Source of the DNA: an uncultured bacterium
GTDB lineage: Bacteria; Fermentibacterota; Fermentibacteria; Fermentibacterales; JCC-6
Reading direction: 5' to 3'
Assembly: GCA_964624405.1 (NCBI GenBank)
Contig: CAZUXA010000008.1
Span: forward strand, 25,078 to 89,077
Length of the DNA stretch: 64,000 nt
Part shown: positions 1 to 64,000 of the stretch, piece after piece
How the letters are laid out: each line of letters starts with the position of its first letter
Position numbering within the stretch: position 1 is the stretch's first letter
Program-made: the position numbers and the translations under genes
The notes under the pieces: generated by a model
What the model was told of the DNA's origin: nothing
Databases searched by the model: none
What the model saw: the letters and a program-made list of their open reading frames with translations, nothing else

Positions 1-2724
1 CCACTTCTGTTCGGGGTATGGCTGCCCGGCCTCGGAGTCAGCCTCCGGCACTGTACCGCCCACCGGGAAAATCACCTTAACCACCGTTCCCCTGCCCGGT
101 GAGCTGTCAAACCTTATGCCTCCCCCGTGAGACCGGATAATGCCAAGCACCGCCACAAGGCCAAGGCCCCGGCCAGTGAACTTGGTGGAGAAGAAGGGTT
201 CGAACACCCGTGATCTGGACTCTTCATCCATGCCGCAGCCGTCGTCGGCCACTTCAAGAGTTACATACAGGCCCGGGGAAGCCGCTTCGATGAACTGGAA
301 ACCCTCGAAGGCGTCGGCCTCCACCCGCTCGGCGCCCACAGTGAGGGCAACGGTGCCGGGACGGTTTTCAAGGCTTTCCGAAGCGTTGATTATCAGGTTC
401 ATCACCACCTGCCGCAGTTGGGCGGGGTCACCGGTCACCAGCGGCAGAACCGGGCTGCTTTCCAGCTGAAATCGGGCTTTCTTGGAGATGGCGGTTTTCA
501 GAAGGTGAACCATTTCCCGAACAAGGCTGCCAAGGTCGACGCTCTCCCTGACGAAAGTGGCCCGGCCGGAGTATGAAAGCATCTGGCGGCAAAGCTCTGA
601 AGCCCTTTGAGCCGCCACCTCGATGTCCGCCAGGTTCTCACGAACCCGGGAACCCGAAGAAAGGGAGGATAAGGCCAGCTGGGCGTTCCCAAGGATCACC
701 ATCAGTATGTTGTTGAAGTCGTGGGCGATTCCTCCGGCCAGAACCCCCAGGCTCTCCAGCTTCTGGGTCTGATGAACCTGCCTCTCCAGCTTCCGTTTCT
801 CCCGCTCCGCGGCCTTGCGCTCCGATATGTCACGCACGGTGACAATGAAACGGGGCTTTCCTGCGATCTCGGCGAATCGGGCGTTCACTTCGACCCAGAA
901 GGTTTCTCCCGCCTTGTTTCTGGCTTGCCACTCGAACACCTGGGGGCCCTCCAGCCTTGCTTTTTCCAGGTGCTTCACCGCGTGTTCCATGTCGTATGGG
1001 GGTTCACAGGAACTCATGCCCGCAATGCGCCTCTGAACAACCTCTTCCCGGGTGTACCCGTACATCCGGGTTACAGTGTCGTTCAGGTCGATGATCTCCA
1101 TGGTATCCGCGTCGTCAACGAAAACCCCGTCGTTGATGGATTGGAACACCGCCTTCTGGTATTCCTCGCTCTCCCTCAGGGCTTCCGCCGCCCGCCTGGT
1201 TTCGGTTATGTCCAGCGCGGTGAATGTGAGATGCCCGGAAGGGTCATCGGGGTCCAGCGGGGTGGAGCTGAGAAGAACATCCATCACATCGCCGTTCCTC
1301 CTTGTGAACCGGGTTTCAGTGGTTTCCGCCCGGTTGAAGAGTTCTTCGGCGGAGTTCAGACACCGGGCGCTGTTTCCAACCAGTTCTTCCCGGGAGTAGC
1401 CGGTCATGTCGCACAGTTTGGGGTTCACATCCTGAAAAATGCCGTCCCTCACGATACCAATCCCGATGGGCGTCGAGAGAAAGATGCTTCTGAGGTGTTT
1501 TTCGCTTCTCTTCAGCTCCTCCTCCACCATCCTGCGGCGGGTGATGTCTATGTTGAATTCCGCCACCAGTGGTCTGCCCAGGGAATCCTTGATGGGAATG
1601 GTGTGAACCTCGACCTGGCGGTTGCCGTCCAGCAGAAGGGTATGCTCGGCGATCCGGGTTTCACCGGTTTGGAGAGCCTGGGGAATGGCGCAGCTCTCGC
1701 AGGGGGTGTCGCGATCCATGAAATAGCTGTAACACCGCCTTCCCTCAGGGTCGCCAAGAATACGCATCCAGCCCGGATCCACATGGACCAGGTTGAAGTC
1801 CCCGTCAATGATGTCCAACCGGGTGTTGGTTATCTCCATTACTGTCTGAAGACTTGCGTGGGCTTCCATCAGATCGGTGTGCGCCTTCCTCCTGTCGGTG
1901 ACATCCAGCAATGTCACCAGAACCATGCGCTCACCACTGATACCGAGTGGGGTGGTGGACAGCAGCAGCGTCAGTTCAGTTTCGGCGCCCTGATACCGGA
2001 AGGGCAGTTTTATCTCAACCTGCCGATGGGCTTTGCCGGTGGTCAGAGTGTCGAGCAGGGTACTGCTGACCGGACACTCCGGGCAGAAAGGCCCGTTGCC
2101 GCATCCCCGGGGATCGTCAGTGGATCTCAGGCACCCGATGGCTTCGCCCACGGGCAGACCGGTCATCTCCGACGCGGATCTTCCGGCGAAATCACAGGCA
2201 CACCCGTTGACCTGGAAAACAGATCCATTCCGGTCCACAATGAGCATCAGGGCAGGAGCGTTCTGAAATACGGCGGCCAGCAGGGTTTCCGTTTCCCGGT
2301 GTCTTTCACGGTTCCTGCATCTCTCCACCGCGAAGGCAAGATCGGAGGCGAGGCCTGCAATAACCTCACCCACACCGGGAGCCGCTTCGACGCACTTCAC
2401 GAAAAGCCCGCCCAGCACCACACCCCGGGCTTCCAGCCGGCAACCCATCCAACCCCCGCCGAAGACCACGCCCGGTTCTTCCAGTGCCCTGGCGGCATGG
2501 TCCGGGTAGTCACCCTTCTGAAGCTTTCTGAGAAGCCGCCGGTTCATGGGATGAACCGAAGCGATTCCGGATTCGCCGTTTTCGCCGATGAGAAACGAGA
2601 ATGCCGATTCAAACCCTCTGTTCCCAATCAGAGCGGCGCAGCATTCCTCAAGCATCCCAAGGGTATCGGCACTCCGCAGAAACGATTTCTCAGCCGCTAC
2701 CGCCGCCTCGAGAACCCGCTCCAT
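1..2724 (-). CDS. PAS/GAF-domain sensor (hybrid) histidine kinase, 3-prime-partial (runs off the window start); ATG at 2724
   Basis: Reverse-strand translation is open from 2724 to position 1. It gives an N-terminal GAF-like region, several PAS blocks, the HisKA H-box LAGGIAHDFNNIL (near 700-760) and the HATPase_c motifs (DDGCGM, GxGLGL). The 721..2886 + ORF is its antisense shadow. Confidence 0.8.
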   Translation of the reverse strand, partial: MERVLEAAVAAEKSFLRSADTLGMLEECCAALIGNRGFESAFSFLIGENGESGIASVHPMNRRLLRKLQKGDYPDHAARALEEPGVVFGGGWMGCRLEARGVVLGGLFVKCVEAAPGVGEVIAGLASDLAFAVERCRNRERHRETETLLAAVFQNAPALMLIVDRNGSVFQVNGCACDFAGRSASEMTGLPVGEAIGCLRSTDDPRGCGNGPFCPECPVSSTLLDTLTTGKAHRQVEIKLPFRYQGAETELTLLLSTTPLGISGERMVLVTLLDVTDRRKAHTDLMEAHASLQTVMEITNTRLDIIDGDFNLVHVDPGWMRILGDPEGRRCYSYFMDRDTPCESCAIPQALQTGETRIAEHTLLLDGNRQVEVHTIPIKDSLGRPLVAEFNIDITRRRMVEEELKRSEKHLRSIFLSTPIGIGIVRDGIFQDVNPKLCDMTGYSREELVGNSARCLNSAEELFNRAETTETRFTRRNGDVMDVLLSSTPLDPDDPSGHLTFTALDITETRRAAEALRESEEYQKAVFQSINDGVFVDDADTMEIIDLNDTVTRMYGYTREEVVQRRIAGMSSCEPPYDMEHAVKHLEKARLEGPQVFEWQARNKAGETFWVEVNARFAEIAGKPRFIVTVRDISERKAAEREKRKLERQVHQTQKLESLGVLAGGIAHDFNNILMVILGNAQLALSSLSSGSRVRENLADIEVAAQRASELCRQMLSYSGRATFVRESVDLGSLVREMVHLLKTAISKKARFQLESSPVLPLVTGDPAQLRQVVMNLIINASESLENRPGTVALTVGAERVEADAFEGFQFIEAASPGLYVTLEVADDGCGMDEESRSRVFEPFFSTKFTGRGLGLVAVLGIIRSHGGGIRFDSSPGRGTVVKVIFPVGGTVPEADSEAGQPYPEQKW

Positions 2725-2797
2725 GGCGCGACCTTTCCTAATGTAAAAGACGCAGGTACAAAGTTACAGCATTATATAGGAATGAAAGCCGGTGAAG

Positions 2798-5221
2798 TCA
2801 TCCCGGAGGCTGGTCTTCGCCGGCCGCCTCAACAGCAACCGACCACTGACCGGATTCACGCCAATGAATGCTTTCGGCCCGGGTGACCGCGATGAGGTCG
2901 GTCTCGAAGGGCTTCAGGGCCATGATGTCATCCGCCGGGGCGGACACCGTGACTGCGCCCAGGGGGCTGGCCATTGACAGGTTGTTCACGCTTTTGCTGC
3001 GGCGGGCTTCCTCGATGATCTTCAGGGCCATCTCACCGTACTTGAGGGCGTTTTGGTCCGGAGTTCCGGGCTCGGGCCAGGGGGCGACATGAATGCTGGG
3101 GTGCTTCTCCCGTTCCCGGAACACAAGGTTGTAAAGTTCTTCGGTAATGTGGACCATTACCGGGGCGAAAAGCCTCAGAACACCATACAACACCGTGTAC
3201 AGGGCATATCGGGCCGCTGCTCCCGCTTCGTTGTCGTCGCCGTAAAGCCTGGATTTGACTATTTCGAGGTAATTGTCGCACAGGGCTTTCCAGAAAAAGC
3301 TCTCGGCTTCGGAGGTGCAGACCGAGTATTCGAACTCCTCCATCCCGGAGGTTGCTTTTCTGGCGGTTTCGCTGAACCTCGCCAGAATCCAGCGGTCAAA
3401 GGGATGCAGGGCAGGCGGGGCTTCCGGCACGAAATTCTCGAGGTGCCCCGCGGCAAACCTGGCGGCGTTCCAAAGCTTTGTCACCAGGCGCCTCCCCTCG
3501 CCAAGTACGTCCTGGCTGAACACCACATCTGTACCCAGACGGCTGGAGCACGCCCAGTAGCGAAGCTCGTCGGCGCTGTACACCTCCAGGGCCGCCAGGG
3601 GGTCGCCGGCCACATTCCCCTTGCTCTTGGACATCTTCTCCCGGCTGGGGTTCAGGGCGTGCCCGGATATCATCACGGTGTTCCAGGGAATATCGTCATG
3701 ATGAAGGTGGGCCTTCACTATGGTGTAAAACGCCCAGGTGCGTATGATGTCGTGGGCCTGGGGTCTGAGGCTCATGGGAAGTGTTATGTCTCTCTGGTCT
3801 TCCTCGCCCCATTTCCGGTTGATCTGTGGGGTGAGGCTGCTGGTGGCCCAGGTGTCCATCACATCGGTTTCCGGCAGGAAGCTGGTGCAGCCGCACGCGG
3901 GGCAGGGCTCTTCCGGGGAATCCACCAGGGGGTCCACAGGAAGCTGACGCGGCGTGGCGAAAACCGGCGTCTCACACCCGGCGCAATACCATACCGGGAA
4001 AGGCACACCGTAATAGCGCTGCCGGGAGATGCACCAGTCCCACTTCAGATTCTCCACCCAGTGATCGTACCTTACCCGGAAGTGGGCGGGACGCCAGTTG
4101 ATGGAGGCGGCCCTGTCCAGAAGCTGTTCCTTGAGGTCGAGGATGCGGATGAACCACTGCATGTTCACCAGGTATTCCAGTGGGGTTCCGCAACGCTCGT
4201 GGACATTCACCGCGTGGGTTATCTCCCTGCCGCCCTTCTCGAAGCCCTGATCTCTGAGCCGTTCGACCAGAACCTTTCGCGCCTTCTTCCAGAACATGCC
4301 CTCGAGAAAGCCTGCGTTTTGGTTCATGTGGCCCTTTTTGTCCAGCACTATTCGAAGCTCGAGGTTGCAGTCCTGCCACCACTGAATGTCGGTGGTGTCG
4401 CCGAAGGTGCAGCACATGACGGCGCCGGAGCCCTTCTCCATGTTCACCCCGGTGTCGGTGCGGATTTCCACCAGATGATGGAACATGGGTACGATGGCCT
4501 TCTTTCCCGCCAGGTGACTCCATCGGCGGTCGTCGGGATGGACGAAGACCGCCACACAGGCCGGAAGCAGCTCGGGCCTGGTGGTGGCTATGGGAATGGT
4601 GCCTGACCCGTCCTCCAGAGGAAACTCAAGGTCGTGGAAAAAGCCGGGCAGCTCCCTGTCTTCCGTTTCCGCCTGGGCCACGGCGGTGGCGCACTCCGGG
4701 CACCACAGCGTGGGGGATTCTTTCCTGTACACCCTGTTCCTGCCTGCCAGGTCCAGAAACGAGCGCTGACTGAGCCTCTGAACCCAGGGGTCGATGGTTG
4801 TGTAAAGCAGGCTCCAGTCACAGGAGAAGCCGAAGCGGGTCCAGAGGTCGCGGAACTGCTTTTCGGCGTCGGCGGTAACCTCGAGACACAGGTTCACGAA
4901 CTCTCCCCGGGTCATCTCGGTGGCCTTGACCCCCTTGACCTGCTCGGTGAAACGCTCGCTGGGCAGGCCATTGTCGTCGAAGCAGAAAGGGTAGAAAACC
5001 GAGTCGCCCAACATTCTCCGATAGCGGGTCATCACCTCGGCCTGAACGTAGCTGAAAACATGGCCCATGTGAATCATGCCGCTCACCGTCGGGGGCGGTG
5101 TGTCCACGGAAAAAATTCTCCGGCCCCCGCCGGGGGTGTACCTGTATATGCCCGTGTCGGTCCAGTGTTTCTGAAGCCTGGGTTCGGCTTCCCGGGGGTC
5201 GTACCGCTTGGGTAGTGACAC
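2798..5221 (-). CDS. valS: valine--tRNA ligase (short ~807 aa form)
   Basis: Class I aaRS motifs are present: a HIGH-like PPPTVSGMIHMGH and KMSKS. The N-terminus LPKRYDPREAEPRLQKHW is ValRS-like. Confidence 0.75.
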   Translation of the reverse strand: MSLPKRYDPREAEPRLQKHWTDTGIYRYTPGGGRRIFSVDTPPPTVSGMIHMGHVFSYVQAEVMTRYRRMLGDSVFYPFCFDDNGLPSERFTEQVKGVKATEMTRGEFVNLCLEVTADAEKQFRDLWTRFGFSCDWSLLYTTIDPWVQRLSQRSFLDLAGRNRVYRKESPTLWCPECATAVAQAETEDRELPGFFHDLEFPLEDGSGTIPIATTRPELLPACVAVFVHPDDRRWSHLAGKKAIVPMFHHLVEIRTDTGVNMEKGSGAVMCCTFGDTTDIQWWQDCNLELRIVLDKKGHMNQNAGFLEGMFWKKARKVLVERLRDQGFEKGGREITHAVNVHERCGTPLEYLVNMQWFIRILDLKEQLLDRAASINWRPAHFRVRYDHWVENLKWDWCISRQRYYGVPFPVWYCAGCETPVFATPRQLPVDPLVDSPEEPCPACGCTSFLPETDVMDTWATSSLTPQINRKWGEEDQRDITLPMSLRPQAHDIIRTWAFYTIVKAHLHHDDIPWNTVMISGHALNPSREKMSKSKGNVAGDPLAALEVYSADELRYWACSSRLGTDVVFSQDVLGEGRRLVTKLWNAARFAAGHLENFVPEAPPALHPFDRWILARFSETARKATSGMEEFEYSVCTSEAESFFWKALCDNYLEIVKSRLYGDDNEAGAAARYALYTVLYGVLRLFAPVMVHITEELYNLVFREREKHPSIHVAPWPEPGTPDQNALKYGEMALKIIEEARRSKSVNNLSMASPLGAVTVSAPADDIMALKPFETDLIAVTRAESIHWRESGQWSVAVEAAGEDQPPG

Positions 5222-5234
5222 GGCGGGGTTCCTC

Positions 5235-6578
5235 CTATCCCTCGTAGCCCCTGCTCATGAGCCGGGTCATGACTTCCACCAAATTATCGATCTCCACCCT
5301 TATCTGGCCCAGGGAATCCCGGTCCCTGACGGTTACCTTTCCATCCTCAAGACTGTCGAAGTCAAAGGTGACGCAGAAGGGGGTTCCTATTTCGTCGTTT
5401 CTTCTGTAACGCTTGCCTATCGATCCGGTGACATCCAGCAGTACAGGCCAGTGGGGACGGAGCATCTCCTCCACCTTCACCGCCCCTTCAGTCAGCTTTC
5501 TGGACAGGGGAAGCACCGCCGCCTTTACCGGGGCAAGCTTCCTGTCAAGGGAGAGCACCACCCTTTCCCTGCCCTCCACCTCCTCGGTGCGGTACGCGTC
5601 AAGCAGAACCGCAAGGAAGGTTCTTCCCACACCGCCTGATGTCTCCACCACATGGGGAACGAATTTCTCGCCGCTTTGGGTGTCATGGAAGCGAAGATCC
5701 TTTCCGGACGCGGTCATGTGGGCTTTGAGGTCGAAATCCGCCCGGTTGGCGATTCCCTCAAGCTCGCCGAATCCGTCGCCCCCAGAGAAGGGGAACCTGT
5801 ACTCGATGTCGGTGCAGCCCGCGGCGTAGTGTGCCAGTTCACTTTTTTCGTGGGGTCTCAGCCTGAGGTTCCCGCTTCTTACGCCGAGCATGTCGGTGTA
5901 CCACTTCATCCGCTTTTCGATCCAGTATTCGTACCATTTCCCGGTTTCATCCGGGCGGCAGAAGAACTCCATCTCCATCTGCTCGAACTCGCGGCTGCGA
6001 AAGATGAAGTTCCGCACCGTTATCTCGTTCCTGAACGCCTTTCCTGTCTGGGCGACTCCGAAGGGCACGGTCTGCCTGGTGGAGGTGACGATGTTCTGGA
6101 AGTGGGTGAAGATGGACTGGCATGTCTCGGGACGCATGTAAACCACCGCAGTGTCATCTTCCAGAGGCCCCATGAAGGTTTTGAACATCAGGCCGAAATC
6201 CCTGGGCTCGGTAAGATCGCCGCCGCACTCGGGGCAGGACTCGCCCTGAATCTGGTCGGCCCGGAACCTTCCCCGGCACTTCCTGCAGTCCACCAGGGGA
6301 TCGTGGAAGTTCCTGAGATGTCCGGATGCCTCCCACACGCCGGGGTGGGTGATAATGGCGGAATCGAGCCCCACCACATCGTTTCTTGTGCGAACCATCT
6401 CGTTCCACCAAAGGTCTATGATGTTCCGCTTCAGCTCCACGCCCAGGGGACCGTAGTCCCACGCGGACTGCAGACCGCCGTAAATCTCCCCGGACTGGTA
6501 GACGAACCCAAGCCTCTTGCAGAGACTGATGATATCCCTCATGAAATCTCGGTTGGTTTCCGGCGTATCAGGTTGCAT
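5235..6578 (-). CDS. glyQS: glycine--tRNA ligase (alpha2 dimeric type)
   Basis: GLQSAWDYGPLGVELKRNI and the class II GlyRS core are present, and the length fits the GlyQS type. Confidence 0.85.
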   Translation of the reverse strand: MQPDTPETNRDFMRDIISLCKRLGFVYQSGEIYGGLQSAWDYGPLGVELKRNIIDLWWNEMVRTRNDVVGLDSAIITHPGVWEASGHLRNFHDPLVDCRKCRGRFRADQIQGESCPECGGDLTEPRDFGLMFKTFMGPLEDDTAVVYMRPETCQSIFTHFQNIVTSTRQTVPFGVAQTGKAFRNEITVRNFIFRSREFEQMEMEFFCRPDETGKWYEYWIEKRMKWYTDMLGVRSGNLRLRPHEKSELAHYAAGCTDIEYRFPFSGGDGFGELEGIANRADFDLKAHMTASGKDLRFHDTQSGEKFVPHVVETSGGVGRTFLAVLLDAYRTEEVEGRERVVLSLDRKLAPVKAAVLPLSRKLTEGAVKVEEMLRPHWPVLLDVTGSIGKRYRRNDEIGTPFCVTFDFDSLEDGKVTVRDRDSLGQIRVEIDNLVEVMTRLMSRGYEG

Positions 6579-7320
6579 CGAGCATGTCCTCCATGATTCG
6601 AAGGGCCTTCAGGGGAAGCCTCTTCTCAAGGTGTGTCTCTGTGTAATCCCTAAGAAGGTTCAGGCACTGCAGGTAGCCTCCGGGCCACAGCCTTACCTTC
6701 ACCAGTTTCTCCAGCGGCGTTCCGGCGGACCTGGCCAGAAAACCCATCAGCCCCGGCGCCACCGTTTCCTGACCGGGACCGCATTCAACGCATACCATAC
6801 CCCCGGCCCGGGGGTTCCACCTGGGATTGTCGGGCCGGGCCTTTCCGCACAGGGCGCAGACTTCCGCCTGCAAGCCGTGGCCGGAAAGGGCCAGAAGCCT
6901 CTGAATCCCCCCGCACAGTACAGGCATGGGGTAAGCCCCGGTTTCAAGCAGGCTGAACACCGTATCCAGCAGGTGATAAACCGGCTCGGAGGGCTCGTTC
7001 CCATGGCTGACCACCGACAGCAGCCACTCCGTGAACACCCCTGCGGCGGCAAAGGCCCTGGGGTTTTCCCGAAGCCCCTCCCTGTGCCTGAGCACCGTAA
7101 CATCCATGGCGGTGTCGATCTCGCGCCCCTCCCGGCGGGAGAGGGTAAATTCACCTTCCGAAAAGAGCTCGACCCGGCCCTGAAAACTTCCCCTGGGCCG
7201 GAGGGAGCCCTTTGCCATGACACTGGTTCGCCCAAGGTCGAGGGAGTAGAGGGTGATTATAAGCGATGATTCGCTCCAGCGTACCCTCCTGAGCACAAAC
7301 CCGGGGGTGGTGAGCCTCAA
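6568..7320 (-). CDS. recO: DNA repair protein RecO
   Basis: The N-terminal OB-fold region VLRRVRWSESSLIITLYS and a C4 zinc motif CALCG...CVEC are present, at about 250 aa. Confidence 0.8.
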   Translation of the reverse strand: MRLTTPGFVLRRVRWSESSLIITLYSLDLGRTSVMAKGSLRPRGSFQGRVELFSEGEFTLSRREGREIDTAMDVTVLRHREGLRENPRAFAAAGVFTEWLLSVVSHGNEPSEPVYHLLDTVFSLLETGAYPMPVLCGGIQRLLALSGHGLQAEVCALCGKARPDNPRWNPRAGGMVCVECGPGQETVAPGLMGFLARSAGTPLEKLVKVRLWPGGYLQCLNLLRDYTETHLEKRLPLKALRIMEDMLDAT

Positions 7321-8522
7321 TCGGCCCTTTCCAGGGGGGAGACCTTGATAAGAATAATCCGCTGTCCCCGCACCTTTTCCACGGTGAACAGATGGCCTTC
7401 CACTTCCACCGTCTCCCCCGGACGGGGAATGTGCCCGAGCCTCCGGTAGACCAGACCCGCAACGGTTTCGTAGTCGTCATCCTCTTCAAAGGATGTGTCG
7501 AGAAGATCGTTCAGATCGTCAACCGGAAGCCTTCCGTCCACCCGGAAAGCCCCCCGCCCCAGGGAAAAGGAGAGGGGGGACTCGGTATCGTACTCATCCC
7601 TTATCTCCCCGAACACCTCTTCCACAAGATCTTCAAGGGTGACGATTCCCGCGGTTCCCCCGTACTCGTCCACCACGATTGCCATGTGAATCCTGTGGGT
7701 TTGAAACTCACGGAACAGCTCATCTATCCGCTTGTACTCCGGTACGAAATAGGCTTCTCTAAGGATTTCTTTCATCTGGAAGGACTGCTTGTTCTCCGCC
7801 AGCACATCCAGCAGATCCTTTGTGTAAAGCAGGCCGGCGATGTCGTCAATCTTTTCGCGGTAGACCGGTATTCTGGAATGACCCGCCTTCCGGACCCTGG
7901 CCACCACATCCGCGAGATCGTCCGAAAGCGGTAGGCAGACCATGTCTATCCGGGGGACCATCACTTCCCTTACAATCCTGTCCGAAAAGTTCAGGACCGA
8001 GTCGACCATTTCCTGTTCCTTCTCGAGGTCGCCTGCGTCGCCTTTTTCCCGTCTCTGTTCCAGCCACATTATGTCCGGAGGAGTGAAGGCCCACTCTTCC
8101 GGCATGGCTTCCTCAGGTTTGATCCTTCCCAGAAACAGGCCGGCGGGAACCGTGAAAACAATTCTTGTGAGCAGCATGGGCAGTTTCAGCACCGGCGCCG
8201 CCGCGTCGGGATGATTATGGGCCAGCCAGGCCGGAAGAACCTCGCCGAGCAGGATGGACGCCGTCAGAAAGAGAACCCACTTAAGGGGAGAGAAGCCCTG
8301 GGAGCCGGCGCCGGCCAGCAGCGCGCACCCCGAACCCATGAGGGCATGCCCGACAACCCTGGCAAGCCAGAGCACCCTGAGCCTGGCCCCGGCCTCCCGG
8401 CGCCTTTGGGCCGGATCCCTGCCCTCTTGCTCAACGAGGGCCGGCAAAGCCGCCCGAGCCGCGGACGAAGTTGCGGTTACCAGAAAACCGGCAAGAAGAG
8501 CCCCCATCCCGAAAGGGTTCAC
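7317..8522 (-). CDS. CNNM/HlyC-CorC family transporter (DUF21-CBS pair-CorC_HlyC)
   Basis: An N-terminal membrane domain is followed by tandem CBS domains and a C-terminal CorC-like transporter-associated domain. It sits in the conserved phoH-ybeY-corC neighbourhood. Confidence 0.75.
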   Translation of the reverse strand: MNPFGMGALLAGFLVTATSSAARAALPALVEQEGRDPAQRRREAGARLRVLWLARVVGHALMGSGCALLAGAGSQGFSPLKWVLFLTASILLGEVLPAWLAHNHPDAAAPVLKLPMLLTRIVFTVPAGLFLGRIKPEEAMPEEWAFTPPDIMWLEQRREKGDAGDLEKEQEMVDSVLNFSDRIVREVMVPRIDMVCLPLSDDLADVVARVRKAGHSRIPVYREKIDDIAGLLYTKDLLDVLAENKQSFQMKEILREAYFVPEYKRIDELFREFQTHRIHMAIVVDEYGGTAGIVTLEDLVEEVFGEIRDEYDTESPLSFSLGRGAFRVDGRLPVDDLNDLLDTSFEEDDDYETVAGLVYRRLGHIPRPGETVEVEGHLFTVEKVRGQRIILIKVSPLERAD

Positions 8523-8941
8523 TTCATGACCCCGGCCAGGAACCCGGCGGTAAGGCCCTCCATCAGTTCAGCCTTCTTCGGTGTGTGGTGGCTGTAACCC
8601 CGGAGATGAAGCCAGCCGTGTATGATCCGTTCCACAAGGTTTTCAAGGGGGGGCGCCAGGCGGCCATCCACGAAGATGGTTCCCTCCGGGGGGGCACCGT
8701 GATCCGAAAGATCGAAAGTAAGAACATCGGTGGGCCTGTCCAGCATTCGGAACCGCAGGTTCAGCATTCGCATCATGCCCGGATCGCAGACCACCACCTC
8801 GATACGGCCCTCCCCCTCCAATAGCGGCGCAAGCCTTGAATGCAGCCCCTGAAGCACAGGGGACGGATTCTCGAGAATGGTTTCTATGATCAGGTTGGAG
8901 GACCGGTCAGGAACCAACGGGATAGTCCTTGACTCTTTCAT
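8519..8941 (-). CDS. ybeY: rRNA maturation endoribonuclease YbeY
   Basis: The H-x-x-x-H-x5-H zinc motif IIHGWLHLRGYSH is present, at about 140 aa. Confidence 0.85.
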   Translation of the reverse strand: MKESRTIPLVPDRSSNLIIETILENPSPVLQGLHSRLAPLLEGEGRIEVVVCDPGMMRMLNLRFRMLDRPTDVLTFDLSDHGAPPEGTIFVDGRLAPPLENLVERIIHGWLHLRGYSHHTPKKAELMEGLTAGFLAGVMK

Positions 8942-10937
8942 AGTCCGTCCTGTTCAGAATGTCCATGAAGACATGCCAGACATCCTCCTGTTTGGATCTG
9001 TTCAGGCCGCATTGGTCAAATTGACCTTCGGCGTCTTTTTCCTGAATCGTGCGCTTCACGGCCTGGGCTATCTCATCCTTGTCGTTCAGCATTCGGGCGG
9101 CGCTGGAAGCGGCGTCGGCGGTCATCACCAGGGCCGCCTCGATGGACCTGGGGGGCGGCCCGGGATACTCGAAGGCTCGTTCATCGACAACCTCACCCGG
9201 CCGGGCATTTTTGCGGGCCTTCACCAGAAAGCTCATGGCCCTTCCTGTTCCGTGGTGCTCACGGATGATGTCGCCGACTTCCTGGGGAAGGTGGTGTTTC
9301 CTGGCCAGTTTCAGACCGCTGGCCACATGGTCGATGATAACAGCGGCGCTTTCGTAGGGGTCCATGTGGTCATGGGGGTTGTAGAAGGCCTGGTCGGTCA
9401 TGTTTTCAATGAACATTCCGGGCTGTTTCAACTTGCCGATGTCGTGGTAGTAGCCCCCCATCCTGGCAAGGTCCTGGTCTGCGCCCAGCTGCCTCGCCGC
9501 GGCGGAGGCCAGTTCCGCCACCTGCATGGAGTGCTGGTAGGTTCCCATGGCCTCGCTTCTCATTCTTACCCGGAGAGGATGGCTGTCGCTGAGAAGCCCG
9601 GCATATGTGAGGGGGGTGGTGACCCTGAAGAGGAGTTCCACCGGATGGATCAGAACCCTGGCAATGGCAATGGAGATGAAGGGAACACCGGCGAGACGGG
9701 CCACGATCCCCAGGTTGAAGGCGTAGCCCGGCCCTATCCACATGGTGTGAAGCGCCCAGTAAACCAGCACGCTGAAAGCGATGGAACTCAGCAGTGCGAG
9801 GGAGATGCCCCGCTCTGAAACCTGGCGAAATACACCCGAAGTGGAAATCGCCGGCAGGGCCGATACGATGAACAGCGTAAAGGGGCTTTCGCTTCCCAGA
9901 GCGGCAAGGGCGCTGAAGAGCAGGGCGAGAAACCAGGAATGGTACACCCCGGAGGAATCGAAGAACACCGCGGTCATGCATGCTCCGAAAACGCTGAACG
10001 CGATCACCCTGGATCCGGGGTCAGCCTTCCAGAGCAGCCCGGTGCATACCAGGGCCAGCATCCATATGCTTCCGAGAAGAAGCACCCTGAACGGAGAAGT
10101 CAGAACCTTGCCCATGCACTTCGCTCCGTAGGCGATTCCCATTACAACGATGAATACCGGGGGGATCAGCCTTGCCGCGGCCCGGAGCGGCCCGGGGTAG
10201 GATGCGGCGCTGTTCATGGCGTTGAAAACCCGGAGGAACTCATGATCGGCGATACCCCCCATGCGCAGCAGCGTATCTCCCTGCAGGTATACCCTTTCCA
10301 CTCTGTCCACCCGGTTCGCCGCCTGATTCGCGGCGCTGTCCGTGGCGGATGGTACCGGAATAAGATCCGCCCTGAGGAAGTCCGCGAGGCTTTCCGCAAA
10401 CTCGGGGAAAGCGGGTTGAAGAACCCTGCGCAGCGAGGCTCGGGCTTCGCGGATATCGGTGTATGACTGCATGACAGCATGGGTTCTGGTGTTGTCGCCG
10501 TGGACAACCACCACTGAGTCGCTGCTGGTAAAGGCCCGCAGCGCTTCCATGTCTATGATGCCGTTTCCGTAATAATCGTTTCGTTCGATTCCCGCGGTGT
10601 AACTGGAATCAGCGCCGAGGTTTTCAAGGGCAACCCGGAGTTCCGCAAGTGAGCGCCGGCGCAAAGAGCTGTCAAGCTGTAGAACAACCGGAGCCGCGAC
10701 TCTGGCCAGGTTCCTGAGGGAATCCAGGGCTTCCCGGGAGTATTCCAGTTCAAACCTCACCGGAGTGATGATGTCGGTGGAGACCGGTTCGCCCAGGGTG
10801 GGATTCCAATCGGAAAAAACCGCCTTGCCCCCGAACAGCGCTACCCATATCGTGAGAATACCGCCGGCGACCACAACGGCCATGGTCTTCCTGCCCATGC
10901 TACTCCTCATGTTCGTCGGCGCTTCCAAAAGCTTCAA
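8907..10937 (-). CDS. 7TM receptor with intracellular HD hydrolase (HDIG domain; YqfF/PgpH family). The start is uncertain, with alternative in-frame Met codons at 10910 and 10883.
   Basis: A multi-pass membrane N-terminal half is followed by an HD domain containing HDIGK...HH. It overlaps the phoH stop, as is typical for the phoH-yqfF-ybeY cluster. Confidence 0.75.
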   Translation of the reverse strand: MKLLEAPTNMRSSMGRKTMAVVVAGGILTIWVALFGGKAVFSDWNPTLGEPVSTDIITPVRFELEYSREALDSLRNLARVAAPVVLQLDSSLRRRSLAELRVALENLGADSSYTAGIERNDYYGNGIIDMEALRAFTSSDSVVVVHGDNTRTHAVMQSYTDIREARASLRRVLQPAFPEFAESLADFLRADLIPVPSATDSAANQAANRVDRVERVYLQGDTLLRMGGIADHEFLRVFNAMNSAASYPGPLRAAARLIPPVFIVVMGIAYGAKCMGKVLTSPFRVLLLGSIWMLALVCTGLLWKADPGSRVIAFSVFGACMTAVFFDSSGVYHSWFLALLFSALAALGSESPFTLFIVSALPAISTSGVFRQVSERGISLALLSSIAFSVLVYWALHTMWIGPGYAFNLGIVARLAGVPFISIAIARVLIHPVELLFRVTTPLTYAGLLSDSHPLRVRMRSEAMGTYQHSMQVAELASAAARQLGADQDLARMGGYYHDIGKLKQPGMFIENMTDQAFYNPHDHMDPYESAAVIIDHVASGLKLARKHHLPQEVGDIIREHHGTGRAMSFLVKARKNARPGEVVDERAFEYPGPPPRSIEAALVMTADAASSAARMLNDKDEIAQAVKRTIQEKDAEGQFDQCGLNRSKQEDVWHVFMDILNRTDYERVKDYPVGS

Positions 10938-11844
10938 TGATTTTCTGAACCAGGGGGTGTCTCACCACATCTTCCTTTTCCAGGTAGACAAAAGCAACTT
11001 CATTCACTCCCCGGAGTATTTTCTGTATTCTGACAAGCCCGGAGCTTGACTGTGGTTTAATATCAATCTGCGTCACATCGCCTGTGACCACAAGCCGGGA
11101 TCCGTAACCCATTCGGGTGAGAAACATTTTGAGCTGGGTAAGGGTTGTGTTCTGGGCTTCATCGAGTATAACGAATGAATTGTTCAGGGTTCGGCCCCGC
11201 ATGTACGCCAGGGGCGCCACCTCTATGATTCCGGCTTCCATGTTCCTTGCCACTCCCGCCGGCGTCAGTGTGTCGTCGAGTGAATCGTAAATGGGCCTGA
11301 GATAAGGGTCGATCTTCTGTTGAAGATCGCCGGGAAGAAAACCCAGGTTTTCGCCGGCCTCCACCGCGGGCCGGGTTAGAATAATCCTCTCGACCCTTCC
11401 GTCCCGCAGGGCGCTCACCGCGGCGGCCACCGCCAGAAAGGTCTTGCCGGTTCCGGCGGGGCCTATGCTGAACACAAGCTCATGGTTGAGCATGGATTTC
11501 AGATAGTACTCCTGACCGGGTGTTCTGGGAACGATTCTGCCCGCCCGCCCCGGCACTTCGAGAACGATGCCGGAAGCCTTCATTTCCGGAAACTCAAGGG
11601 CTTTGACCAGCGCTCCGGCGCTTACCTTTCCGCAGGAACGATACTCGGCCAGCAGCCTTTCAACCGCTGCCTGGGCCCGATCCAGAGACCTCGGGGTGCC
11701 GGAAAAGATCAGTGTGGAATCACGGTAGACCGCAGACACCCCGAGAGCCCTGCATATCTCCCGAAGGTTGGCATCACCCGAACCGAGCAGATGCCTGGCG
11801 TCGTCGGGTGGAACCGGAATGCGTCTTCTTGAGGGCGCTTTCAT
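10900..11844 (-). CDS. phoH: PhoH-like ATPase
   Basis: The Walker A motif GPAGTGKT is present, and the sequence reads as PhoH family throughout. Confidence 0.9.
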   Translation of the reverse strand: MKAPSRRRIPVPPDDARHLLGSGDANLREICRALGVSAVYRDSTLIFSGTPRSLDRAQAAVERLLAEYRSCGKVSAGALVKALEFPEMKASGIVLEVPGRAGRIVPRTPGQEYYLKSMLNHELVFSIGPAGTGKTFLAVAAAVSALRDGRVERIILTRPAVEAGENLGFLPGDLQQKIDPYLRPIYDSLDDTLTPAGVARNMEAGIIEVAPLAYMRGRTLNNSFVILDEAQNTTLTQLKMFLTRMGYGSRLVVTGDVTQIDIKPQSSSGLVRIQKILRGVNEVAFVYLEKEDVVRHPLVQKIIEAFGSADEHEE

Positions 11845-11860
11845 TTTCAGCTGATGTGAA

Positions 11861-11893
11861 CAGGCTCCCCGTTCGATTGGAACGGGGAGCCTG
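11861..11893. terminator. perfect 14-bp stem-loop (caggctccccgttc/gaacggggagcctg) between the lysM-gene stop and the phoH start
   Basis: The inverted repeat is seen directly. The flanking U-tract is weak, so this could be a terminator or an RNA-processing hairpin. Confidence 0.5.
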
Positions 11894-11915
11894 AAACTTG
11901 GTCCACTATCCGTTG

Positions 11916-12581
11916 TTAGCGGGAAGTACCGCGGGTTGTGCCGCGGGGGATAGTGAGAACCTGCCCCGGGAAGATCAGGTTGGGGTTGCTGATCTTGTCA
12001 CGGTTGGCTTCGTAAAGCTGGGGCCACATTCCGCGATCGCCGTAGACGATGCCGTATCCGGCGATTTTGCCCAGGAAGTCACCCTCGATGACGGTGTAGC
12101 TGGTGGCGTAGGGAACCGGAACGATGATGGTGTCGCCGGCGTAGATCAGGTTGGGATTGCTGATCTTGTCGCGGTTGCGGTCGTAGATCTTGGGCCACTG
12201 GGTGCCATCGTTGAAGTAGTAATGGTAGCTGGCAATGCGCCAGAGGCTCTCGCCCTCGACGATGCGGTGGGGAACGCCGGAGCCCCGAAGGCGGGTGATT
12301 TCGCCGCGAAGCCAGGAAATGTCCTGGTTGAGCTGGTTGACGATGCCCTGAAGTTCGTCTCTCTGGGCGCGGAGAGGAAGCACTCTGGCCTCCCACTCGG
12401 CAACCAGGGCGTCGGCCTCGGCCTTGCGCCACTCCCAGTAGGCAATCTGCTTGGCGATGTTCTTGTTGCCCCAGGACTCGACTTCAGTCTGGGTGAGCTG
12501 AGACAGTTCCTCTGCGGACCAGGTGCGGGCGAAGCCCACGGCCGCGACGAGGATCAGAGCCAACACGAATAAGTTACGCAT
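11916..12581 (-). CDS. secreted LysM-domain protein with N-terminal coiled coil (two LysM repeats)
   Basis: A signal peptide is followed by two repeats of the NRDKISNPNLI motif. Each repeat is followed by a LysM-like core (YTVIEGDFLGKIA and PGQVLTIP). Confidence 0.7.
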   Translation of the reverse strand: MRNLFVLALILVAAVGFARTWSAEELSQLTQTEVESWGNKNIAKQIAYWEWRKAEADALVAEWEARVLPLRAQRDELQGIVNQLNQDISWLRGEITRLRGSGVPHRIVEGESLWRIASYHYYFNDGTQWPKIYDRNRDKISNPNLIYAGDTIIVPVPYATSYTVIEGDFLGKIAGYGIVYGDRGMWPQLYEANRDKISNPNLIFPGQVLTIPRGTTRGTSR

Positions 12582-12595
12582 TTCTCTCGTCCTTT

Positions 12596-12862
12596 CTAGC
12601 GGCCGGTCCCGCCGAGACCTTCGTACTCGGCCTGGAGTTCTGCCTTTTCCTGCTGGAGCTGCGGAATCTGCTGCTCGAGCTGAGGAATCTGCTGGTTCAG
12701 CTGCTCGTACTCGTTCTGCAGGCTAACCACCCTGGCTTCAGCGGCAAGAGCCGCGGAACGGGCGTTATCCCGAGCGCGAATCTGCTCTTGGCTTGGGCCG
12801 CAGGCAGTGAGCAGCAGGGATACGGCAAGGATTACAAGACAGATGCTCTTTGTCCTGTGCAT
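12596..12862 (-). CDS. small coiled-coil lipoprotein (start at internal ATG 12862 with GGAGG RBS; the longer 158-aa ORF is rejected)
   Basis: A lipobox LLLTAC|G and a Q/L/E-rich heptad region QQIPQLEQQIPQLQQ are present. GGAGG lies 7 nt upstream of ATG 12862. Confidence 0.65.
   Translation of the reverse strand: MHRTKSICLVILAVSLLLTACGPSQEQIRARDNARSAALAAEARVVSLQNEYEQLNQQIPQLEQQIPQLQQEKAELQAEYEGLGGTGR
12651..12692. repeat. in-CDS 21-nt tandem repeat (2 copies, 18/21 identical) encoding QQIPQLE repeats
   Basis: The copies are gctggagctgcggaatctgct and gctcgagctgaggaatctgct. Confidence 0.6.
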
Positions 12863-12989
12863 CCCCATACCTCCTTCCAATTGCTTCTGTTGGTGTGCAC
12901 TTCTTCCCCACGAATCCCTGGATGGGTTTACCCCTTTATCAAGGAACACGAAAACCCCGCTTGGGAACTGTACCCTAAGGCAGACAGGG

Positions 12990-13385
12990 TCAACTGTCAA
13001 GCGGTGGGCAAGTTGTTCCCCCATGATTTTTCCGTTTCCCTCCATGCAAAGATAAATAACGCAGAACCGCAAGGGAGGTCAACAGCCCTGCGATATCGGC
13101 GAGAACATCCGCAAGGTCGCACTGTCTTCCGGGTACGAAATGCTGGTGAACCTCGTCCAGGACCGCCCAGACGCCACCGGAAACCGCGTTGTACAGGAAG
13201 GCCCGCCGGGGCCACATGTCACGATTCACATGCAGTGCCAGGCCCAGCCCGGCGAACTGCAGAAAGTGAAAAGCCTTGTCCTGATGGGGAAACAGCTCGA
13301 AGGGCGGCTTCAGGGACGGCTGATGACTCAGCCAGGCGATCAGCAGCGCCACCGCCACCAGGAAAAACCTCCGGGGAATCAGCAC
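12990..13385 (-). CDS. VanZ-like family membrane protein
   Basis: It is a small polytopic membrane protein with the VanZ-like pattern (FLYNAVSGGVWAVLDE...DVLADIAG). Confidence 0.55.
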   Translation of the reverse strand: MLIPRRFFLVAVALLIAWLSHQPSLKPPFELFPHQDKAFHFLQFAGLGLALHVNRDMWPRRAFLYNAVSGGVWAVLDEVHQHFVPGRQCDLADVLADIAGLLTSLAVLRYLSLHGGKRKNHGGTTCPPLDS

Positions 13386-15325
13386 GGCGTCTTCCCGAAC
13401 TGGTCCACCGAAAGCACCAGGGGGGCCGCGCCCTTGCTGTGGGCCTTCTTCAGGGCTTCTTCAGCGTAGGCGGACAACCTGAGAACCATGCGGTCCACCC
13501 TGGAGGCGGCCCCGCCGGCTGCAACAGCAACCGGTACATCTCTTCCGTCCAACTCGAAGGGCCTGATGCTGAAAGCTTCCATTATCTTCACCGCGTAGGC
13601 CTGTGCCGCGGCCCGGTCCGCCCCGGGAATGGATACCAGAAATCTGCCGGGAGAACAGCGGGTCATCATGAAGGGCTGGCCAAGGGCGGCGGCTATTCTT
13701 TCCGAAGCCCCGGCCAGTATCGCGTCGCAGGTACGGATACCGTACTCGCGGTTCAAAGCCCGGAATCCCACTATGTCCACCGCCAGCACCGCAACGGACA
13801 TTCCCTTTCTCACTTCGGTCACCAGGCCGTGAAGGTCGTCCTGAAAGTCTGCGTAGAGGGGAAGACCGGTAATGCTGTCCTGCCTGGAGAGGGCCTGAAG
13901 CCTCTGGATGGCCACCATTCGGGCGGAAAACAGCCCGAAAACAGAGCTCAGCGCTTCGAACTGCCTTGCGTGTTCCGGAGTGATTCCGCTTTCGCGGGGG
14001 CTTTCCACTACCAGAACGCCAAACACCGACCTCTCGGAATAGAGGGGGACCGCACAGCACGAACCCACCTGCCGGTCGGGGTCTTCGTCGGGGGTGAAGG
14101 GCCTGATGCTCATGTCACCCCTGGCCATGCTTTTTCTATGGGCAACCTTGCGGTTGGAAACCGCCCAGCCCGCCATTCCCCGATCCGCCGGGAAAAGCCT
14201 GCCCCTCCTTCGGGAACCGTGGTAGCCCAGGGTTTCGTAGACCTGCAGATTCCTCGCGTCGGGAGTGAGGACCGCCACCGTCACCGTGACCCCGGGCAGA
14301 TGCCTCGACAGGCCCACCACCATAGCGTGGACCGCGGCCTTCAAATCCCTCACGGAGCCGAGTTCAAGACATGTCTCGGCCAGCATGCCGGGGGTCGGCC
14401 CGGTATTCACCTCCCACGCGGAGCCCAGAGCGCCCGCGGCGTCCAGAAGGATGTCCCCCGCCTCGACCGGGGCGGGACTGCTGAAAAAATCGCAGATGAC
14501 GAAACCCCCGGGAACCCCTCCCCTGGTCAGGGAGGTCATAACCACGCTGGCGGTGCCGGGGTCACTGATGTACCACGGCAGCCGCCGCTTTGATGTTATG
14601 TCGAGGGTAACGATGCCTTCGGCGCCCAGGGCGGAGGTGAGGAACGGGTCGGAGGAGTCCGGCATGAAGTGAGAGGCAACGGTTCCCGCGGAAACCAGGT
14701 AATCCGACAGCCGGTAACATTCTCCGTCCCTGACCACAAGAAAAACGCCGTTGGCGCCGGTTGCCCGTTGAAGAAGGGGAAGCAGGCTTCTGGCCACATC
14801 TTCGGGAAACGCCGGGCTCTCCCCACCGGGAGGAAGCCTTTCGGGCTTCTCCGGCGCAGGAAAACCCCGGGACTCCAGAAGCAGGTCCGCGCCGAGCATG
14901 CTCAGGAAGGGGGCCGCAAAGGCGGCCAAAGCCCCGGGCAGCAGGTTGAGCACCGCCACGGAACTGCCCCATCCCGGGGCGAGGTGGCCAAGCAGTTCGG
15001 AGATGGAGACAATGATACCGGTGTAATAAAGGGGGCCCGAGATGGAAGGCATTTTCATCCAGGCGAACAGCAGGGGGTAAACCACCACAGCGGGTGAAAA
15101 GGAGCCTCCCAGAAGCCTTATGGACACCGCCGCCAAAGCCGCGGTGAAAATCGTGACTCCTGAGGCCGGCGTGCTGTCTCTCAGAAGAAGATGCGCGGCG
15201 AAAAGCACCGTTACCGCCAGAAGCGCCAGACCTGCCACGGAAATCTCCAGTGTGCCCGGGTGTGGAAATCCCAGGGCGAGAGCGGCGAAGAGGACATGGG
15301 AAATGATTTTCAGCAGGGCTTTCAT
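13379..15325 (-). CDS. membrane-anchored GAF sensor protein with a degenerate GGDEF domain (SPGRF in place of GG[DE]EF)
   Basis: An N-terminal multi-TM region, GAF-like segments and a C-terminal GGDEF-fold are present. In the GGDEF-fold the signature reads RCSPGRF. Confidence 0.6.
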   Translation of the reverse strand: MKALLKIISHVLFAALALGFPHPGTLEISVAGLALLAVTVLFAAHLLLRDSTPASGVTIFTAALAAVSIRLLGGSFSPAVVVYPLLFAWMKMPSISGPLYYTGIIVSISELLGHLAPGWGSSVAVLNLLPGALAAFAAPFLSMLGADLLLESRGFPAPEKPERLPPGGESPAFPEDVARSLLPLLQRATGANGVFLVVRDGECYRLSDYLVSAGTVASHFMPDSSDPFLTSALGAEGIVTLDITSKRRLPWYISDPGTASVVMTSLTRGGVPGGFVICDFFSSPAPVEAGDILLDAAGALGSAWEVNTGPTPGMLAETCLELGSVRDLKAAVHAMVVGLSRHLPGVTVTVAVLTPDARNLQVYETLGYHGSRRRGRLFPADRGMAGWAVSNRKVAHRKSMARGDMSIRPFTPDEDPDRQVGSCCAVPLYSERSVFGVLVVESPRESGITPEHARQFEALSSVFGLFSARMVAIQRLQALSRQDSITGLPLYADFQDDLHGLVTEVRKGMSVAVLAVDIVGFRALNREYGIRTCDAILAGASERIAAALGQPFMMTRCSPGRFLVSIPGADRAAAQAYAVKIMEAFSIRPFELDGRDVPVAVAAGGAASRVDRMVLRLSAYAEEALKKAHSKGAAPLVLSVDQFGKTPC

Positions 15326-15664
15326 AGCCTGGAATGTAACGAAATCCGAAGTGGGGTGTGGAGGGGTTGACGCCGGATCAAAATGGCTAGATTATTCCAT
15401 TGTCATTTTGTCGCAGGCAATTTCATAAGAATACACATTCTCCTCGAGGCAAAAAGCCAAAGTCATAAACCTGTGCTCCGCTATCATTGCGGTAGAATCT
15501 CAACACAATTGTACAGAAGTAACAGACCAAAAAGAAAAGACCCCAAAGATTCAACCGACCCCAGAGACTCCCGGGAATACCGGGATCAGGAAAGGTATTC
15601 GCGGCCCAGGGGCAACTATCCGGCGTTTACCGGCCCCACTTCCAGCGACCTGGAAAACAAAACC
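15326..15664 (+). promoter_or_regulatory. AT-rich promoter plus long rho leader with a C/A-rich, G-poor rut-like tract (about 15515-15585)
   Basis: Local GC drops to about 40%. A tract acagaccaaaaagaaaagaccccaaagattcaaccgaccccagagactccc lies immediately upstream of rho. Confidence 0.45.
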
Positions 15665-16888
15665 ATGGCCGAGCTTCAGGTTCTTGCCAAGGAAAGCGGC
15701 ATAAAGCGGGTATCCGGTGTTCGAAAAGGCGAACTGATTCAGAGCCTGCTCGAGGCATCAGCGGAAAAGAACGGGTTCGATTACGCCCGGGGAGTGCTTG
15801 AGGTACTGGGTGAGGGCTACGGGTTTCTTCGCTCGCCTGAATGCAATTACCTCCCGGGTGTCGAGGATGTTTACGTATCGCCTTCACAGATCAAGAAGTT
15901 CTCGCTTCTCACCGGCGACACCATCACGGGCCAGGCCCGGAAACCCAGAGACGGCGAGAAGTATTTCGCCCTGGTCAGGGTGGAGAACATCAACGGGATC
16001 AATCCTGAGGCCGCGAGAACCCGAAGAAGATTCGATGACCTGACCCCGTTCTACCCCGAAGAGAAATTCTCCCTGGAAACCTCTCCAGATGAGTACTGCG
16101 GGCGAATCATGGACCTTCTGTCCCCGATAGGAAAAGGACAGAGAGCCCTGATAGTGTCGCCTCCCAGGGCGGGAAAAACGATTCTCCTTCAACACATCGC
16201 CAATTCCATCACGGCCAACAGCCCGGAAACCCATCTGATCATCCTGCTCATCGACGAAAGGCCGGAGGAAGTCACGGACATGAAACGGAATGTGAAGGGG
16301 GAGGTTATCAGTTCAACCTTCGACGAGGCGCCCAAGCGCCATGTTCACATCGCCGACCTTGTTCTGGAAAAGGCCAAACGGATGGTGGAGTGCGGCAGGG
16401 ATGTGGTCATTCTTCTGGACAGCATCACCAGGCTGGCCCGGGCCAACAACCAGGTGGTTCCCCACTCAGGCAAAATCCTTTCCGGCGGTGTGGATTCAAA
16501 CGCGCTTCAAAGGCCCAAAAGGTTCTTCGGCGCCGCGCGGAACATAGTTGAAGGCGGCAGCCTCACAATCGTGGGTACCGCCCTGGTTGATACCGGCAGC
16601 CGGATGGACGAGGTCATCTTCGAAGAATTCAAAGGCACCGGAAACTGCGAAATCGTCCTGGACAGGCGGCTGGCGGATCGCAGGATATTCCCCGCCATAG
16701 ATATCACCCGTTCCGGTACACGCAGGGAAGACCTTCTGTTCTCGGAAGACGACCTCAGCCGGGTATGGGTCATCAGAAGAATACTTGTGGAAATGAACCC
16801 GGTGGAAGCCATGGAAACCCTTAAGAAGCAGCTTTCCAAACAAAACTCCAACAAGCGCTTCCTTGACAACCTGGTGGCCACGGAATAG
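15665..16888 (+). CDS. rho: transcription termination factor Rho (start called at ATG 15665). The in-frame TTG 15509 would add a 52-aa R/K/D-rich extension, and the ORF-track ATG 15383 is rejected.
   Basis: An N-terminal helix bundle plus cold-shock domain ([15 protein letters not shown]) is present. The RecA-like core contains Walker A PPRAGKT and the Q and R loops, and the length is about 408 aa. Confidence 0.85.
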
Positions 16889-16921
16889 ATTCGTTGCGTC
16901 TTTTCCCATGGAGGATATAAC

Positions 16922-17140
16922 GTGAAAAAGGGAATTCATCCCAAATACAAAGACGCCGTGTTTTCCTGCGCCTGCGGCAACACGGTGAAAACCCGCTCAA
17001 CGGTGGGTGATGTGAAGTACGATATCTGTTCGGCCTGCCACCCCTTTTACACGGGCAAACAGAAGCTGATCGACTCCGCCGGCCGAGTTGACAAGTACCT
17101 TCGCAAGTACGGTATGAACAGGGAAGCCGGCGAAAAGTAA
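16922..17140 (+). CDS. rpmE: 50S ribosomal protein L31 (GTG start, GGAGGA RBS)
   Basis: The translation MKKGIHPKY...CxxC...[12 protein letters not shown] includes the zinc ribbon, at 72 aa. Confidence 0.9.
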
Positions 17141-17158
17141 CCCTGCACTGAAGAACTG

Positions 17159-17187
17159 AAGCGGGGGGCGTGCGCGCCCCCCGCTTG
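17159..17187 (+). terminator. GC-rich hairpin after rpmE (gcggggggcgtgcgcgccccccgc)
   Basis: It is a 10-bp stem but the downstream U-tract is weak, so it may act as an attenuator. Confidence 0.45.
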
Positions 17188-17209
17188 GTCTCATGGACGG
17201 GAGGCCCGT

Positions 17210-18139
17210 TTGCCAGGCTCAAGCTTCCTGGGCGGCCAGGCTCTGGTGGAGGGGGTTTTCATGCGCTCCCCCTCGGGTTCCGCGGCGGCGGTACGAATGC
17301 CCGACGGAACCATTCTGGCCCGACGATTCACCATTCCTCTCCTGGCTTCCAGTGGCAGCGTATGGAAAAAGCCCATCTTCAGAGGAGCCGCCTCGATCAT
17401 CGATTCGATGAGGCTGGGCTTCACCGCGCTGAACTGGTCCGCGGAAGCTCTGGACGGAAAGCAGTCATCAAAGGCAAGCGGCTGGCTTACCATGGCCCTG
17501 GCCATGGTTCTGGCGGTGGCGCTGTTCTCATGGCTTCCCCTGAGGCTTTCCCAGTGGGTTTTCCCCGGCGCGGGATCAACGGGGCAGTTCATCGTTCATC
17601 TGGCCGCGGGGCTGCTGAGAATGGTTTTCTTTCTTCTGTACATCTTCGGCATTTCCCTGATGCCGGATGTGAAGCGCCTCTTCGCCTACCACGGCGCTGA
17701 GCACCAGGTTATCCACGCCTGGGAGGACGGCGAGGCCGATCTGAAGTCGGGAGGCGACGGGAAGAACCCCGTTCATGCCAGGTGCGGCACAAGCTTTCTT
17801 CTTTACGCCATGATCATCACGATTCTGTTCTACACCGTGGTTGACTCTGCGGTGGTGGCTTTTCTCGGAATATCTCCCGGCCCCCTGGTCAGGGTGCTTT
17901 ACCACCTTCCGCTCATACCTCTGGTGATGGGGTTCTCCTATGAAGTGCTTAAGGTCGCGGACCGCCATCTGGAAACCTCCCGGCTGGCCAGGGCGTTTTC
18001 CGCCCCGGGGCTTCTGCTTCAGAAGCTCACCACCAGAAAGGCGGACTCATCAATGCTGGAAGTGGCGGCGGTGGCCGCCGGGCTGGCTCTGGGAAGGGAT
18101 CCCGGCGATAACCCGGGATTCGAGATGGCCGAATCGTGA
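17210..18139 (+). CDS. DUF1385 family protein (YqhQ-like), TTG start
   Basis: The N-terminal [12 protein letters not shown] motif is typical of DUF1385, followed by a membrane-embedded C-terminal half. It sits in the conserved position upstream of prfA. Confidence 0.65.
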
Positions 18140-19209
18140 AGAATGACGAAGCCATCCGAATCAGAGACAGGATCAGTGAGATAGACCAGGCGCTGTGCGA
18201 GTCGGAAACCCTCAGAAGCCCGCGGCTTCTAAGGGAACTCAGCACAGAGCGCACGGGGCTGGCGAAGATTCTGGCCACACTGGTTTCCATCGACGAGGCG
18301 GAAAACCTGCTGTCCGAACTGAGGGAAGCCCAGGCCGGCGAGGACGATGAACTCAGGGAGATGGCCCGGGAGGAAACCCCGGAGGTCGAAGCCCGTCTGG
18401 CACGGCTCGAGGCGAATCTCAGAGTTCTGCTCATTCCGCCGGACCCCAACGATTCCCGTAATGTGCTGATGGAAATCCGGGCCGGAACCGGCGGCGAGGA
18501 GGCAGCGCTGTTCGCAGGCAGCGTATATGGAATGTACTCGGCGTACGCCCAGGCCAGGGGCTGGAAACTGGAACCGGTCAGCTCCAGGGAGAGTGAAAAG
18601 GGTGGTTTCAGGGAGATTGTTTTCGCCCTCTCCGGCGACTCGGTATACAGCCGCATGAAGTACGAGGCCGGTGTACACAGGGTTCAAAGGGTGCCGGAAA
18701 CCGAAAGCTCCGGACGCATCCACACTTCCGCGTGCACCGTGGCGGTGCTTCCCGAGGCTGAGGATGTGGAGGTCGAAATCGACCCCGACGACCTGAGAAT
18801 AGATGTGTTCCGTTCCTCCGGCCCCGGAGGTCAGAGCGTGAACACCACTGACAGCGCTGTTCGAATCACCCACATTCCCACCGGCATCGTGGTGAGCTGC
18901 CAGGACGAAAAAAGCCAGCACAAGAACCGGGCCCAGGCCATGAAGGTGCTTCGCGCGCGGCTCCTGGCCGCCCGTCAGGAGGAGGAGCAGGCAAAAAGGT
19001 CCGAGGCCCGGAAAACCATGGTGGGCACCGGCGACCGAAGCGCCAAGATCAGAACCTACAACTTTCCCCAGGGCAGGGTGACGGACCACAGGATTCATCT
19101 CACGCTGCACAATCTTCAGGGTGTGCTTCAGGGGGAACTCGACACCCTTATCGATGCCCTCGCCGGCGCCGACCAGGAAAAAATGCTTTCGGAACGCTCG
19201 GCGAAATGA
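18136..19209 (+). CDS. prfA: peptide chain release factor 1 (GTG start overlapping the upstream stop)
   Basis: The GGQ motif ([23 protein letters not shown]) and an RF1-type P-x-T motif (PET) are present. Confidence 0.9.
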
Positions 19210-20030
19210 AACTTCAAAGGCTTGTCGCGGAGCTGTCGAAAGCAGTTGCCCAGGTGGAGGAGCCCATGACGGAAGCACGGCTGTTGGCCGCGGGTCTCTT
19301 CGGGGGGGACATGGCGAAGTTGTACCGGCAGTACCCCGCGGAGGTCTCCCCGGAGGATGAAAGCCGGCTGAGGCTTGCCGCTGGAAGAAGAGCGGGGGGA
19401 GAACCCCTTCAGCACATTCTGGGAGAGGCCTGGTTCTTCGGCAGAAGGTTTCTCTGCGACCACCGGGCCCTGGTTCCAAGGCCGGAAACCGAAACCCTGA
19501 TCAGCGCATTTCTTTCCGAAGCCCTCCCGAAAAACCCCCGTATCCTTGATGTTGGAACAGGCAGCGGAGTGATCGGAATAACACTCGCCCTGGAAATCGC
19601 CGGCAGCGCCGTTACCGGAACGGAAAACTACCCTCCCGCCGCCTCTCTTGCCCGGGAGAACGCCGCCCTGCACCAGGCCCTGAACTTCACCATTGCAGAG
19701 ACCGACATGGTAAGCGGGCTCTTCGGTACTTTTCACGGAGTGGCGGCGAACCTCCCCTACATTCCAACCAAAGACATCCCCGGCCTTGCCCGGGAAGTGT
19801 CATTCGACCCTGTTTCCGCCCTGGACGGAGGCCCAACCGGGCTTGAATGCGTGGAAAGACTGCTGAGGTGTGTCGGCCCGGTCACGGCACCGGGCGGGTT
19901 GCTTGTGCTGGAAACAGGCTTTGACCAGACGGACCGGGTCTGCTTCCTTCTATCCGGCTGGCGGGATGTTCGGGTTGTTCCCGACCTTGCGGGAAGGCCC
20001 CGGGTGGTCACCGCAAGAAGGGCGGCCTGA
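19206..20030 (+). CDS. prmC: release factor glutamine N5-methyltransferase PrmC/HemK
   Basis: An SAM-binding motif DVGTGSG and a catalytic N-x-P-Y-like motif NLPYIP are present. It is translationally coupled to prfA by an ATGA overlap. Confidence 0.8.
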
Positions 20031-20043
20031 CTTGTCCAGCGCC

Positions 20044-21105
20044 ATGCAGGTCAACGCGGGGGGGCTTCTGATCGGAGGCGGCGCCCCGGTTTCCGTTCAA
20101 TCCATGACCAACACCCGTACATCGGATGTTCCGGCAACCCTGGCTCAGATCAGGGAACTGGCCAGGGCGGGAGCGGCACTGGTCAGGGTCGCGGTGCCGG
20201 ATCGGGAAGCGGCTTTAGCGCTTCCCGCCATCATTGAAGCTTCTCCGGTCCCCCTGGCGGCGGACATTCATTTCCATGCCGAGCTTGCCATGAAAGCCCT
20301 GGAAGCCGGAATCCACAAACTCAGGCTCAACCCCGGAAACATCCGGCGGAAAAGGGATGTTCTCCGCATCGCGGAACTTGCCGGCAAACTTGCTGTTCCG
20401 ATTCGAATCGGGGTCAACTCCGGCAGCATACCCGGTGACCTGAGGGCCCGGTTCGGCATGGGCGCCGACGCCATGTGGGCAGCGGCGGAAAGACATCTCG
20501 AGCTTCTTCGCGAAGCGGATTTCTCCGCGGTGGTGCTGTCACTGAAGGCATCGGACCCCATGCTTGCCGTGAAGGCAAACCGGAAGGCCGGGGCACTGTG
20601 CGACCACCCGATTCACCTCGGAGTCACCGAAGCCGGCCCGCCCTCCACCGCCGGGATAAGAAGCGCTGTGGCCATGGCGCTGCTTCTCTCCCAGGGCATC
20701 GGAGACACTCTGAGAGTTTCAATATCGGGCTCGCCGGTGCTGGAACCCGCGGCGGGGCTTGAAATCCTGTCTTCCCTTGGTATGTTGCGCAGGGCAAGAG
20801 TGGTGAGCTGCCCCACCTGCGCCAGGTCACGCCTGGATGTAGCGGCCCTGGCCGGGGAGGTCGGCGCCGCTCTTGCCGGGTGCGAGACACCGATCACGGT
20901 GGCTGTCATGGGTTGCGAGGTCAATGGCCCGGGCGAGGCCCGGGAGGCGGATATCGCTTTGATAGGAACTCCGGGGGGCATTTCTCTCTGGCGCAGCGGC
21001 GCGGTTGTTCAAGAGGTGGCCCCGGGGGAAGCACTTGAAACCCTGTTGAGGGAAATCGCGCGGTTCTCCGCGCAGGGAGGGTGTTGTGAACGAGAACGCA
21101 ATTGA
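20044..21105 (+). CDS. ispG: 4-hydroxy-3-methylbut-2-enyl diphosphate synthase IspG (start at internal ATG 20044)
   Basis: The N-terminus ...VSVQSMTNT and a C-terminal CPxCxR Fe-S motif (CPTCARS) are present, at about 353 aa. Confidence 0.85.
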   Translation: MQVNAGGLLIGGGAPVSVQSMTNTRTSDVPATLAQIRELARAGAALVRVAVPDREAALALPAIIEASPVPLAADIHFHAELAMKALEAGIHKLRLNPGNIRRKRDVLRIAELAGKLAVPIRIGVNSGSIPGDLRARFGMGADAMWAAAERHLELLREADFSAVVLSLKASDPMLAVKANRKAGALCDHPIHLGVTEAGPPSTAGIRSAVAMALLLSQGIGDTLRVSISGSPVLEPAAGLEILSSLGMLRRARVVSCPTCARSRLDVAALAGEVGAALAGCETPITVAVMGCEVNGPGEAREADIALIGTPGGISLWRSGAVVQEVAPGEALETLLREIARFSAQGGCCERERN

Positions 21106-22510
21106 AGCCGTTAGAAAAAAGCTTGTGGAACGGAATATCGAGGAAATCGACATTCGCTTCTGCGATCTTCTGGGTTTCTGGAGGCATGTCACCCTTCCGG
21201 TTTCCCTGGGCGACCAGGAGCTCTTCAAGCGGGGCGTTGGCTTCGACGGTTCAACCCTTGACGGCATGACCGCCACGGAAGCCGGGGATTTGAGCCTGGT
21301 TCCCGACCCCCGCAGGGTGTTCTTCGACCCGTTCATGAAAAAGCCCACCGCCGCCTTCATCGGCGACATTATCCACCCGGACACAGGCAGACCCTTCTCC
21401 CGGGATCCAAGAGGGGTGGCCCGGAAGGCGACGGAACTGGCCAGATTCGAAGGGGCCGCCACGGAAACCTTCTGGGCTCCTGAATTCGAGTTCTATCTGT
21501 TCGACAAGGCTTCGTTCTGGTTCCGCCCCGGCTCATCGGGATACTCCTTCGAGCATATAGAAATGCCGTTCTCCGCCGAAGAACCCCAGAACATGGGGCT
21601 GGTCCACGCCACCCATTCCGCCTACCACATGATGCCTCCGGTGGACAGCATGCACGACATCCGGGCGGAGATGACGGCGCACATGATGACCGCGGGAATC
21701 CCGGTGAAGTACCATCACCACGAGGTGGGAAGATTCGGGCAGTGCGAGATAGAAACCCGCTTCATGAACCTGCTCACCGCCGCGGACGCAATCATGATCA
21801 CGAAGCACATCGTCCGGAATGTGGCCATGCGGGCGAACATGGCGTCCACTTTCATGGCGAAGCCCCTTCCGGGGCAGCCGGGCAGCGGCATGCACTTCCA
21901 CATGTACTTCGAGAAGAACGGGGAGCGCACCTTCTACGACCGTGAGGGTTACTGCTGTCTGAGTTCAACGGCCAGAAACGCCATCGCCGGCATCCTTCAT
22001 CACGCCCCGGCAATCAGCGCCTTCGCAAACCCCAGCGTGAACAGCTACCATCGTCTTGTGCCGGCCCAGGAAGCACCGGTCTACCGCTTCTTCAGCGGAG
22101 CCAACCGCAGCAGCGCCATAAGGGTTCCCGCCTACGCACGCACCCCCCAGAAAATGCGTTTCGAGTACCGGGTGCCGGACGGCACCGCGAATCCCTACCT
22201 CTGCACCGCCGCTATTCTCATGGCGGCCCTGGACGGGATCCGCAACAACATGGAACCGGAGAAGATGGGCTTCGGCCCCATCGATGACAATGTGTTCGCC
22301 CCGGGCTACGACACATCGAACCTGGCCAGGCTGCCGGAAAACCTGTCCCAGGCCCTGGACGCCCTTGGGCGGGACCGCCAGTTCCTTGAGGAGAACGGGG
22401 TTTTCGAGACGGACCTTATAGATGAATACATCAGGGTGAAGCGGGCTGAGCTGCTGGGTTTCGTGGGGAACCCCCATCCCATGGAGCACATGCTTTATTT
22501 CTCCCTTTAA
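21086..22510 (+). CDS. glnA: glutamine synthetase (GSI-like), GTG start
   Basis: The length is about 474 aa. The GS beta-grasp N-terminus and a catalytic domain with conserved blocks (FDGSS-like GFDGST, MHFHMYFEK, NPYL) are present. Confidence 0.75.
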   Translation: MNENAIEAVRKKLVERNIEEIDIRFCDLLGFWRHVTLPVSLGDQELFKRGVGFDGSTLDGMTATEAGDLSLVPDPRRVFFDPFMKKPTAAFIGDIIHPDTGRPFSRDPRGVARKATELARFEGAATETFWAPEFEFYLFDKASFWFRPGSSGYSFEHIEMPFSAEEPQNMGLVHATHSAYHMMPPVDSMHDIRAEMTAHMMTAGIPVKYHHHEVGRFGQCEIETRFMNLLTAADAIMITKHIVRNVAMRANMASTFMAKPLPGQPGSGMHFHMYFEKNGERTFYDREGYCCLSSTARNAIAGILHHAPAISAFANPSVNSYHRLVPAQEAPVYRFFSGANRSSAIRVPAYARTPQKMRFEYRVPDGTANPYLCTAAILMAALDGIRNNMEPEKMGFGPIDDNVFAPGYDTSNLARLPENLSQALDALGRDRQFLEENGVFETDLIDEYIRVKRAELLGFVGNPHPMEHMLYFSL

Positions 22511-22527
22511 CTGAGAAGAGGCTTGCG

Positions 22528-23655
22528 GTGAAAAAACTTTATGCTTTGTTTGTGGTAGCGCTTCTCGCACTGGCCTGCGGCCGTGAAGACGGCCCCGTGC
22601 AGGCGGGAGAGGCCGGCTCACGGGTGCCCCTGCCGGATGTGGATGTATGGCTCTCCATAACCGATTCCATCGGGATAGAGATGGGCGACAGCACCCTGAT
22701 GCTGGGAATGCCCGCGGCGGCTTTCTGGATGCCGGAGAACCGGGTGGTTGTGCTGGACATGCAAAAGTTCCGGGCTTCCATCTTCACGCCGGAGGGGGAG
22801 TTCATTGCCTCTCTGGGCCGGCAGGGAAGCGGCCCCGGAGAGTTTCTGCTGCCGTCGTATCTTTCCGTGACCCCTTCGGGGGGTATAGCGGTCTGCGACG
22901 CCATGGCGGGCCATCTGAGCTTCTTCAGCCCCGACCTGGAGTACACCGGCAGTGTCTCAGGGTTTTTCCCGTCACCGCCGGTTATGACGGTGTTCATCGC
23001 CGACTCGGTGTTCATTGGAATGAAACCCGAGTTCGAACAGAACGAAAACGGCTTGTTCATGGGCTACACCGTCGCCAGATGGAACATCTCGTCCCCGGAA
23101 CCCGAGCAGGTCTTCTACAGCAAGTTGAACCCCTTTGACATATCCGACTTGTCCAACATCAACTTCACCGAGGGCATGGTGCTGTTCGCCGCCACTTCCG
23201 AAGGGGTGGTCTACACCACCGTTCTCTCCACCGAGGCCTACGAGTTCAATGCCATGAACCCGGACGGTTCGGAGCTGTTCTCGGTAACAGAACCCTTCAC
23301 AAGGGTCCGGAAAACCCAGGAGGACATCGACTCGGAAAGGGAGTTCGTCCGGAACCGGATGCGTCAGGGGGGCGCCCCGGAGTTCATGGTGAACTCCTAC
23401 CAGCCTGACCCCTTCCTGTTCGCGATAGGTTCAATGGGTATCGCTCCCGACGGAAACCTCTGGGTAGCCCAGGGAGTCTACGGCTCCCCGGTGTTCAGGG
23501 TGTACAACCCCGCCACGGGAGAATTCCTGTTCACCGCGGCGCTGGAGGTCGGGGATGAAGAGAGGGACATCACCGTCATGATGAACCGGTGGGGATTCAC
23601 CGGCATCGACCAGATGTCCGGAGACTGGCCCAGGGTCTATATCATCGATCGCTGA
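22528..23655 (+). CDS. NHL-repeat / 6-bladed beta-propeller lipoprotein (paralog of 46274..47380)
   Basis: A lipobox LALAC|G and an NHL-like GSGPGEF...GIAVCD repeat are present. It shares clear N-terminal similarity with the second copy (SITDSIGIEMGDS... vs SIIDSVGVELGDS...). Confidence 0.6.
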   Translation: MKKLYALFVVALLALACGREDGPVQAGEAGSRVPLPDVDVWLSITDSIGIEMGDSTLMLGMPAAAFWMPENRVVVLDMQKFRASIFTPEGEFIASLGRQGSGPGEFLLPSYLSVTPSGGIAVCDAMAGHLSFFSPDLEYTGSVSGFFPSPPVMTVFIADSVFIGMKPEFEQNENGLFMGYTVARWNISSPEPEQVFYSKLNPFDISDLSNINFTEGMVLFAATSEGVVYTTVLSTEAYEFNAMNPDGSELFSVTEPFTRVRKTQEDIDSEREFVRNRMRQGGAPEFMVNSYQPDPFLFAIGSMGIAPDGNLWVAQGVYGSPVFRVYNPATGEFLFTAALEVGDEERDITVMMNRWGFTGIDQMSGDWPRVYIIDR

Positions 23656-24184
23656 GGAGTACGGCCCTGACCGGCGAGCCGTCGCCGCCCACGATTCGCA
23701 GCGGCAGGCAGACCAGGGTGTAACGCCCGGGTTCCACTCCGTCCAGCATCAGGTTTTCCACCACCGGAATTCCAGCCCCCAGCAGAATCAGATGGGCGGT
23801 GTCGGCATCGCCGTGGTCTATGGACATGCGGGAGGTGCCCACCAGCTCGGCGCCGCCTTTCACAAGCTCCAGTGCTTCTTCTCCGCTGACGCTTCGGCCC
23901 AGCAGCACCGCCCGGCCCTGAAAGTCTTCGGGAACACCCATACAGACCTTGGCCGGAAGCACCGCCTTGTGCAGGGGAATCATGTCGATGGGCATTCCGC
24001 CGGGAATCCGGTGAAGCGGGGCGTCCATGTGGGTGCCGGAGTGGGCGCTCATTCGCAGCCGGGAAAAGGTCCATTCACCCTGGGTGGCCTCGGTTCTCTT
24101 GAACGGAATGTCACCGGGCCAGGGCTCGGTATCCGGAGAGAGGGGGCGGGTGATGTCAATCATTCCGCGGGGTTGGCTCAGCAT
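23642..24184 (-). CDS. cyclase family protein (kynurenine formamidase-like fold)
   Basis: The HxGTHxDAPxH signature (SAHSGTHMDAPLH) is present. Confidence 0.7.
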   Translation of the reverse strand: MLSQPRGMIDITRPLSPDTEPWPGDIPFKRTEATQGEWTFSRLRMSAHSGTHMDAPLHRIPGGMPIDMIPLHKAVLPAKVCMGVPEDFQGRAVLLGRSVSGEEALELVKGGAELVGTSRMSIDHGDADTAHLILLGAGIPVVENLMLDGVEPGRYTLVCLPLRIVGGDGSPVRAVLLSDR

Positions 24185-24800
24185 GGGCGCAAACTCCCTT
24201 CAGGGGGCAGGACGGGCAGCGGGGCCTCACGGGAAGGCAAACCCGTTGACCGAACCTTACAAAAACATGGTTCAGCCCGGTCCATTCGTCCCGGGGAAAC
24301 AGCTTCATCAAAGAGGCCTCCGTGGTTTCGGGGGAGCGGGTCTTCACGATTCCAATCCGGTTTGACACCCGGTGCACATGGACATCCACGCAGACCGCGG
24401 GAATGCCGAATGCCATTCCCATCACGAAGGCCGCGGTTTTCCCCCCTACTCCCGGAAGGCCTGTCAGGGCTTCTCTGCTTCGGGGTACCCGACCCTGATG
24501 GCTTTCGAGGATGATTCTGGCGGTCTCCAGCAGTTGGCGGGCCTTTACCCTGTAGAACCCCGCGGGGCGAAGAAGGGTTTCCAGTTCCTCCCGGGAGAGG
24601 GCGAGGAGCTCCCCCGGAGTCGCCGCCCGGCTGAGGACATTCCGGGTTACCTCCCGGGTGACCGCGTCCCGGGTTCTGAGGCTCACCACCGTGCCCACGA
24701 GAATGGAGAAAGGGCTCTCCCCCGCGACAAGCGGCGCGGGGACTCCCGTGTCACCCAGATGAACCCGCATCTCGAGCAGGATGTCCGAAGGATTTTTCAA
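24156..24800 (-). CDS. nth: endonuclease III (HhH-GPD glycosylase with 4Fe-4S cluster)
   Basis: HhH-GPD and the C-x6-C-x2-C-x5-C motif (CLPVRPRCPSCPLKGVC) are present. Confidence 0.85.
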   Translation of the reverse strand: MKNPSDILLEMRVHLGDTGVPAPLVAGESPFSILVGTVVSLRTRDAVTREVTRNVLSRAATPGELLALSREELETLLRPAGFYRVKARQLLETARIILESHQGRVPRSREALTGLPGVGGKTAAFVMGMAFGIPAVCVDVHVHRVSNRIGIVKTRSPETTEASLMKLFPRDEWTGLNHVFVRFGQRVCLPVRPRCPSCPLKGVCAHAEPTPRND

Positions 24801-26020
24801 CGAAGCCGAACCAGCCGGATACCCCTGCTTTTACTGAGCACAAGCCCGAGCCTGCCGTTGAACAGGTCCACCAGTTCCTCTCCAAGGGCATCCTTGCGCC
24901 AGGCGGGAATGCCGGGCCGGGCCTGCAGGTCTTCTATGGATTCCGGGGGGTTGTCCAGCAGAACATCGAAGGTGTCTCCCGGGAGGAGAACCGTGGGGGA
25001 AATCTTGAGCTCCGCGGATTTCTTCTTGAGAAAGATGCGGAGGATGTCCTTCCTGGCGGAACGGCCCCAGTCCTGACTGGGGGGCTTGACCGTCGGTGTG
25101 TTGGGGTCGGGAGACTTTCTGTCCTCGAGGCTTACCAGCACCAGGTCGGAACCGTACTTTTCCATGAACCCCCCGGGAAGGCCGCGAAGCACAGCCAGGT
25201 CGTCCACACTGGAGGGAGAAAGAATGGCTATTCTGCAGAGCAGTGAATCCGATGCGATGAACTGCCTTGGCCTGTTCATGGAACGGGCAAGGTTTTCCCT
25301 CCAGTTCACCAGCCGGAACAGCAGGGAATGGTGCTGGGGTTTGACCTTGTCCGCGGAGCGGGTTTTTCGGAACAGGTTCTCCATGGAAACCCCGTAGGCT
25401 TCAGGGTCGGAGAGGGAATGCGACTCATCCAGGAACCACTGCATTCTTCCCCTGCGCTCAAGCTGCGCCCTGAGCTTCCCGTACATGTCCGGCAGATACC
25501 TCACATCATCCAGGGCATAAAGAACCTGATCCGGTGAGAGGGGCCGGGCGGACCAGTCGCTCATGGAGTACTGCTTCGGCGGTTTGGCTTTGCATACGGA
25601 TTTCACAAGGTTTGCCAGGCTCATCTGTTCTCCGTAGCCGAGAAAAGCCGCGGCAATCTGGGTGTCGAAAACATTGCGTATGGAAACGCCGGGGATGTGG
25701 TGGAGAATCACCCCGATGTCATTCCTGGCGGAATGGATGATCTTGACCACATCAGGGGATTCGAGAAGCGGAGCCAGGGGGGAGAGATCAGGCACGGCCA
25801 GGGGGTCTACAGCCACGGGGCTGACACCCGCCGCGGAAATCTGAATAAGATACAGGTCAGGCCAGTAGCGTTTCTCTCCGTGAAACTCGGTGTCGAGGGC
25901 CACCGCCTCCTGGTCGAGGCAGCGCTTCACCAGAAGGTTCAGGTCTTTGGCGTTGTCGATCAGGGGAGGTTGCTCCGGCGTCACGGGTTCACCGGCGTGG
26001 ACTGGTTGTGGTGGTTGCAT
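24797..26020 (-). CDS. rnd: ribonuclease D (DEDDy 3-prime-5-prime exonuclease + HRDC)
   Basis: The ALDTEF... exonuclease motif I and a C-terminal HRDC-like region are present. Confidence 0.75.
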   Translation of the reverse strand: MQPPQPVHAGEPVTPEQPPLIDNAKDLNLLVKRCLDQEAVALDTEFHGEKRYWPDLYLIQISAAGVSPVAVDPLAVPDLSPLAPLLESPDVVKIIHSARNDIGVILHHIPGVSIRNVFDTQIAAAFLGYGEQMSLANLVKSVCKAKPPKQYSMSDWSARPLSPDQVLYALDDVRYLPDMYGKLRAQLERRGRMQWFLDESHSLSDPEAYGVSMENLFRKTRSADKVKPQHHSLLFRLVNWRENLARSMNRPRQFIASDSLLCRIAILSPSSVDDLAVLRGLPGGFMEKYGSDLVLVSLEDRKSPDPNTPTVKPPSQDWGRSARKDILRIFLKKKSAELKISPTVLLPGDTFDVLLDNPPESIEDLQARPGIPAWRKDALGEELVDLFNGRLGLVLSKSRGIRLVRLR

Positions 26021-26706
26021 ACGACGCTGTCATTTCTGAGAGCATAGTAGGAGTAGGCGTTGTCCGGGCATCGCCAGCCCCCCCTTTGGCCGAGTTCGCC
26101 GCCGGAAAGGCGGTAGACGCTCTCAAGGTCATGGGGCATGATATCCACCCGGCTCAGATAGGCCCTTACAACCCCGGCGACCTCTTCAAGCCTGGCGCGG
26201 CAGGTGTGGGGAGAGAGGCTGATTCCGGCACCCAGGTGACCCGCGGGGCATTTCACCGAATCACTGCTCAGAATGTATTCACCGGCTGAAACCGGGCAGA
26301 TTCGGGAGCCGGACATGGCCGCGGCCCGGCAGAGTAGAACCGCCTCACCCAGCAGCCCGTCCAGTGAGGCGTCACCCCTTACCCGGTACTCTCCGTTCTT
26401 CTCTTCAAACCACACCATTCTCGTGGACTCGCCGGAAATGCCTGCCATTCTGATTCCCCGGTGATCGTAACCGTCAAGGAATACCCGTTCCGGTCCGGGC
26501 CGCCCTCCGAGCCTGCCCAGAAACTCAGGGGAAACCAGCCGTGACAGGCTGTCCGACAGGCATGACCAGGCGTTCTCGGCGTTACCCCGGGAAAGCTCCC
26601 CGAGATAGTTCCGCGTGGCGTTTTCCAGGGCGACTCCCGGGCTGCGGAAACGGGCCAGAACCGCTGCGAGCACCAGAATCAGAAGAGCCGGCAGTACTTT
26701 CTTCAT
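25981..26706 (-). CDS. hypothetical secreted cysteine-containing protein (start at ATG 26706, MKKVLPALLIL...)
   Basis: A signal peptide is present and no recognisable domain is seen. The N-terminal extension of the longer ORF is rejected. Confidence 0.45.
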   Translation of the reverse strand: MKKVLPALLILVLAAVLARFRSPGVALENATRNYLGELSRGNAENAWSCLSDSLSRLVSPEFLGRLGGRPGPERVFLDGYDHRGIRMAGISGESTRMVWFEEKNGEYRVRGDASLDGLLGEAVLLCRAAAMSGSRICPVSAGEYILSSDSVKCPAGHLGAGISLSPHTCRARLEEVAGVVRAYLSRVDIMPHDLESVYRLSGGELGQRGGWRCPDNAYSYYALRNDSVVCNHHNQSTPVNP

Positions 26707-27653
26707 TCCCTGCCCCTGCCCCCCTCCGAGGTTCTGCCGCCGGTTCCAACGCTGAAAATGTCTCCCAGCCCGATTCCGATTCCGCTGAAGATGACTCCCC
26801 ACTCCTTGTCCACATTCTCCCCGCCCAGCCGGATGTACACATCCGCGGTCAACTTGAGCTGCGGATTACTCAGAACGAATCCTCCCCGAAGGTCGAAGTA
26901 GCTTCGGTCGCTTCCCCGAACCCTGACGGTGGTTCCTTCCTCGGTTTCGTAGCTGGTTCTGCCCCTGGTTGCGAACTCCCCTCCGATTCTCACCGAGAGT
27001 TCCGGGTTAAGGGGTGTAACCAGAAAACCCACGCCTCTCAGTTCGGCTCCCGGTGAGGTTTCCGCGCTGTCCCGTCTGGTGCCGGGTATCCTGTCCCACG
27101 CTTTGAAGTAGTACCGCAGGCCTCCGGTGAAGTCGAACCGCGATCCGCTTCCGGGACCCATGGGCATCTCGAAGCTGGCCGCAAGCTCTCCCGCCATGTG
27201 GGGATCGCTTCGGGGAACATCGGCGCTTTCCAGATAGCCCTTGAATGCCGGACGGAAAGCGCCCCGTATCAGATAGTGGGGGGAGCGGCTCATCCAGCCG
27301 TCAAGGCTGATCCAGGGGTCGGTGATTCCCAGGCCGGGGTTTTCCGACCCGGAGACCTGAAGATACATGGGTATGATGAGGCTGATGGTGTGGCTGGATG
27401 TGATGCCGTATCTGCCTGTCCAGGCGGCGTTGATGAATCCCTGGGTGTCGCGGTGGGAATAGAGGCTGTCGAACCCCAGGGTATCCGTCTCCCAGAAGGA
27501 GCCGGCGGAGAAGTAGCCGATGGCGAAGTCACCGCTGGATTCGGTGGTTCGTAGCACCCTGGTGAGGCCGTTGTAGTAAAGCGGATCCCAGCCGAGGGCG
27601 ATTCCCGCCGCGAGAAGCGCCGTCAGGGGAACAAGTATGCTGCGTCTGATCAT
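26703..27653 (-). CDS. hypothetical outer-membrane beta-barrel-like protein
   Basis: A signal peptide, alternating amphipathic strands and a G/Y/F/R-rich composition are present. Confidence 0.45.
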   Translation of the reverse strand: MIRRSILVPLTALLAAGIALGWDPLYYNGLTRVLRTTESSGDFAIGYFSAGSFWETDTLGFDSLYSHRDTQGFINAAWTGRYGITSSHTISLIIPMYLQVSGSENPGLGITDPWISLDGWMSRSPHYLIRGAFRPAFKGYLESADVPRSDPHMAGELAASFEMPMGPGSGSRFDFTGGLRYYFKAWDRIPGTRRDSAETSPGAELRGVGFLVTPLNPELSVRIGGEFATRGRTSYETEEGTTVRVRGSDRSYFDLRGGFVLSNPQLKLTADVYIRLGGENVDKEWGVIFSGIGIGLGDIFSVGTGGRTSEGGRGRE

Positions 27654-27810
27654 GATTCCTCCGGTGGGAAGGCACCCATCATAAAGAGAGCCGGCAAGCC
27701 AGTTCTATAAAACACGCTTCAAGCAGGGGTCAAGGTTGTTGACTGCCCGGCGGCTGTACAGCATGTTTCATCAACAATAACCTGATCACCGGTCCGAAAG
27801 GAGACCTGTT

Positions 27811-29799
27811 TTGAAAAAATTTCTTTTCTTAGCTTTATTCCCGGCCCTTGTCTTCGGAGTTCCCGGTTCGTGGGGAGTTCGTGGAATCAACCGGGTCAAC
27901 AGCGCCATTCCCATGGGCATGAACGAGATATCTTTCAACTTCATGACAAGCTACCAGACCGCAGACAACGACTTCGTGAACTTCCTGTACCGCTACCACG
28001 AAACCGGCGAAGAACGCCTGTTCCCGGAACTCACCGACACCGAACACCTTTTCCGGGGTTTGTTCGCGCTGGGGTACGGCGCCTGGGACTACATCGATGT
28101 GGGCTTCCGCCTCACCTACTACTCCAACCTTTACCAGAGGGGCCTCTACGAAGAACGGTCCACGGGACAATGGGAGGAGTTGAACGCCCTGGGAAACTAC
28201 GGCCTCATGGTCAAGGGCGGCTACAACCCCCTTCCCGATGAACTCTCCGAAGTGCTGTGGGCAGGTGGCGCAATGTGGCTTGAGATTTCGCCCTCCGACA
28301 GCAGTTTCGCAAAATGCACCGATGACCAGGACGGAAGATGGTTCCCCGGCCAGGCCATGAACCAGCTCCGGTTCCCCTATGTCACCAACGAAGGGGCGTT
28401 CGGTTTCGACCTGATCGCCTCCGGAGACTTTGGCTACTGGGTTCCCATGGTGCCCATCCGGGCCCATCTCAATATCGGTTACGCCAGCTACAACCAGAAG
28501 TTCGATTTCTGGGACTTCAGGGCGGTTCCAATCGAGGATGGCGGGTGGTCTTTCCAGGATTCCACCAGGGTGAACCTCACAGTAAAGGACAATGTGCTCT
28601 CCTACGGCTTCGGGCTTGAAGTCCCCACTCCGTCCGCCGATGTTTTCCTCGAATACACAGGTTACTCATTCCTTGACAGAACCGGCGAGTCCCTCTCCTA
28701 CCTTTCACCGGGTATCCGGTTCAAAACGCCCTCCGGCATGTTTCTCGACATCTCCTACGACATGATCGGCGGCAGCTTCGATCCCCTCTATCATGATCTG
28801 GGCCACGACCTCTACCAGAATTCCGAGTCCATCGTCACCCAGGAGGAACGCTCCGCCCGGGCGCCCCTTCCCATCCCCGGCGCCTATGACTGGGGCATCA
28901 ACATTGGGCTGGGATTCTCCGGTGATCTGGTTCAGACAGCTGATCACGGCCCCAGGCTTGGCACCCTCAACGGAACCGTTACCGACTCTCTCACCGGGCT
29001 TCCGGTTTTCGCCACGATAACCTTCCCGGGTGTTCCGGTATCCAATGTGACCAGCGACGACCAGACCGGCTTCTTCGCGGTTCATGTTCCCGCGGGAGAC
29101 CTTCCGATAACGGTGGTTGCCCCGGGCTACCGCCACGCGTCCGCAAGGATTTCGATGCAGCGCGGCGCCACACAGAGCATAGACTTCAGGCTCTCACCGA
29201 ACCTCGGAACGGTGTCCGGCGCGGTCCGCGACGGCCAGGGAAGGGCGATCAACGGGGCCTCGGTCACCATCGGCAGCACCAGCCCCGTCACAGTGACCAC
29301 CAACGCAGCCGGGGTGTACAGCGCCAATGTCGAGGCGGGCACATGGCCCGTCACCGCCCAGGCCAACGGCTTTCTCAGCGACAACCAGAATGTCACCATC
29401 ACCCCGAACACCACAACCACTGTGAACTTCAACCTGAGGGACGCCCTTCAGGAGGGCCAGACCATGAGCTTCGACAACATCTACTTCGATTCTGGAAGCG
29501 CCAACATCAAACCCGAGAGCTTTCCCATACTGGACAGCGTGGCAATCCTCCTGCGGGACAATCCTTCAGCAAGAGTTCAGATCGCGGGCCACACCGACAG
29601 CGACGGCAGCGCCGCATCCAACCAGACCCTCAGTGAAAGACGGGCCCAGTCGGTGCACCAGTACCTGGTAAGCAAGGGAATCGCCGCCAACCGTCTGACC
29701 ACCATCGGATACGGCGAAGACCGCCCTGTGGTGCCCAACACCTCCGCGGCCAACAAGGCCCGGAACCGTCGAATCGAGTTCACAGTTCTAAGCATATAG
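27811..29799 (+). CDS. OmpA-family protein with carboxypeptidase-regulatory-like (Ig-like) domains
   Basis: A signal peptide and CarbopepD_reg-like repeats (GTLNGTVTDSLTG, GTVSGAVRDGQG) are present. The C-terminal OmpA_C domain carries the conserved segment RVQIAGHTDSDGSAASNQTLSERRAQSV. Confidence 0.8.
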   Translation: MKKFLFLALFPALVFGVPGSWGVRGINRVNSAIPMGMNEISFNFMTSYQTADNDFVNFLYRYHETGEERLFPELTDTEHLFRGLFALGYGAWDYIDVGFRLTYYSNLYQRGLYEERSTGQWEELNALGNYGLMVKGGYNPLPDELSEVLWAGGAMWLEISPSDSSFAKCTDDQDGRWFPGQAMNQLRFPYVTNEGAFGFDLIASGDFGYWVPMVPIRAHLNIGYASYNQKFDFWDFRAVPIEDGGWSFQDSTRVNLTVKDNVLSYGFGLEVPTPSADVFLEYTGYSFLDRTGESLSYLSPGIRFKTPSGMFLDISYDMIGGSFDPLYHDLGHDLYQNSESIVTQEERSARAPLPIPGAYDWGINIGLGFSGDLVQTADHGPRLGTLNGTVTDSLTGLPVFATITFPGVPVSNVTSDDQTGFFAVHVPAGDLPITVVAPGYRHASARISMQRGATQSIDFRLSPNLGTVSGAVRDGQGRAINGASVTIGSTSPVTVTTNAAGVYSANVEAGTWPVTAQANGFLSDNQNVTITPNTTTTVNFNLRDALQEGQTMSFDNIYFDSGSANIKPESFPILDSVAILLRDNPSARVQIAGHTDSDGSAASNQTLSERRAQSVHQYLVSKGIAANRLTTIGYGEDRPVVPNTSAANKARNRRIEFTVLSI

Positions 29800-29803
29800 A
29801 CGC

Positions 29804-29840
29804 AAAAAAGGGGCCGGCGTTCATCGCCGGCCCCTTTTTA
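29804..29840. terminator. bidirectional rho-independent terminator (A6-ggggccggcg ttcat cgccggcccc-T5)
   Basis: A perfect 10-bp GC stem is flanked by A and T runs between the convergent genes. Confidence 0.85.
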
Positions 29841-29856
29841 CATGAACCAACCCGGG

Positions 29857-30303
29857 CTATTCTCCCAGGGCTTTCAGCACCTGCAGAAAATCTTCGGGTG
29901 TTCCGGTTACCCCCACCACCCGGTCAAGCTCGTTGCCAAGAGCGTCGGTGAGCACCAGGGTCGGAATGCTGCTTACGCCGTATCTCTGGGCGAAATCCTG
30001 CTGGTTGTCCACATTGACCTTGAGCGGAACCACTCCCGAGAGAAACTCCTGATAGTCCGCCCTGGGAAAGTACTCGTCGGAAAGGGTCCGGCAGGGGGGA
30101 CACCAGTCCGCGTAGAAATCTATGAAAACGCTTTTCCCCTCCCGGGCCGCCAGGGCAAAGGCGGCTTCGAAATCATCCTGAATCCACTGGACTTCCCCGA
30201 CAACAACGGTTTCCGCATCCTCTGAAACTGCCTGCTGTCCGGGCTGTTCGCCGCAGGCGGAAAAAGCCGCGGCGAGACAGATGAGCAGAACGGGGTTTCT
30301 CAC
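29857..30303 (-). CDS. thioredoxin-fold lipoprotein (thiol:disulfide oxidoreductase)
   Basis: A lipobox FSAC|G and a WCPPC active site are present. Confidence 0.8.
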   Translation of the reverse strand: MRNPVLLICLAAAFSACGEQPGQQAVSEDAETVVVGEVQWIQDDFEAAFALAAREGKSVFIDFYADWCPPCRTLSDEYFPRADYQEFLSGVVPLKVNVDNQQDFAQRYGVSSIPTLVLTDALGNELDRVVGVTGTPEDFLQVLKALGE

Positions 30304-30374
30304 AAGGCCCTCCTTTGATTAGGTTATCTCAAACATACTCCCCCTCGAACCGAAAGTGCCATGCAAGGAGGGAC

Positions 30375-30800
30375 ATGCGGCCCAAAACCCCGGAAGTCAC
30401 CGTTGACGCCATCATAGAGTTTGAAAACCGCCGGATTGTACTGGTTGAAAGGAAGTTTCCGCCGAAGGGCTGGGCTCTGCCAGGGGGATTCGTAGACCCC
30501 GGGGAAAGCCTGTTCCAGGCGGTGAAACGGGAAGCACTTGAGGAAACCGGCCTTTCCATCGAAGTAATGTCGCTTTTCCATGTTTACTCCAGGCCCTGGA
30601 GAGACCCGAGGGGAGACACCATAAGCGCCGTATACCACTGCAGGGCCCGGGGAAAACCCGTGGCCGGAGACGACGCCTCAATCGCCAGGGCGTTCCCCTT
30701 CGACGGTCTGCCCGGGAACATGGCTTTCGACCACCGGGAGATAATCGAAGACTTCCTGCGGTGGAAGAACACCGGAATCAGGCCATCCCTGGAAGCCTAG
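30375..30800 (+). CDS. NUDIX hydrolase (start at ATG 30375 with AGGAGGG RBS)
   Basis: The Nudix box GGFVDPGESLFQAVKREALEETG is present. Confidence 0.85.
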   Translation: MRPKTPEVTVDAIIEFENRRIVLVERKFPPKGWALPGGFVDPGESLFQAVKREALEETGLSIEVMSLFHVYSRPWRDPRGDTISAVYHCRARGKPVAGDDASIARAFPFDGLPGNMAFDHREIIEDFLRWKNTGIRPSLEA

Positions 30801-33016
30801 CGGAGTACCGTGGTTTTTCTCAGGTCGCAACCCCCGGAGCCGGATACCCGCTGAATGTAAACCCCGCAAGGCAGGTCATTGGTGTTCCAACTCGCGGTGT
30901 GCCCGCCGGCGGAGAGTTCTCCACGGTGAAGGACATCAACAATCCTTCCCGCCAGATCAAACACCATCAACTCCACATGGCCCGGCGAGGGAACCGAGAA
31001 CTCAACCTCAACCATTCCTGACACCGGATTGGACAAACCCGGAAGAAAAACGGGAGTACCGTGGACAGCCTCCCCCTCAATCCCGGTGGTGGTCCAGACT
31101 ATCTGGGTTACCGCCGGCTCTGAATAGCCGAACTCATTGCTGTTGGCAACCACCAGCACCGTTGTGACATCCTCCCCCTCCGGCCTGGTCACCAACGGCA
31201 CGAAGCAGGCGTTGCCGGGGGTTGCCCACAAGAATGTGCGGCTTTCATCCGAGTTGAGTGAATACACCATGTAATTGTCGCCGTCCGAGGGATCCCACCT
31301 CAGCCTGAGTGTTCCGTTGAAGTCGTCCACCTGGTTGAACTGCTCTACCACAAGACCGGTGGGAGGCGCTGGAACAACGGGTTCGCCCCGGATCACTCCA
31401 AGCCTTCCGATTCTAATCTGATAGTCTTCGATGACGGTCGGGCTCTGAAAGCGCAGGGCGATTATGGAGAGGGTGTGACCCGCCAGAGCCGAGAGGGGAA
31501 ACTGCCACGTGTTCCATCCCTCCGACACACCGTCGGGTACCTGGAAGAAGAAAAAATCCATGGGATCAGACGTTGTGGAAAGGGCCACTTCCATTCCCGA
31601 TGGCGCTGCGGCCTCTCCGCGGTTCCAGACGATTACGAAACTGTCATCCCCCTGCACTGGAGCGTCGGTCTTGTACAGATAGAGCATTGTGGTGTTTGCC
31701 GGGGACAGCTCACCGCCGACCTTCAGGCAGCTTCCGCCGTGGTAGGGGATTTCCCAGTCCAGTTCCGGATACAGCGGAGTTCCGCCGCTGTTCGAGATGT
31801 ACCTCCAGGTTGGAAGCACATCCATCTGGCTTCGGTTGTGCCAGGGGTTCTGGGAAAGAACCTCACCCTCCACCGCGGTGCGGTAGCCCTGTCCGGTGTT
31901 GAAGCTGGTCACGAAGGGAAACGATGTTACGGGAGTTTTGGCCGGAATGTAGTGGGCAATCCCCTTCCAGGGGTATGTTGTCCCGGTGTTCCCCGGATCC
32001 CGGTTCGGCCCCACCCAGAAGTAACTCTCCCGGGAGTAGAAGGCGGCGTGACTCGAAGCGTTGGAGTAAGTCCAGTTCGGACAGTAGAAGCCAAGGCTTG
32101 CCCTGTGGTCCTGTCCCTCCGGGAAAAGCCCTTCCCAGTTGACTCCGGTGTTGTATCCGTTGGACTGGACGTCAACTCCGGCGTAGAGGTCGTAGGGGCT
32201 CCGCCCCAGAGCAATGGCATGGTTCCCGGAACTGGTGAGCCCCGCTGAACTCCACCAGAAGTTCAGGAACATCTCGTCGCTGACGGTCTGGTCTTCATAC
32301 TGAAAGAACCAGTCATTATTGGCGTTCAGGGCATTCTGCCAGGAGATTGCGCCTGTTTTGGTCATGGCGTCGTACCATTGAATCCGCAGATCCGAGTTCA
32401 GCTGAATGTAGATCATCATGTCCCGCATGTCTTCCGCAAGCTGGGTGTTGCCCCCCGCGGTCTCCTGGTTGATGAACCAGCCGTCGAAGCCATAGTACTC
32501 CGCCACCTCGATGAGCTTGTCCGCCACAGGGAATGTGTCTCCCTCCTTCTGAACGAAATCCCATACCCACTGAATCTGGCCGCCGTACTGAACCGGCGGA
32601 AAGAAAACGGTGCCGTAAACAGGCACGCCGTTCCTGTGAGCGGCATCTGTCACTCCGGGGTTCGGCGCCAGTATCAGCCCCTCCCCGGCGCTTCCCCCCC
32701 AGAAAGTCAGGTGTTCGATGTACTGCCAGTATCCGAAGGCGTAAGTGTCGATTCCAGGGCCGCCCTGGGACGGGTTGAAACTGGTGGACGGGTACATGAT
32801 GCTGATTGATGTCACTCCCGCCTGGCCGGGTATTGCGTGGGCGTTGCACTGGGTGTCACCCAGGCTTCTGGTGGCAAGTGGAATCGCGCTTCGATTGTAG
32901 GGGGCGTCCGGGTCGGTGTTCGGGCTCCAGCTGAGAAGATCGGCGGGGTGCCAGTACGAGGCGTAGGGCTGGCCAGGCAGGAATTGCGCCATCAGAACCG
33001 CGGCAAGAATGATCAT
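30797..33016 (-). CDS. GH85 endo-beta-N-acetylglucosaminidase with a T9SS C-terminal sorting domain
   Basis: The GH85 signatures AAHRNGV and FDGWFINQET (catalytic N/E) are present. A C-terminal Por_Secre_tail-like segment reads NPVSGMVEVEF...VFDLAGRIV...CGVYIQRV. Confidence 0.7.
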   Translation of the reverse strand: MIILAAVLMAQFLPGQPYASYWHPADLLSWSPNTDPDAPYNRSAIPLATRSLGDTQCNAHAIPGQAGVTSISIMYPSTSFNPSQGGPGIDTYAFGYWQYIEHLTFWGGSAGEGLILAPNPGVTDAAHRNGVPVYGTVFFPPVQYGGQIQWVWDFVQKEGDTFPVADKLIEVAEYYGFDGWFINQETAGGNTQLAEDMRDMMIYIQLNSDLRIQWYDAMTKTGAISWQNALNANNDWFFQYEDQTVSDEMFLNFWWSSAGLTSSGNHAIALGRSPYDLYAGVDVQSNGYNTGVNWEGLFPEGQDHRASLGFYCPNWTYSNASSHAAFYSRESYFWVGPNRDPGNTGTTYPWKGIAHYIPAKTPVTSFPFVTSFNTGQGYRTAVEGEVLSQNPWHNRSQMDVLPTWRYISNSGGTPLYPELDWEIPYHGGSCLKVGGELSPANTTMLYLYKTDAPVQGDDSFVIVWNRGEAAAPSGMEVALSTTSDPMDFFFFQVPDGVSEGWNTWQFPLSALAGHTLSIIALRFQSPTVIEDYQIRIGRLGVIRGEPVVPAPPTGLVVEQFNQVDDFNGTLRLRWDPSDGDNYMVYSLNSDESRTFLWATPGNACFVPLVTRPEGEDVTTVLVVANSNEFGYSEPAVTQIVWTTTGIEGEAVHGTPVFLPGLSNPVSGMVEVEFSVPSPGHVELMVFDLAGRIVDVLHRGELSAGGHTASWNTNDLPCGVYIQRVSGSGGCDLRKTTVLR

Positions 33017-33035
33017 GTCTACTTCCTTATCGGCA

Positions 33036-33491
33036 TCACCTGTGTTTCCGGAAAAACTCCTTCAGCAGCTTTGAGGCTTCCTCAGCCAGCACTCCCCCCA
33101 CAACCTCCGGGTAGTGGTTCAGATTGGGCATTCCCCGAAGGTCCGCCACGGAGCCGAACGCGCCGAAACGCTTGTCCCAGGCGCCGTAGACCACCAGGGA
33201 TATCCGGGAGAGAAGAACAAGCCCTGCGCACATGACACAGGGTTCGAGGGTGGTGTAAAGCGAGGCGCCGGAGAGCCTCCAGTCACCTGTGGCACGGCAT
33301 GCGTCATCAACGGCCAGTTGCTCGGCGTGGGCCCATGGCCTGCCGGTTTCCCGGGTTCGATTGGACTGTCTATAGACCCCGCCATCGCCGGTGACAAGAA
33401 CCGCGCCCACCGGCACCTCTCCCCTGTCGAAAGCCTTTACCGCCTCTTCCATGGCCATGCCCATGAAATCCAGATGAATCGGGTTCGTCAT
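33036..33491 (-). CDS. tadA: tRNA-specific adenosine deaminase
   Basis: The HAE and PCVMC zinc-binding motifs are present, at 151 aa. Confidence 0.9.
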   Translation of the reverse strand: MTNPIHLDFMGMAMEEAVKAFDRGEVPVGAVLVTGDGGVYRQSNRTRETGRPWAHAEQLAVDDACRATGDWRLSGASLYTTLEPCVMCAGLVLLSRISLVVYGAWDKRFGAFGSVADLRGMPNLNHYPEVVGGVLAEEASKLLKEFFRKHR

Positions 33492-34738
33492 TTCGCCATC
33501 AGGGCTTCAATCTCATCCGGTGTTCTTGGGAAATCCGCGGAGAGAACGGTGTTGCCCGCCTCACCCACCAGGACATCGTCTTCTATTCTTATCCCGATCC
33601 CTTCCTCGGCGGAGTAGAAACCCGGTTCAACCGTGAACACCATGCCCGGGGCGATGGGAAGCTGCGGGATGTGCTCGTCGTGGGTGTCCAGCCCCAGGTG
33701 GTGTCCCACCCCGTGATAGTAGAACTTCTCGAAGTCTCCGGGACTGGCTATCACTCCCCGGGAGAGCATCAGTTCCCTGTAGAACTGATTCACTTCCTCG
33801 TTCCACACCCGGTGAAGCTTTCCGGGACGGAGAAGCTCTATGGCTTTCTCCTGGACCAGGAGCACCATCTCCACCAGTTCCCTCTGTCTCGGGCTGTACT
33901 TTCCGTTCACCGGAACTGTCCGGGTTATGTCGGCGCAGTAGAGGTTCTTCATGGCGCCGTGGTCCACAAGAAGAAGTTCGCCATCCCGAAGTTCCGCGCT
34001 GTTTTCAACATAGTGGAGACAGGTGGCCCGGGAACCGCCGGCGCAGATGGCGGGAAAGGCAGGTGTCTTCTCGCCCTCCAGAGCCCAGCGGTAGAGAAGC
34101 TCGGCTTCAAAGGCGAATTCCTTCATTCCGGGCCGCAGGCGGCTGAGCGCCTGCTCGAATCCCTTCCGGGTGAGTTCGGTGGCGGCCCGGATCAGACGAA
34201 CTTCCTCTTCGTCCTTGATCATGCGAAGCCGGAAAATCAGGTCCGCCCCGCTTCGCACCGTCACCTCCGGGAAGGAGTGCCTCACCGAATTGGCGAAGGC
34301 AAGCCCCCTTCCGGTGAACTCGCCCATTGGCGTTCTGTGCCAGTCCATGAAGAGTTCCCTCACCCCCTCCCTGCAGATCAGCCTGGAGAGGAACTTTTCA
34401 TGCCCTCCGGTGAACCTGACATCGGAAATTCCGCTGGTTTCCCCGGCCTGCTCTCTGGTGAGGACGGTACCGTACCATTTCGCGTACTCCTCGTCGTAGG
34501 GGGTTATGTACAGGCACTCCTTCACCTCGTCCTGCCCCGCCAGGCGCCACATGAACAGCCAGGATCCCTCCTGGGTGACCCCGGTGAGGTAGTAGAGGTT
34601 CCGGGAAGGCACATAGGCATGGGCGCCGTCGGCGCTGGAGGGAAGGCAGGGAGCCGCGGGAACCACCAGGCAGAACTCCCGGGGAAGGGCTTTGACAAGT
34701 TCAGCCCGTCTTCCTGTGAAAGTATGGGATTTGAACAC
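33488..34738 (-). CDS. pepP: Xaa-Pro aminopeptidase (M24B)
   Basis: A creatinase-like N-terminal domain and M24 metal ligands (HGVGHHLGLDTHD, E-E pair) are present. Confidence 0.8.
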   Translation of the reverse strand: MFKSHTFTGRRAELVKALPREFCLVVPAAPCLPSSADGAHAYVPSRNLYYLTGVTQEGSWLFMWRLAGQDEVKECLYITPYDEEYAKWYGTVLTREQAGETSGISDVRFTGGHEKFLSRLICREGVRELFMDWHRTPMGEFTGRGLAFANSVRHSFPEVTVRSGADLIFRLRMIKDEEEVRLIRAATELTRKGFEQALSRLRPGMKEFAFEAELLYRWALEGEKTPAFPAICAGGSRATCLHYVENSAELRDGELLLVDHGAMKNLYCADITRTVPVNGKYSPRQRELVEMVLLVQEKAIELLRPGKLHRVWNEEVNQFYRELMLSRGVIASPGDFEKFYYHGVGHHLGLDTHDEHIPQLPIAPGMVFTVEPGFYSAEEGIGIRIEDDVLVGEAGNTVLSADFPRTPDEIEALMAK

Positions 34739-35310
34739 TATATCTCCTTAGCTGTGAGTTCCGTCGGGGTCATCTTGGGAACATGATGCCTTCCCAGCGA
34801 GTCGCGGTAGTATCGAATGGAACCTGCGTATTCATCAAGAACAACGGTTTCCGCCGGAACACCCAGGGCCAGTACCAGTTCCGGAAGCAGGCCCGGTGTG
34901 CACGCGATTTCGGTTACATCATCCCTGGAGAAGGAGAGCATCATGCAGCACCCGTAGCCCATATCCCTGGCTGCCAGGGCGATGTAGGCGGCGGCGATCC
35001 CCGCGTCTGTTTTCGTAAAGGGCTTTTCATCCCCGGCGGGGGAGGATATGATGATGTACGCCGAGGGGCGCCGTCCCTTCTCCGGCCCGTGCCAGTCCTC
35101 GAGATAGCCGGCCCAGCCAAGGCCCCGGAAAAGCCTCTCCCGCTCCCGCTCACCGGTTACTATGGAGAACCGCAGCCTTTGAAGGTTCGCCGCGCAGGGC
35201 GCCAGAGACGCGGCCCTGATCATTTCACGCAGATCCTCACGGCCCGGGGGAACGCTTTCATCGAATCGTCGAACCGTCCTCGCGGCTTCGGCCAGTTCCA
35301 GAAACGCCAT
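34738..35310 (-). CDS. nitroreductase family protein (start at ATG 35310 with GGAGGTG RBS)
   Basis: An N-terminal RTVRRF motif and the nitroreductase fold are present. Confidence 0.7.
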   Translation of the reverse strand: MAFLELAEAARTVRRFDESVPPGREDLREMIRAASLAPCAANLQRLRFSIVTGERERERLFRGLGWAGYLEDWHGPEKGRRPSAYIIISSPAGDEKPFTKTDAGIAAAYIALAARDMGYGCCMMLSFSRDDVTEIACTPGLLPELVLALGVPAETVVLDEYAGSIRYYRDSLGRHHVPKMTPTELTAKEI

Positions 35311-35412
35311 GGTAGCACCTCCCTGAATACCCCGGTCAAGTATAACAATGATGAAAAGCAAGAGGGGTGCGGCCCGATGACCGCACCCCAGAGGGTTCAG
35401 GCGGGAAGCGTG

Positions 35413-35853
35413 TCAGCCCTTGATGGCGATTTTGCGGTGAAGAGCCTTCTCCTCCTTTGGGATGGTGATGGTGAGAACCCCGTCGCAGAAGTTGGCTTCC
35501 GCCTTGTCGTGCTTTACATCAAGAGGAAGGCTGAAGCTTCGGGTGAAGGAGCCGTACCGCATTTCCCGGCGGTGCCAGGTGTCGCCGGAGTTCTCCTCTT
35601 CGGTCTTCTTCTCGCCCCGAATGGTGAGAACGCCGTTGGCCACTTCGATCTCGATGCTGTCCTTGGGAATGCCGGGGAGTTCGGCCTTGAACACAATGGA
35701 GTCGCCCTTCTCACATATATCCACCGGGGGCGCCCACTGGAACTCCTGCGTTCCGTCCAGTTCAGGCCAGAGCCCTTCAAAAACCCTGCTCATGTTTCTC
35801 ACCATGTCGTAGGGGGTGAGACCCGTCTCACGGTTCTGCCTTACCAGTCTCAT
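35413..35853 (-). CDS. Hsp20/alpha-crystallin small heat-shock protein
   Basis: The alpha-crystallin domain contains AELPGIPKDSIEIEV...LTIRGEK...DGVLTITIPK. Confidence 0.9.
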   Translation of the reverse strand: MRLVRQNRETGLTPYDMVRNMSRVFEGLWPELDGTQEFQWAPPVDICEKGDSIVFKAELPGIPKDSIEIEVANGVLTIRGEKKTEEENSGDTWHRREMRYGSFTRSFSLPLDVKHDKAEANFCDGVLTITIPKEEKALHRKIAIKG

Positions 35854-36007
35854 GATTCTTTCTCCTTTCCGCTTCTATCCCTTTTCAGGGTTTGCCGCAG
35901 CAAATGTAAATGCAAAACCCTTGCCAATGAACTGCGGAAGGAGGCTATATGCAACAGGAACAATATGATATGACGCCAGACGCAAGGGTTGCCGGCGGCG
36001 GATGAAT

Positions 36008-36036
36008 GCCCGGTGCGTCATTTCGACACACCGGGC
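36008..36036. terminator. hairpin (gcccggtg ... caccgggc) downstream of the pmbA stop
   Basis: It is an 8-bp GC stem with a 13-nt loop and no clear U-tract. Confidence 0.35.
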
Positions 36037-36043
36037 ACGGAGA

Positions 36044-37354
36044 TTACTTTCCGGAGACGCTCACGCCATCGAGAAGCACCGCGGGATCACGCCGCGAAGA
36101 GCCGGGGTTGAAGGGGCGGTCCTGGACCGCCACAACCCTCTTGAGAACATCGTAGACATTCCCGGCCATCATGCCGTCTTTTACCCTGCCCACAATCCTT
36201 CCCTTTTCCACCAGAAGCCCGGGGTTGAACCCGACAGAGAAATCCCCGTTGATGATGTTTCCCGAATGGGCTCCCAGCAGACCGAAGGCAATGATTCCCC
36301 TGTCCATCATCCCCAGCATCTCCTCGAAGGTTGCTTCTCCGGTCTGAAAGGTGCCGTTTCGGAAGCTTGGTTCCGGCGCCAGGGATACCGTGTCTCCGCC
36401 CCACATTCCGGAACGGAATCCGGTGCCGGTGGGTTCAATTCCCAGCTTCGCGGCATAGAAGAGGTTCGTGTAGGAGCCGGTGAACACGCCCCGGTCGAAG
36501 ATGGCCAGACGCCGGGTTGGCACTCCCTCGTCGTCGAACGCCCTTCTGGCCACCGGGGGGTCGAGGGAGGGATCGCTGACCAGAGTGAGTTTCCCGGATA
36601 GAACCGATTCCCCTTTCCTGTCCTTCAGGGGTGTGGCGCCGGAATGGAAGGCCCTGGCCCCCGCCGCGGCGGTCAGGCGCCATATAATTCCGTAAAGGCT
36701 TCCCGGCAGAAACATGACCTGCATTCTGCCGTCGCCGGCCCGAACCTCGGGAAGGGAACTCGTGTACATTTCGCAGAGATTGCGCACAACCTCCGGGTTG
36801 ACAGGAATTCCGGACTCTCCGGCAAAACCGGCGTTAAGCCCGGTTTCCGTGCCGGGATACCTGGCGGATATCCAACCCGTCATCCCCGTGCTTCGGTGAA
36901 GGATGTCGGTGCCGGATGTATTCATGATCCTCACGGTTTCAGCGGCGCTGCCGGCGCTGGTGTCCAGGCAGTCCCTCCCGAGGGAGCCCGCCAGATCCTC
37001 CAACTCGACACACGCTTCCTGTGCTTCGGGAAAACCGGAATGTTCAACCTTATCGTGCCACGCTCCGGTGTCGGGCTCGATTACTGTCCGGGGAAATTCG
37101 AACTCCACTTCCGGGCCGTTCTCGAGAGACAGAAGGGCGCGATCCAGAAGAGCCTGCCTGTCCAGAAGGTTCTTCGTGTATGCGGTGCCCATTCTGCCGT
37201 TTCTGATAATTCTTATGGCGCAGCCTGACTGGATGGAGGCGGAGGTGTCGACCACCCTTCCCTCCCTGCGGGTGAGTTCAACGCTTCGAGTGCGCTGCTG
37301 ATAGATCTCGGCGCTGCAACCGGACTTCGAGGCAAGTTCAAGAAGCTTTTCCAT
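36044..37354 (-). CDS. pmbA: PmbA/TldE family protein (start at ATG 37354; the Arg-rich N-terminal extension of the 526-aa ORF is rejected)
   Basis: It is the TldD/PmbA fold without the HExxxH motif. It is paired with the upstream tldD by a stop/start overlap. Confidence 0.8.
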   Translation of the reverse strand: MEKLLELASKSGCSAEIYQQRTRSVELTRREGRVVDTSASIQSGCAIRIIRNGRMGTAYTKNLLDRQALLDRALLSLENGPEVEFEFPRTVIEPDTGAWHDKVEHSGFPEAQEACVELEDLAGSLGRDCLDTSAGSAAETVRIMNTSGTDILHRSTGMTGWISARYPGTETGLNAGFAGESGIPVNPEVVRNLCEMYTSSLPEVRAGDGRMQVMFLPGSLYGIIWRLTAAAGARAFHSGATPLKDRKGESVLSGKLTLVSDPSLDPPVARRAFDDEGVPTRRLAIFDRGVFTGSYTNLFYAAKLGIEPTGTGFRSGMWGGDTVSLAPEPSFRNGTFQTGEATFEEMLGMMDRGIIAFGLLGAHSGNIINGDFSVGFNPGLLVEKGRIVGRVKDGMMAGNVYDVLKRVVAVQDRPFNPGSSRRDPAVLLDGVSVSGK

Positions 37355-38715
37355 CACACACCCCCTACAACCATGCCGCGGATAAGAATCGAGGGGCCTC
37401 CGTGGCCGCTTTTGATATTGAGCTGGCCTTTGCCGCACCCTCCCCTCTCGTTGAGATGGAAATCCCCGGCGGCGGCTTCTATGTTTTTCAAAGTAGTGAA
37501 AAGATTGCCCATTATGTTGATGTCTCGAACCATGGGGCCTATCCTGCCGTCTTTCACCGCATAACCGTACTGGGCGCCGAAGGTGAAGTTCTCTCCGGCG
37601 GTCTGGCCGCCCTTTGCGTCGCACAGGTACAAGCCGTCTCCAAGGCGGTCGACGAGTTCCTGAAAACCCGGCTCCCCCGGTTCGAAAAAGATCGTGCCCA
37701 TTCTCACTATGGGTTCGTACCGGTAATCCTCGGCGACGGCGTGGCCCGTGGGAGACTCACGGAACTCTCCGGCGGTTCGGAGGGAATGAAGCCTTCCGGT
37801 GAGAACCCCCTTCTTCATCAGCTGGACCCTTCTTACAGGAACTCCCTCATCGTCGTAACGGTAGTAGCCCACCTGCCCGGGCATGGTGGAATCCGCCACT
37901 ATGTTCACGGCTTCACTGCCAAGCTCGGCGCCCAGCGCCATCTTTGCCCGGAGTGAGGAGTTGTCCTCGATAATGTCCGCCTCGCTGAAGTGTCCGAAGG
38001 CTTCATGGGCGAACACACCGGTCATGGATGGATTCAGAACCACATCGAAGGTGCCGGCCTTCACCGGTTCGGCATCAAGCAGCTTCGCCGCCAGTTCACC
38101 CCGCTTGACAAACTCGTCATCCCGGTTCAAGAGCCTGTGATAACCGTCGGCGCCCCCAACGGATACGCGAATGTTCTGAAGAAGGTCTCCCCTTTTCGCA
38201 ACCGCTTCTCCGCCGATGGCCAGGGTGACAATTCTTTCCCTGATTCCAGCGCCCCTGGTGCTGACAAAGAACTTTTCCCGGTCCACCTCGGAGTAGCCCA
38301 CATTGGTGGTGGCAATCCCGGGCATGTCCATCATTATGCGGCTGTACTTCCGGACAAGGTCAACCTTGTCCTGCAGGGGGATGTGCGAGGGGTCGCCGTT
38401 GAGATCAGGCTCCACATCATCACTGACCGCCGGCGCGTCAGCCAGCACAACGGTCTTCCCGCTGCGGCCCATCACCGTGGCTCCCTCCGAAGCCAGTTTG
38501 AGGGCCTCGGGAACATCCTCTTTCCTGGTTACCGTGGCGGAAGCGAAGCCATGATCACGAAAGACCCGCACAACGAATCCGTCTGTGGAAACCGAGTCCA
38601 CCCCCTTCAACTGGTCCCTTATGAAGTCCGCGCTGGAGGTCAGCATCCGTTCGTAGCGGATGTCGGCGTAGTCCGCCTCCACCTTTTTCAACATTCTGTC
38701 AAGTGTATCGAGCAT
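37354..38715 (-). CDS. tldD: metalloprotease TldD (start at ATG 38715 with GGAGG RBS)
   Basis: It is TldD/PmbA family with the HEAFGH (HExxxH) motif. Confidence 0.85.
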   Translation of the reverse strand: MLDTLDRMLKKVEADYADIRYERMLTSSADFIRDQLKGVDSVSTDGFVVRVFRDHGFASATVTRKEDVPEALKLASEGATVMGRSGKTVVLADAPAVSDDVEPDLNGDPSHIPLQDKVDLVRKYSRIMMDMPGIATTNVGYSEVDREKFFVSTRGAGIRERIVTLAIGGEAVAKRGDLLQNIRVSVGGADGYHRLLNRDDEFVKRGELAAKLLDAEPVKAGTFDVVLNPSMTGVFAHEAFGHFSEADIIEDNSSLRAKMALGAELGSEAVNIVADSTMPGQVGYYRYDDEGVPVRRVQLMKKGVLTGRLHSLRTAGEFRESPTGHAVAEDYRYEPIVRMGTIFFEPGEPGFQELVDRLGDGLYLCDAKGGQTAGENFTFGAQYGYAVKDGRIGPMVRDINIMGNLFTTLKNIEAAAGDFHLNERGGCGKGQLNIKSGHGGPSILIRGMVVGGV

Positions 38716-38820
38716 TAAAATACCTCCAGCCTCTCTTTCCGGAATCTGCGTGACGGGGGTAACATTGCGGAAGATGGGGGCTTCCATCAAGGAAGAGGGA
38801 AGCGGGCGCCGGAAAGGGGG

Positions 38821-38840
38821 GTGAAACCGGCGCCCGCCGG
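38821..38840. terminator. hairpin ccggcg-cc-cgccgg followed, on the minus strand, by TTTCACC; candidate htrA terminator
   Basis: The inverted repeat lies about 20 nt downstream of the htrA stop. Confidence 0.45.
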
Positions 38841-38858
38841 GGTGGGGGGGGAAGATGT

Positions 38859-40277
38859 CTACAGGCGCATCACGATGAAGGATGTTCTGCCGTCGCGCCA
38901 GACAAGAAGCAAAGCGTTTCCAATCGAGTTTTCCAGTGCGCTTTCCACATCGGCGGGTGTTCTCACTCTTCTGCGGTTCACTTCCAGAATCACATCTCCC
39001 GCTTGAAGTCCCGCTCTCATCGCGTTGCCGTCCGGGGAAACATCCACGATAAGCACCGCTTCAGTATTATGTATTCCAAGACGCTCCGCCCGGTTCCCGT
39101 CCAGCTCCTGAAGCCGCCAGCCACGTTCGGATTCCTGAACCCGCGGAGTTTGGCCGGCGGCGGCGGGGGCGTCGGTTTGCGAGCCGAGACGCACCCTTAC
39201 AGTGCGCTCCCTGCCATTGCGTAGAACCGAGAAAGACACCCTGGTTCCGGGTTCTGTGGCGGCTATCCTGTTTCGGAATGAGGGGACGGAGGAAACCGGC
39301 TCACTCTCCACGGCGATGATGATGTCGCCCCTTTCAAGACCGGAACCCGATGCGGGGGTATCAGGAAGAATGTCCGCCAGCAGAACACCGGCAATCCCGT
39401 CCTGAACCCCGAACTGGCTTCGCAGTTCCTCGGTAAGCTCCTGTATCACCACACCGAGCCATCCCCTGCGGACCTCGCCGTAGAGAATCAGGTCGCTCAT
39501 AACATCCTGCACCATTTCAACCGGTATGGCGAAACCGATTCCCTGGTTTCCGCCGGTGCGGCTGGCGATGGCGGTGTTGATTCCGATAAGCTGGCCCCGA
39601 AGGTTCACCAGGGCGCCGCCGCTGTTGCCGGGATTGATTGCGGCATCGGTCTGGATGTAGGATTCGTAGTCCGCGAGGCCCACCCCTTCCCGTCCCAGAA
39701 AGCTGATGATTCCCTGGGTAACGGTCTGGCTCAGGGCGAAGGGGGAGCCTATGGCCAGCACCCATTCCCCCACCCTGGCTCCCCGGCTCTGGCCCATGGC
39801 AACCGCCGGAAGTCCCTCGGCTTCGATGCGAATCACAGCCAGGTCGGTTCTGCTGTCGGACGCCACCAGTTTCCCGGGATACACCTCACCGTTGGAAAGA
39901 ACAACTTCCAGCTCATGGGCCTCTCCGGCTACATGATGGTTCGTGACTATGAAACCGTCTTCCGTGACGATGACGCCACTGCCCAGACCCCTGCGGGTGA
40001 ACTCCCTCTCCCGGGGGGGGCCGAATCCGTAGAAACCCCAGGGAGTCATCCCGAAACCCGGGGATGTGGTGGTGACGGTGGTGCGGGAATTGATGGTGAC
40101 CACACTGGGCCCCACCATCTCCGCGATATCCGCGAAAAGCTCACTGATGGCCATCGGATCGCTGACATACACAGTGACCGTGTCGGGCTTCGCCTCAAAA
40201 CCTGCAACGGGAAACTCAGGAAGGGATTGCAGGAAAAACAGAGATACTGCGGCGAAGCTCAATAGTACCGTTGTCAA
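38859..40277 (-). CDS. htrA: periplasmic serine endoprotease DegP/HtrA (trypsin-like domain + 2 PDZ)
   Basis: The catalytic triad context (TNHHV, DLAVI, GNSGGAL) and two PDZ-like segments are present. Confidence 0.9.
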   Translation of the reverse strand: MTTVLLSFAAVSLFFLQSLPEFPVAGFEAKPDTVTVYVSDPMAISELFADIAEMVGPSVVTINSRTTVTTTSPGFGMTPWGFYGFGPPREREFTRRGLGSGVIVTEDGFIVTNHHVAGEAHELEVVLSNGEVYPGKLVASDSRTDLAVIRIEAEGLPAVAMGQSRGARVGEWVLAIGSPFALSQTVTQGIISFLGREGVGLADYESYIQTDAAINPGNSGGALVNLRGQLIGINTAIASRTGGNQGIGFAIPVEMVQDVMSDLILYGEVRRGWLGVVIQELTEELRSQFGVQDGIAGVLLADILPDTPASGSGLERGDIIIAVESEPVSSVPSFRNRIAATEPGTRVSFSVLRNGRERTVRVRLGSQTDAPAAAGQTPRVQESERGWRLQELDGNRAERLGIHNTEAVLIVDVSPDGNAMRAGLQAGDVILEVNRRRVRTPADVESALENSIGNALLLVWRDGRTSFIVMRL

Positions 40278-40405
40278 TTTCTCTCCTTTCCTGTCAGGGT
40301 TGCCCCTTTTCTACCCGGCAAAAACTGACTTGTTCCATCGGATTCCCCGCGGATTGACGAATGGAAAGCGGTGGCTTATGTGAATGGAAAATGAAAGGGG
40401 ATAGT

Positions 40406-41050
40406 ATGTTCCTGTATGTTTTCCTCGTCGCCGTAATGTTCAGGCTGCCCTCTCCGGTTCCCCTGCCACCGCCGGATACCACCGGGGGGATGAGCCTCTC
40501 CCAGGCCCTCGATGAAAGGAGATCTGTCCGTTCCTTCAGCGAAACCGACAGCCTGACCCTGCAGCAGCTTGCACAACTGCTGTGGGCGGCCCAGGGCAAA
40601 ACCGGCGCCAGGGGAGGGCGAACTGCTCCCTCCGCCGGGGCGACATACCCTCTGGAAGCGCTCTGCGTGGTGGACAGGGTTTCCGGGCTCGAGCCGGGGC
40701 TGTACCGGTACTCTCCGGTGGAGCACCACCTTGTTCCCCTGTTCCACAGTGAGGGCCTTGCCCGGGAACTGGCGGCGGCTTGCCTGGGCCAGTCCTGGAT
40801 GGCCCGGGCCTCGGCGACCCTGATTCTATCCGCGATTTACTCCAGAACCACGGATCACTACGGTATCCGGGGAACCCGCTATGTGGACATGGAAGCCGGT
40901 CACGCCGGACAGAACATCTACCTGCAGGCTGTGGCGCTGGGTCTGGGAACATGCGCCGTGGGGGCATTCAGAGAGGCGGATGTGGCCCGGCTGCTGAGGC
41001 TGGACGGTGTTGAACCCCTGTACATCTTTCCGGTGGGGGTCAGAGAGTAG
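40406..41050 (+). CDS. SagB/ThcOx-type (nitroreductase-fold) dehydrogenase. The start is ambiguous: ATG 40406 has an AAGGGG RBS and adds a hydrophobic Pro-rich leader, while the canonical domain begins at MSLSQALDERRSVRSF (ATG 40490).
   Basis: The domain matches the SagB-type dehydrogenase pattern (RRSVRSF...LWAAQG...PSAGATYPLE...GHAGQNIYLQA). Confidence 0.65.
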   Translation: MFLYVFLVAVMFRLPSPVPLPPPDTTGGMSLSQALDERRSVRSFSETDSLTLQQLAQLLWAAQGKTGARGGRTAPSAGATYPLEALCVVDRVSGLEPGLYRYSPVEHHLVPLFHSEGLARELAAACLGQSWMARASATLILSAIYSRTTDHYGIRGTRYVDMEAGHAGQNIYLQAVALGLGTCAVGAFREADVARLLRLDGVEPLYIFPVGVRE

Positions 41051-41055
41051 GCGCC

Positions 41056-41784
41056 TCAGAACCTTGCTTCCAGGCCGAGAACCGCGTAGTTCAACCAGGC
41101 GAAACTGTACACCGACTCAACATCGGCGCCGCCCTCGATGGTTCTGTAACCCCCGAGAAGGCTCACCCTGTCGCTGATTTCACGGCTCAGTTTCAGCGAC
41201 ACATCGAAAGCCCGGCCGGGACCGCCGGCAAGACCGTTGAAATCAAGCACGAAGCTGGTGCCGGGGCAGAACATGTACTCCCCCCGAAGGTAGAGCAGGG
41301 GCACGAAACCCAGGTCGGTCTTTTCCGTGTAGAGGTTTTCCTGTTCCAGGCTTATCTTCGCGTCACGGATCTTGGCGGTAAACCCGAAACGCCACCGCCA
41401 TGATTCACCTTCATGAAAAAGGTAACCGTAGCCAACCCGCCACGAGTTGAACTTGAAAACGACATCGGTTGCCCCCGGGGGAAACACCGTACCCTCGAAA
41501 ACCGCCTCTTCGGAAAGCTCCACGCTTTCAGCAATCTGCAGCGGGGCAAGGGTGATCTGCAGCCGGTGCCTGTAGCCCGGATCCCAGTTGATGAACACTC
41601 TTCCCGCTCCCACCGGACCGGCGCCCGCAAGGTCGACAAGGTCGATCTCAGTGGCTTCGGGGTTGTTTGGAATTCGAAAGTCGTTCCGGGCCTGCCACAC
41701 CAGCCCACCCTCAAACTCCGCGGAAAAGCCAGCGGCACAAACCCCGGCGGCAATCAGGACCAATACGGGCAGAAGATTTTTCAT
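41056..41784 (-). CDS. hypothetical outer-membrane beta-barrel protein (start ATG 41784, GGAGG RBS)
   Basis: A signal peptide (MKNLLPVLVLIAAGVCAAGFSA), beta-strand periodicity and a C-terminal aromatic (..LEARF) are present. Confidence 0.5.
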   Translation of the reverse strand: MKNLLPVLVLIAAGVCAAGFSAEFEGGLVWQARNDFRIPNNPEATEIDLVDLAGAGPVGAGRVFINWDPGYRHRLQITLAPLQIAESVELSEEAVFEGTVFPPGATDVVFKFNSWRVGYGYLFHEGESWRWRFGFTAKIRDAKISLEQENLYTEKTDLGFVPLLYLRGEYMFCPGTSFVLDFNGLAGGPGRAFDVSLKLSREISDRVSLLGGYRTIEGGADVESVYSFAWLNYAVLGLEARF

Positions 41785-41859
41785 GGCTGACAATCCTCCG
41801 ATTTGAAGAAGGGGGGAGGCTTTCGCCTCCCCCCGGTGGGTCAATTCGATTCGGCCGGC

Positions 41860-42531
41860 TTAGAAGAGGGACTTGATGGCTCCCCAGGAGTCACGGGTGA
41901 GGGAGGTTTCCGCGCCGCTGAGAATCATGAACTGCTCGTAGGCTTCGCCCCAGGCAGCCTGGCTGGTGATCCAGCTGCCGCCGTTGTCCTGGCTGAAGTA
42001 GGTCTGGTCGGCCCAGGTCTGGCTGGTGCAAAGCCAGTAGTGAGCGCCGGCGCCGCCGGTGGTCTGCATGGCGAACCAGTACTTGGTTCCACCGGTGAAG
42101 GTGATGTTGTCGGTAGGCGCGACCTCGGTGTACCAGATGGCGTATCCCCACTGGGAGAGACCGGTGTTCTCGTGGTAGGGGGTGCCGGAGGTGGTGCTCT
42201 GAACGATGGCTCCGGGGCCGGAACCGCTGTCGGAGCGGAGCTGAATGTTGAATCCGGTGCAGCTGGCGGAAGCGTAGATGGCCCAGATTTCGATGTTGTC
42301 GATGTAGCCATCAACTGCGTAGGTGAAGTCGTCGGCGATCATCCAGCTGTTGGGCTGGGAGAAGCCAACGCCGTTCACGAGGTTCGCGAAGACGAAGGGC
42401 TGGGAGCAGATGACATCTTCAAGGCTTACGCCTACGGGAATCAGCTCCTGGTTCAGGTGGCCGAGCTGGCTGGGGGGGGCCGCAAGGGCGAGCCCTGCGA
42501 GCAGTACCACGATAAGAGCGGTAATCTTCAT
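41860..42531 (-). CDS. small secreted protein with C-terminal SWGAIKSLF tail (start ATG 42531, AAGGAG RBS)
   Basis: A signal peptide and a G/S/T/W/Y-rich beta-sandwich-like body are present. The tail ...SLTRDSWGAIKSLF is shared with 47408..48007. Confidence 0.55.
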   Translation of the reverse strand: MKITALIVVLLAGLALAAPPSQLGHLNQELIPVGVSLEDVICSQPFVFANLVNGVGFSQPNSWMIADDFTYAVDGYIDNIEIWAIYASASCTGFNIQLRSDSGSGPGAIVQSTTSGTPYHENTGLSQWGYAIWYTEVAPTDNITFTGGTKYWFAMQTTGGAGAHYWLCTSQTWADQTYFSQDNGGSWITSQAAWGEAYEQFMILSGAETSLTRDSWGAIKSLF

Positions 42532-42623
42532 TAAGATACTCCTTCTATGTTGGGGTTGCACTCAAGGAACAATGGGTTTCATAACGCCGGTCACAGGGCG
42601 TGTCAAGCCTTTGGAGCAGGGGG

Positions 42624-44147
42624 CTAAATCTCCTTCCAGAGCTCCGGAGACGCCGGAAGCCCGCGAAGAGCCTGCTCGTTTACCTTCACACCGAACCTGT
42701 TTCTCTGTTCAAGAAGAAACCCGTCAGTGTACTCGGCCTCGAGACGGTTCTGCGCCGCGTCACGAAGCCTGTCTTCCAGCTCATCAATTGTGGCCGGCCT
42801 CGGGGGAATCACCTCCAGAAGCCTGAACGCCCCGAAGAAGCCGGGCTCTATCTCGAAGGGACCCATCCAGGTGGTGGTGTCGTCGGCATCAATGTCGAAC
42901 AGCGCCGATGAGATGTTTCCGGGAAGACCGACCCTCATCAGCGGCACTGTCACACCCGGGCTGTCCTGGGAGGCGGAAAGCCCCGGAACAGGTGGAAATG
43001 ATTCCGGACCCCCGGGCTCGAGAAGAGAGTTCCGGAACCGGTCAAGGTCTTCGATTCCCGAAGACGCCGTTGCGAAAACCCGCCGCTCGGCGGTGAGTAC
43101 CGGCTCGGAAAGCAGTGAGTACTCCCGCTCAAGGTCTTCCCTGGTAACCTCGACATGACGAAGAACATGCTCCCTCATCAGCAGTTCCGCTCCGCGGCGC
43201 CTGCTGAATGCCAGCGAGGCCTGAACAACGGAGTCGGCTGCGGCGGGGTACCGGGCCTGGAGAAGGTTTTTGAAGTGGCTCTGCATGAACAGGTTCTCAG
43301 TTATCATGTCTATCCATTCAGGGCCTGAACTCAGGTAGGGAACCCTTGTCTGGAAGAAGCGGAGTTCCTGCTCCAGCTGCCCCCTGGTCCATTCTCCGAG
43401 CGGGGATGAAACAACGACCGAGTCCTCCGGGATGGATGAGATATCCCCCAAACCCTGGCTGACCAGTGTTCCCGGATCACTTCGCAGGACATAATAGGTT
43501 TTCAGGTAATGAAACCTTTCCCTGCCGTAGCCGATGATCTGGATGAGGGTGCTGTCCGGTTCCGACGAAGGCCGGGAATGGGGCATGTTGTCGAAAAGGG
43601 AGTCGAGAACCACGCTTCCATACTCCTCCAGAACAACGCTCTGCCCGGGGCTGAGCCCGTTCAGCGCTGAAGCCAGCTCGCGGGGAAGCTCGGTTAGAGG
43701 CAGGGGGCCAATTGGTCCAGTATCCTCAAGGGTGAACCATGCCATCACGCCCTCCCGTGCCCTGAAGAAATCCAGGTCGGAATCGTTGACAGAAGCCATC
43801 TCTTCATGAGCGAGCAGAGACCTGGCCCGGATGGCGGATTCCACCCTGAGCCATGACGACGTAAAGGCTGTCAGATCGGGATCGTCAAGAATGCCTGAAG
43901 AATCAAGAAGGACCTCCAGCGCCGCCTTTCCCGCCAGCGCTTCCACAAACTCCCGGGATGGATTATCCGACCGTGCGAAGAAGGCTCTGTCCGATTCTTC
44001 GAGGCCTTCCCACAATACTCCGGCCTCGCGGACAGTTACGGTGTCGTTTTCCGTGGCCACAAGCCAGGTATCGCCGTCCACCGCCGGTGATCCGCATCCC
44101 GATGCAATCATGAACAAAGTAAAACCATAAACAGCAGCGCGTTTCAT
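42624..44147 (-). CDS. hypothetical lipoprotein (start ATG 44147), possibly chaperone/SurA-like
   Basis: A lipobox MIASGC|G is present, with no firm domain call. Confidence 0.4.
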   Translation of the reverse strand: MKRAAVYGFTLFMIASGCGSPAVDGDTWLVATENDTVTVREAGVLWEGLEESDRAFFARSDNPSREFVEALAGKAALEVLLDSSGILDDPDLTAFTSSWLRVESAIRARSLLAHEEMASVNDSDLDFFRAREGVMAWFTLEDTGPIGPLPLTELPRELASALNGLSPGQSVVLEEYGSVVLDSLFDNMPHSRPSSEPDSTLIQIIGYGRERFHYLKTYYVLRSDPGTLVSQGLGDISSIPEDSVVVSSPLGEWTRGQLEQELRFFQTRVPYLSSGPEWIDMITENLFMQSHFKNLLQARYPAAADSVVQASLAFSRRRGAELLMREHVLRHVEVTREDLEREYSLLSEPVLTAERRVFATASSGIEDLDRFRNSLLEPGGPESFPPVPGLSASQDSPGVTVPLMRVGLPGNISSALFDIDADDTTTWMGPFEIEPGFFGAFRLLEVIPPRPATIDELEDRLRDAAQNRLEAEYTDGFLLEQRNRFGVKVNEQALRGLPASPELWKEI

Positions 44148-44232
44148 AGAAGTACCCCCGACTGAGTCATTGGAAAACACCCGAAGCGGTACAAAGGCAA
44201 ACCTCATGCATTATAGCGAGGCTTGCCCGTGT

Positions 44233-44269
44233 GGAACAAACGGAAGGGGCAACCCGCCGGGGCTGCCCC
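44233..44269 (-). terminator. rho-independent terminator of the subtilase gene (GGGGCAGCCCCGGCGGGTTGCCCC + TTCCGTTTGTT on minus strand)
   Basis: The GC hairpin and T-rich tail lie 25 nt after the stop. Confidence 0.6.
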
Positions 44270-44294
44270 TGCTATCGACAGGCTTGCGGAGCTT

Positions 44295-46019
44295 CTAGCG
44301 AACCACGGTCATACGGCTTGCCGCGGTGCCGGCCGGGGTCGCGGCCCGCACGAAGTAAATGCCGCTGCCCAGGTTCTCGGGAAGGCTCCAGATGTAGCTG
44401 TGGGTACCCGATGCGAGGTTGCCGGAGTGAACCTGCGCCACGGCTCTGCCCGCCACATCGAATACCTGGATGGACACCGCCCCCTCAAAGGGCATGTGGA
44501 GGGAAAAGGCCGCCGCGTTCGAAACGGGGTTGGGAGAAACGCCGGAAAGAAGCTGCGCGGAAGGCGGGACATCAAAATGGGTTTCGCCCTCGGTACCCAC
44601 CATCTGAAGCGCTGCCAGCGCAGCCTGGTAGGCATCCACCCTGCCGGCTCCGTAGGTGTTGTCCTTGCCCGCCGAGCCCAGGTCGAGGGAAGTCATCTCG
44701 ATGAGGGAATCAAGCTGTGCGACGGTGAGCTCAGGGTTGATGCTGAGAAGCAGCGCCGCGACTCCCGCCAGGTGAGGCGTGGCCATGGAGGTGCCGCTCA
44801 TGGTGGTGTATCCGCTGTAAAGGGCGGTGCTGAGAACATCAACACCCGGGCCGCTGATGTCGGGCTTGATCAGGGGCTGTGAATCACTGTAATCGAACCA
44901 GGGGGACACGCCTCCCCACCAGGTCACCGGACCCCGGCTGGACCAGCTGGCGATCTGGTCGCTGGTATTGGTTGCTCCTACTGTGACCACCGCGGTCTGG
45001 CCGCCCTCAAAAATCTGATCGGGATGGAACCAGGGGGGAGGGCAGTCACCGCTGGCCCTGATGGTTCCCGCTCCGGACCCGCTGTTGCCCGCGGCGACAC
45101 TGTGGTACACACCCGCGAGCAGAAGGTTCTCCTCAGCTGTTCTGAGGGTGGCATTGCCCACCGGGGTTGTTCCCAGTGACATGGTGAGCACCGAAGCGCC
45201 GTTCTCGGTGGCGAACTCCATGGCCTGTATCCAGGTGGGAAAACCGCCGGTGTAGTAGTGGATCCTCAAAGCCATGATGGTGGCCGAGGGCGCCACGCCG
45301 GTCTGGGTTCCCGCGGTGCCGTCGCCGGCCACTGTGCCGGCGCAATGGGTTCCGTGACCGTCATCGTCCATGGGATCCAGAGGGTTGCCGCTTCCGTAGA
45401 AGTTGTAACCGTAATGGTAGCCGGCATCGGTGTCGTGCCACATGTTGTTCCCGAGATCGGAATGGTTGTAGTTCACACCGGTGTCGATGACGCCAACGAT
45501 CACCCCCTGCCCCTCGTAGCCCAGGGCCCACACATCAGGGGCGTTGATCTTGTCCACACCCCAGGCGTTCGCCATGAGCAGTTCTTCCCTGGTTGCCTCC
45601 CGGCGCTCCACAGGCTCGATTAGAGCGCCTTCCGGGGCGCCGTGGTCAATGAAGCGGACATCGGGCCTGGCGGCGAGAAGCCTCACGACTTCAGGCGCGG
45701 CTTCACAGTAGAAACCGTTCAGCAGCCAGAAGGGAACCAGCCTTTCAACCCGGTGGTCTTCCAGAAATGCCAGAACACTCTGCTGTGAAAGCGCAGCGTT
45801 GGACTTGAGAGCCTCCACCACGAACTGCTGCCTGTCCCCCCGGGTCATTCCCGCGGTGGCGGCCTGAATCCAGTCAATGTCCGGAGCGGCGCTCATGTGT
45901 ACCACAATGGGAACCAGCTCTCCGGGGACAGCCCCGGCCATGTTCTGGAGAACATCGGGGTGAATGTATCCGGAGTTGGCAACTCCGGCCATAACCATGA
46001 GAAGCAGAATCTTCATCAC
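44295..46019 (-). CDS. S8 subtilisin-like serine protease with T9SS C-terminal sorting domain
   Basis: The catalytic D (VIDTGV), H (HGTHCAGT) and S (GTSMATPHLAG) are present. The C-terminal Por_Secre_tail reads PNPVSN...IQVFDVAGRAV...GIYFVRAA. Confidence 0.85.
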   Translation of the reverse strand: MMKILLLMVMAGVANSGYIHPDVLQNMAGAVPGELVPIVVHMSAAPDIDWIQAATAGMTRGDRQQFVVEALKSNAALSQQSVLAFLEDHRVERLVPFWLLNGFYCEAAPEVVRLLAARPDVRFIDHGAPEGALIEPVERREATREELLMANAWGVDKINAPDVWALGYEGQGVIVGVIDTGVNYNHSDLGNNMWHDTDAGYHYGYNFYGSGNPLDPMDDDGHGTHCAGTVAGDGTAGTQTGVAPSATIMALRIHYYTGGFPTWIQAMEFATENGASVLTMSLGTTPVGNATLRTAEENLLLAGVYHSVAAGNSGSGAGTIRASGDCPPPWFHPDQIFEGGQTAVVTVGATNTSDQIASWSSRGPVTWWGGVSPWFDYSDSQPLIKPDISGPGVDVLSTALYSGYTTMSGTSMATPHLAGVAALLLSINPELTVAQLDSLIEMTSLDLGSAGKDNTYGAGRVDAYQAALAALQMVGTEGETHFDVPPSAQLLSGVSPNPVSNAAAFSLHMPFEGAVSIQVFDVAGRAVAQVHSGNLASGTHSYIWSLPENLGSGIYFVRAATPAGTAASRMTVVR

Positions 46020-46101
46020 TGTTTCGTCCTTTCCATAACGGGTTCCATATCAGCGCAATACTTGGGACAGAACTCAGGCTCCGTGCTTCATTTCATCCAT
46101 A

Positions 46102-46118
46102 CCTATCAATGTGATAGG
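46102..46118. promoter_or_regulatory. perfect palindrome CCTATCA-atg-TGATAGG in the divergent intergenic region (candidate operator)
   Basis: The 7-bp inverted repeat with 3-nt spacer lies between the S8 protease start and the propeller-lipoprotein start. Confidence 0.4.
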
Positions 46119-46273
46119 ATAACAGAACGGGCCCGCAAAAACCATGCGTTCAGAACAGCCCGATTACTGCTACCCGCTTCCCCGGCCCCGGGTTCCGGAG
46201 CAAGGCCCCCGCCGGCAGTTGACAGGGCGTGTTTTGAATATATTCTTGCGGAACACAACTGGAGGAATCATCT

Positions 46274-47380
46274 ATGAACAGGTTGATATTCGTGATAAGC
46301 GGCGTATTACTCATTTCAGGATGCGAAAACGCAGCCATCCCCGCCGAGTCCGGGGTATCTTTATGCACCCTTTCGATTATTGACTCGGTAGGCGTGGAAC
46401 TTGGAGATTCGGCGTACATCTTCGGGGCCATACTGGGTGCGGAGTTCATGCCCTTCGGGGGATTCGCGGTTCTGGACAGGGCGGCGGGCAACATCAGGCT
46501 CTACTCTGACACCGGTTCCCATCAGAGAACAATCAGCCGCGGGGGAAGCGGCCCGGGTGAGATTGTGCAGGCCTACGGCCTTATTGTGTGGCCCAACGGA
46601 GACATGGGCGTCTTCGACCCCTACCAGGGCGGTCTGATGCGGTTCAACCCCGGGGGAGAATACCTGGGGCTTCAGTTTGAAGCGGTCCAGAACATTCCTC
46701 TCGATCCTGTAATGGTGGGAGACTCATCCTATGTAGCGATGAGATCCGCCATCCACCATGAGAACGATCAGGTTTTTGTGGAAAGCTTTCTGGGCAGTTT
46801 TCCAATGACCTGGGAGCCTTCCGTCAAGTACATCTCGGATCTGACCCTGTTTGATCCGAGCGGACTGGGCGACTTTCTGATAAGCACCTTTTTCTATCGG
46901 CCATGGACGGTGGACCGCAGAAGGGGAACGGTGTATGTGGCCCCATACGACCAAGGCAGATACAGCATCATGGTGTTCAACCCTGATGGTAGCTCCGGGG
47001 GTGTTCTCACCCTGCCCACGGTTCCGGTGGAGAAAACCCCGGACGAAATCGCCGGGGAAAGGGAATACATCGCCGCCTTCCTCACCGCCGCCGAGGGAGG
47101 AGACCCGATGTACAATGTATGGTGCGATCCTCTCCCCTTCAAACACCCGGTGGGCTCCATGACCGTGGACGACGCTGGAAACCTCTGGGTGCTCCGGGGT
47201 GATCGGGACGATGTGTTCTTCAATGTCTGGAACGCCTCGGGAGAACATGCCTTCGACTGTGTTCTGCCAGGGGTTCCCGGTGGGGACATTCGATTCAGAG
47301 TGTCTGGTAACCGTATGCTTCTCTACCGGGAAAACCCCCTGGATTATCAGAAGATATACATCATCGCCGTTCCATGGTAG
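46274..47380 (+). CDS. NHL-repeat / 6-bladed beta-propeller lipoprotein (paralog of 22528..23655)
   Basis: A lipobox LLISGC|E and GSGPGEI...GDMGVFD are present. The N-terminal block is conserved with the first copy, and both end in ..YIID/..YIIAVPW. Confidence 0.6.
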   Translation: MNRLIFVISGVLLISGCENAAIPAESGVSLCTLSIIDSVGVELGDSAYIFGAILGAEFMPFGGFAVLDRAAGNIRLYSDTGSHQRTISRGGSGPGEIVQAYGLIVWPNGDMGVFDPYQGGLMRFNPGGEYLGLQFEAVQNIPLDPVMVGDSSYVAMRSAIHHENDQVFVESFLGSFPMTWEPSVKYISDLTLFDPSGLGDFLISTFFYRPWTVDRRRGTVYVAPYDQGRYSIMVFNPDGSSGGVLTLPTVPVEKTPDEIAGEREYIAAFLTAAEGGDPMYNVWCDPLPFKHPVGSMTVDDAGNLWVLRGDRDDVFFNVWNASGEHAFDCVLPGVPGGDIRFRVSGNRMLLYRENPLDYQKIYIIAVPW

Positions 47381-47407
47381 CGCTCGAATGTTCACGAAGG
47401 GGGGATC

Positions 47408-48007
47408 ATGAAGGCTTCTGTTCTGCTGGCGGCTGCGGCGGTGGCCAATGCCGCGACGGTAACCTTCGAATGGGAATGCTCCGCCACGGTTCTGGGTCTC
47501 ACCGGAACCGGAGACCCGCCCATCATCGCGGGCCTGGTTTCGGACCCTGTCCACGGCGGCGCCCAGGCTCTCAGGCTTGAGGACAACTCCCCCACAGGGA
47601 CGCCCCAGGCCTTCGTAGCGTGGATTGTTGGCCTTTCAGACGGGGATGAGGTGACAGCAGGCGTGTGGCGCTACGACACCACACCGGGAACTCAACCCCC
47701 GTCCTGCCGAATCTGGGCCCACTGGAACGACAGTCCCGACAACATCTACGGCTACAACGGCAGCGCCGGAGGGAACAGCAGCTACGGCCCGGGAACCGGT
47801 TGGGACATGGTCGAGCACTCCTGGACCGTTACCGACGGTCATACCGGTCTGATCGTGGTTGTCCGCACCTACTCCGAGCCCGGCGATACGGTTTACATCG
47901 ACGATCTTGCGGTTACCGCGCCGGCCGGGGCCACGGTATGGACGCCCGGGAACTACCTTTCCCTGCAGGCAAACACCTGGGGCGCAATAAAAGGCTACAC
48001 CTGGTAG
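47408..48007 (+). CDS. small secreted protein with C-terminal TWGAIKGYTW tail
   Basis: A signal peptide and a lectin/CBM-like body (DTVYIDDLAV) are present. The tail SLQANTWGAIKGYTW matches that of 41860..42531. Confidence 0.55.
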   Translation: MKASVLLAAAAVANAATVTFEWECSATVLGLTGTGDPPIIAGLVSDPVHGGAQALRLEDNSPTGTPQAFVAWIVGLSDGDEVTAGVWRYDTTPGTQPPSCRIWAHWNDSPDNIYGYNGSAGGNSSYGPGTGWDMVEHSWTVTDGHTGLIVVVRTYSEPGDTVYIDDLAVTAPAGATVWTPGNYLSLQANTWGAIKGYTW

Positions 48008-48019
48008 AAACTTGCGCCA

Positions 48020-51000
48020 TCACGGTTCATCAAGGATTTTCCTGACCCTTGCAAGCAGAACTCCGAGAGAGAAGGGTTTCTGAAGAAAGTTCAGCCCTTC
48101 GTCGAGAACACCGTGAGCGGCAATGACATCGTCTGTGTATCCGCTCATGTAAAGGGTTTTTACCCCGGGCTTGAGCCGGGACACGCCTTCGCTGAGAACC
48201 CTTCCATTCATGCCCGGCATCACCATGTCGGTTATCAGCAGGTGAATCCGAGAGCCGAACCCGGCGGCAAGCTCAAGCGCATCCCCCGGCCGAGATGCCG
48301 CAAGAACCCTGTACCCCTTCTCCATCAGGGCTTCGGAAGCCATGCCAAGAATCATCCGTTCATCCTCAACGATGAGGATCGTTTCCGAACCCCCGGCGTT
48401 GGTCGCGGTTTCATCGGAATGGCTCGGGGAAAGAGGCTGTTCGACTCTGGGCAGGTAAACTCTGAAGGCTGCGCCCTGTCCGGGTTCACTTAAAACTTTT
48501 ATGGCGCCCCGGTTCTGGCTCACGATGCCGAACACGGTGGCGAGGCCGAGGCCGGTGCCCTTTCCCACCTCCTTGGTGGTGAAGAAAGGCTCGAAGAGAT
48601 AATCCATGTGGTTTTCACTGATACCGCACCCCGTGTCGCTCACCTCCATCATAACGTAATCCCCCGGGACAGCCTCCCCGTCGGCATCATCAGGGTGTCT
48701 TCCCAGAACGGCTCTGGTGGTTCTGATCTGGAGGGTTCCCTCTCCCTCGATGGCATCCCGGGCGTTCACCACCAGGTTGGCAAGCACCTGGTTCAACTGG
48801 TCGGGGTCGATCTTCACCTTCCACAAATCCCGGCCGGGGAGCCAGCGGAGCTGAATGTTCTCGCCGATAAGGCGCCGGAGCATGCTCAGCATTCGGGCCA
48901 GGGTTGAATTGAGGTCAATGACCCTGGGCTGGGCGGCCTGCTTTCTTGCAAACCCCAGAAGCTGCCGTGTAAGCCTCGCGGAGCGGTCCGCCGCGGCCCT
49001 GATCTCAGTCAGGCTGTTCATCAGCGGCGATTCAGGACTGAGCTGCTGGGCCATCATGTCGGCATGGCCCAGAATCACTCCGAGCATGTTGTTGAAGTCG
49101 TGGGCCACACCGCCGGCGAGTCTTCCTATCGACTCAAGCTTCTGGGCATGCAGGAACTGGGCCCGGAGCCTCTCCTTCTCTTCCTCCTCCCGCACCCTGT
49201 CGGTGATGTCGGTGGAGATGCCGCAGAGCCCGAGCGGGGTTCCATCCTCCCCCCGGACAATCTGGGTTCGGCAGTCAAGAATGATCTCTTCCCCGCTTCG
49301 GGTTCTGTTTACCACGGTGCCGCGCCAGTGTCCGTTCTTCAGGGTGTTCTTCAGAATCTCCGCCTGGGTGGCTCCCCGGGCGCGGTCATCCCCGTAGTCA
49401 CTCACATTCATTGCCATGAACTCTTCAACGGAGTAACCCAGTGATTCCACTTCCGCTGTGTTCACATAAGTGATGTTTCCTGAAAGGTCGGTAACCGTTA
49501 CCCTGTCGCTGATCTGGTCCAGCACCGCGGCCTGAAGCCGAAGCAGCTCTTCGGACTGTTTGCGCCGGGTTATGTCTACCGCTGCGAACACCTCTCCCTG
49601 AGAGGGGTCGGAGTCGTCAAGAAGGGTGACTCCTATGAGTACGCTGAGAAGCTCGCCGTCACCCCTTCTCATGGTGACCTCGGTGTTGCATACGCCCTTC
49701 TCCGCCAACTGGCTCTGTTTCTCCGCGCCAACGAATTCATACTCCTCATCCGATGGATAAAGATCCCTTGCGGACTTGCCCGCCATCTCTTCAGGCGGAA
49801 TCAGGAACATGTCGCAGAATGCCTGGTTTGCCTCGACAATGACCCTGTCTTTGACTATGCCAAGCCCGATCGGCGCCGCGGAGAAAAGAGCCTTAAGCTT
49901 TGCCTCGCTGTCCCGAAGGGCCTGGTCCGCTCTCTTGCTTCCGGTGATCTCCTCGTAGGTGCCCAGTATCCCCGTCACAGAACCGTCCGGAGCCCTGATG
50001 GGAATCTTGCTGGTTCGAAGCCAGATGATCTTTCCCTCAGGGGTTGTCTGGGGCTCTTCGTAACCGATTTTCGGCACGCCGGAGCGCATCACCTGCAAGT
50101 CGTCACTTCGGTACAGCTCGGCCTGATCCCTCCACCCCATCTGAAAATCGTTCTTCCCGATCAGTTCTTCCGGAGCGGTGAGCCCCGCATCCCTGGCGAA
50201 CGGCATGTTGCAGCCCAGGAAAGTGGACTGCAGATCCTTCCAGAATACCCTGACGGGAATCGTGTCGAGAACGCTCTGCAGAAGCTGACGGGCGTTCTGA
50301 AGCTGGGATTGGGCACGGTTCCGCTCCACGATTTCGCCGATAAGCCTGGCGGATGCCATCAACCTGCGCCTGGCGGTTTCCACTATGTAGGGAGGCCGTG
50401 ATTCGTATTCAGCGGCCCTTTCAGCCAGTTCCTCCGGCTCCACACCGTACTTCGCCGCCAGAGCGTCAAGCGTTTCGGAGTCTGTGGGAGGGTCGCCGAA
50501 AGCGGCGTTTATGGCTCCGACAACCTCTTCACCGGCAACGATTGGAACACCGTAAAGGGTAAGCCCCCCATTGCAGGAAATCTCCACCGGTTCGCCGGTT
50601 TCGATGGCTGCTTTCGCGCAATGGGTCCAGCATGATTCATGGCACAGCCACCTGCCGGAAGCCAGAGCCCGGGAATCATCAAGGGTTTCGCAAAGCCTGC
50701 GGGAGGAGTTGTCCAGAAAGCTGCACCAGCCGGAGGTGAATACTCCCATCGCGTAGTCTCCGTTGACCTCGTAAACAGCCGTCGAAGTGCCAAGCAGGTC
50801 CATGTAATCAGAAGCAATGCTTTCCAGGTTTTCCCTGCCCACGGAATCAAGAATCGTCCGGTTTGTGTTAAGCGCTGTAAGATCACCGTACCGGGGGGGG
50901 ATGGAAACATGTTTCTTCGGTGCGGCGGAAAGCATCCATTCCAGTCGTTTCAGCTTCTCCACAGCCATTTTTCGGGGCGTAATGTCTACGATGAAGCCCT

Positions 51001-51370
51001 CGAGAATCCCAGGCGACGCCTCCCGGCCCTGCTCCCAGACATGGCGTTCCTCCCCTTGTCTGGTGATGATTCTGTACTCCACCCGAAAAAGGCTTTCCCC
51101 CTCTATTCCCAGATCCATCGATTCCTGAACTGCCCGGCGATCTTCCGGGTGTATCAGTTCGCGGTAGTTCGGAGAACCGGAAACAAGCTCATCGGGGGTA
51201 AAGCCGGTCAGTTCAGTGCTGCCCTCGCTGACGAAGAGCATGGGCCATTCCGGGAGGTATTCGCATCGATACGCCATGCCCGGCAGGCTGGCCAGGAATT
51301 CACGAAGCCTTTCTTCACCGGCCAGGAGATCCGTTCCGGCGGCTTTCCTGCCGGCCCTGTCAGGAAACAT
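48020..51370 (-). CDS. multi-PAS hybrid sensor histidine kinase / response regulator
   Basis: Several PAS/PAC blocks, a HisKA domain (GGVAHDFNNML), HATPase_c and a C-terminal REC domain (ILIVEDE...LITDMVMPGMNG...KPF) are present. It is a paralog of the kinase at 1..2724. Confidence 0.85.
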   Translation of the reverse strand: MFPDRAGRKAAGTDLLAGEERLREFLASLPGMAYRCEYLPEWPMLFVSEGSTELTGFTPDELVSGSPNYRELIHPEDRRAVQESMDLGIEGESLFRVEYRIITRQGEERHVWEQGREASPGILEGFIVDITPRKMAVEKLKRLEWMLSAAPKKHVSIPPRYGDLTALNTNRTILDSVGRENLESIASDYMDLLGTSTAVYEVNGDYAMGVFTSGWCSFLDNSSRRLCETLDDSRALASGRWLCHESCWTHCAKAAIETGEPVEISCNGGLTLYGVPIVAGEEVVGAINAAFGDPPTDSETLDALAAKYGVEPEELAERAAEYESRPPYIVETARRRLMASARLIGEIVERNRAQSQLQNARQLLQSVLDTIPVRVFWKDLQSTFLGCNMPFARDAGLTAPEELIGKNDFQMGWRDQAELYRSDDLQVMRSGVPKIGYEEPQTTPEGKIIWLRTSKIPIRAPDGSVTGILGTYEEITGSKRADQALRDSEAKLKALFSAAPIGLGIVKDRVIVEANQAFCDMFLIPPEEMAGKSARDLYPSDEEYEFVGAEKQSQLAEKGVCNTEVTMRRGDGELLSVLIGVTLLDDSDPSQGEVFAAVDITRRKQSEELLRLQAAVLDQISDRVTVTDLSGNITYVNTAEVESLGYSVEEFMAMNVSDYGDDRARGATQAEILKNTLKNGHWRGTVVNRTRSGEEIILDCRTQIVRGEDGTPLGLCGISTDITDRVREEEEKERLRAQFLHAQKLESIGRLAGGVAHDFNNMLGVILGHADMMAQQLSPESPLMNSLTEIRAAADRSARLTRQLLGFARKQAAQPRVIDLNSTLARMLSMLRRLIGENIQLRWLPGRDLWKVKIDPDQLNQVLANLVVNARDAIEGEGTLQIRTTRAVLGRHPDDADGEAVPGDYVMMEVSDTGCGISENHMDYLFEPFFTTKEVGKGTGLGLATVFGIVSQNRGAIKVLSEPGQGAAFRVYLPRVEQPLSPSHSDETATNAGGSETILIVEDERMILGMASEALMEKGYRVLAASRPGDALELAAGFGSRIHLLITDMVMPGMNGRVLSEGVSRLKPGVKTLYMSGYTDDVIAAHGVLDEGLNFLQKPFSLGVLLARVRKILDEP

Positions 51371-51454
51371 CCAGGCAACCCCCCTCAGACAGCGGGAATC
51401 CGACTATGCGAAGATATATCCCCAACCGACCCGGCCGTCACGGGGTTTGGATGG

Positions 51455-53716
51455 TCAGAATTCGTATTCCAAACCCACAACCGGCATCAGCCCCCACTGA
51501 AGCATCGTGTCCGGGTTTCCGGTGATGCTGTTCCAGTAGACCGCGGCAACATTGCGCCGGTTGTAGACATTCCAGACAGAGGCGTAGGTGGTAAGATTCG
51601 TTCCGGAAAAGTGAAACCTCCGGTCCACCCTGAGGTTCAGGCTGTGACTGGCGGGCAGCCTGGCATCGTTGATTCTTTCCGTATCAAGAATCGTCCGGTT
51701 GTACTCCATGCTTGCCGCCATGTCGAGGGGGGTATGGGGCCGCCCGCCGGCGTAGTCCCACCTGGCTGAAACCTCCCACCTTTCGTCAAGCTTGTACCCC
51801 CCTTCAACCCCAAGCACAAACCGGTTGTCGAAGATTCTGTTTCTCCACTCCTCACCCGGGCTTCTGTATGACGAGAATGACCAAGCGCCGGATACCAGCC
51901 CGTAAAGCCCCCTCGCAAGCCTTTTCTGAAGGGATGCCTCGATTCCCGCCGACCGGGCCCGGGCGCCGCTTTCCAGGGTGCCGAAGCCGTAGAGGTCCTG
52001 CTCGCTGCTGAGGCCGTCCAGTGCAAAGAAGCCCGGCTGATCCGGATCGTACGGGAACCGCCGGTACTCCTTCCGATAGGCCTCGACCAGCAGTCTGGTG
52101 CTCTCACCGAGAAGCTGTCTCCATCCCAGCACCATATGCACAGCCATGGGGTCATCAAGAGACTCGAAGGCCGGGTCACGGGCCAGAATCACCCCGGGAA
52201 GCCTCTGGCGGTAAATCCCCGCAGATGCGCTTATCGTGGTGTTCTCCCCGGGGCGGAAATGCACTGCTCCCCGGGGGGAGAGGTAGGTCCGCCTTCCAAA
52301 ATCAGCCCTGATCCCGATCTCCGTCGTCAGCCGGGGCAGCACCTTCATGGCGACTGTACCGAACAGGCCGCCACTGAACTCATCACGGTTTTCCTGAATG
52401 TACAGGGGCGGCAGGGGTTCTCCGCTCCAGTTCGTGTCAGCCCAGTAGTGGTTCTGAAAACTGTCGAACCGCTGAGAAAGGTCGGCGCCGAACACGAGTT
52501 CCATACCCCCGGTTGCCAGCCATGTGTTTACATTCCGCAGTCGAACCGCGCGTTCACGGGAATCCTGAAGGGCTTCCGGTTCTCCGCTCCGGGTCTTCCG
52601 GTAGTCGCCGCCGTAGTGTATGCGCTGGTAGGAGAGAGAGGTTCGGGAGTATCCGTTTCCGGGCCAGAGCCACCGCCAGTCCACCCCTGCGAGCATGCTC
52701 TCGGATTCGGTAACTCCGTAGTTGGGATTTCCGTCTTCCCAGGCACTCTCCAATGGATAGTCCACATGATCCAGCGCGCCCATGCCAAGGAAGCACAGCC
52801 GGTGGGACGCGGAAGGGTCCAGTTCCACTTTTACCAGGTAGTCTGAATAGGTGGGCACGGCGTCAATATCCGCGATTTCCGCCAGAAGACCCACCCAGGA
52901 ATGACGGGCGGAAGCCAGCCATGAACCGGTCCCCTGAGACAGGGGGCCTTCCAGTACCGCGCCCGCGCCCGCCATTCCGAAGTCAAGCTGGCCGTCGAAC
53001 TCCTCCCTGTTGCCGGATCTCAGCTTCAGTTCCATGATTGAAGACAGCCGGTCACCGTACACCGGGGAAAACCCTCCGGCGGAAAAGGTCACGTCGGACA
53101 GCAGGTCAACATTCACCACGGACAGCCCGCCGCCGCTGGTTCCCTGCCGGGGGAAGTGGTTGATGTTGGCGATTTCCATGTTGTCGATGTAGAAGCCGGT
53201 TTCGAAGGGGTTGCCCCCCCTGACCGCCAGGCCGTTGTACTGCTGGTCCACCCTGGAAACCGAGGGCAGACCGGCGATAACCCTCACCACATCCCCGGCG
53301 GACCCCGGGGATCTTCGCACCTCTTCTCCGGACAGGGAGAAACCGCTTCCGGCTCCCTGCTCATCTCCCGGGAAGTACGATGGTCTTACGGTTATGGTTC
53401 CCCCGGCGATCGGCGCCGAAGCCAGGACGAAATCAACCGTGGTCAACCGCCCGGGACGAACGATTACATCAGCCTTCACCTGGGGCTCATGCCCCACCGG
53501 GGAAACCCTCAGGCTGTAGCTTCCCACCGGCACATTCTCGATGCGGTATGCTCCCTGTCCATCGGAGATGCCTCCGAGAAGAGTTCCCTCGAGAACAACG
53601 AATGCTCCCACAACCGGTTCCATCGTTCCCGATGACGCCAGTGTTCCGGCGATTCTCCCGGTAGGCTCGCTTCCAACGCATATTCCCGCAAGAATCGCAA
53701 TCGCGGCAATTTTCAT
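51455..53716 (-). CDS. TonB-dependent receptor with N-terminal carboxypeptidase-regulatory-like domain
   Basis: A signal peptide, CarbopepD_reg (GTLASSGTMEPVVGAFVVLEG), plug region and a long beta-barrel ending in an aromatic residue (..LEYEF) are present. Confidence 0.75.
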   Translation of the reverse strand: MKIAAIAILAGICVGSEPTGRIAGTLASSGTMEPVVGAFVVLEGTLLGGISDGQGAYRIENVPVGSYSLRVSPVGHEPQVKADVIVRPGRLTTVDFVLASAPIAGGTITVRPSYFPGDEQGAGSGFSLSGEEVRRSPGSAGDVVRVIAGLPSVSRVDQQYNGLAVRGGNPFETGFYIDNMEIANINHFPRQGTSGGGLSVVNVDLLSDVTFSAGGFSPVYGDRLSSIMELKLRSGNREEFDGQLDFGMAGAGAVLEGPLSQGTGSWLASARHSWVGLLAEIADIDAVPTYSDYLVKVELDPSASHRLCFLGMGALDHVDYPLESAWEDGNPNYGVTESESMLAGVDWRWLWPGNGYSRTSLSYQRIHYGGDYRKTRSGEPEALQDSRERAVRLRNVNTWLATGGMELVFGADLSQRFDSFQNHYWADTNWSGEPLPPLYIQENRDEFSGGLFGTVAMKVLPRLTTEIGIRADFGRRTYLSPRGAVHFRPGENTTISASAGIYRQRLPGVILARDPAFESLDDPMAVHMVLGWRQLLGESTRLLVEAYRKEYRRFPYDPDQPGFFALDGLSSEQDLYGFGTLESGARARSAGIEASLQKRLARGLYGLVSGAWSFSSYRSPGEEWRNRIFDNRFVLGVEGGYKLDERWEVSARWDYAGGRPHTPLDMAASMEYNRTILDTERINDARLPASHSLNLRVDRRFHFSGTNLTTYASVWNVYNRRNVAAVYWNSITGNPDTMLQWGLMPVVGLEYEF

Positions 53717-53741
53717 TGATTACTCCCCTGGCTTTTCGGGT

Positions 53742-53774
53742 TTTCAAACAATTGTTTCAATCATATGTTTGAAA
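53742..53774. promoter_or_regulatory. candidate TetR operator: inverted repeat TTTCAAACA...TGTTTGAAA with internal 12-bp palindrome AAACAATTGTTT
   Basis: It lies in the 138-nt divergent region between the TonB-dependent receptor and the tetR-family gene. Confidence 0.5.
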
Positions 53775-53854
53775 TGAAGTTTCGGCAAGCATGAGAAGCG
53801 ACTTGCGGAAAAGCCCGGGAATGAATACGCTATGCTGGTACATCTGGAGGGTGA

Positions 53855-54517
53855 ATGGGAAACACAGCGGACACAAGACAACGAATAGTCCTTGCCGCCA
53901 TTGCGATTCTGGAGCATGACGGCACCGCCGGGCTGACCATGCGCCGAATCGCCCGGGAAGCCGGGGTAAACCCCGCGGCGGTGAACTACCACTTCGGGTC
54001 CAAGGCCAACCTGCTTGAGCATGTGCTGTCTGTGACCAGAAGCCACATCTTCGAAGACTGGGCCACGGTGTTGAACACAGCCGAACTCAGCCAGGCCGCA
54101 AGGCTCTACTGCATGCTGGACATCCTGATGGAGGGAATCTCCCGGTATCCGGGAATGGTGCACACCCAGCTTTTCGAGGCCGGGGCGCGGGAACAGGGGC
54201 GAAAGGGTTTCGCCGGAGAACTCGGCGGATTCCTCGATTTCATGCAGAGCAGGCTTCAGGGCCTTGTTCCGAACGAATCCATCAACCTCCGGTTATCCCT
54301 GGCGCAGATGATCCTTTCAAGCCTGGCCGCGGCTCTGGTGCCGGAACTGCTGGATGCGGCGGTTGGTTCAATCCCCGAACCGGACCGCCGGGCCGCTTTC
54401 CTCAGAAACCTGATCAGGGGATTCGCGGGAACAGAGGTCAACATCTCCAAGGAAGAACTGGGAATCATGAGGGAGCTGCGCTCGATGGCTTTTTCCGAAA
54501 CCGTCGACAGGGACTGA
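53855..54517 (+). CDS. TetR/AcrR family transcriptional regulator
   Basis: An N-terminal HTH (LTMRRIAREAGVNPAAVNYHFGSK) is present. Confidence 0.9.
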   Translation: MGNTADTRQRIVLAAIAILEHDGTAGLTMRRIAREAGVNPAAVNYHFGSKANLLEHVLSVTRSHIFEDWATVLNTAELSQAARLYCMLDILMEGISRYPGMVHTQLFEAGAREQGRKGFAGELGGFLDFMQSRLQGLVPNESINLRLSLAQMILSSLAAALVPELLDAAVGSIPEPDRRAAFLRNLIRGFAGTEVNISKEELGIMRELRSMAFSETVDRD

Positions 54518-54518
54518 T

Positions 54519-56327
54519 ATGAACCTGGAACTGGTTGGAACTTTCGCCGTCCTTGGCATTGCGGTACTGCTCTTTCTCACCGAGCGCCTCCGTCCCGATG
54601 TGGTCTCCCTGTCCACCGTGGCGGCGCTGGCGGCGCTCGGGGTTCTCACCGCCGAGGAGTCCTTCTCGGGGTTCAGCAGCCAGGCCGTTATCACGCTGAT
54701 CTCCGTGTTCATTCTGGCGGAAGGCCTTACGCGAACCGGTGTCTCGGAACAGGTGGCGAAACTGTTGTTGAGATGGGGGGGCAAACGAGAGGGAAGGCTT
54801 GTTGGCCTGGTGATGGCTACGGGATCCGGGCTTTCCCTGTTTCTCAACAACATTGCCGCGGCGGCGGTTCTTCTTCCGGCGGTGGGGGGAGCGGCGAAAA
54901 AGGCGGGCATCTCTCCTTCCAGGGTTCTTATGCCCCTGGCCTTCGCCACCATTCTCGGAGGAATGGCAACCCTTCTCACCACGATGAACATCGTTGTCAG
55001 CAGTGTTCTTGAAGACAGCGGACTTCCGGGGTACGGCCTGCTCGACTTTCTTCCCGTGGGACTGCCAATGCTTCTCGCCGGCATTCTTTACATGATGATA
55101 TGGGGAAGGCGCCGCCTGCCCGCCGATGCCGGTCGGGAGAGTCTTCTCCGGGAAGCACGGGGAGAGGCTGACCTGCTGGACATCTACCGTATGGGAGACT
55201 TTTTCTTCAGGGCCAGAATTCCCGAAGGCTCTTTCCTTATCGGAAACACCCTCGCGCGAAGCACATTCAGGGAGGCTTTCGGGCTCAATGTGGTCGCCAT
55301 CGAGAAGGCCAACGGCCCTGTCGTGGCGCTGCAGCCTGAAACCGTATTCCAGAAGGGGGACATACTGATACTCGAGGGAAGCCAGGACGAGTTCCGCAGA
55401 AGGGACAGGGAGCCCTATCTTGAGATACTGCCCTGCCGCGCCCTGGAAGAAAACAGCATCCTCAATCTTTACGCGGTGTTCGCCGAGGCCATGCTCTCCC
55501 CCCGGTCGAGCCTGATCGGCCGCACCTTGAAAGAGGTTCTGTTCCGGCAGAAGTTCGGCATGTCGGTGCTGGCTATCTGGCGGGAGGGAACCCCGATAAA
55601 AACCGACATCGGAGATGTGAAGCTGGCATTCGGCGATGCCTTGCTGCTCCAGGGCCCCCGGGACAGGCTGAGGATTGTTGATCTTGACCCTGACCTGATA
55701 CTGCTTTCCATGGAGAAGGAGCCGCCGCCGGTGAAGCGGATGGGTCGGGTGGCAATGGTGATTCTTGTGGCCACCCTGGCCGCTGTGATTTTCACCCCGG
55801 TTCCCATGGCGCAACTTCTTCTCAGCGGCGCGGTTCTGATGCTTCTTTCGAAGGCGCTCACCATGGAGCAGGCCTACCGGGCGATTGACTGGAGGGGAAT
55901 CTTTCTGGTGGCGGGAATGCTTCCCCTGGCGCTGGCCATGATCAAGTCCGGCGCCGCTGACATCGTATCCGCTCTCCTGGTCTCAGCCTTCGGCGGGTTC
56001 AGCCCGCTGGTGATGGTTTCGGCACTCTTCATGGCATCGGCGCTGCTGACCCAGGCAGTGAACGGAGCGGCGGTGGCTGCAATGATGGCGCCCATCGCCA
56101 TCTCAGCCGCATCGGGATCAGGAGCGCCGGCGCACGCGCTGGGAATGGCGGTGGCTCTGGGCTCATCCATGGCGTTCCTCACACCCCTTGGCCACCCGGT
56201 CAACACTCTGGTAATGGGTGCCGGCGGCTATCGCTTCCGCGACTATCGCCGGGTGGGATGGCCGCTTTTCATGATTCTCACATTAGTGGCCATCGCGGGT
56301 ATGGCGGTTCGCTGGAAACTTGTCTAA
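54519..56327 (+). CDS. SLC13/DASS-family permease with two central TrkA-C domains
   Basis: Two transporter halves flank the tandem TrkA_C-like cytoplasmic domains, at about 602 aa. Confidence 0.7.
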   Translation: MNLELVGTFAVLGIAVLLFLTERLRPDVVSLSTVAALAALGVLTAEESFSGFSSQAVITLISVFILAEGLTRTGVSEQVAKLLLRWGGKREGRLVGLVMATGSGLSLFLNNIAAAAVLLPAVGGAAKKAGISPSRVLMPLAFATILGGMATLLTTMNIVVSSVLEDSGLPGYGLLDFLPVGLPMLLAGILYMMIWGRRRLPADAGRESLLREARGEADLLDIYRMGDFFFRARIPEGSFLIGNTLARSTFREAFGLNVVAIEKANGPVVALQPETVFQKGDILILEGSQDEFRRRDREPYLEILPCRALEENSILNLYAVFAEAMLSPRSSLIGRTLKEVLFRQKFGMSVLAIWREGTPIKTDIGDVKLAFGDALLLQGPRDRLRIVDLDPDLILLSMEKEPPPVKRMGRVAMVILVATLAAVIFTPVPMAQLLLSGAVLMLLSKALTMEQAYRAIDWRGIFLVAGMLPLALAMIKSGAADIVSALLVSAFGGFSPLVMVSALFMASALLTQAVNGAAVAAMMAPIAISAASGSGAPAHALGMAVALGSSMAFLTPLGHPVNTLVMGAGGYRFRDYRRVGWPLFMILTLVAIAGMAVRWKLV

Positions 56328-56602
56328 CCGTAGTAGCAGATGTAGGACGAAACCTCCAGAGCCCTGGCGGTAAAGGCTGTGTTTTCCGGAACGCTGAAGC
56401 TCTCACCCTTGCAGTAGGTTGTAATGTCATGTCCGGCATACTCCACCTCAATGGCGCCGTGGGTGACTTCCATCAGTTCCTTCAACCCCGTGGAGAACTC
56501 GTAGAATCCGGGCAGGATAACGCCGACGGTGAACCGCTGGCCAAGGGTTTCCGGCCCCAGGCTCTTCACATTGCCGTGGAAATACTCGTTGACCTCAATC
56601 AT
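56324..56602 (-). CDS. ppnP: pyrimidine/purine nucleoside phosphorylase PpnP (DUF1255 cupin), start at MIEVNEYF
   Basis: The N-terminus VNEYFHGNVKS is characteristic, at about 92 aa. Confidence 0.8.
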   Translation of the reverse strand: MIEVNEYFHGNVKSLGPETLGQRFTVGVILPGFYEFSTGLKELMEVTHGAIEVEYAGHDITTYCKGESFSVPENTAFTARALEVSSYICYYG

Positions 56603-56667
56603 CTCGTCTCCTTTCGTTTGAGACTGTATCATATCCCCGCACCTCCACCCGATGCAAAGGAGAAGGT

Positions 56668-57363
56668 ATGGTGGTCAGACAGTTTCGCTACGGAAACGAC
56701 AATCTGGGCTACGTGGTTCACGGGAAGACCGAGGCTCTCGCGATTGACGGCGGCGCCATCGGCCCGGTCACAAGGTATCTGGAAGAGAACGGTCTTGCGC
56801 TGACCATGATCACCAACACCCACTCCCACAGCGACCACACCGTCGGCAACGATGCCCTGATGACCCGGGACACCCGGCTCATCACCCCGGAAGAGGCCGC
56901 CGGCGCCGGTGAAATCATTGTGGAAGGCCACAGCATCCGGGTGATTCCCACACCAGGCCACACCCTGGACAGCGTTTGCTTCCACACTCCGGGATTCCTC
57001 ATGGCGGGGGACACCCTGTTCATTGGCAAGGTGGGCCGCTGCTTCTCCGGCAGAACAGACCTTCTGCTTCGCTCGATCCGAACACTGATGACCCTTCCCG
57101 GAGACACGGTTCTCTACCCGGGCCACGACTATGTGGAGGAGTACCTCGGCTGGTGCAGAACCCTGGAACCCAAGAACCGCCATCTGGACCAGGCCATGCG
57201 CCTTTATGACCGTAGTGATGTGCGCTCCACGCTGGGCAGGGAGAAACTGGTAAACCCCTTCCTGCACATGGACAACGACGATGTGGAGGAAGCCCTGAAA
57301 CGGAGAGGGTTGCCCCGGGAAAGCATCGGGGAGCGATGGAACTCGCTGCTTGGTCTTATGTGA
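56668..57363 (+). CDS. MBL-fold metallo-hydrolase (glyoxalase II-like)
   Basis: The THSHSDH motif and downstream His/Asp ligands are present. Confidence 0.85.
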   Translation: MVVRQFRYGNDNLGYVVHGKTEALAIDGGAIGPVTRYLEENGLALTMITNTHSHSDHTVGNDALMTRDTRLITPEEAAGAGEIIVEGHSIRVIPTPGHTLDSVCFHTPGFLMAGDTLFIGKVGRCFSGRTDLLLRSIRTLMTLPGDTVLYPGHDYVEEYLGWCRTLEPKNRHLDQAMRLYDRSDVRSTLGREKLVNPFLHMDNDDVEEALKRRGLPRESIGERWNSLLGLM

Positions 57364-57774
57364 AAGCTCCTTGGAACATCCGGTTGATGGAGCCTGGTAC
57401 GCCCGTCTTCCGTTCAGTCGAACCTTTTCCGGTGAAACATACGCTCTGATTCTTCCCCGACCCGATGTGATGGTGAAGCCGAAATCACCTCGGGGGCCGT
57501 TGCGTAACCCGCTCATCTTCGCCCGGGAACTCCATGAGGAAATGCTCCGGCATAACCTCAAGAGGGTGCAGATTGGGCAAAGACATGGCGTACCTCGGGC
57601 AGGATCACCCAGTGGCTCTGCCTGCTGAAGCTGCCGGATGAAAAGCAGAGGGAGGTTTAAACCCTGGAGGACCACTGGGACCGAAGGGTGGTGACGGAGC
57701 GGGGGTTGAGGAAGTAGGCCATAAATGCGGAATGATTTGAATAAGGAGAGAGATGTGAGCCATGATGACAGGTA

Positions 57775-57812
57775 TTGACACTCCCCCCCCCCCCCTATTT
57801 ATTCTATTGACC
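57775..57812 (+). promoter_or_regulatory. putative promoter: perfect -35 TTGACA followed by a spacer that is mostly a C13 homopolymer (57783-57795), then an AT-rich -10-like TATTTATTCTA
   Basis: The hexamer and homopolymer are seen directly. They lie about 100 nt upstream of the island operon ATG 57897. Confidence 0.4.
57783..57795. repeat. poly(C)13 homopolymeric tract (candidate slipped-strand phase-variation site)
   Basis: Thirteen consecutive C residues are counted in the sequence. Confidence 0.9.
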
Positions 57813-57896
57813 AGGCATAACAAAAGTGTCTTTTGATAAGGAATCCTATTACATGTTCTCAGTCTCGTGACAGGGCTGTTGAACGCAGGAGGGAAA

Positions 57897-59069
57897 ATGG
57901 TTTTCGTGATCCTTGCTCTGACGGTGCTGATGGTTTCTACTCCATCACCCAGAGAACTATCGGAAAGAACTGAACCCTGGGTACGGGAAGATGTCACAAT
58001 CACCTCGGTATCCGAGTTCCACACCTCCGACTTCCTCCGTGAGGGGGAAAGGGTTCACCTCCTTCACCACGCCTTCCTCGATGACGAGAACGAAACACTC
58101 CGCACCGTTGTCTGCACTGACACGCGGGTGATCGTGCTGGAAGAGGGTTTGGTGCAGAGAGAGATAGTTCTGGAGCACACGATCAATCATGCCAATATAT
58201 CCCCAATGGGAATGTTTCTGGTTTCCCATCGAGACATGGATGCTCCTTCAAGTGCTCGATCCCTTAGGGTTGATACCGAGACGGGGGAACAGATCCATTT
58301 CACCACTCACCCCGGGCGGGAAATGCAGGTCAATGAACCATGGACATGGCCACAGGATGACGGTTCGCTGGTAACTAGACTGGGAAGCTACCTATGGTTT
58401 TTTGATACTGATCTAAACCCTGCGCAAGAACTCCGTGTCTCACCTTGGGGTTCCGATGTATGGGCTGCAAGAAACACAGACATTGTTTTTGTTTCCGGCA
58501 CAACACTGTCGGCTTACAACCGTCGTGGCGAACTTCTATGGACCATCTCCGATGAGTACAATCGGGCCAGGGTCAACAGTGCAGCGATTTCTGATGACGG
58601 CAGCCTCGTGGGGCTAGCATCGCGTGATGGGGCATTCCTTTTTGACGGAACTACAGGAACCGTCGTCGCGGAGTACTTCACAACCGGGAATACTGGCTTT
58701 GGTGTTGGTCAGATCATCTTAAGCCCTTTGGGAAAAAGATTTCTTGTTATACGGTTAGACGATCGAGTTATCGTATCATCGGGTTGTCTGGAAACAGGAG
58801 AGCAATACTCCTTTGCTTTGGGTGCCCGTGTTCGAGCCATACTGGATTGCGGGATCGCGCTTCTGGATTCCATGGTATTGGATTCACACCTCAATCCGTA
58901 CTACGTTCCGGGCAGGCATATCTACGCGATCTCCTCTTCAGGGAGAAGACTTGTCCAGGCTTCCGAGTGGTTCCCGACGCACCCTAACTCTGCCTTCGCT
59001 GCTACTGGTATACAGAGCGTTCTGCCTGCTGGATTCCAGGTTATGGAGCTTCAGGCAGGAGGCAACTGA
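57897..59069 (+). CDS. secreted PQQ/WD-like beta-propeller protein (start ATG 57897, AGGAGGG RBS)
   Basis: A signal peptide is present, with repeated ...GELLWT.../...DGSLVG...DG... blade-like motifs. It is translationally coupled to the next gene by an ATGA-type overlap. Confidence 0.55.
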   Translation: MVFVILALTVLMVSTPSPRELSERTEPWVREDVTITSVSEFHTSDFLREGERVHLLHHAFLDDENETLRTVVCTDTRVIVLEEGLVQREIVLEHTINHANISPMGMFLVSHRDMDAPSSARSLRVDTETGEQIHFTTHPGREMQVNEPWTWPQDDGSLVTRLGSYLWFFDTDLNPAQELRVSPWGSDVWAARNTDIVFVSGTTLSAYNRRGELLWTISDEYNRARVNSAAISDDGSLVGLASRDGAFLFDGTTGTVVAEYFTTGNTGFGVGQIILSPLGKRFLVIRLDDRVIVSSGCLETGEQYSFALGARVRAILDCGIALLDSMVLDSHLNPYYVPGRHIYAISSSGRRLVQASEWFPTHPNSAFAATGIQSVLPAGFQVMELQAGGN

Positions 59070-59071
59070 TC

Positions 59072-61813
59072 ATGAAGAAGACTGCCTTCACTTTCTACTG
59101 CTGCCTGATCGGGATGCTTGGCTCCGGTGCTGCAACAAGTGATCCATTCGACTACAACCCTGGCTTCATCCGATTCCCTTTTGCTCGAAGTGGTTCTGAC
59201 TTCACTAACACCTGCAAGGGATATGGCGACAACAATATGGGTTTTGGTCTGAAGCTCTTCCACGCTGGCGTGGACTTCCAGGCAGAAGACACAACGGAGT
59301 ATGTCAGAACACCTTTCGACCCCGCTTATGTCATTCGTGCAGATTCAGATAGTCTTCAGCTTGACTGGCGTGTTATCTTCGGTCTTTCCGCCAACGCAGA
59401 AACGGGATGGGGATATCACCACCTTTATCGTCCCCAAGGATTTGCTGTAACCGACTCATTTACAGGCCTTGTTTCACCCGTAGTCGTAACGCCGGATCTT
59501 GGTCCTCATGTGCACATTGACTGGTGCATTAACTTGAATAGTATCTATGTGGAGGGTAATCTTATCGTATACGACAGCTACATCAATCCCCTTGACTACT
59601 TTCTGAACAAGCCTTCGAACTATGACCATCCTGAGCTTGGAGAGGTTTCAGGCTCTTCGACCGGGCTACGAATACAGAATACACAGGGCTTTTTGCCGGA
59701 CACAGCTGTTTTCGGCCAGGTTCATTTTGTGGCTCGTCCGGTTTCTGCTCCGGACTATGGTTCAACATCAGATTCCGTCGGAGTCAGATACCTTCGGCAC
59801 AGGGTGCTCAGGCAGGATCCTTACACCGGCGAGTATGCTCCTCTTCCATGGTACGACTGGCGAACACTGTTCAGTATGAACGGGTTCATCCCTTTTCAGG
59901 GTGATGAGTTCTTTGATTTCGTATACGCCACAACTTCAGGCCACTATCACAGCGAATACCTCCTTAACAACTGCGGCACCACCCCAGTTGGTCTGAACGC
60001 TGATTCTGCCTTCAACAATGTCTGGACTGCCGGGTACGATCGCGCGCAGGACTGGGCTGATGGTGTGTTCTGCCGGGGAGCCTTCGATACGAGGCTGGGA
60101 ACTAGTACTTACAACCAGCAGAGCTGCGACAACAGCAACGCCTTGATCCCCGACGGCCGCTACTGCGTTGAGATGGAGGCGTACTCACATGGAAACTCGC
60201 AAGCGCAGACATGGAGGCTCCCTGTGCTTGATGTGGCAGCCGAGAACCTGTCGCCTGGCGACTCGTCAAATGTACGAGGGTTCATCGTGGACAACTTTGC
60301 TCCCCATGTTGCCTCTCTTCTCGTTTACTTGCCTGTGGAACCCGGTTCTCCCGACACTATCTACAACGCTGAGTGGATTCTGTCCCCATCCATGGACCAA
60401 CGACACCTCGCTGGAGGAGATCTTGCGATGTACCTCAGTGAATCCCAAGAGCAATGGGTTGGTGTTGCTGTGCTCTTCTCGGAAACGATGGCTTCTTTGC
60501 CTGACATTTGGATAAGCGGAGAATGGGGAGGTCAGATACGATGGACTTCAGCTAACCTCACCGCGACAGAGTGGGACTATGACAACTTGGGAGAACCTCC
60601 TTCTGCGCCTCCTGGCCATTCCTGGCAGTCTTACAGGACAGATTCCGGAATTACGACCTACCATGGAGCCCTAAGACTGAACATTCAAGGGGGAGCAGAC
60701 CTCTCAGGAAACAGCATTGACGCCAACCCGGCAACAATTGCGGTCCGTGATGCTAACGGCAACTTCTCCGGTTATGAACAAGGCACTGATAACGGATACA
60801 TCTGGGGCACAACCATCCCGATTTGGTCTAAAAATAGCTCAGATCTAACAAAAGTGGAAAGCTACAATACTCGATACGGGTTTCTTGAGGCTACGATCAG
60901 CTATTTCTTCGGTCAGTACAAAATACTCGCTGGGGCTATACCTATCACTCAATACAGCAGTTGCCCCTACTGGCATGGCTTCTGGATGATGAGGAATCAA
61001 AGTTCACAGCCCCCCTCCATGACTTCACCGCGAGTGTGTATAATCGATTTTAATGGAACAGTTGTTCGAACTTTTCTTTTGGGTAATGCGCACACGCTCT
61101 ATCCAGTAAGTATCGATTCTGAGAACTCCTCCCATATTGATGTGCATCTACAGACAGGCAGTGTTGAAGATGGAACTTTCGGCGACTACCTCTGGGTTTC
61201 AATAACAAATTACGAACCAAGTATGGTGTTCTGGGGAGCGTACTATGTAACTTTTCTAAAATGCTTCACCGCACAGGGGTTGACCAGTCATCACCACATA
61301 TCGAAGGGGTTTGCTTACTTTCGTGATTCAAATGAGATCGTGTTCTACGACTCATTACGGTCAGTTTCTACCAATGGAAGCTCTTGTATTTATGACTGGA
61401 TTGAGCAAAACCCCAACGAACCTTACAACATCCATGGAAGCTACAATGGTAGTTACTTCAATTTCAGCCCCCCCGGAATTGGCACCGGAGATACCGATCC
61501 GGTCAGATCAAGCCGTCAAGACTCTGGTATTGCTGATGCTTCGGAAGTTCCTTCTGTTGCCTTCGGTCTTTCGATCAATCGGAATCCAGTCTCTTCGGAG
61601 TTGATGCTCCGGATCAGTCTGGAGCGTTCTGGTCCTGTTGAAGTGTTCATCTATGACATTGCAGGCAGAACAGTGCTGAAGGCTCTCGAGGAGGACTTGT
61701 CCGCAGGAGTACACAGCCTGACTGTGCCGGTTCATCTTCCCGGCGGCATCTACTTCTGCAGGCTCCGTTCCGGGTCCGACATCGCCTCGGAGAAACTGGT
61801 GATCCTTCGATAG
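59072..61813 (+). CDS. large secreted protein with an N-terminal M23 (lysostaphin/LytM-like) peptidase domain, central W/Y/G/N-rich region, and a T9SS C-terminal sorting domain
   Basis: The M23 motifs HAGVDF (H-x-x-x-D, aa about 64) and HVH (aa about 146) are present. Their spacing is lysostaphin-like (..GVDF..TEYVRTPFDPAYVI..GWGYHHLY..GPHVHIDW). The C-terminal segment is NPVSSELMLRISL...VFIYDIAGRTV...GIYFCRL. Confidence 0.6.
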   Translation: MKKTAFTFYCCLIGMLGSGAATSDPFDYNPGFIRFPFARSGSDFTNTCKGYGDNNMGFGLKLFHAGVDFQAEDTTEYVRTPFDPAYVIRADSDSLQLDWRVIFGLSANAETGWGYHHLYRPQGFAVTDSFTGLVSPVVVTPDLGPHVHIDWCINLNSIYVEGNLIVYDSYINPLDYFLNKPSNYDHPELGEVSGSSTGLRIQNTQGFLPDTAVFGQVHFVARPVSAPDYGSTSDSVGVRYLRHRVLRQDPYTGEYAPLPWYDWRTLFSMNGFIPFQGDEFFDFVYATTSGHYHSEYLLNNCGTTPVGLNADSAFNNVWTAGYDRAQDWADGVFCRGAFDTRLGTSTYNQQSCDNSNALIPDGRYCVEMEAYSHGNSQAQTWRLPVLDVAAENLSPGDSSNVRGFIVDNFAPHVASLLVYLPVEPGSPDTIYNAEWILSPSMDQRHLAGGDLAMYLSESQEQWVGVAVLFSETMASLPDIWISGEWGGQIRWTSANLTATEWDYDNLGEPPSAPPGHSWQSYRTDSGITTYHGALRLNIQGGADLSGNSIDANPATIAVRDANGNFSGYEQGTDNGYIWGTTIPIWSKNSSDLTKVESYNTRYGFLEATISYFFGQYKILAGAIPITQYSSCPYWHGFWMMRNQSSQPPSMTSPRVCIIDFNGTVVRTFLLGNAHTLYPVSIDSENSSHIDVHLQTGSVEDGTFGDYLWVSITNYEPSMVFWGAYYVTFLKCFTAQGLTSHHHISKGFAYFRDSNEIVFYDSLRSVSTNGSSCIYDWIEQNPNEPYNIHGSYNGSYFNFSPPGIGTGDTDPVRSSRQDSGIADASEVPSVAFGLSINRNPVSSELMLRISLERSGPVEVFIYDIAGRTVLKALEEDLSAGVHSLTVPVHLPGGIYFCRLRSGSDIASEKLVILR

Positions 61814-61980
61814 GTACTGAAACCCTCCGGCTCCACACCCGAGCGATCGGAGGACATCCGATGACGAATATGTTCTCTGTCAGCCACCGAGATCCCGATG
61901 CGCAGAGTGCAGTCCGTACGAGTGTTGTTGGAACGATGGTGAAGTCGATTCATGGTATGACAGGTGGCTCTTCATCATAT

Positions 61981-61994
61981 GGGGGGTGCCCCCC
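61981..61994. terminator. GGGGGG-tg-CCCCCC hairpin between the island operon end and tRNA-Glu
   Basis: An inverted G6/C6 repeat is present. The loop is short, so function is uncertain. Confidence 0.3.
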
Positions 61995-62016
61995 TTAATG
62001 GTGTTGAGCGTGAAAG

Positions 62017-62092
62017 TGGCGCTCCCAAGGGGACTCGAACCCCTGTTTCCGGCGTGAGAGGCCAGCGTCCTAGGCCACTAGACGATGGGAGC
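62017..62092 (-). tRNA. tRNA-Glu (anticodon CUC), CCA encoded
   Basis: The reverse complement folds as a canonical cloverleaf. The 7-bp acceptor is GCTCCCA/TGGGAGC, the anticodon stem-loop is CUGGC-CUCUCAC-GCCGG, and the T-arm is AGGGG-TTCGAGT-CCCCT. The overall sequence is close to bacterial tRNA-Glu. Confidence 0.85.
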
Positions 62093-62127
62093 GCGGAGCG
62101 GCAATATCGGTTTGGAGCCCTGGTTCG

Positions 62128-63582
62128 TCAACCCCGGCCGTGCTTCTTCTCCAATGCCTTCAGCTTCTTGCCGGACATTCCCCCCAGTGCTTCAATGGCG
62201 GCCATGATTCGCCTTCTCGCGAGGTCGGAACCCAGCAGTTCCATCCCCGCGTAAAGGGGCGGCCCCACCCTGGCACCGGTCATTGCGGTGTAGAACGGGG
62301 CTGTGAAGTCTTTGGTTTTAACGCCGAACTCCCGGGAAAGCTCATCGAAAACGGCTCTTACCGCTTCTTCGGTCCACTCCTTCAACTCCTCCAACCGCCA
62401 GAGGGACACCTGAAGCACTTCCTTCACGCCGTCGTCGTCCATGCCCTTCAGTGTCAGCAATTCCGCAGACGGACCCACGGAATCCGAGAAGAACATGGAG
62501 GACATCCGGCCCCAGTCACCCAGGGTTTCCATCCTGCTTCCCACCACGGCCAGCACTCTTTTCAGATGGCTCCCGTTAAGTTTCCAATCCTCGAGAACAG
62601 GAAGAAGGGTATCCGGCGTGTAGTTTTCCCTTAGGTACCTGGCGTTGAGCCAGCGCAGCTTGTCAAGGTCGAAAACCGGCCCGCCCAGCCTGATGTCCGA
62701 GAGCTGAAAGTGGTGGAGCATCTCCTGGAAGGTGAACTTCTCCGAACCGTCGGGCATGCTCCAGCCCATCATCCCCAGATAATTGACCAGCGCTTCCGGC
62801 AGAAAACCCGCCTGCCGGTAATACTGGATGGAAGTCGGGTTTCTCCTCTTGCTCAGTTTGCTCTTGTCCGGGTTTCTGAGCAGGGGCAGGTGGCAGAACA
62901 CCGGTGGTTCCCACCCGAACATCTCATACAGCAGAACATGCTTCGGCACGGAGTTGATCCACTCCTCCCCCCGGATGATGTGGGTTATCTCCATAAGGTG
63001 GTCGTCCACCACCACCGCCAGGTGGTATGTGGGATAGCCGTCGCTTTTCATTATGACCTGGTCGTCCACGGAGGCCCAGTCTTTTCTTATCTCGCCCCGG
63101 AGCAGATCCTTAAACACGCATTCCCCCTCCAGGGGAGCCTTCATTCTCACCACGAAGGGTTCGCGCCTCATGGTCCGGTCCGCGGCTTCATCGGCGGAAA
63201 GCTGACGGCACAGCCTGTCGTATCCCCGGTTGGAATCACCGCTGGCGGCCTGATCCATCCTCACCGCTTCCAGCCTCTCCCGGGTGCAGAAGCAGGGGTA
63301 GGCGTGGCCTTTTTCGATCAGCTGTTCAACATGCTTCCGGTAGATGTCAAGCCGTTCACTCTGCCTGAACGGACCCTTGTCCCATGTGAGGCCCAGCCAC
63401 TGAAGGCATTCCAGTATGGCTCTTTCATGCACGGGGTCGGATCGCTCCCTGTCGGTATCCTCGATCCGAAGAATGAACTCTCCGCCGTTCTTAACAGCCC
63501 ACAGCTTTCCAAACAGAGCCTGGTAGGCCGTTCCCACATGGGGGTCGCCGGTGGGTGATGGAGCAAGCCTTGTTCTGACCAT
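62128..63582 (-). CDS. gltX: glutamate--tRNA ligase (start at MVRTRLAPSPTG)
   Basis: HIGH (PHVGT) and KMSKS-like (KLSKR) motifs and the GluRS catalytic core are present. Confidence 0.9.
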   Translation of the reverse strand: MVRTRLAPSPTGDPHVGTAYQALFGKLWAVKNGGEFILRIEDTDRERSDPVHERAILECLQWLGLTWDKGPFRQSERLDIYRKHVEQLIEKGHAYPCFCTRERLEAVRMDQAASGDSNRGYDRLCRQLSADEAADRTMRREPFVVRMKAPLEGECVFKDLLRGEIRKDWASVDDQVIMKSDGYPTYHLAVVVDDHLMEITHIIRGEEWINSVPKHVLLYEMFGWEPPVFCHLPLLRNPDKSKLSKRRNPTSIQYYRQAGFLPEALVNYLGMMGWSMPDGSEKFTFQEMLHHFQLSDIRLGGPVFDLDKLRWLNARYLRENYTPDTLLPVLEDWKLNGSHLKRVLAVVGSRMETLGDWGRMSSMFFSDSVGPSAELLTLKGMDDDGVKEVLQVSLWRLEELKEWTEEAVRAVFDELSREFGVKTKDFTAPFYTAMTGARVGPPLYAGMELLGSDLARRRIMAAIEALGGMSGKKLKALEKKHGRG

Positions 63583-63655
63583 GATAAAGTCTCCGCCTTT
63601 CCATGCGAAGAAATATAGCCTTTTCACCCCCGGGTCGGAGCGTGATATTCAGTGG

Positions 63656-63949
63656 ATGCGGCTCAAGGAAGGAGACGGCGTGAAAATCAGGGTCAGAAAA
63701 CCAACACAAGCCGAGCTGGATTCCATGGGAGTCCTGTCATGGCCGATCTGGGAGAAGGAAGTGTCAACCTTCCCCTGGGTTTACGACATGAGCGAAACCT
63801 GCTTCCTTCTCGAGGGAAGGGTTACGGTCACCACCGATGACGGCTTGTCCGTGGCCTTTGGAGAGGGTGACCTGGTTACCTTCCCCGAAGGTTTGAGCTG
63901 CACCTGGAACATTCATTCGCCGGTGCGGAAGCACTACTCGTTCGGCTGA
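63656..63949 (+). CDS. DUF861/cupin_3 family small cupin protein
   Basis: The pattern ...ETCFLLEGRVTVTTDDG...FPEGLSCTWNIHSPVRKHY is cupin_3-like. Confidence 0.65.
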   Translation: MRLKEGDGVKIRVRKPTQAELDSMGVLSWPIWEKEVSTFPWVYDMSETCFLLEGRVTVTTDDGLSVAFGEGDLVTFPEGLSCTWNIHSPVRKHYSFG

Positions 63950-64000
63950 GGGGAGGTTGCGTGGAGGACTTTCCGGCGGCTCCGTATGACACAACCAGCA

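Follow-up and report, generated by a model that had tools for sequence, protein, structure and literature searches.

Two genes, here termed A and B, lie within the 64 kb stretch of bacterial DNA that was analysed (the window) and encode small exported proteins that end almost identically. The initial annotation had remarked on both proteins and their tails, and public gene calls agree with the open reading frames: protein A comprises 223 residues and protein B 199, each closing with its tail directly before the stop codon. The genes and features of the locus are given below by position. Arrows mark cleavage sites, which were placed by eye for the signal peptides of A and B, and the tails were read from the translations.

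38859-40277: HtrA with two PDZ domains, ~1.6 kb from A
41056..41784, (-) strand: probable small outer-membrane β-barrel (OMP), ending ...VLGLEARF
41860..42531, (-) strand: protein A, 223-aa exported β-sandwich protein with tail
41860-41862, (-) strand: stop codon of protein A
41863..41904, (-) strand: C-terminal tail of A, SLTRDSWGAIKSLF
42481..42531, (-) strand: predicted signal peptide of A, Sec/SPase I type, MKITALIVVLLAGLALA↓APPSQ
42624..44147, (-) strand: lipoprotein of a remote parvulin/SurA-like family, lipobox IASG↓C, neighbour of A
44295..46019, (-) strand: S8 subtilase (Peptidase_S8, E 3e-52) with a T9SS type-A C-terminal domain (TIGR04183, 33.9 bits, cutoff 23)
46274..47380, (+) strand: lipoprotein, lipobox LISG↓C, weak 6-bladed propeller match (DUF5128, E 8e-4, below cutoff)
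47408..48007, (+) strand: protein B, 199-aa exported jelly-roll protein (CBM4/CBM22/CBM16-like) with tail
47408..47452, (+) strand: predicted signal peptide of B, Sec/SPase I type, MKASVLLAAAAVANA↓ATVTF
47960..48004, (+) strand: C-terminal tail of B, SLQANTWGAIKGYTW
48005-48007, (+) strand: stop codon of protein B

Two divergent operons had been proposed here, one running from the S8 subtilase through the SurA-like lipoprotein and A to the OMP, the other from the propeller lipoprotein to B. The gene order is as described; however, a strong terminator-like hairpin lies directly 3' of the S8 gene (44270-44245), so that S8 may be outside the transcript of A and its co-transcription is doubtful. 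Moreover, synteny shows that the arrangement is not conserved. The OMP gene downstream of A is absent in 13 of 13 related loci. In a related MAG a 300-aa gene of unknown family fills the OMP slot; it has a nitroreductase gene as neighbour and is oriented divergently from B, and the A block is missing there. The propeller lipoprotein is likewise not adjacent to the B orthologues at loci L136 and L138. Neither the OMP gene nor the propeller gene is a conserved partner of A or B. The intergenic palindrome around which the operons were said to diverge amounts to no more than an inverted repeat of 7+3+7 nt (read by eye at about 46103-46119) and a 9-nt imperfect repeat with arms 101 nt apart, and the whole framing in terms of operons and a palindrome is local to this genome. 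The T9SS domain of the S8 subtilase shows that the organism sends other cargo via T9SS.

Structure and conservation of the tail in A and B

The bodies of A and B had been described as different β-sandwich-like domains, and this was borne out. BLASTP alignment of A with B is confined to the tail, comparison of the two family profiles with hhalign aligned the last 20 columns only (E 4.2e-5), and fold searches assigned the bodies to different β-sandwich types. In the AF2 model of A, an N-terminal helix (residues 3-16) and a disordered stretch precede the body (residues ~40-208, pLDDT 85-97), and residues 209-223 have pLDDT values below 50 despite the conservation of the tail; protein A gives a weak match to choice-of-anchor R (23.3 bits, cutoff 30). 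The model of B has a mean pLDDT of 86.9 and its best Foldseek matches are CBM4-2 and CBM22 (E ~1e-6). The body of B ends near residue 185, and its tail is modelled with a short helix at residues 191-196 (block-mean pLDDT ~59-66). In both proteins the tail is placed outside the folded body, with low confidence.

The two tails are written in different synonymous codons (GGA/GGC, GCC/GCA, ATC/ATA and AAG/AAA), so their similarity exists at the level of the peptide and not of the DNA. Among the long ORFs of the window, only A and B contain W-[GAS]-x-[IVLM]-[KR] within 12 residues of the stop codon.

The tail is retained in 50 of 50 A homologues, whose C-termini all fit [ST]W[GA]x[IV]Kx[LSM][FV]; those with taxonomic names are all Fermentibacteria. 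In a 46-sequence alignment of the family the R, W and K of the tail are invariant, conservation of its L, I, L and F is 96% or higher, and mean conservation is 0.77 in the tail versus 0.68 in the body. For protein B, 198 homologue clusters were found. The tail is present in most of the 120 B homologues listed, and [ST]W..IK is conserved at 80-98% over 49 tail-bearing homologues. The tail is under purifying selection at the peptide level. In ~10 B homologues (60-66% identity, one of them named Phycisphaerae), PEP-CTERM (PF07589) stands in place of the tail at the same alignment junction. Such an exchange between close homologues is what one would expect if the tail served for sorting or anchoring, and its best reading is that, in homologues from another phylum, PEP-CTERM would hold the functional place of the tail.

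Carrier proteins and their gene neighbourhoods

Metagenome DNA was scanned with the pattern L-x3-[ST]-W-G-x-I-K-x-x-F-stop, in which G at +1, the terminal F and L at -5 are fixed. At least 122 matches were obtained, and at least 99 of these terminate ORFs of 60 aa or more. Among the matches listed, the ORF-ending tails group into 26 BLAST components, or ~20-25 unrelated body families once chance matches and fragments are discounted. A control scan of IMG/VR with the same pattern gave 4 matches, none at the end of an ORF longer than 23 aa. The core motif lies at the C-terminus 117 times, against a single internal occurrence, in the 293,000 residues of the ORFs that were fetched; 15 of the 117 terminal motifs came from flanks, i.e. 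outside pattern selection. Thus the motif extends beyond the two proteins of the window, and in their homologues it is C-terminal.

Nearly all complete carrier ORFs appear to encode Sec signal peptides: 59 of 74 passed a signal-peptide heuristic, and most of the others visibly have one or are fragments. The carriers, whose median length is ~240 aa, are small β-sandwiches with a single domain of lectin- or CBM-like type, and the domains found in carriers beyond A and B include Laminin_G_3, LTD, DNRLRE, DUF4082 and DUF7901. Individual genomes contain several tail genes: three contigs of UBA6080 have 7, binchicken_co7_179 has 4 and the window has 2. The uncultured phylum Candidatus Fermentibacterota probably contains about 20 or more unrelated carrier families, taxonomy being established for a minority of the metagenome contigs. 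What had originally been suggested as a short C-terminal tag is a conserved and modular element, confined to the C-terminus, that many otherwise unrelated exported proteins carry.

The tail consensus spans ~14 residues, [AS]-L-[EDQ]-[RQ]-x-[ST]-W-G-x-I-K-[TSA]-x-F-COOH. Positions left unconstrained by the scan pattern are also conserved (A/S at -6, 68%; E/D/Q at -4, 68%; R/Q at -3, 73%; T/S/A at +5, 90%). The Lys is 100% conserved over all tail families, including variants without the terminal Phe, and W, G and I equal it in invariance. The terminal Phe itself is present in 91%, and many variants end otherwise, in YR, FRP, AL or W (..ALYR, ..LFRP, ..SSAL, ..SLSW); a related form, ...SW[SA]xIKAL[YF]R, is found in other MAGs, one named Eisenbacteria. 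The tail matches no existing Pfam or NCBIfam model. No entry covering it was found in Pfam, NCBIfam or the PDB, and the literature search gave no description of it. Profile searches upheld the earlier statement that it is not PEP-CTERM, LPXTG, GlyGly-CTERM or a T9SS C-terminal domain (CTD), and no T9SS CTD model matches A, B or other carriers.

No neighbour family is common to all tail genes, and no cognate enzyme, receptor or exosortase-like partner was found for the tail. T9SS CTDs are heavily used in tail-bearing genomes (41 of 924 ORFs), and T9SS-cargo genes are not enriched beside tail genes (8/161 versus 33/646). The SurA-like lipoprotein family adjoins tail genes, co-directionally, in 11 loci with two gene orders, and stands beside at least three BLAST-separate groups of tail proteins. 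Its lipobox Cys is invariant, 5 of 8 members have weak similarity to Rotamase_2 (E ~0.01), and there are weak profile matches to the PDB peptidyl-prolyl isomerases 8hm3 and HP_0175. As the sole neighbour of A that recurs beside tail genes elsewhere, this lipoprotein is a candidate tail partner. At the A-orthologous loci L001, L002, L005 and L024/L117, the genes that directly follow A encode one or two exported proteins with a transglutaminase core (PF01841, E 1e-15), and a VIT-VWA protein resembling the 'sortase target' TIGR03788 is encoded upstream in A-orthologous loci. Transglutaminase-like genes were found neither in the 64 kb window nor at the loci of other tail families.

Possible functions of the tail

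The reading preferred here, to which we would give an even chance, is that the tail is a new sorting or anchoring tag without a membrane-spanning segment. Sec would carry the proteins over the inner membrane, with removal of the N-terminal signal peptide, and because the tail contains no hydrophobic segment the whole protein would be freed into the periplasm. There the exposed, flexible tail would be recognised by a common soluble or outer-membrane partner, and not by an intramembrane sortase, and this partner would bring the protein to the cell surface or retain it there. We infer the sorting or anchoring role, the site at which the tail is read and the nature of its reader. When compared with Haft's eight-attribute checklist for C-terminal sorting signals (preprint 10.1101/2023.06.07.544157), the tail has attributes 1, 2, 3, 6, 7 and 8 (six of the eight) and lacks 4 (a transmembrane helix) and 5 (an Arg cluster). 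Since all established short signals of this class have both, analogy is the sole argument for function.

The tail could instead be a docking or chaperone-binding peptide, a permanent dockerin-like interaction motif that stays uncleaved and carries no transport address, and that binds one periplasmic or surface partner shared by the carriers, such as the SurA-like lipoprotein. That this family is the only recurrent neighbour would fit, as would the prevalence of stand-alone binding modules (CBM-like, Laminin_G_3, LTD) that would be of use only if tethered, and the modelled helix of the B tail, in which W, I and the C-terminal hydrophobics fall at i, i+3 and i+6/7. However, the lipoprotein was seen beside only ~10% of tail genes, possibly only beside choice-of-anchor-R-like bodies, so that it may follow the body rather than the tail, and exchange with PEP-CTERM, a cleaved sorting signal, suits an address or anchor better; this explanation is considered unlikely. 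Still less probable is a β-signal mimic, related to the β-signal-like strand offered in the initial annotation: the tail would imitate the C-terminal strand of OMPs and, by strand augmentation, dock onto BamA or a different member of the Omp85 family, serving display at the surface or translocation. The terminal Phe, the hydrophobic residue at -4 and the nearby Gly are in keeping with such mimicry, two probable local OMPs have the C-termini ..GLEARF and ..GLEYEF, and the BamA-binding peptide darobactin (WNWSKSF) has a W...K-S-F ending similar to the tail. The register is nevertheless unlike that of the two local OMP ends: the tail has G at -6 instead of -5, its Lys at -3 is invariant, and its residue at -2 is small and polar, against Y or A in those OMPs. 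In addition, many variants run past the aromatic residue or have none, the carriers are soluble β-sandwiches and not barrels, and AF2 predicts no strand.

A little more doubtful again is a covalent cross-linking tag, in which the Lys would be the isopeptide or peptidoglycan acceptor for a secreted transglutaminase-like enzyme or L,D-transpeptidase and would fix the carriers in a surface matrix, much as a C-terminal Lys attaches Braun's lipoprotein. Conservation of this Lys even where the terminal Phe is missing is consistent with that role, as are the PF01841 and VIT-VWA genes at A-orthologous loci; but transglutaminase-like genes are missing from the window and from the loci of other tail families, PF01841 members are often proteases and not cross-linkers, the second transglutaminase copy may be without its catalytic His (by eye), and the equal invariance of W, G and I points to recognition beyond chemistry alone. 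A C-terminal degron or PDZ ligand, serving as a quality-control or regulatory signal for a periplasmic PDZ protease (HtrA/DegQ or Ctp), is improbable. Although the tail's hydrophobic end, x-[TSA]-x-F, is similar to PDZ class I/II ligands and HtrA is encoded close to A, a conserved stretch of 14 residues in which W, G, I and K do not vary goes far beyond the needs of a PDZ ligand, the HtrA gene is part of a syntenic backbone that occurs without A, and exchange with PEP-CTERM is not expected of a degron. It is extremely improbable that the tail is nothing special, i.e. chance, a last strand that related folds have in common, or a DNA repeat at gene 3' ends. The motif is short and both bodies are β-sandwiches, but such explanations are contradicted by the tail-only hhalign alignment of dissimilar bodies, the terminal bias of the motif, the diversity of carriers among the matches listed, the differing codons, the position of the tail outside both AF2 folds and the empty viral-contig control.

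Comparison with known systems

Like the signals of the PEP-CTERM/exosortase, LPXTG, GlyGly-CTERM, PGF-CTERM and MYXO-CTERM systems, the tail lies at the extreme C-terminus and has three or more signature residues that hardly vary. It also resembles tripartite signals such as PEP-CTERM in occurring several times per genome on otherwise unrelated signal-peptide proteins, and in being interchanged with PEP-CTERM at the same junction in close homologues of another lineage. Unlike them, it has no transmembrane helix or basic cluster and only 3-4 residues after the Lys, so that it would be neither held in the inner membrane nor presentable to an intramembrane sortase. In this respect the tail is like the T9SS CTD (type A, TIGR04183/PF18962, and type B), which is C-terminal, has no membrane-spanning segment, is found on Sec-exported proteins of FCB-group bacteria and is read after export to the periplasm, as is proposed for the tail. 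The T9SS CTD, however, folds into an Ig-like domain 70-100 aa long, whereas the tail has ~14 unstructured residues; tail carriers have a median length of 240 aa versus 571 aa for T9SS CTD cargo, and the two show no neighbourhood link.

The tail shares with the OMP β-signal a terminal aromatic residue, a hydrophobic residue at -4, a nearby Gly and a location at an envelope protein's extreme C-terminus, and differs from it in register, in the Lys at -3 and polar residue at -2, in its many non-aromatic ends and in its sandwich rather than barrel carriers. An invariant Lys near the C-terminus of an envelope protein is also a property of Braun's lipoprotein and of transglutaminase Lys-acceptor tags, and secreted transglutaminase-core genes adjoin A orthologues. 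In the tail, by contrast, the Lys is non-terminal and inside a longer recognition motif, and the link to an enzyme is seen in one carrier family only, outside this window. KDEL and the PTS1 -SKL are eukaryotic short C-terminal signals read by a receptor. Although they have no homology to the tail, act in another compartment and no receptor is known for the tail, they provide a conceptual analogy: a few residues at a free C-terminus, with no membrane segment, for which a soluble or membrane receptor is proposed.

The shared tail of proteins A and B

The initial annotation described two small secreted proteins with different bodies and nearly identical extreme C-termini. Both reading frames are borne out by translation of the DNA and by independent public gene calls on the same contig, which give identical lengths for A and B:

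41860-42531, (-) strand: open reading frame of A, an exported β-sandwich protein of 223 aa, C-terminus SLTRDSWGAIKSLF
47408-48007, (+) strand: open reading frame of B, an exported jelly-roll protein of 199 aa, C-terminus SLQANTWGAIKGYTW
Signal peptide of A: MKITALIVVLLAGLALA, cleaved before AP; ordinary Sec/SPase I type, cleavage site judged by eye
Signal peptide of B: MKASVLLAAAAVANA, cleaved before AT; ordinary Sec/SPase I type, cleavage site judged by eye

The BLASTP alignment of A with B is confined to the tails, and comparison of the A-family and B-family profiles aligned the last 20 columns (E 4.2e-5) and no part of the bodies, which confirms that one tail is common to two otherwise different proteins. 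The synonymous codons differ between the two tails; it is therefore the peptide that is shared and not a DNA repeat. A six-frame scan of the 64 kb window for W-[GAS]-x-[IVLM]-[KR] at most 12 residues from a stop returned, among long ORFs, only A and B.

Structures of A and B were predicted with AlphaFold2, as monomers only. A was modelled as a β-sandwich (residues ∼ 40–208, pLDDT 85–97) with a tail of pLDDT below 50. The B model is a jelly roll of pLDDT > 90, from which the tail stands apart at a block-mean pLDDT of ∼ 59–66, its TWGAIK residues in a short helix. The tail is thus predicted to be a conserved flexible appendage outside the fold. In Foldseek searches the B model resembled CBM4-2, CBM22 and CBM16 (E 1.5e-6 to 1e-4, TM 0.4–0.66), with no Pfam CBM model passing for B, and the matches of the A model were different sandwiches, among them phage receptor-binding and PHR-type domains. 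Judged from these fold matches, the proteins that carry the tail look like stand-alone binding modules.

The tail is retained within both families. The ending [ST]-W-[GA]-x-[IV]-K-x-[LSM]-[FV] is common to all 50 A-family clusters (44–100% identity), of which four have one to three extra residues and one has a terminal V. R213, W216 and K220 do not vary in an alignment of 46 sequences of this family, in which conservation of L211, I219, L222 and F223 is 96% or higher. The mean majority frequency is 0.77 for the last 14 residues versus 0.68 for the folded body, so the tail is conserved at least as much as the fold. Most of the 120 B-family clusters listed end in [ST]-W-[GAS]-x-I-K-x-x-[FWYL], at times followed by R or RP. 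The two families were collected through similarity of their bodies, independently of the pattern; over both together W and K never vary and I is 97% conserved, in a count where [ST] at -1 (numbered from W, with G at +1) was preset by the regular expression. The motif is therefore C-terminal in homologues of both proteins, and these homologues and the metagenome carriers described below contradict any confinement to A and B. Where homologues are named, they belong to Candidatus Fermentibacteria/Fermentibacteraceae, Sabulitectum or Aegiribacteria. In the taxonomy consulted, Sabulitectum is a member of Candidatus Fermentibacterota, whereas Aegiribacteria are listed under ‘FCB group incertae sedis’. 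The B-family members with a named source are called hypothetical proteins.

Distribution of the tail among exported proteins

The key test of modularity was a scan of a metagenome collection for DNA encoding L-x3-[ST]-W-G-x-I-K-x-x-F-stop; the carrier sample is limited by this pattern, and the figures refer to the matches listed. At least 122 matches were present in the fetched loci, and 99 of these terminate ORFs of at least 60 aa. The remainder terminate ORFs of 1–37 aa (for example ...LLWSCWGVIKYQF) and look like chance. The same pattern gave four matches in a control set of 2.9 million viral contigs, none ending an ORF longer than 23 aa. At the protein level, a word-index search with the tail-only alignment, a very short query, returned 14 candidates and no match. 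An HMM search of 1.84 billion representatives, using all 42 columns of the first sequence as the model, gave 14 proteins; 13 match the whole modelled stretch at or near the C-terminus and have sizes that fit the A family, and one is a repetitive artefact.

When the last 16 residues were stripped, the 99 proteins together with A and B fell into 26 BLASTP components, or at least ∼ 20–25 carrier families among the matches listed once a few chance matches and fragments were removed. Among these matches the A family numbers 14 and the B family four (A and B included), and the largest family (n = 29) is distinct from both. The pattern search proposed in the initial annotation thus places the tail on some 20–25 unrelated families, and the shared tail is real and reaches far beyond the two proteins in which it was noticed.

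Some carriers match Pfam or NCBIfam families (Laminin_G_3, LTD, DNRLRE, DUF4082, DUF7901, DUF6923, DUF4350 and choice-of-anchor R), most carriers among the matches listed match none, and no single model matches more than 8 of 96 carriers. Choice-of-anchor domains are so named because they are found with differing C-terminal anchors. The choice-of-anchor R model (NF041539) matches 8 of the 96 other carriers at E ≤ 10 and aligns with A over profile positions 13–145 of 155 at 23.3 bits (E 5e-5), missing the cutoff of 30; from this sequence match A is probably a distant relative and not a certified member. A crude signal-peptide heuristic was passed by 59 of the 74 ORFs whose 5' end is complete, and most of the 15 failures were seen on inspection to have a visible signal peptide or to be (frameshift) fragments. 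The GC content of loci with true tail matches ranges from 38 to 70%.

Positions left free by the search pattern are nevertheless conserved (-6 A/S 68%, -4 E/D/Q 68%, -3 R/Q 73% and +5 T/S/A 90%), giving the consensus [AS]-L-[EDQ]-[RQ]-x-[ST]-W-G-x-I-K-[TSA]-x-F-COOH; the aligned carriers have no conserved position upstream of -7. The fetched DNA totals 0.93 Mb, and all its non-overlapping ORFs together comprise 293,000 residues; in these ORFs the core [ST]W[GAS]x[IV]K is terminal (at most six residues from the stop) in 117 cases and internal in one, where a rough estimate from typical residue frequencies predicts ∼ 0.6 occurrences by chance. Fifteen of the 117 terminal cases lie outside the search pattern and come from flanking genes, often tandem paralogues. 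The distance from the Lys to the C-terminus is three residues in 105 of 112 cases. An origin of the tail by chance, as an element of a fold or as a DNA repeat is effectively excluded.

Tail genes often form tandem arrays of two or three paralogues (L003 800-3179, L013 3741-11762, L063 1952-4360, L133 1342-3100, and loci L131, L112 and L033), and in L013 a tail gene abuts a gene with a type IX secretion (T9SS) C-terminal domain (CTD) with zero intergenic gap. At L017 18-752 and L118 6252-7183 a stop or frameshift just before the tail leaves it in an orphan ORF of 15–88 aa; tail genes broken in this way on metagenome contigs are pseudogenes or products of misassembly.

Approximately 10 B homologues, with 60–66% identity over 81–90% of the length of B, carry a PEP-CTERM signal in place of the tail; five have a precomputed PF07589 match, the signal in the rest was identified by reading the sequence, and one homologue is named as coming from a Phycisphaerae MAG. 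In the B-homologue alignment the PEP-CTERM (VPEP, hydrophobic helix, RRR) begins at the exact tail junction, after ...TAPDxATI. Two further B homologues, P0107 and P0130 (the latter named Eisenbacteria), have ‘APEP’ or ‘APAPP’ at this site followed directly by the tail (..LAPEPPVPVNDISWAAIKALFRP), where the PEP-CTERM homologues have VPEP, a transmembrane helix and RRR instead. One signal may have been converted into the other, leaving the APEP or APAPP as a remnant, or the resemblance may be coincidental.

Gene neighbourhoods and candidate partners

Clustering of all neighbours of tail genes in the fetched loci revealed no universal partner. One large apparent ‘family’ of neighbours was joined by T9SS CTDs alone, and a T9SS link through the neighbourhood was rejected, there being no enrichment of CTD cargo beside tail genes (8 of 161 adjacent ORFs versus 33 of 646 others; odds ratio 0.97, p = 1). 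Cargo with type-A CTDs is very abundant in the fetched DNA (41 of 924 ORFs, including S8, C25 and GH85 enzymes), and three such genes lie in the window:

30800-33061, (-) strand: T9SS type-A CTD cargo
44295-46019, (-) strand: T9SS type-A CTD cargo
58988-61810, (+) strand: T9SS type-A CTD cargo

The region 58000-62000 has a GC content of 0.51 versus ∼ 0.60 elsewhere in the window and encodes proteins of 913 aa, weakly matching a T9SS CTD, and of 390 aa, assigned to no family; from this low GC and gene content it may be an acquired island.

Only one neighbour recurs, the lipoprotein encoded at 42624-44147, upstream of A. Its homologues (22–51% identity, lipobox Cys invariant) adjoin tail genes co-directionally in 11 loci; the gene order takes two forms, and the adjoining tail proteins belong to three or more BLAST-separate groups. 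Five of eight members match Rotamase_2 at E ∼ 0.01, and there are weak profile matches to peptidyl-prolyl isomerases in the PDB, which would make the lipoprotein remotely parvulin/SurA-like. It may track the choice-of-anchor-R-like body instead of the tail. At loci orthologous to A in other MAGs a VIT-VWA protein (TIGR03788-like; 420 bits, under the cutoff of 552) is encoded upstream of A and one or two exported transglutaminase-core proteins downstream. This conserved cluster of VIT-VWA protein, SurA-like lipoprotein, A and transglutaminase-core proteins is seen at L001 5790-12720 and also in L002, L005 and L024/L117, often between two S8/T9SS proteases. Several ‘members’ of the transglutaminase cluster proved to be out-of-frame shadows of the A gene.

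The initial annotation placed A and B in two divergent operons, a subtilase with a T9SS CTD (S8), the lipoprotein, A and a small putative outer-membrane barrel (OMP) on one side, and a propeller lipoprotein and B on the other. The gene order is as it described; the arrangement is absent from a related MAG (L136, contig_7224) and from Sabulitectum. The backbone in the related MAG runs TldD, PmbA, HtrA, nitroreductase and a 300-aa gene of unknown family on the (-) strand, then B on the (+) strand, a histidine kinase and a TonB receptor. Between the 300-aa gene and B there is no S8, lipoprotein, A or propeller gene, and the A cluster lies ∼ 470 kb away on the same contig. In the window (41860-47380) the S8-lipoprotein-A block and the propeller sit between the gene in the OMP position and B, an arrangement that relative to L136 is a rearrangement or insertion.

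Two neighbours were rejected as partners: the OMP for A, as none of the 13 related loci has it and its position is part of a syntenic backbone also seen where A is absent; and the propeller lipoprotein for B, on the synteny of B orthologues. The C25/T9SS-CTD protein that B adjoins in Sabulitectum is not PorU (48 bits versus a cutoff of 420). The local intergenic elements are:

44245-44270, (-) strand: terminator-like hairpin directly after the S8 stop, with an 11-bp stem, eight GC pairs and a T-rich tail
46103-46119: small palindrome CCTATCAatgTGATAGG in the S8/propeller intergenic region
46219-46246, (+) strand: -35/-10-like site (TTGACA, 16 nt, TATTCT) in the S8/propeller intergenic region

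The hairpin suggests that the S8 transcript is probably separate from that of the lipoprotein-A pair. The palindrome, around which the two operons had been said to be arranged, is a 7+3+7 nt repeat and too short to weigh as a meaningful element; with the -35/-10-like site it could form an operator and promoter for the propeller-B pair.

Interpretation and comparison with known C-terminal signals

The chances are judged to be about even that the tail is a new C-terminal sorting or anchoring tag without a membrane-spanning segment: carriers would be exported by Sec, and the tail would then be read by a soluble or outer-membrane partner. More tentatively, it may be the address label of an unrecognised envelope sorting or anchoring pathway of Fermentibacterota, with a variant form in other FCB-group lineages. 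The ∼ 14-residue peptide, lacking a membrane anchor, would then be read in the periplasm or at the outer membrane by a dedicated receptor or enzyme. Possible readers are a parvulin-like lipoprotein, a protein of the Omp85 type and, with the invariant Lys as its target, an enzyme of transglutaminase fold.

A reading of the tail as a docking or chaperone-binding peptide that stays uncleaved is unlikely, although a short helix was modelled in the tail of B. It is less likely still that the tail mimics the OMP β-signal. The latter is the last strand of a barrel, polar-x-G-x-x-hydrophobic-x-aromatic(COOH), whereas in the tail, counted back from the terminal F, position -6 is G, -3 is K and -2 is small and polar, and the tail carriers, going by the models of A and B, are predicted soluble sandwiches, unlike barrels. 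Two local OMP-like endings keep the canonical register; the tail was rejected as a canonical β-signal because its register and polar positions differ from theirs. The transglutaminase neighbours and the invariant Lys suggest a cross-linking tag, a doubtful reading since transglutaminase-like genes were found beside A orthologues only, with none in the 64 kb window, and were rejected as a general partner. A PDZ degron at the carriers' C-termini is very improbable. No PDB chain has the tail, a search with the tail profile giving chance-level matches only, and full-text searches for motif strings, for Fermentibacteria with secretion and for choice-of-anchor found no relevant literature.

Fermentibacterota are abundant in anaerobic digesters and sediments, at up to 8% of the biomass (PMC5030696). 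Recognition of a sorting tag of this kind would mark out an entire class of probable surface proteins encoded in their genomes, and an HMM of the tail could serve in phylogenetic profiling as a concrete handle on the reading mechanism.

The earlier view that the tail is not a T9SS C-terminal domain is upheld. Even at E ≤ 10, neither A nor B nor any of 96 other carriers is matched by the CTD models (TIGR04183/PF18962, type B). That these models perform in this organism is clear from the nearby S8 protease, which scores 33.9 bits (cutoff 23); since they match S8 and many other proteins and no carrier, the tail was ruled out as a T9SS CTD. The latter is moreover a folded domain of ∼ 70–100 aa, and T9SS cargo has a median length of 571 aa versus 240 aa for tail carriers.

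An eight-attribute checklist for small C-terminal sorting signals has been set out by Haft (preprint 10.1101/2023.06.07.544157, section 5); the tripartite signals all have a membrane-spanning segment, and their processing enzymes, known or proposed, are membrane-associated (10.1101/2023.06.07.544157). The tail shares six of the eight attributes: an extreme C-terminal location (1); several genes per genome (2), with two in the 64 kb window, seven in three contigs of MAG UBA6080 and four in binchicken_co7_179; at least three invariant signature residues (3); a signal peptide on most carriers, by the heuristic (6); carriers that are otherwise unrelated (7); and homologues elsewhere with another signal, PEP-CTERM (8). 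It differs in having no transmembrane-length segment (4), only three to five residues and no hydrophobic run following the Lys, and no basic (Arg) cluster (5), ending in F, W or at most one R (..ALYR). The tripartite architecture is defined by just these two missing attributes. The study of short C-terminal sorting signals has been fruitful in uncovering new envelope machinery, namely sortases, exosortases, rhombosortases and myxosortases. A strongly conserved tag that lacks a membrane segment and is shared by dozens of exported binding modules implies another way of being read. If the tail is an address label, it would be read by a mechanism other than T9SS and the systems built on sortases, exosortases, rhombosortases or myxosortases.

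Follow-up and report, generated by a model that had tools for sequence, protein, structure and literature searches.

The closest described systems are the cis-mobilizable elements (CIMEs) and, with them, the ICESt1-type elements of Streptococcus, which illustrate tandem accretion at tRNA genes (reviewed in PMC5704250). A second comparison is offered by the ssrA-specific genomic islands of Dehalococcoides, in which differing cargo occupies one small-RNA target (ssrA, the tmRNA gene); in about half of these islands an integration module that includes a recombinase adjoins the site of insertion, the phylogenies of cargo and integration modules disagree, and the islands constitute a major source of strain-level diversity (PMC3146451).

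Here we describe a low-GC islet beside a tRNA-Glu gene in a 64-kb stretch of DNA (the window), which we read, with a probability of roughly 70%, as a copy of a ~4.6-kb cassette specific to Candidatus Fermentibacteria, gained by horizontal transfer, lacking an integrase and partly decayed. The cassette-array family to which it belongs appears undescribed. Like CIMEs, the Fermentibacteria cassettes have no integrase or transfer genes, carry tRNA 3'-end repeats and lie in tandem at a tRNA with the newest unit nearest to it; in contrast to CIMEs, they measure only ~2–5 kb, include a conserved ParB-type HTH gene and carry T9SS cargo genes, no integrase-bearing partner element occurs in any array seen, and the copy in the window lies off the target tRNA with a single core. 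The Dehalococcoides islands differ in that the Fermentibacteria cassettes have a small HTH gene only, a tRNA-Arg target and secreted-protein cargo. Integron arrays also consist of small, independently exchangeable cassettes without their own recombinase; an integron was nevertheless rejected, since neither an IntI-type integrase nor attC-type sites turned up next to the arrays, a tRNA 3' end serves as the repeat, and every cassette brings a conserved leader and a regulator-like HTH gene of its own.

Composition, borders and contents of the islet

Positions 57700–62016 have a GC content of 50.9%, compared with 59.6% for the remaining window and 55–63% in the flanks, making this the lowest-GC stretch among all 4.3-kb windows, ~4 sd under the mean, with 500-nt minima of 44.6%. 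An earlier note on this DNA had reported a fall from 62–68% to 48%; the drop is real, but its actual size is from 59.6% to 50.9%. The deficit lies mainly at third codon positions, with a GC3 of 0.53 for the p400 and p913 genes versus 0.65–0.79 for other genes of the window, whereas GC2 is normal, and the dinucleotide delta* of the islet is 97.5 versus 34.1 ± 10.5 (maximum 63) in other windows of equal size, ~6 sd off. On recalculation, GC, GC3 and dinucleotide signature are all outliers. Low GC as a typical property of T9SS cargo genes was rejected, since another such gene in the same window, encoding a GH85 protein (30797–33016), has a native GC3 of 0.73.

The foreign DNA occupies ~57364–61980, and the locus comprises the following features, where L numbers denote loci of related genomes:

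57365–57394, plus strand: 30-nt remnant of a cassette "right arm", which in relatives precedes the tRNA-Arg repeat at array junctions
57395–57406, plus strand: att-like core TGGTACGCCCGT (12 nt), equal to the last 12 nt (CCA included, opposite strand) of the tRNA-Arg(ACG) genes of relatives
57467–57735, plus strand: pseudogene of a small ParB-type HTH protein (~89 aa when intact), ~85% identical at the DNA level to the intact copy at L006 1878–2147
57736–57866, plus strand: conserved non-coding leader, putative promoter region of the two-gene operon, 81–85% identical to L005, L006 and L001
57897–59069 (ATG, 390 aa) or from a GTG at 57867 (400 aa), plus strand: p400, with a short N-terminal hydrophobic segment and a propeller
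59072–61813, plus strand: p913, 913 aa, with signal peptide, M23-like domain, conserved middle, variable region and T9SS sorting domain
aa ~40–190 of p913 (nt ~59189–59641), plus strand: M23-like metallopeptidase domain, from a deep profile and conserved motifs
aa ~580–830 of p913, plus strand: variable region and lowest-GC part, from comparison with homologues
aa 838–911 of p913 (nt 61583–61804), plus strand: T9SS type A C-terminal sorting domain (TIGR04183, PF18962)
61814–61980, no strand: spacer between the p913 stop codon and the native tRNA flank, resembling neither the right arms of L005, L004 and L001 nor L008
61981–62016, minus strand: native downstream flank of tRNA-Glu with hairpin GGGGGGTGCCCCCC, within homology to L008 that spans 61981–63943 of the window
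62017–62092, minus strand: intact tRNA-Glu(CTC), detected by ARAGORN and by Rfam (tRNA, 60 bits; the only Rfam match)

These borders move the start of the islet, earlier placed at 57700, to 57364/57365, immediately after the gloB stop codon. At the other end the foreign DNA stops near 61980, because 61981–62016 is native flank of tRNA-Glu common to L008, the closest relative. The islet had also been described as holding only two genes; a third is present at ~57467–57735, and it is dead, having suffered a 1-nt deletion at ~57590/57591 and an in-frame TAA at 57658–57660 relative to the L006 gene. The cargo operon of p400 and p913 is intact, and the right arm typical of the cassettes of relatives is missing 3' of p913.

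The HTH family of the cassettes comprises 164 clusters at 90% identity. A copy from L001 matches HTH_ParB (PF17762) with E = 4.3e-7, and the reference copy in L006 does so weakly and below threshold (E = 0.04). The leader that follows the pseudogene contains a poly-C tract (57783–57795), for which six assemblies have C13 and one has C12; L005 and L006 have C9, and in L001–L003 the tract is interrupted. Its promoter is putative, as a scan for sigma-70 consensus promoters and terminators returned nothing above chance level.

The region between gloB and tRNA-Glu differs between genomes. In L008 the TonB receptor-TetR-CitMHS genes are retained, as is the tRNA-Glu-gltX pair, with other low-GC T9SS-cargo genes between them, and L013 has no cargo genes at the site. 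In one Sabulitectum genome a V-ATPase operon directly follows tRNA-Glu, L014 has FG-GAP cargo genes and, immediately following the tRNA, the tRNA-Glu 3' end repeated twice in partial form and direct orientation, and the contigs of four relatives end right after tRNA-Glu. The synteny comparison thus places the two islet genes at neither L008 nor L013, and L008, L013 and L014 carry other cargo genes or none. Within the species, the arrangement is identical in all 24 contigs read with identical gltX (looked up in its 484-aa form), so the islet is fixed. The islet DNA is horizontally acquired and is now a partly dead cassette: L008 lacks its genes at the syntenic site, they have homologues elsewhere, and the HTH gene is inactivated, which bears out the earlier description of an old or degraded insertion.

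The propeller and peptidase-like proteins

The p400 and p913 genes lie on one strand, 2 nt apart, a spacing that suggests translational coupling. The AlphaFold2 model of p400 is all-beta (pLDDT 80.5, pTM 0.81), and Foldseek matches it to WD40-type propellers of the PDB with E ~1e-12 (best TM 0.58) and with a probability of 1.00 to G-beta, ODA16 and bacterial WD40 domains. p400 is thus, as modelled, a protein with a WD40-like beta-propeller fold, in agreement with its first description as a propeller from the sequence alone. Searches of p400 against Pfam and NCBIfam gave no matches, and the protein was found unrelated to the two native DUF5128 propellers of the window.

The C-terminus of p913 matches T9SS sorting domain models above their curated cut-offs (TIGR04183, 34.8 bits, cut-off 23; PF18962, 28.4 bits, cut-off 27), and an N-terminal signal peptide can be read from MKKTAFTFYCCLIGMLGSGAA; the proposal that p913 is T9SS cargo is upheld by both. 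Its proposed identity as an M23 peptidase is upheld in part. Neither Pfam nor NCBIfam matched the full protein, its N-terminal 272 aa (E <= 10) or any of 27 homologues, and no M23 protein was found with shallow profiles of 5 and 10 sequences against the PDB or with hhalign and a shallow profile. However, a deep profile built from the alignment of the 27 homologues (A7; 22–67% identity) matches LECT2 (E = 8.5e-5) and the 'Peptidase M23' entry 5kqb (E = 4.7e-3) over profile positions 39–151. LECT2 has the M23 fold. Residues H64, D68, H117, H146 and H148, which include the HxxxD and HxH motifs, are invariant or at least 90% conserved in these homologues. As in M23 peptidases (LytM, lysostaphin, LasA) and LECT2, the motifs GYG..HxGxDF, W.Y.HL and HxH are family-conserved and occur in the same order, and they align in order with lysostaphin, although the hhalign probability is just 3.7%. 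In contrast to known M23 proteins, p913 falls below the Pfam and NCBIfam thresholds, is fused to ~650 more residues and a T9SS sorting domain, and is paired with a propeller gene. The AlphaFold2 model of p913 is unusable, with a mean pLDDT of 33 and the N-terminal domain below 30, and weak matches to the Tse1 amidase (E ~0.5) were dismissed as noise. Taken together, the M23 assignment is plausible and moderately supported by the profile and motif comparisons.

In the loci compared, a homologue of p400 is always followed by one of p913, a distant pair being present in L093, and the pairing is retained down to 27% identity. p913 would be a lytic peptidase, displayed at the cell surface or released, whose targets are cell walls or extracellular proteins, and the propeller may be its periplasmic partner in transit, serving as inhibitor, immunity factor or chaperone.

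A tRNA-Arg-type core and cassette arrays in relatives

The true left edge of the cassette is marked by the 12-nt core at 57395–57406, as DNA homology to L005 and L006 starts exactly at 57395. Among the loci scanned, allowing up to one mismatch, the core occurs at cassette left edges only in the window, at L004 4197 and at L006 1806, and otherwise only at the 3' ends of tRNA-Arg (L004 8096, L005 4484, L006 6296); the left core is the single att-like core in the window. Together with the preceding arm, the 42 nt of window 57365–57406 are 83% identical to L005 4454–4495 and L006 6266–6307, and an arm-core-arm junction like that of the window is also present in L004, L001 and L105. A scan of metagenomes for core plus arm gave only three loci, from one sample series.

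Two further readings of this junction were considered. By eye, the cassette arm resembles a degenerate 3' half of tRNA-Arg, but the similarity is not significant in a shuffle test (z ~ -0.5), and therefore only the 12-nt core is claimed as tRNA-Arg-like. The reading of the left junction as the attP of a circularised p913 cassette loses weight from L105, in which another cargo gene precedes an arm of this type.

In related Candidatus Fermentibacteria, the 3' end of tRNA-Arg(ACG) is the site of tandem, head-to-tail stacks of cassettes. An intact cassette has a 9–12-nt repeat of that 3' end, the small ParB-type HTH gene and the conserved leader region. L004 contains two tandem cassettes parted by arm-core-arm junctions, and in L004 and L006 the 12-nt core is present both at the left edge and at tRNA-Arg. 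Three to four units, each beginning with TGGTACGCC, are found in each of L092, L093, L001 and L094; tRNA-Arg(ACG) was located in L092 and L093, beside an RR-HK-SecDF backbone also common to L004 and L005, and the stretches examined of L001 and L094 show tandem units without the tRNA. In other genomes, homologous cassettes occupy chromosomal sites different from that of the islet, and right arms of several unrelated types abut one identical core.

The cassettes and their surroundings have diverged to different extents. L004 and L005 differ by one whole cassette, which lies exactly between an arm and the tRNA and has the 12-nt core at each side; their cassette identity is 89.6%, while the backbone is only 71.3% identical. 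Similarly, L092 and L093 share one HTH unit at 95.9% identity, compared with 69.7% for the backbone. Both discordances speak for horizontal movement of the cassettes. Cassette GC stays at 51–54% regardless of the GC of the flanks. No recombinase was found near the arrays in the flanking loci examined, including the ~14-kb array of L093, and the HTH gene region forms a dispersed repeat (75–96% identity, 3–5 copies per locus).

Origin and meaning of the islet

Because the cassettes of relatives are arrayed beside tRNA-Arg, the position of the islet beside tRNA-Glu looks secondary. We propose that cassettes would stack at tRNA-Arg by repeated site-specific integration (accretion) with a recombinase encoded elsewhere, new ones entering between older ones and the tRNA. 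The islet cassette would have carried along 30 nt of the arm of a neighbouring cassette together with the tRNA-Arg-type core. Its extra piece of arm, its missing right arm and its dead HTH gene make arrival as an array fragment the most likely route; this would have happened through recombination independent of the att site, at a place where the closest relative has different T9SS-cargo genes, and would have been followed by fixation in the species. Both the mechanism of integration and the route into the gloB/tRNA-Glu locus are inferred.

Extended to the whole family, a tentative proposal would see an undescribed array system anchored at tRNA-Arg(ACG), in which units of 2–5 kb, serially inserted by a recombinase encoded elsewhere and exchanged between lineages, each consist of a tRNA-end repeat, an HTH gene acting as a recombination or regulatory factor, and polymorphic T9SS proteins; the islet would be an escaped cassette bearing an M23-type lysin and its propeller immunity or chaperone partner.

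The arrays, and with them the islet copy, could instead have formed without any site-specific recombinase: units would be duplicated in tandem at tRNA-Arg, and homologous recombination or gene conversion among the ~200–300-bp HTH repeats would then shuffle the cargo and leave TGGTACGCC as a passenger of the first duplication. The dispersed HTH repeats noted above would supply the substrate, assemblies of one population diverge right after the HTH gene, and the lack of an integrase near the arrays is as such a model expects. Against it, the whole-cassette difference between L004 and L005, with the core on both sides, is exactly what site-specific integration predicts, and unrelated types of right arm all adjoin one core, and we regard the recombinase-free origin as rather unlikely.

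The earlier note had proposed a classic insertion into tRNA-Glu, that is, an integrase-bearing element that targeted this gene and later lost its integrase and distal repeat. The tRNA lies on the minus strand, and therefore its 3' end faces the islet, as the note had it; the edge itself is not at the tRNA, since 36 nt of native flank, including the hairpin, intervene. This proximity, the contents of the site, which differ in each relative examined (other low-GC cargo genes in L008), the two partial tRNA-Glu copies in L014 and the four contigs that break after tRNA-Glu are all compatible with such an island. However, no repeat of the tRNA-Glu 3' end was found by k-mer and mismatch searches, either at 56.3–58.1 kb or across the whole 64 kb (last 14–24 nt, 1–4 mismatches allowed). 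Also, the window ORFs scanned, mostly housekeeping genes, contain no recombinase domain or integrase remnant, the islet holding only the dead HTH gene, p400 and p913. The note had itself seen neither repeat nor integrase, and both absences stand. The sole att-like scar is of tRNA-Arg type and is accompanied by a piece of another cassette's arm. An island targeted to tRNA-Glu is thus improbable, and on this sequence evidence tRNA-Glu(CTC) is the neighbour of the islet and not its integration target.

Still less probable is an ancestral AT-rich locus, in which the low GC of native, fast-evolving genes would stem from relaxed selection or from their amino-acid make-up. No contig of the species departs from the arrangement, and the GC minimum falls on the variable C-terminal region of p913, both of which would fit such a history. 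Comparison with relatives nevertheless largely refutes it: L008 and L013 lack the genes at this site, other genomes have homologues at tRNA-Arg, the deficit lies in GC3 while GC2 is normal, the dinucleotide signature is an outlier, cassette GC is 51–54% whatever flanks it, and cassette and backbone identities are discordant. Finally, a chimera of two organisms' DNA created in assembly or binning, for which the metagenome-assembled type of sequence and the abrupt change in composition might speak, is scarcely credible, as at least 24 contigs, obtained from different samples and with different assemblers, reproduce both junctions at 99.9–100% identity.

The preferred reading of the islet as a decayed copy of a Fermentibacteria cassette makes it, taken alone, a modest case of old horizontal acquisition, and one which illustrates that adjoining a tRNA is no evidence of integration at that tRNA. 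p913 and p400 are candidates for a secreted M23-type lytic enzyme with a dedicated partner, possibly an antibacterial effector/immunity pair. At the level of the phylum, which is uncultured and common in anaerobic digesters, the family of more than 160 HTH-headed cassettes seems to be a driver of differences between strains in their secreted and surface proteins, and it may be a route for the exchange of T9SS cargo without an integrase of its own. If the array system proposed here is true, it would provide these bacteria with a shuffled repertoire of surface and lytic proteins.

Composition and borders of the islet

The stretch at 57700–62016 (the islet) has a GC content of 50.9%, compared with 59.0% for the window as a whole and 59.6% for the remainder, and is the GC minimum among all 4.3-kb windows, at ~4 standard deviations under the mean. 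The drop described in the earlier note is genuine, but its size was overstated there (62–68% to 48%). The two islet genes, encoding a 400-aa beta-propeller protein (p400) and a 913-aa secreted peptidase-like protein (p913), have a GC3 of 0.53, against 0.65–0.79 in every other confidently called gene of the window; this, together with their ordinary GC2 (0.45), rules out an amino-acid effect as the cause. Nor is low GC a property of T9SS cargo genes as a class, because the GH85 enzyme gene in the window (30797–33016), also T9SS cargo, has a native GC3 of 0.73. The islet lies at a dinucleotide relative-abundance distance of 97.5 from the rest of the window, compared with 34.1 ± 10.5 (maximum 63) for other equal-size windows. 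A second GC dip (~54%) coincides with the rho gene (15383–16888), whose product carries an ~88-aa N-terminal extension before the Rho_N domain.

The rest of the window holds housekeeping genes, including those for aminoacyl-tRNA synthetases, RecO, Rho, RF-1, IspG, GlnA and HtrA, and no recombinase gene was found among them. The islet is bordered by the following features, where the right arm is the sequence that precedes a 12-nt att-like core at array junctions in relatives.

57365–57394: 30-nt right-arm remnant, immediately left of the core (57395–57406), resembling the arm at junctions in the related loci L005/L006, L004, L001 and L105
61814–61980: no match to anything compared
61981–62016: native tRNA-Glu flank with a GC hairpin, common to L008, the closest relative at this site
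62017–62092, minus strand: tRNA-Glu(CTC), followed by gltX

The window copy lacks a right arm of its own. A repeat search of the window found no copy of the tRNA-Glu end, in agreement with the earlier note. Adjacency to tRNA-Glu holds, but given the native flank and the missing repeat, the association is probably not mechanistic.

Cassette arrays beside tRNA-Arg

p913 has few close homologues; in every locus recovered, a p400 homologue precedes the p913 homologue, and the surrounding genes differ. At the DNA level, window 57395–60327 is 77% identical to L005/L006, rising to 85% in the non-coding and small-gene part (57395–57893). This homology starts just past the gloB stop codon, and its first 12 nt, TGGTACGCCCGT, reproduce exactly the final 12 nt (CCA included, read on the opposite strand) of tRNA-Arg(ACG), the gene that bounds the other cassette end in L004, L005 and L006. 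Among the loci scanned, the 12-mer (≤1 mismatch) is confined to cassette left edges and tRNA-Arg ends. L004 contains two tandem cassettes, in the order arm, core, cassette 2, arm, core, tRNA-Arg, whereas L005 shares its backbone and has the first cassette only, directly against the tRNA; such a difference is what site-specific integration of a new unit at the tRNA end would be expected to leave.

The core and p400 are separated by a small ParB-type HTH gene (~89 aa), intact in L006 and disrupted in the window by a 1-nt deletion (~57590/57591) and an in-frame TAA (57658–57660). Its protein family comprises 164 clusters at 90% identity, with members 59–100% identical, several to a contig and frequently on short contigs, as is usual for repeats. 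In L092 (a 2.07-Mb contig) and L093 (from the closest relative's genome), three to four units are stacked beside tRNA-Arg(ACG), every one beginning TGGTACGCC. Their cargo is T9SS (propeller proteins, a C25 gingipain-like peptidase and DUF7948/SBBP proteins), and the arrays adjoin the same response regulator–histidine kinase–SecDF backbone as L004 and L005. The same tandem units occur in the L001 and L094–L097 assemblies, with no tRNA within the stretches examined. The four assemblies L094–L097 stem from the sample series that also yielded the window's species; they agree completely over 10.7 kb (to ~10690) and diverge right after a small HTH gene, a sign either of cassette variation within the population or of an assembly-graph branch at the repeat. 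No recombinase gene was found in or beside any array examined, including the complete ~14-kb L093 array. Phd/PIN toxin–antitoxin pairs are interspersed in the arrays (L001 3195–5319, with a sigma-70 factor gene; L093 3511–4205; L094 9145–9839).

The conserved leader upstream of p400 contains a poly-C tract (57783–57795) between TTGACA and TATTTA motifs. It reads C13 in six assemblies, the window among them, C9 in L005/L006, is interrupted in L001–L003, and reads C12 in L091, its sole difference over 10.3 kb; the length difference could reflect slipped-strand variation affecting expression, or a homopolymer assembly error.

The tRNA-Glu site in relatives and a probable route into the window

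The window was assigned to Candidatus Fermentibacteria via gltX, with best matches in L008 (75% identity) and L009 (74%), followed by L010–L014 (62–65%), two of which are Candidatus Sabulitectum. L008 keeps both flanks, TonB receptor–TetR–CitMHS on one side and tRNA-Glu–gltX on the other, and between them carries a different ~4–5 kb of 51–52% GC, in which other reading frames for T9SS cargo occupy the opposite strand; no ppnP, gloB, or homologue of p400 or p913 is present at this site. The window's ppnP, on the minus strand, and its gloB-like MBL hydrolase gene (together 56324–57363) have native GC; since the L008 site lacks both, the difference between the two genomes extends beyond the low-GC part.

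In Sabulitectum, L013 has a V-ATPase operon directly after tRNA-Glu, and in L014 the tRNA-Glu 3' end recurs as two partial direct copies, after which come two FG-GAP T9SS cargo genes.

L014 3918–3992: intact tRNA-Glu
L014 4095–4147 and ~4253–4276: partial 3'-end copies, just downstream

Because of these copies, tRNA-Glu may be a genuine integration target in the L014 lineage. Four independent relatives' contigs (L009–L012) end 0–350 nt after tRNA-Glu, which suggests strain heterogeneity or repeats at the site. The site differs between every relative examined, and the refuting condition set in the earlier note, presence of these two genes here in all relatives, therefore does not hold. The islet is fixed within the species: all contigs read with identical gltX (24/24) and all with identical p400 share the arrangement at 99.9–100% identity, ruling out an assembly chimera.

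Cassettes and their surroundings are discordant in identity, which is evidence of horizontal movement. L004 and L005 share 89.6% over 3.1 kb of cassette (L004 8–3111, L005 325–3420), and 71.3% over 6 kb of backbone past tRNA-Arg (L004 8086–14110, L005 4475–10488); L092 and L093 share an HTH unit at 95.9% identity, compared with 69.7% for their backbone. Cassette GC is 51–54% regardless of flanking GC. Arrays and transfers may instead have arisen purely via duplication and homologous exchange between HTH repeats, which we consider less likely.

For the window itself, the most economical reading of the sequence comparisons is that recombination placed an array fragment there without use of an att site. 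The fragment would begin at one cassette's end, span the core and extend as far as the p913 stop codon, and would have entered a region where relatives too bear other T9SS-cargo genes; its HTH gene would then have decayed, and the fragment become fixed. The islet is real, and the earlier view of it as foreign, old and degraded was right, as indicated by the divergent sites in relatives, the discordant identities and the dead HTH gene.

The propeller, its putative peptidase partner and their significance

The p400 model is all-beta and confident (pLDDT 80.5, pTM 0.81) and matches WD40-type propellers, in line with the beta-propeller named in the earlier note; a short N-terminal hydrophobic segment is plausibly a signal peptide or membrane anchor. 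Two native paralogous proteins (22528–23655 and 46274–47380) match the DUF5128 six-bladed propeller family, the latter weakly, under the curated cut-off; the former, the one tested, is unrelated to p400 (hhalign probability 12.6%).

p913 carries a typical Sec signal, and its T9SS type A sorting domain scores over curated thresholds, confirming its identification as T9SS cargo. Its structure model was unusable, and Pfam, NCBIfam and shallow profiles gave no M23 match. With an exhaustive HMM search the family grew to ~50 clusters (50% identity). A 27-sequence alignment shows full or nearly full conservation of G50, G52, H64, D68, G112, W113, H117, H146, H148 and N172, and its profile hits LECT2, which has the M23 fold (E = 8.5e-5), as well as a solved 'Peptidase M23' (E = 4.7e-3), both at positions 39–151. 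All four motifs also align in order with lysostaphin, at low hhalign probability. On these grounds we assign the N-terminal domain as M23-like with moderate confidence; the M23 call stands at profile level but not as a curated match. Residues ~580–830 are variable among homologues and have the lowest GC.

The pair recurs down to 27% identity, beside tRNA-Arg in L093.

L093 13173–16324, minus strand: 440-aa propeller (hhalign probability 95% with p400) and 609-aa p913-like protein (27% identity to p913), beside tRNA-Arg(ACG)

Such recurrence argues for functional coupling. The gap between the genes is 2 nt in the window, L004, L005/L006 and L100, and 35 nt in L001–L003. The most distant p400 homologue (L098 6208–9218; 31% identity) has no p913 homologue after it; the protein encoded ahead of it has 526 aa and matches Peptidase_C13 weakly, and the neighbourhood includes a Y1 transposase gene. 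Peptidoglycan cross-links, or glycine-rich substrates of a similar kind, are what M23 enzymes cleave, and T9SS cargo passes through the periplasm before export; p913 would accordingly be a putative lytic peptidase that is exported and whose variable region would serve targeting, with the propeller as a candidate periplasmic inhibitor, immunity factor or chaperone.

The Fermentibacteria units are not integrons. The closest known kinds are cis-mobilizable elements, which lack an integrase and accumulate in tandem at tRNA genes (PMC5704250), and the Dehalococcoides islands specific for ssrA (PMC3146451). Unlike both, the Fermentibacteria units are very small, each headed by a ParB-type HTH gene, with uniformly T9SS-secreted cargo and no recombinase-bearing partner seen. 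Full-text searches of the literature library used here found no description of such arrays, an absence that is no proof of novelty. Of moderate interest alone, the islet locus has its value in exposing a family of tRNA-Arg cassette arrays and a candidate secreted lysin/partner pair.

Follow-up and report, generated by a model that had tools for sequence, protein, structure and literature searches.

The window, which is the whole 64 kb stretch of DNA that was analysed, comes from an uncultured bacterium and carries a tight two-gene operon, ORF390 and ORF913, with a gap of 2 nt between the genes. A decayed gene for a small DNA-binding protein of the HTH_ParB type lies directly upstream, and a tRNA-Glu gene lies downstream. 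The genes of this part of the window are as follows.

53855-54517, + strand: TetR regulator
54519-56327, + strand: CitMHS transporter
56324-56632, - strand: PpnP
56668-57363, + strand: MBL-fold hydrolase
57470-57735, + strand: decayed HTH_ParB gene (small DNA-binding protein), a pseudogene
57897-59069, + strand: ORF390, first operon gene, with a hydrophobic N-terminus and of no known family
59072-61813, + strand: ORF913, second operon gene, a predicted T9SS cargo protein
62017-62092, - strand: tRNA-Glu(CTC), located by ARAGORN, the right boundary of a low-GC islet
62128-63582, - strand: gltX

The low-GC islet and its operon

The islet, at approximately 57.4-62.0 kb, has a GC content of 50-53%, compared with 59% for the window, and GC3 is 0.53 in ORF390 and ORF913, compared with 0.70-0.78 in the neighbouring genes (approximately 0.72 in the rest of the window). 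It adjoins the 3' end of tRNA-Glu. Two MAGs of the species collection come closest to the genome of the window, one of Candidatus Fermentibacteria (L009) and one of an uncultured bacterium (L008), each with 75% GltX identity. A tblastn comparison indicated that L009 keeps the groups cupin-gltX-tRNA-Glu and CitMHS-TetR, but that the approximately 5 kb separating the two groups contains unrelated genes, one of them a further T9SS-tailed ORF. The islet is thus adjacent to a tRNA gene, deviant in composition and absent from this relative; no integrase ORF was present in the window, and no tRNA-derived direct repeats (att) were found at the islet borders. Since unrelated genes occupy the same site in L009, the tRNA-Glu site appears to be a variable hot-spot, and the ORF390-ORF913 operon is, as judged from composition and gene order, a horizontally acquired islet.

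Alignment with the homologous loci L097 and L098 located two lesions in the HTH_ParB pseudogene of the window, the loss of 1 nt near 57591 and a TAA codon in frame at 57658, and the reconstructed peptide gave a weak HTH_ParB match. In the relatives, the HTH_ParB gene heads the module and is intact, encoding 88-122 amino acids; the homologues in L092 match HTH_ParB with E = 4e-7.

Members of the ORF390 and ORF913 families invariably occur as a pair at the homologous loci, and searches with PHROGs and PADLOC returned nothing for either protein. In ORF913 a signal peptide is followed by a divergent N-terminal domain that resembles M23/LytM, then by a long middle region that diversifies and finally by a Por_Secre_tail at the C-terminus; the divergence of the protein among homologues is mosaic and patchy. 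Residues 838-911 match TIGR04183 with 34.8 bits (cut-off 23) and PF18962 with 28.4 bits (cut-off 27), and the N-terminal signal peptide, MKKTAFTFYCCLIGMLGSGAATS, was judged by inspection. On the strength of this sorting domain and signal-like N-terminus, ORF913 is assigned as a T9SS type A cargo protein, and the operon is thus predicted to encode a surface-exposed or secreted product. Secreted or surface products that diversify are the usual targets of repeat switches.

The initial annotation had described an M23/T9SS operon, of which the T9SS part agrees with the sorting domain and the M23 part holds for fold and motifs, but not for sequence profiles. The N-terminal region of ORF913 failed the M23 (PF01551) profile test, with no Pfam or NCBIfam match at E up to 10; ten ORF913 homologues and eight distant relatives from an exhaustive phmmer search likewise gave no M23 profile match, and neither did PDB profile searches for ORF913. 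Weak Tse1-like PDB matches, with E of approximately 0.5, were dismissed as nonsignificant. However, the motifs HxxxD (residues 64-68) and HxH (residues 145-147), which are 81 residues apart, are invariant in the ORF913 family, and the wider motifs FHxGxDF and GxHxHxxW are conserved in all of the homologues that span the region. The AlphaFold model of full-length ORF913 was unusable (pLDDT 33), and the AF2 model of the N-terminal domain was of moderate confidence, with a core pLDDT of approximately 70. For residues ~65-160, the top 18 Foldseek matches in the PDB were all M23/LytM proteins (E from 2.6e-3 to 0.15, probability up to 1.0), and the matches included EnpA, ShyA, NMB0315, EnvC, DipM and Csd1-3. 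HxxxD and HxH thus lie on a predicted M23 beta-sheet fold, evidence of moderate strength, which makes 'M23-like' a reasonable label for the modelled N-terminal domain at the level of fold and motif.

The C-tract and its alleles

Positions 57775-57812, between the HTH_ParB pseudogene and the operon, read TTGACACTCCCCCCCCCCCCCTATTTATTCTATTGACC and include a run of 13 C residues. The following features were distinguished in this intergenic region.

57775-57780, + strand: -35-like hexamer TTGACA, a perfect match to -35
57781-57782: CT dinucleotide between TTGACA and the C-tract
57783-57795, no strand assigned: C13 homopolymer, the putative hypermutable element, from sequence and allele comparison
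57796-57805, + strand: TATTTATTCT block with two overlapping -10-like hexamers
57796-57801, + strand: -10-like TATTTA, 15 nt from TTGACA at C13
57800-57805, + strand: -10-like TATTCT, 19 nt from TTGACA at C13
57805-57812, + strand: second TATTGAC(C) repeat with the -35-like hexamer TTGACC, conserved in all alleles
57813-57896, + strand: leader to the ATG, conserved in the comparison across homologous loci

The hexamer TTGACA forms part of the first copy of the TATTGAC direct repeat (57773-57779). The ATG of ORF390 at 57897 is preceded by a good Shine-Dalgarno sequence, AGGAGGG, at 57887-57893, and the C13 tract ends 101 nt upstream of this ATG, so that a long homopolymer lies just 5' of the gene that it would control. 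The run of 13 C residues, the perfect TTGACA hexamer and the distance of about 100 nt to the operon had all been read correctly in the initial annotation; the tract had also been said to follow TTGACA immediately, which is right as regards order but not as regards strict adjacency, the CT dinucleotide placing 2 nt between them. A minus-strand ORF (57605-58024) that crosses the tract (as GGGG) was rejected because allele differences of 1, 3 and 4 nt break its frame.

C13 is the only homopolymer longer than 8 nt in the 64 kb window. Under a first-order Markov model of the window, 0.07 C or G runs of at least 13 nt are expected per 64 kb; chance is therefore not strongly excluded from one window by itself, and across a whole genome a small number of runs like this might appear with no need for selection. 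The case consequently rests on comparison with other sequences.

The ORF913 family is rare, and nine homologues were found. In the closer homologues, which share approximately 53-54% protein identity with the window proteins, an intact small HTH_ParB gene is followed by an intergenic region of approximately 160 nt, an ORF390 homologue (385-399 amino acids) and an ORF913 homologue. Over the 104-105 nt from TATTTATTC to the ATG, five modules homologous to that of the window, all of them from other metagenomes, show 89-96% identity to it, with a single 1 nt indel. This block after the tract is the best-conserved 100 nt of the whole module, the coding regions of which consist of blocks of 85-94% identity alternating with blocks of 31-50% identity; the strong conservation starts at GACAGGTATTGAC. 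Upstream of the tract, the TTGACA hexamer is invariant in all six alleles, save for TTGACC in L096. The distance from TTGAC to TATTTATTC ranges from 9 to 16 nt across the six alleles, which represent six lineages and are given below with the spacing from the -35-like hexamer to TATTCT.

Window: A-CT-C13 between TTGAC and TATTTATTC; 19 nt to TATTCT
L091: A-CT-C12 between TTGAC and TATTTATTC; 18 nt to TATTCT
L092-L095: A-CT-C7-A-C3-A-C, equal in total length to the C13 allele; 19 nt to TATTCT
L097/L098: A-CTT-C9 between TTGAC and TATTTATTC; 16 nt to TATTCT
L096: C9 (a 10-C run with the C of TTGAC); 12 nt to TATTCT
L101: A-CT-C4-TC, then TAATTATTC; 12 nt to TATTCT

A tract of C9-C13 thus persists in four lineages and is interrupted (C7AC3AC) in one. 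The interrupted, stabilized tract of L092-L095 is accompanied by intact genes and was found in several samples. In L101, where the tract has decayed to C4, both genes are frameshifted (assembly quality there being uncertain). The distant homologous operon L106/L107 (30% identity) has neither the tract nor the HTH_ParB gene and carries TTGACG-17-GATACT approximately 75 nt 5' of the operon ATG. Because the tract differs from locus to locus between near-invariant flanks, this allele comparison gives good support to its reading as a hypermutable repeat that keeps its place within a conserved regulatory region.

Within the species, the locus was recovered by exact-protein look-up from seven other assemblies of the same organism, with more than 20 further contigs left out; some of these samples may share projects, which makes their independence partial. 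The tract is C13 in ERZ27252308, ERZ27252285, JGI 3300033161, JGI 3300033174 and JGI 3300033177, and C12 in ERZ27252292 (k141_137834, the L091 locus), and the contig of JGI 3300034686 starts at 58097, 3' of the tract. The L091 locus represents a haplotype of its own, which differs from the window by four substitutions in 7.2 kb, and the change from C13 to C12 is the sole indel in approximately 60 kb of pairwise comparison (eight loci versus the window). Tract length therefore differs between close strains in which the flanks are conserved. A difference of C12 versus C13 in a consensus could partly reflect stutter at a long homopolymer, and, as C13 is present in five of the six assemblies that cover the tract, large shifts between samples were not seen. 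In a metagenome contig collection without this organism, a pattern in which the tract was a variable gap and the left flank alone both gave 0 matches; a pattern scan of a viral contig collection also gave 0 matches.

Promoter geometry and possible roles of the tract

Several footprints indicate that the lineage uses sigma-70-type -35/-10 promoters. In four genomes the region 5' of tRNA-Glu has retained TTGACG/A and GATATT/AATATT at a spacing of 17-18 nt, the spacer sequence itself diverging; the footprint in the window is TTGACG-17-GATATT. In the window, matches to the promoter consensus are concentrated in the intergenic DNA that precedes genes, and one of these, TTGACA-16-TATTCT at 46219-46246, lies 28 nt 5' of a housekeeping gene at 46274 and contains the same hexamer pair as is found at the tract. 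In addition, Shine-Dalgarno-like cores precede 25 of the 40 genes. A Bacteroidetes-type promoter (TTTG / TAnnTTTG) was rejected, as the motif occurs six times in 64 kb and canonical -35/-10 footprints and Shine-Dalgarno sequences are present. At the locus L102, the HTH_ParB gene is followed at an analogous distance by TTGACA-17-TATGAT. Given the canonical promoters of the lineage, the TTGACA at 57775 is a credible -35 element.

The spacing is less regular. At C13, the -10-like hexamers lie 15 nt (TATTTA) and 19 nt (TATTCT) from the -35 element, and not 17 nt. According to the spacer table, TATTCT is brought to 16-18 nt by C10-C12 and TATTTA is brought to 16-18 nt by C14-C16, and C13 falls in the gap between these two permissive ranges. 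Over all of the alleles the TATTCT spacing covers 12-19 nt (19, 18, 19, 16, 12 and 12 nt), a range that exceeds the tolerance of a working -35/-10 promoter. Moreover, the combination of a 19 nt spacing and intact genes in L092-L095 means either that 19 nt is not an off state or that these hexamers are not the operative ones; a spacing locked in this manner fits an activator-dependent promoter or a spacing that is not critical. A consensus promoter scan of the window called no promoter across the tract. The earlier suggestion that the tract occupies the spacer of a TTGACA promoter is thus upheld with regard to a -35 element that is credible in this lineage, but the scan and the spacings of 15 and 19 nt do not bear it out.

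Our main reading, to which we give a probability of roughly one half, is that C13 is a hypermutable repeat in the sigma-70-type promoter region of the acquired ORF390-ORF913 operon and that it varies the transcription of this operon. Slipped-strand mispairing at replication would lead to the gain or loss of C residues, and each gain or loss would shift the distance and the helical phase between TATTGACA upstream and TATTTATTCT downstream. The upstream element could be the -35 box, an operator for the HTH_ParB-type regulator of the module or both, and the downstream element would supply the -10-like hexamers. As the tract changes the distance and phase of its flanking elements, operon transcription would come to differ between cell lineages in a heritable and reversible manner. 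Prediction from geometry only makes C13 a low-expression state that is one slip away from either permissive range. The location of the tract inside the promoter is plausible from the arrangement of the elements; we infer that TTGACA and the -10-like hexamers form a working promoter, that tract length would alter expression of the operon and that variation of the tract is probably selected and not merely tolerated. On these grounds the tract is a good candidate promoter repeat contingency locus, one of a familiar class of switches that turn genes on and off at random, and it most resembles the C-stretch of Bordetella fim or the opc tract of Neisseria.

The tract may instead be a slippery, neutral linker, the distance between the conserved elements on its two sides being unimportant; for example, the core promoter could be situated entirely 3' of the tract, around TTGACC (57807), and an upstream operator could act independently of it. 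The range of flank distances of 9-16 nt at loci with intact genes agrees with such a linker, as do the silent consensus scan and the non-negligible chance expectation for runs this long. However, the sequence contains no -10-like hexamer 16-18 nt 3' of TTGACC, and the best -35 and -10 matches of the intergenic region directly flank the tract. Long tracts that are not under selection should also become interrupted or contract, yet C9-C13 has been kept in four lineages. Taken together, these observations make a neutral linker rather doubtful.

A switch that acts through the distance to an activator, as in Bordetella fim, and not through a -35/-10 spacer is considered unlikely. Here TATTGACA would be a putative regulator site, for example for the HTH_ParB protein, the tract would set its distance to the -10 element and the regulator would be required. 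Such a switch has a precedent in fim (PMC1891110), and the locked 19 nt spacing and intact genes of L092-L095 fit it better than they fit a simple promoter. The HTH_ParB gene is found directly 5' of the promoter in all close relatives, and TATTGAC occurs twice, once on either side of the tract, which suggests possible binding sites. However, in the window this gene is a pseudogene and the operon is intact, so that a regulator, if there is one, would need to be supplied in trans; furthermore, the lineage makes use of -35 boxes, and TTGACA matches such a box perfectly.

It is very unlikely that the tract acts at the level of RNA, as part of a read-through or leader transcript from the HTH_ParB promoter, by polymerase slippage or by pairing of its C residues with the G-rich Shine-Dalgarno sequence. 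In favour of this, the HTH_ParB gene lies 40 nt upstream in the same orientation and the interval shows no obvious terminator; the minimum-energy fold including the tract pairs some C residues with the GGAGGG region. This fold is, however, less stable than those of shuffled controls (z = +2.0), the leader alone is unremarkable against shuffled controls (z = 0.18) and has no Rfam match, the upstream gene is dead in the window, and the strong conservation that sets in at GACAGGTATTGAC is as expected at the start of a promoter. That the tract is an artefact of sequencing or assembly (for example, poly-G/C at read ends or a miscalled homopolymer), a possibility allowed for in the initial annotation, is scarcely credible: long homopolymers are prone to error and one assembly is off by one base, but five further assemblies have C13 and a sixth has C12, long contigs of seven ENA and JGI assemblies contain the tract in their interior, and homologous loci from unrelated studies carry a C-tract at the same position.

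If the tract does vary operon transcription as a promoter repeat, a broader interpretation, possible but tentative, is that these loci belong to an undescribed family of recombining HTH_ParB-headed modules in Fermentibacteria-like bacteria, with the C-stretch exerting stochastic, heritable control over a secreted, M23-like bacteriolytic enzyme. In each module, a small HTH gene of the ParB type would be combined with a conserved promoter box into which a C-stretch is built, and with a diversifying T9SS cargo. Such control could amount to bet-hedging in interbacterial antagonism, or to avoidance of phages or predators, and the switch would belong to a free-living anaerobic-digester organism and not to a host-adapted pathogen. 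To our knowledge, repeat-based contingency loci are known almost wholly from host-adapted pathogens. The candidate would thus extend stochastic switching to the interactions of environmental communities, in an uncultured candidate-phylum digester bacterium, where the controlled product would be a diversifying, T9SS-secreted and probably cell-wall-degrading protein. A promoter switch predicts multimodal tract lengths in public read sets and expression that tracks length; were expression to be independent of length, the finding would shrink to a slippery intergenic homopolymer.

Comparison with known promoter-repeat systems

Repeats in promoters have reportedly been described for several surface proteins: a C-stretch in the Bordetella fim promoter by Willems in 1990, a TA-repeat in the Haemophilus influenzae hifA/hifB promoter by van Ham in 1993, and in Neisseria meningitidis a poly-C promoter tract of opc by Sarkari in 1994 and a poly-G promoter tract of porA by van der Ende in 1995. 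The vlp genes of Mycoplasma hyorhinis have a poly-A promoter tract, the promoter being conserved and the coding regions divergent. In hifA/hifB and vlp the repeat lies between -35 and -10, its length sets promoter strength and the genes encode variable surface proteins, as is proposed here; the repeat unit and the organisms are different, and the present locus is known from its sequence alone.

The opc and porA tracts of Neisseria are the classic spacer examples: each is a homopolymer within or beside the -35/-10 spacer of a gene for an outer-membrane or surface protein, as would be the case here, and one-base slippage alters the geometry of the promoter. For these genes mapped transcription starts and expression data exist, and for opc C12-C13 corresponds to full expression from a promoter without a -35 box. 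The tract lengths in Neisseria stay within 2-3 nt of the optimum, whereas spacings of 12-19 nt are found here, and in contrast to opc the present locus has TTGACA as its -35-like hexamer.

With regard to the cargo, ORF913 resembles the M23/LytM endopeptidases (lysostaphin, LytM, EnpA and ShyA) in its predicted fold and in the motifs HxxxD and HxH. Unlike these enzymes, it has no sequence-profile match to M23 in Pfam, NCBIfam or the PDB.

The Bordetella fim system offers the most detailed parallel. Several fimbrial genes share a conserved promoter element with a C-stretch that varies in length; this length fixes how far the site of the activator BvgA lies from the -10 element and hence the level of transcription (PMC1891110). 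As in fim2, fim3 and fimX, the present locus has a poly-C run in a conserved and, here, putative promoter element (C7-C19 there and C4-C13 here), the length of the tract depends on the allele, the tract would set the distance from an upstream element to -10, and the genes that share the element, whether paralogues or orthologues, encode surface or secreted proteins. The two systems differ in that the BvgA site of fim is not accompanied by a -35 box, whereas a perfect TTGACA is present here, and in that a fimbrial subunit of a pathogen is replaced by a T9SS-secreted, M23-like protein of an uncultured digester bacterium; effects on expression have been demonstrated for fim, while here the switch is read from the DNA. 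On this comparison the closest analogue of the tract is the Bordetella fim promoter, with which it has its anatomy and its pattern of allelic variation in common.

HTH_ParB genes and their cargo

The small HTH_ParB gene at the head of the module is no longer intact in the window, where a deletion and an in-frame stop codon are present.

57470-57735: pseudogene for a small HTH_ParB-type protein, in which 1 nt has been lost near 57591 and a TAA stands in frame at 57658

The homologous modules are headed by intact copies of 79-122 aa, and intact copies were also found at the head of unrelated cargo. In L092, a homologous module from another assembly, one copy lies ahead of an 814-aa beta-propeller T9SS protein; in L102, one is followed by a small ORF and a radical-SAM gene. 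Upstream of every HTH_ParB gene there is a conserved repeat of ∼100 nt with TGGTAC(A/G)C motifs.

Window 57385-57411: TGGTAC(A/G)C-containing repeat
L092 1380-1480 and 4265-4350: the same repeat
L102 ∼2330-2400: the same repeat

Modules consisting of an HTH_ParB gene plus cargo were found in tandem; they look like a repeated unit, which is possibly recombining.

Islet border and divergence of the operon

In each of two runs, SRR10872666 and SRR10872648, a Logan contig stops precisely at window position 57424, which is located 61 nt beyond the MBL-fold hydrolase gene and within the start of the module. These ends probably reflect an assembly-graph branch at the left islet border, arising from strain variation or a repeat. 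Comparison of the loci L089/L090 with the window revealed a cluster of nine substitutions at 57211-57345, six of which fall in 57329-57345; the cluster occupies the 3' end of the hydrolase gene, adjoining the islet border, and looks like a recombination tract.

Divergence within the operon genes ORF390 and ORF913 (57897-61813, compared with the homologous modules L092, L096 and L097) is mosaic, with blocks of 85-94% DNA identity interspersed with blocks of 31-50%, notably at 60300-61500. This pattern suggests that segments have been replaced or that a secreted protein is under diversifying selection.

GCA_030153525.1, JASEKR010005886.1, 4140-8091: L101, a further copy of the module; its C tract is shortened to C4, and frameshifts break up both genes of the operon

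This copy represents either a decayed module or a poor-quality assembly. In the distant homologous operon L106 (30% identity), both the C tract and the HTH_ParB gene are absent from the upstream region (2900-2990); a long AT-rich region there contains TTGACG-17-GATACT, and a Y1 transposase gene is located nearby.

Conserved leader and other homopolymers

57853-57870: five-codon mini-ORF (ATG TTC TCA GTC TCG TGA) in the conserved leader
38844-38851, 40013-40020, 42472-42479 and 50893-50900: four G8 runs, the next-longest homopolymers in the window

The mini-ORF is present in all alleles, the sole change observed being a synonymous TCG to TCT substitution (L097 and L101). No Shine-Dalgarno sequence lies upstream of it, and it may therefore be a chance occurrence. 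In the ORF map of the window, two of the four G8 runs (40013 and 50893) fall within long minus-strand ORFs; these runs could be minor slippage sites or could be used as stutter controls.

Promoter of the tRNA-Glu gene

A phylogenetic footprint was obtained at the tRNA-Glu promoter (window 62103-62131, minus strand) using L008, L009 and L010 as comparison genomes. The arrangement TTGACG/A, 17-18 nt, GATATT/AATATT is kept in all four genomes, with a divergent spacer sequence. The footprint provides useful evidence for the use of canonical sigma-70-type promoters in this candidate phylum.
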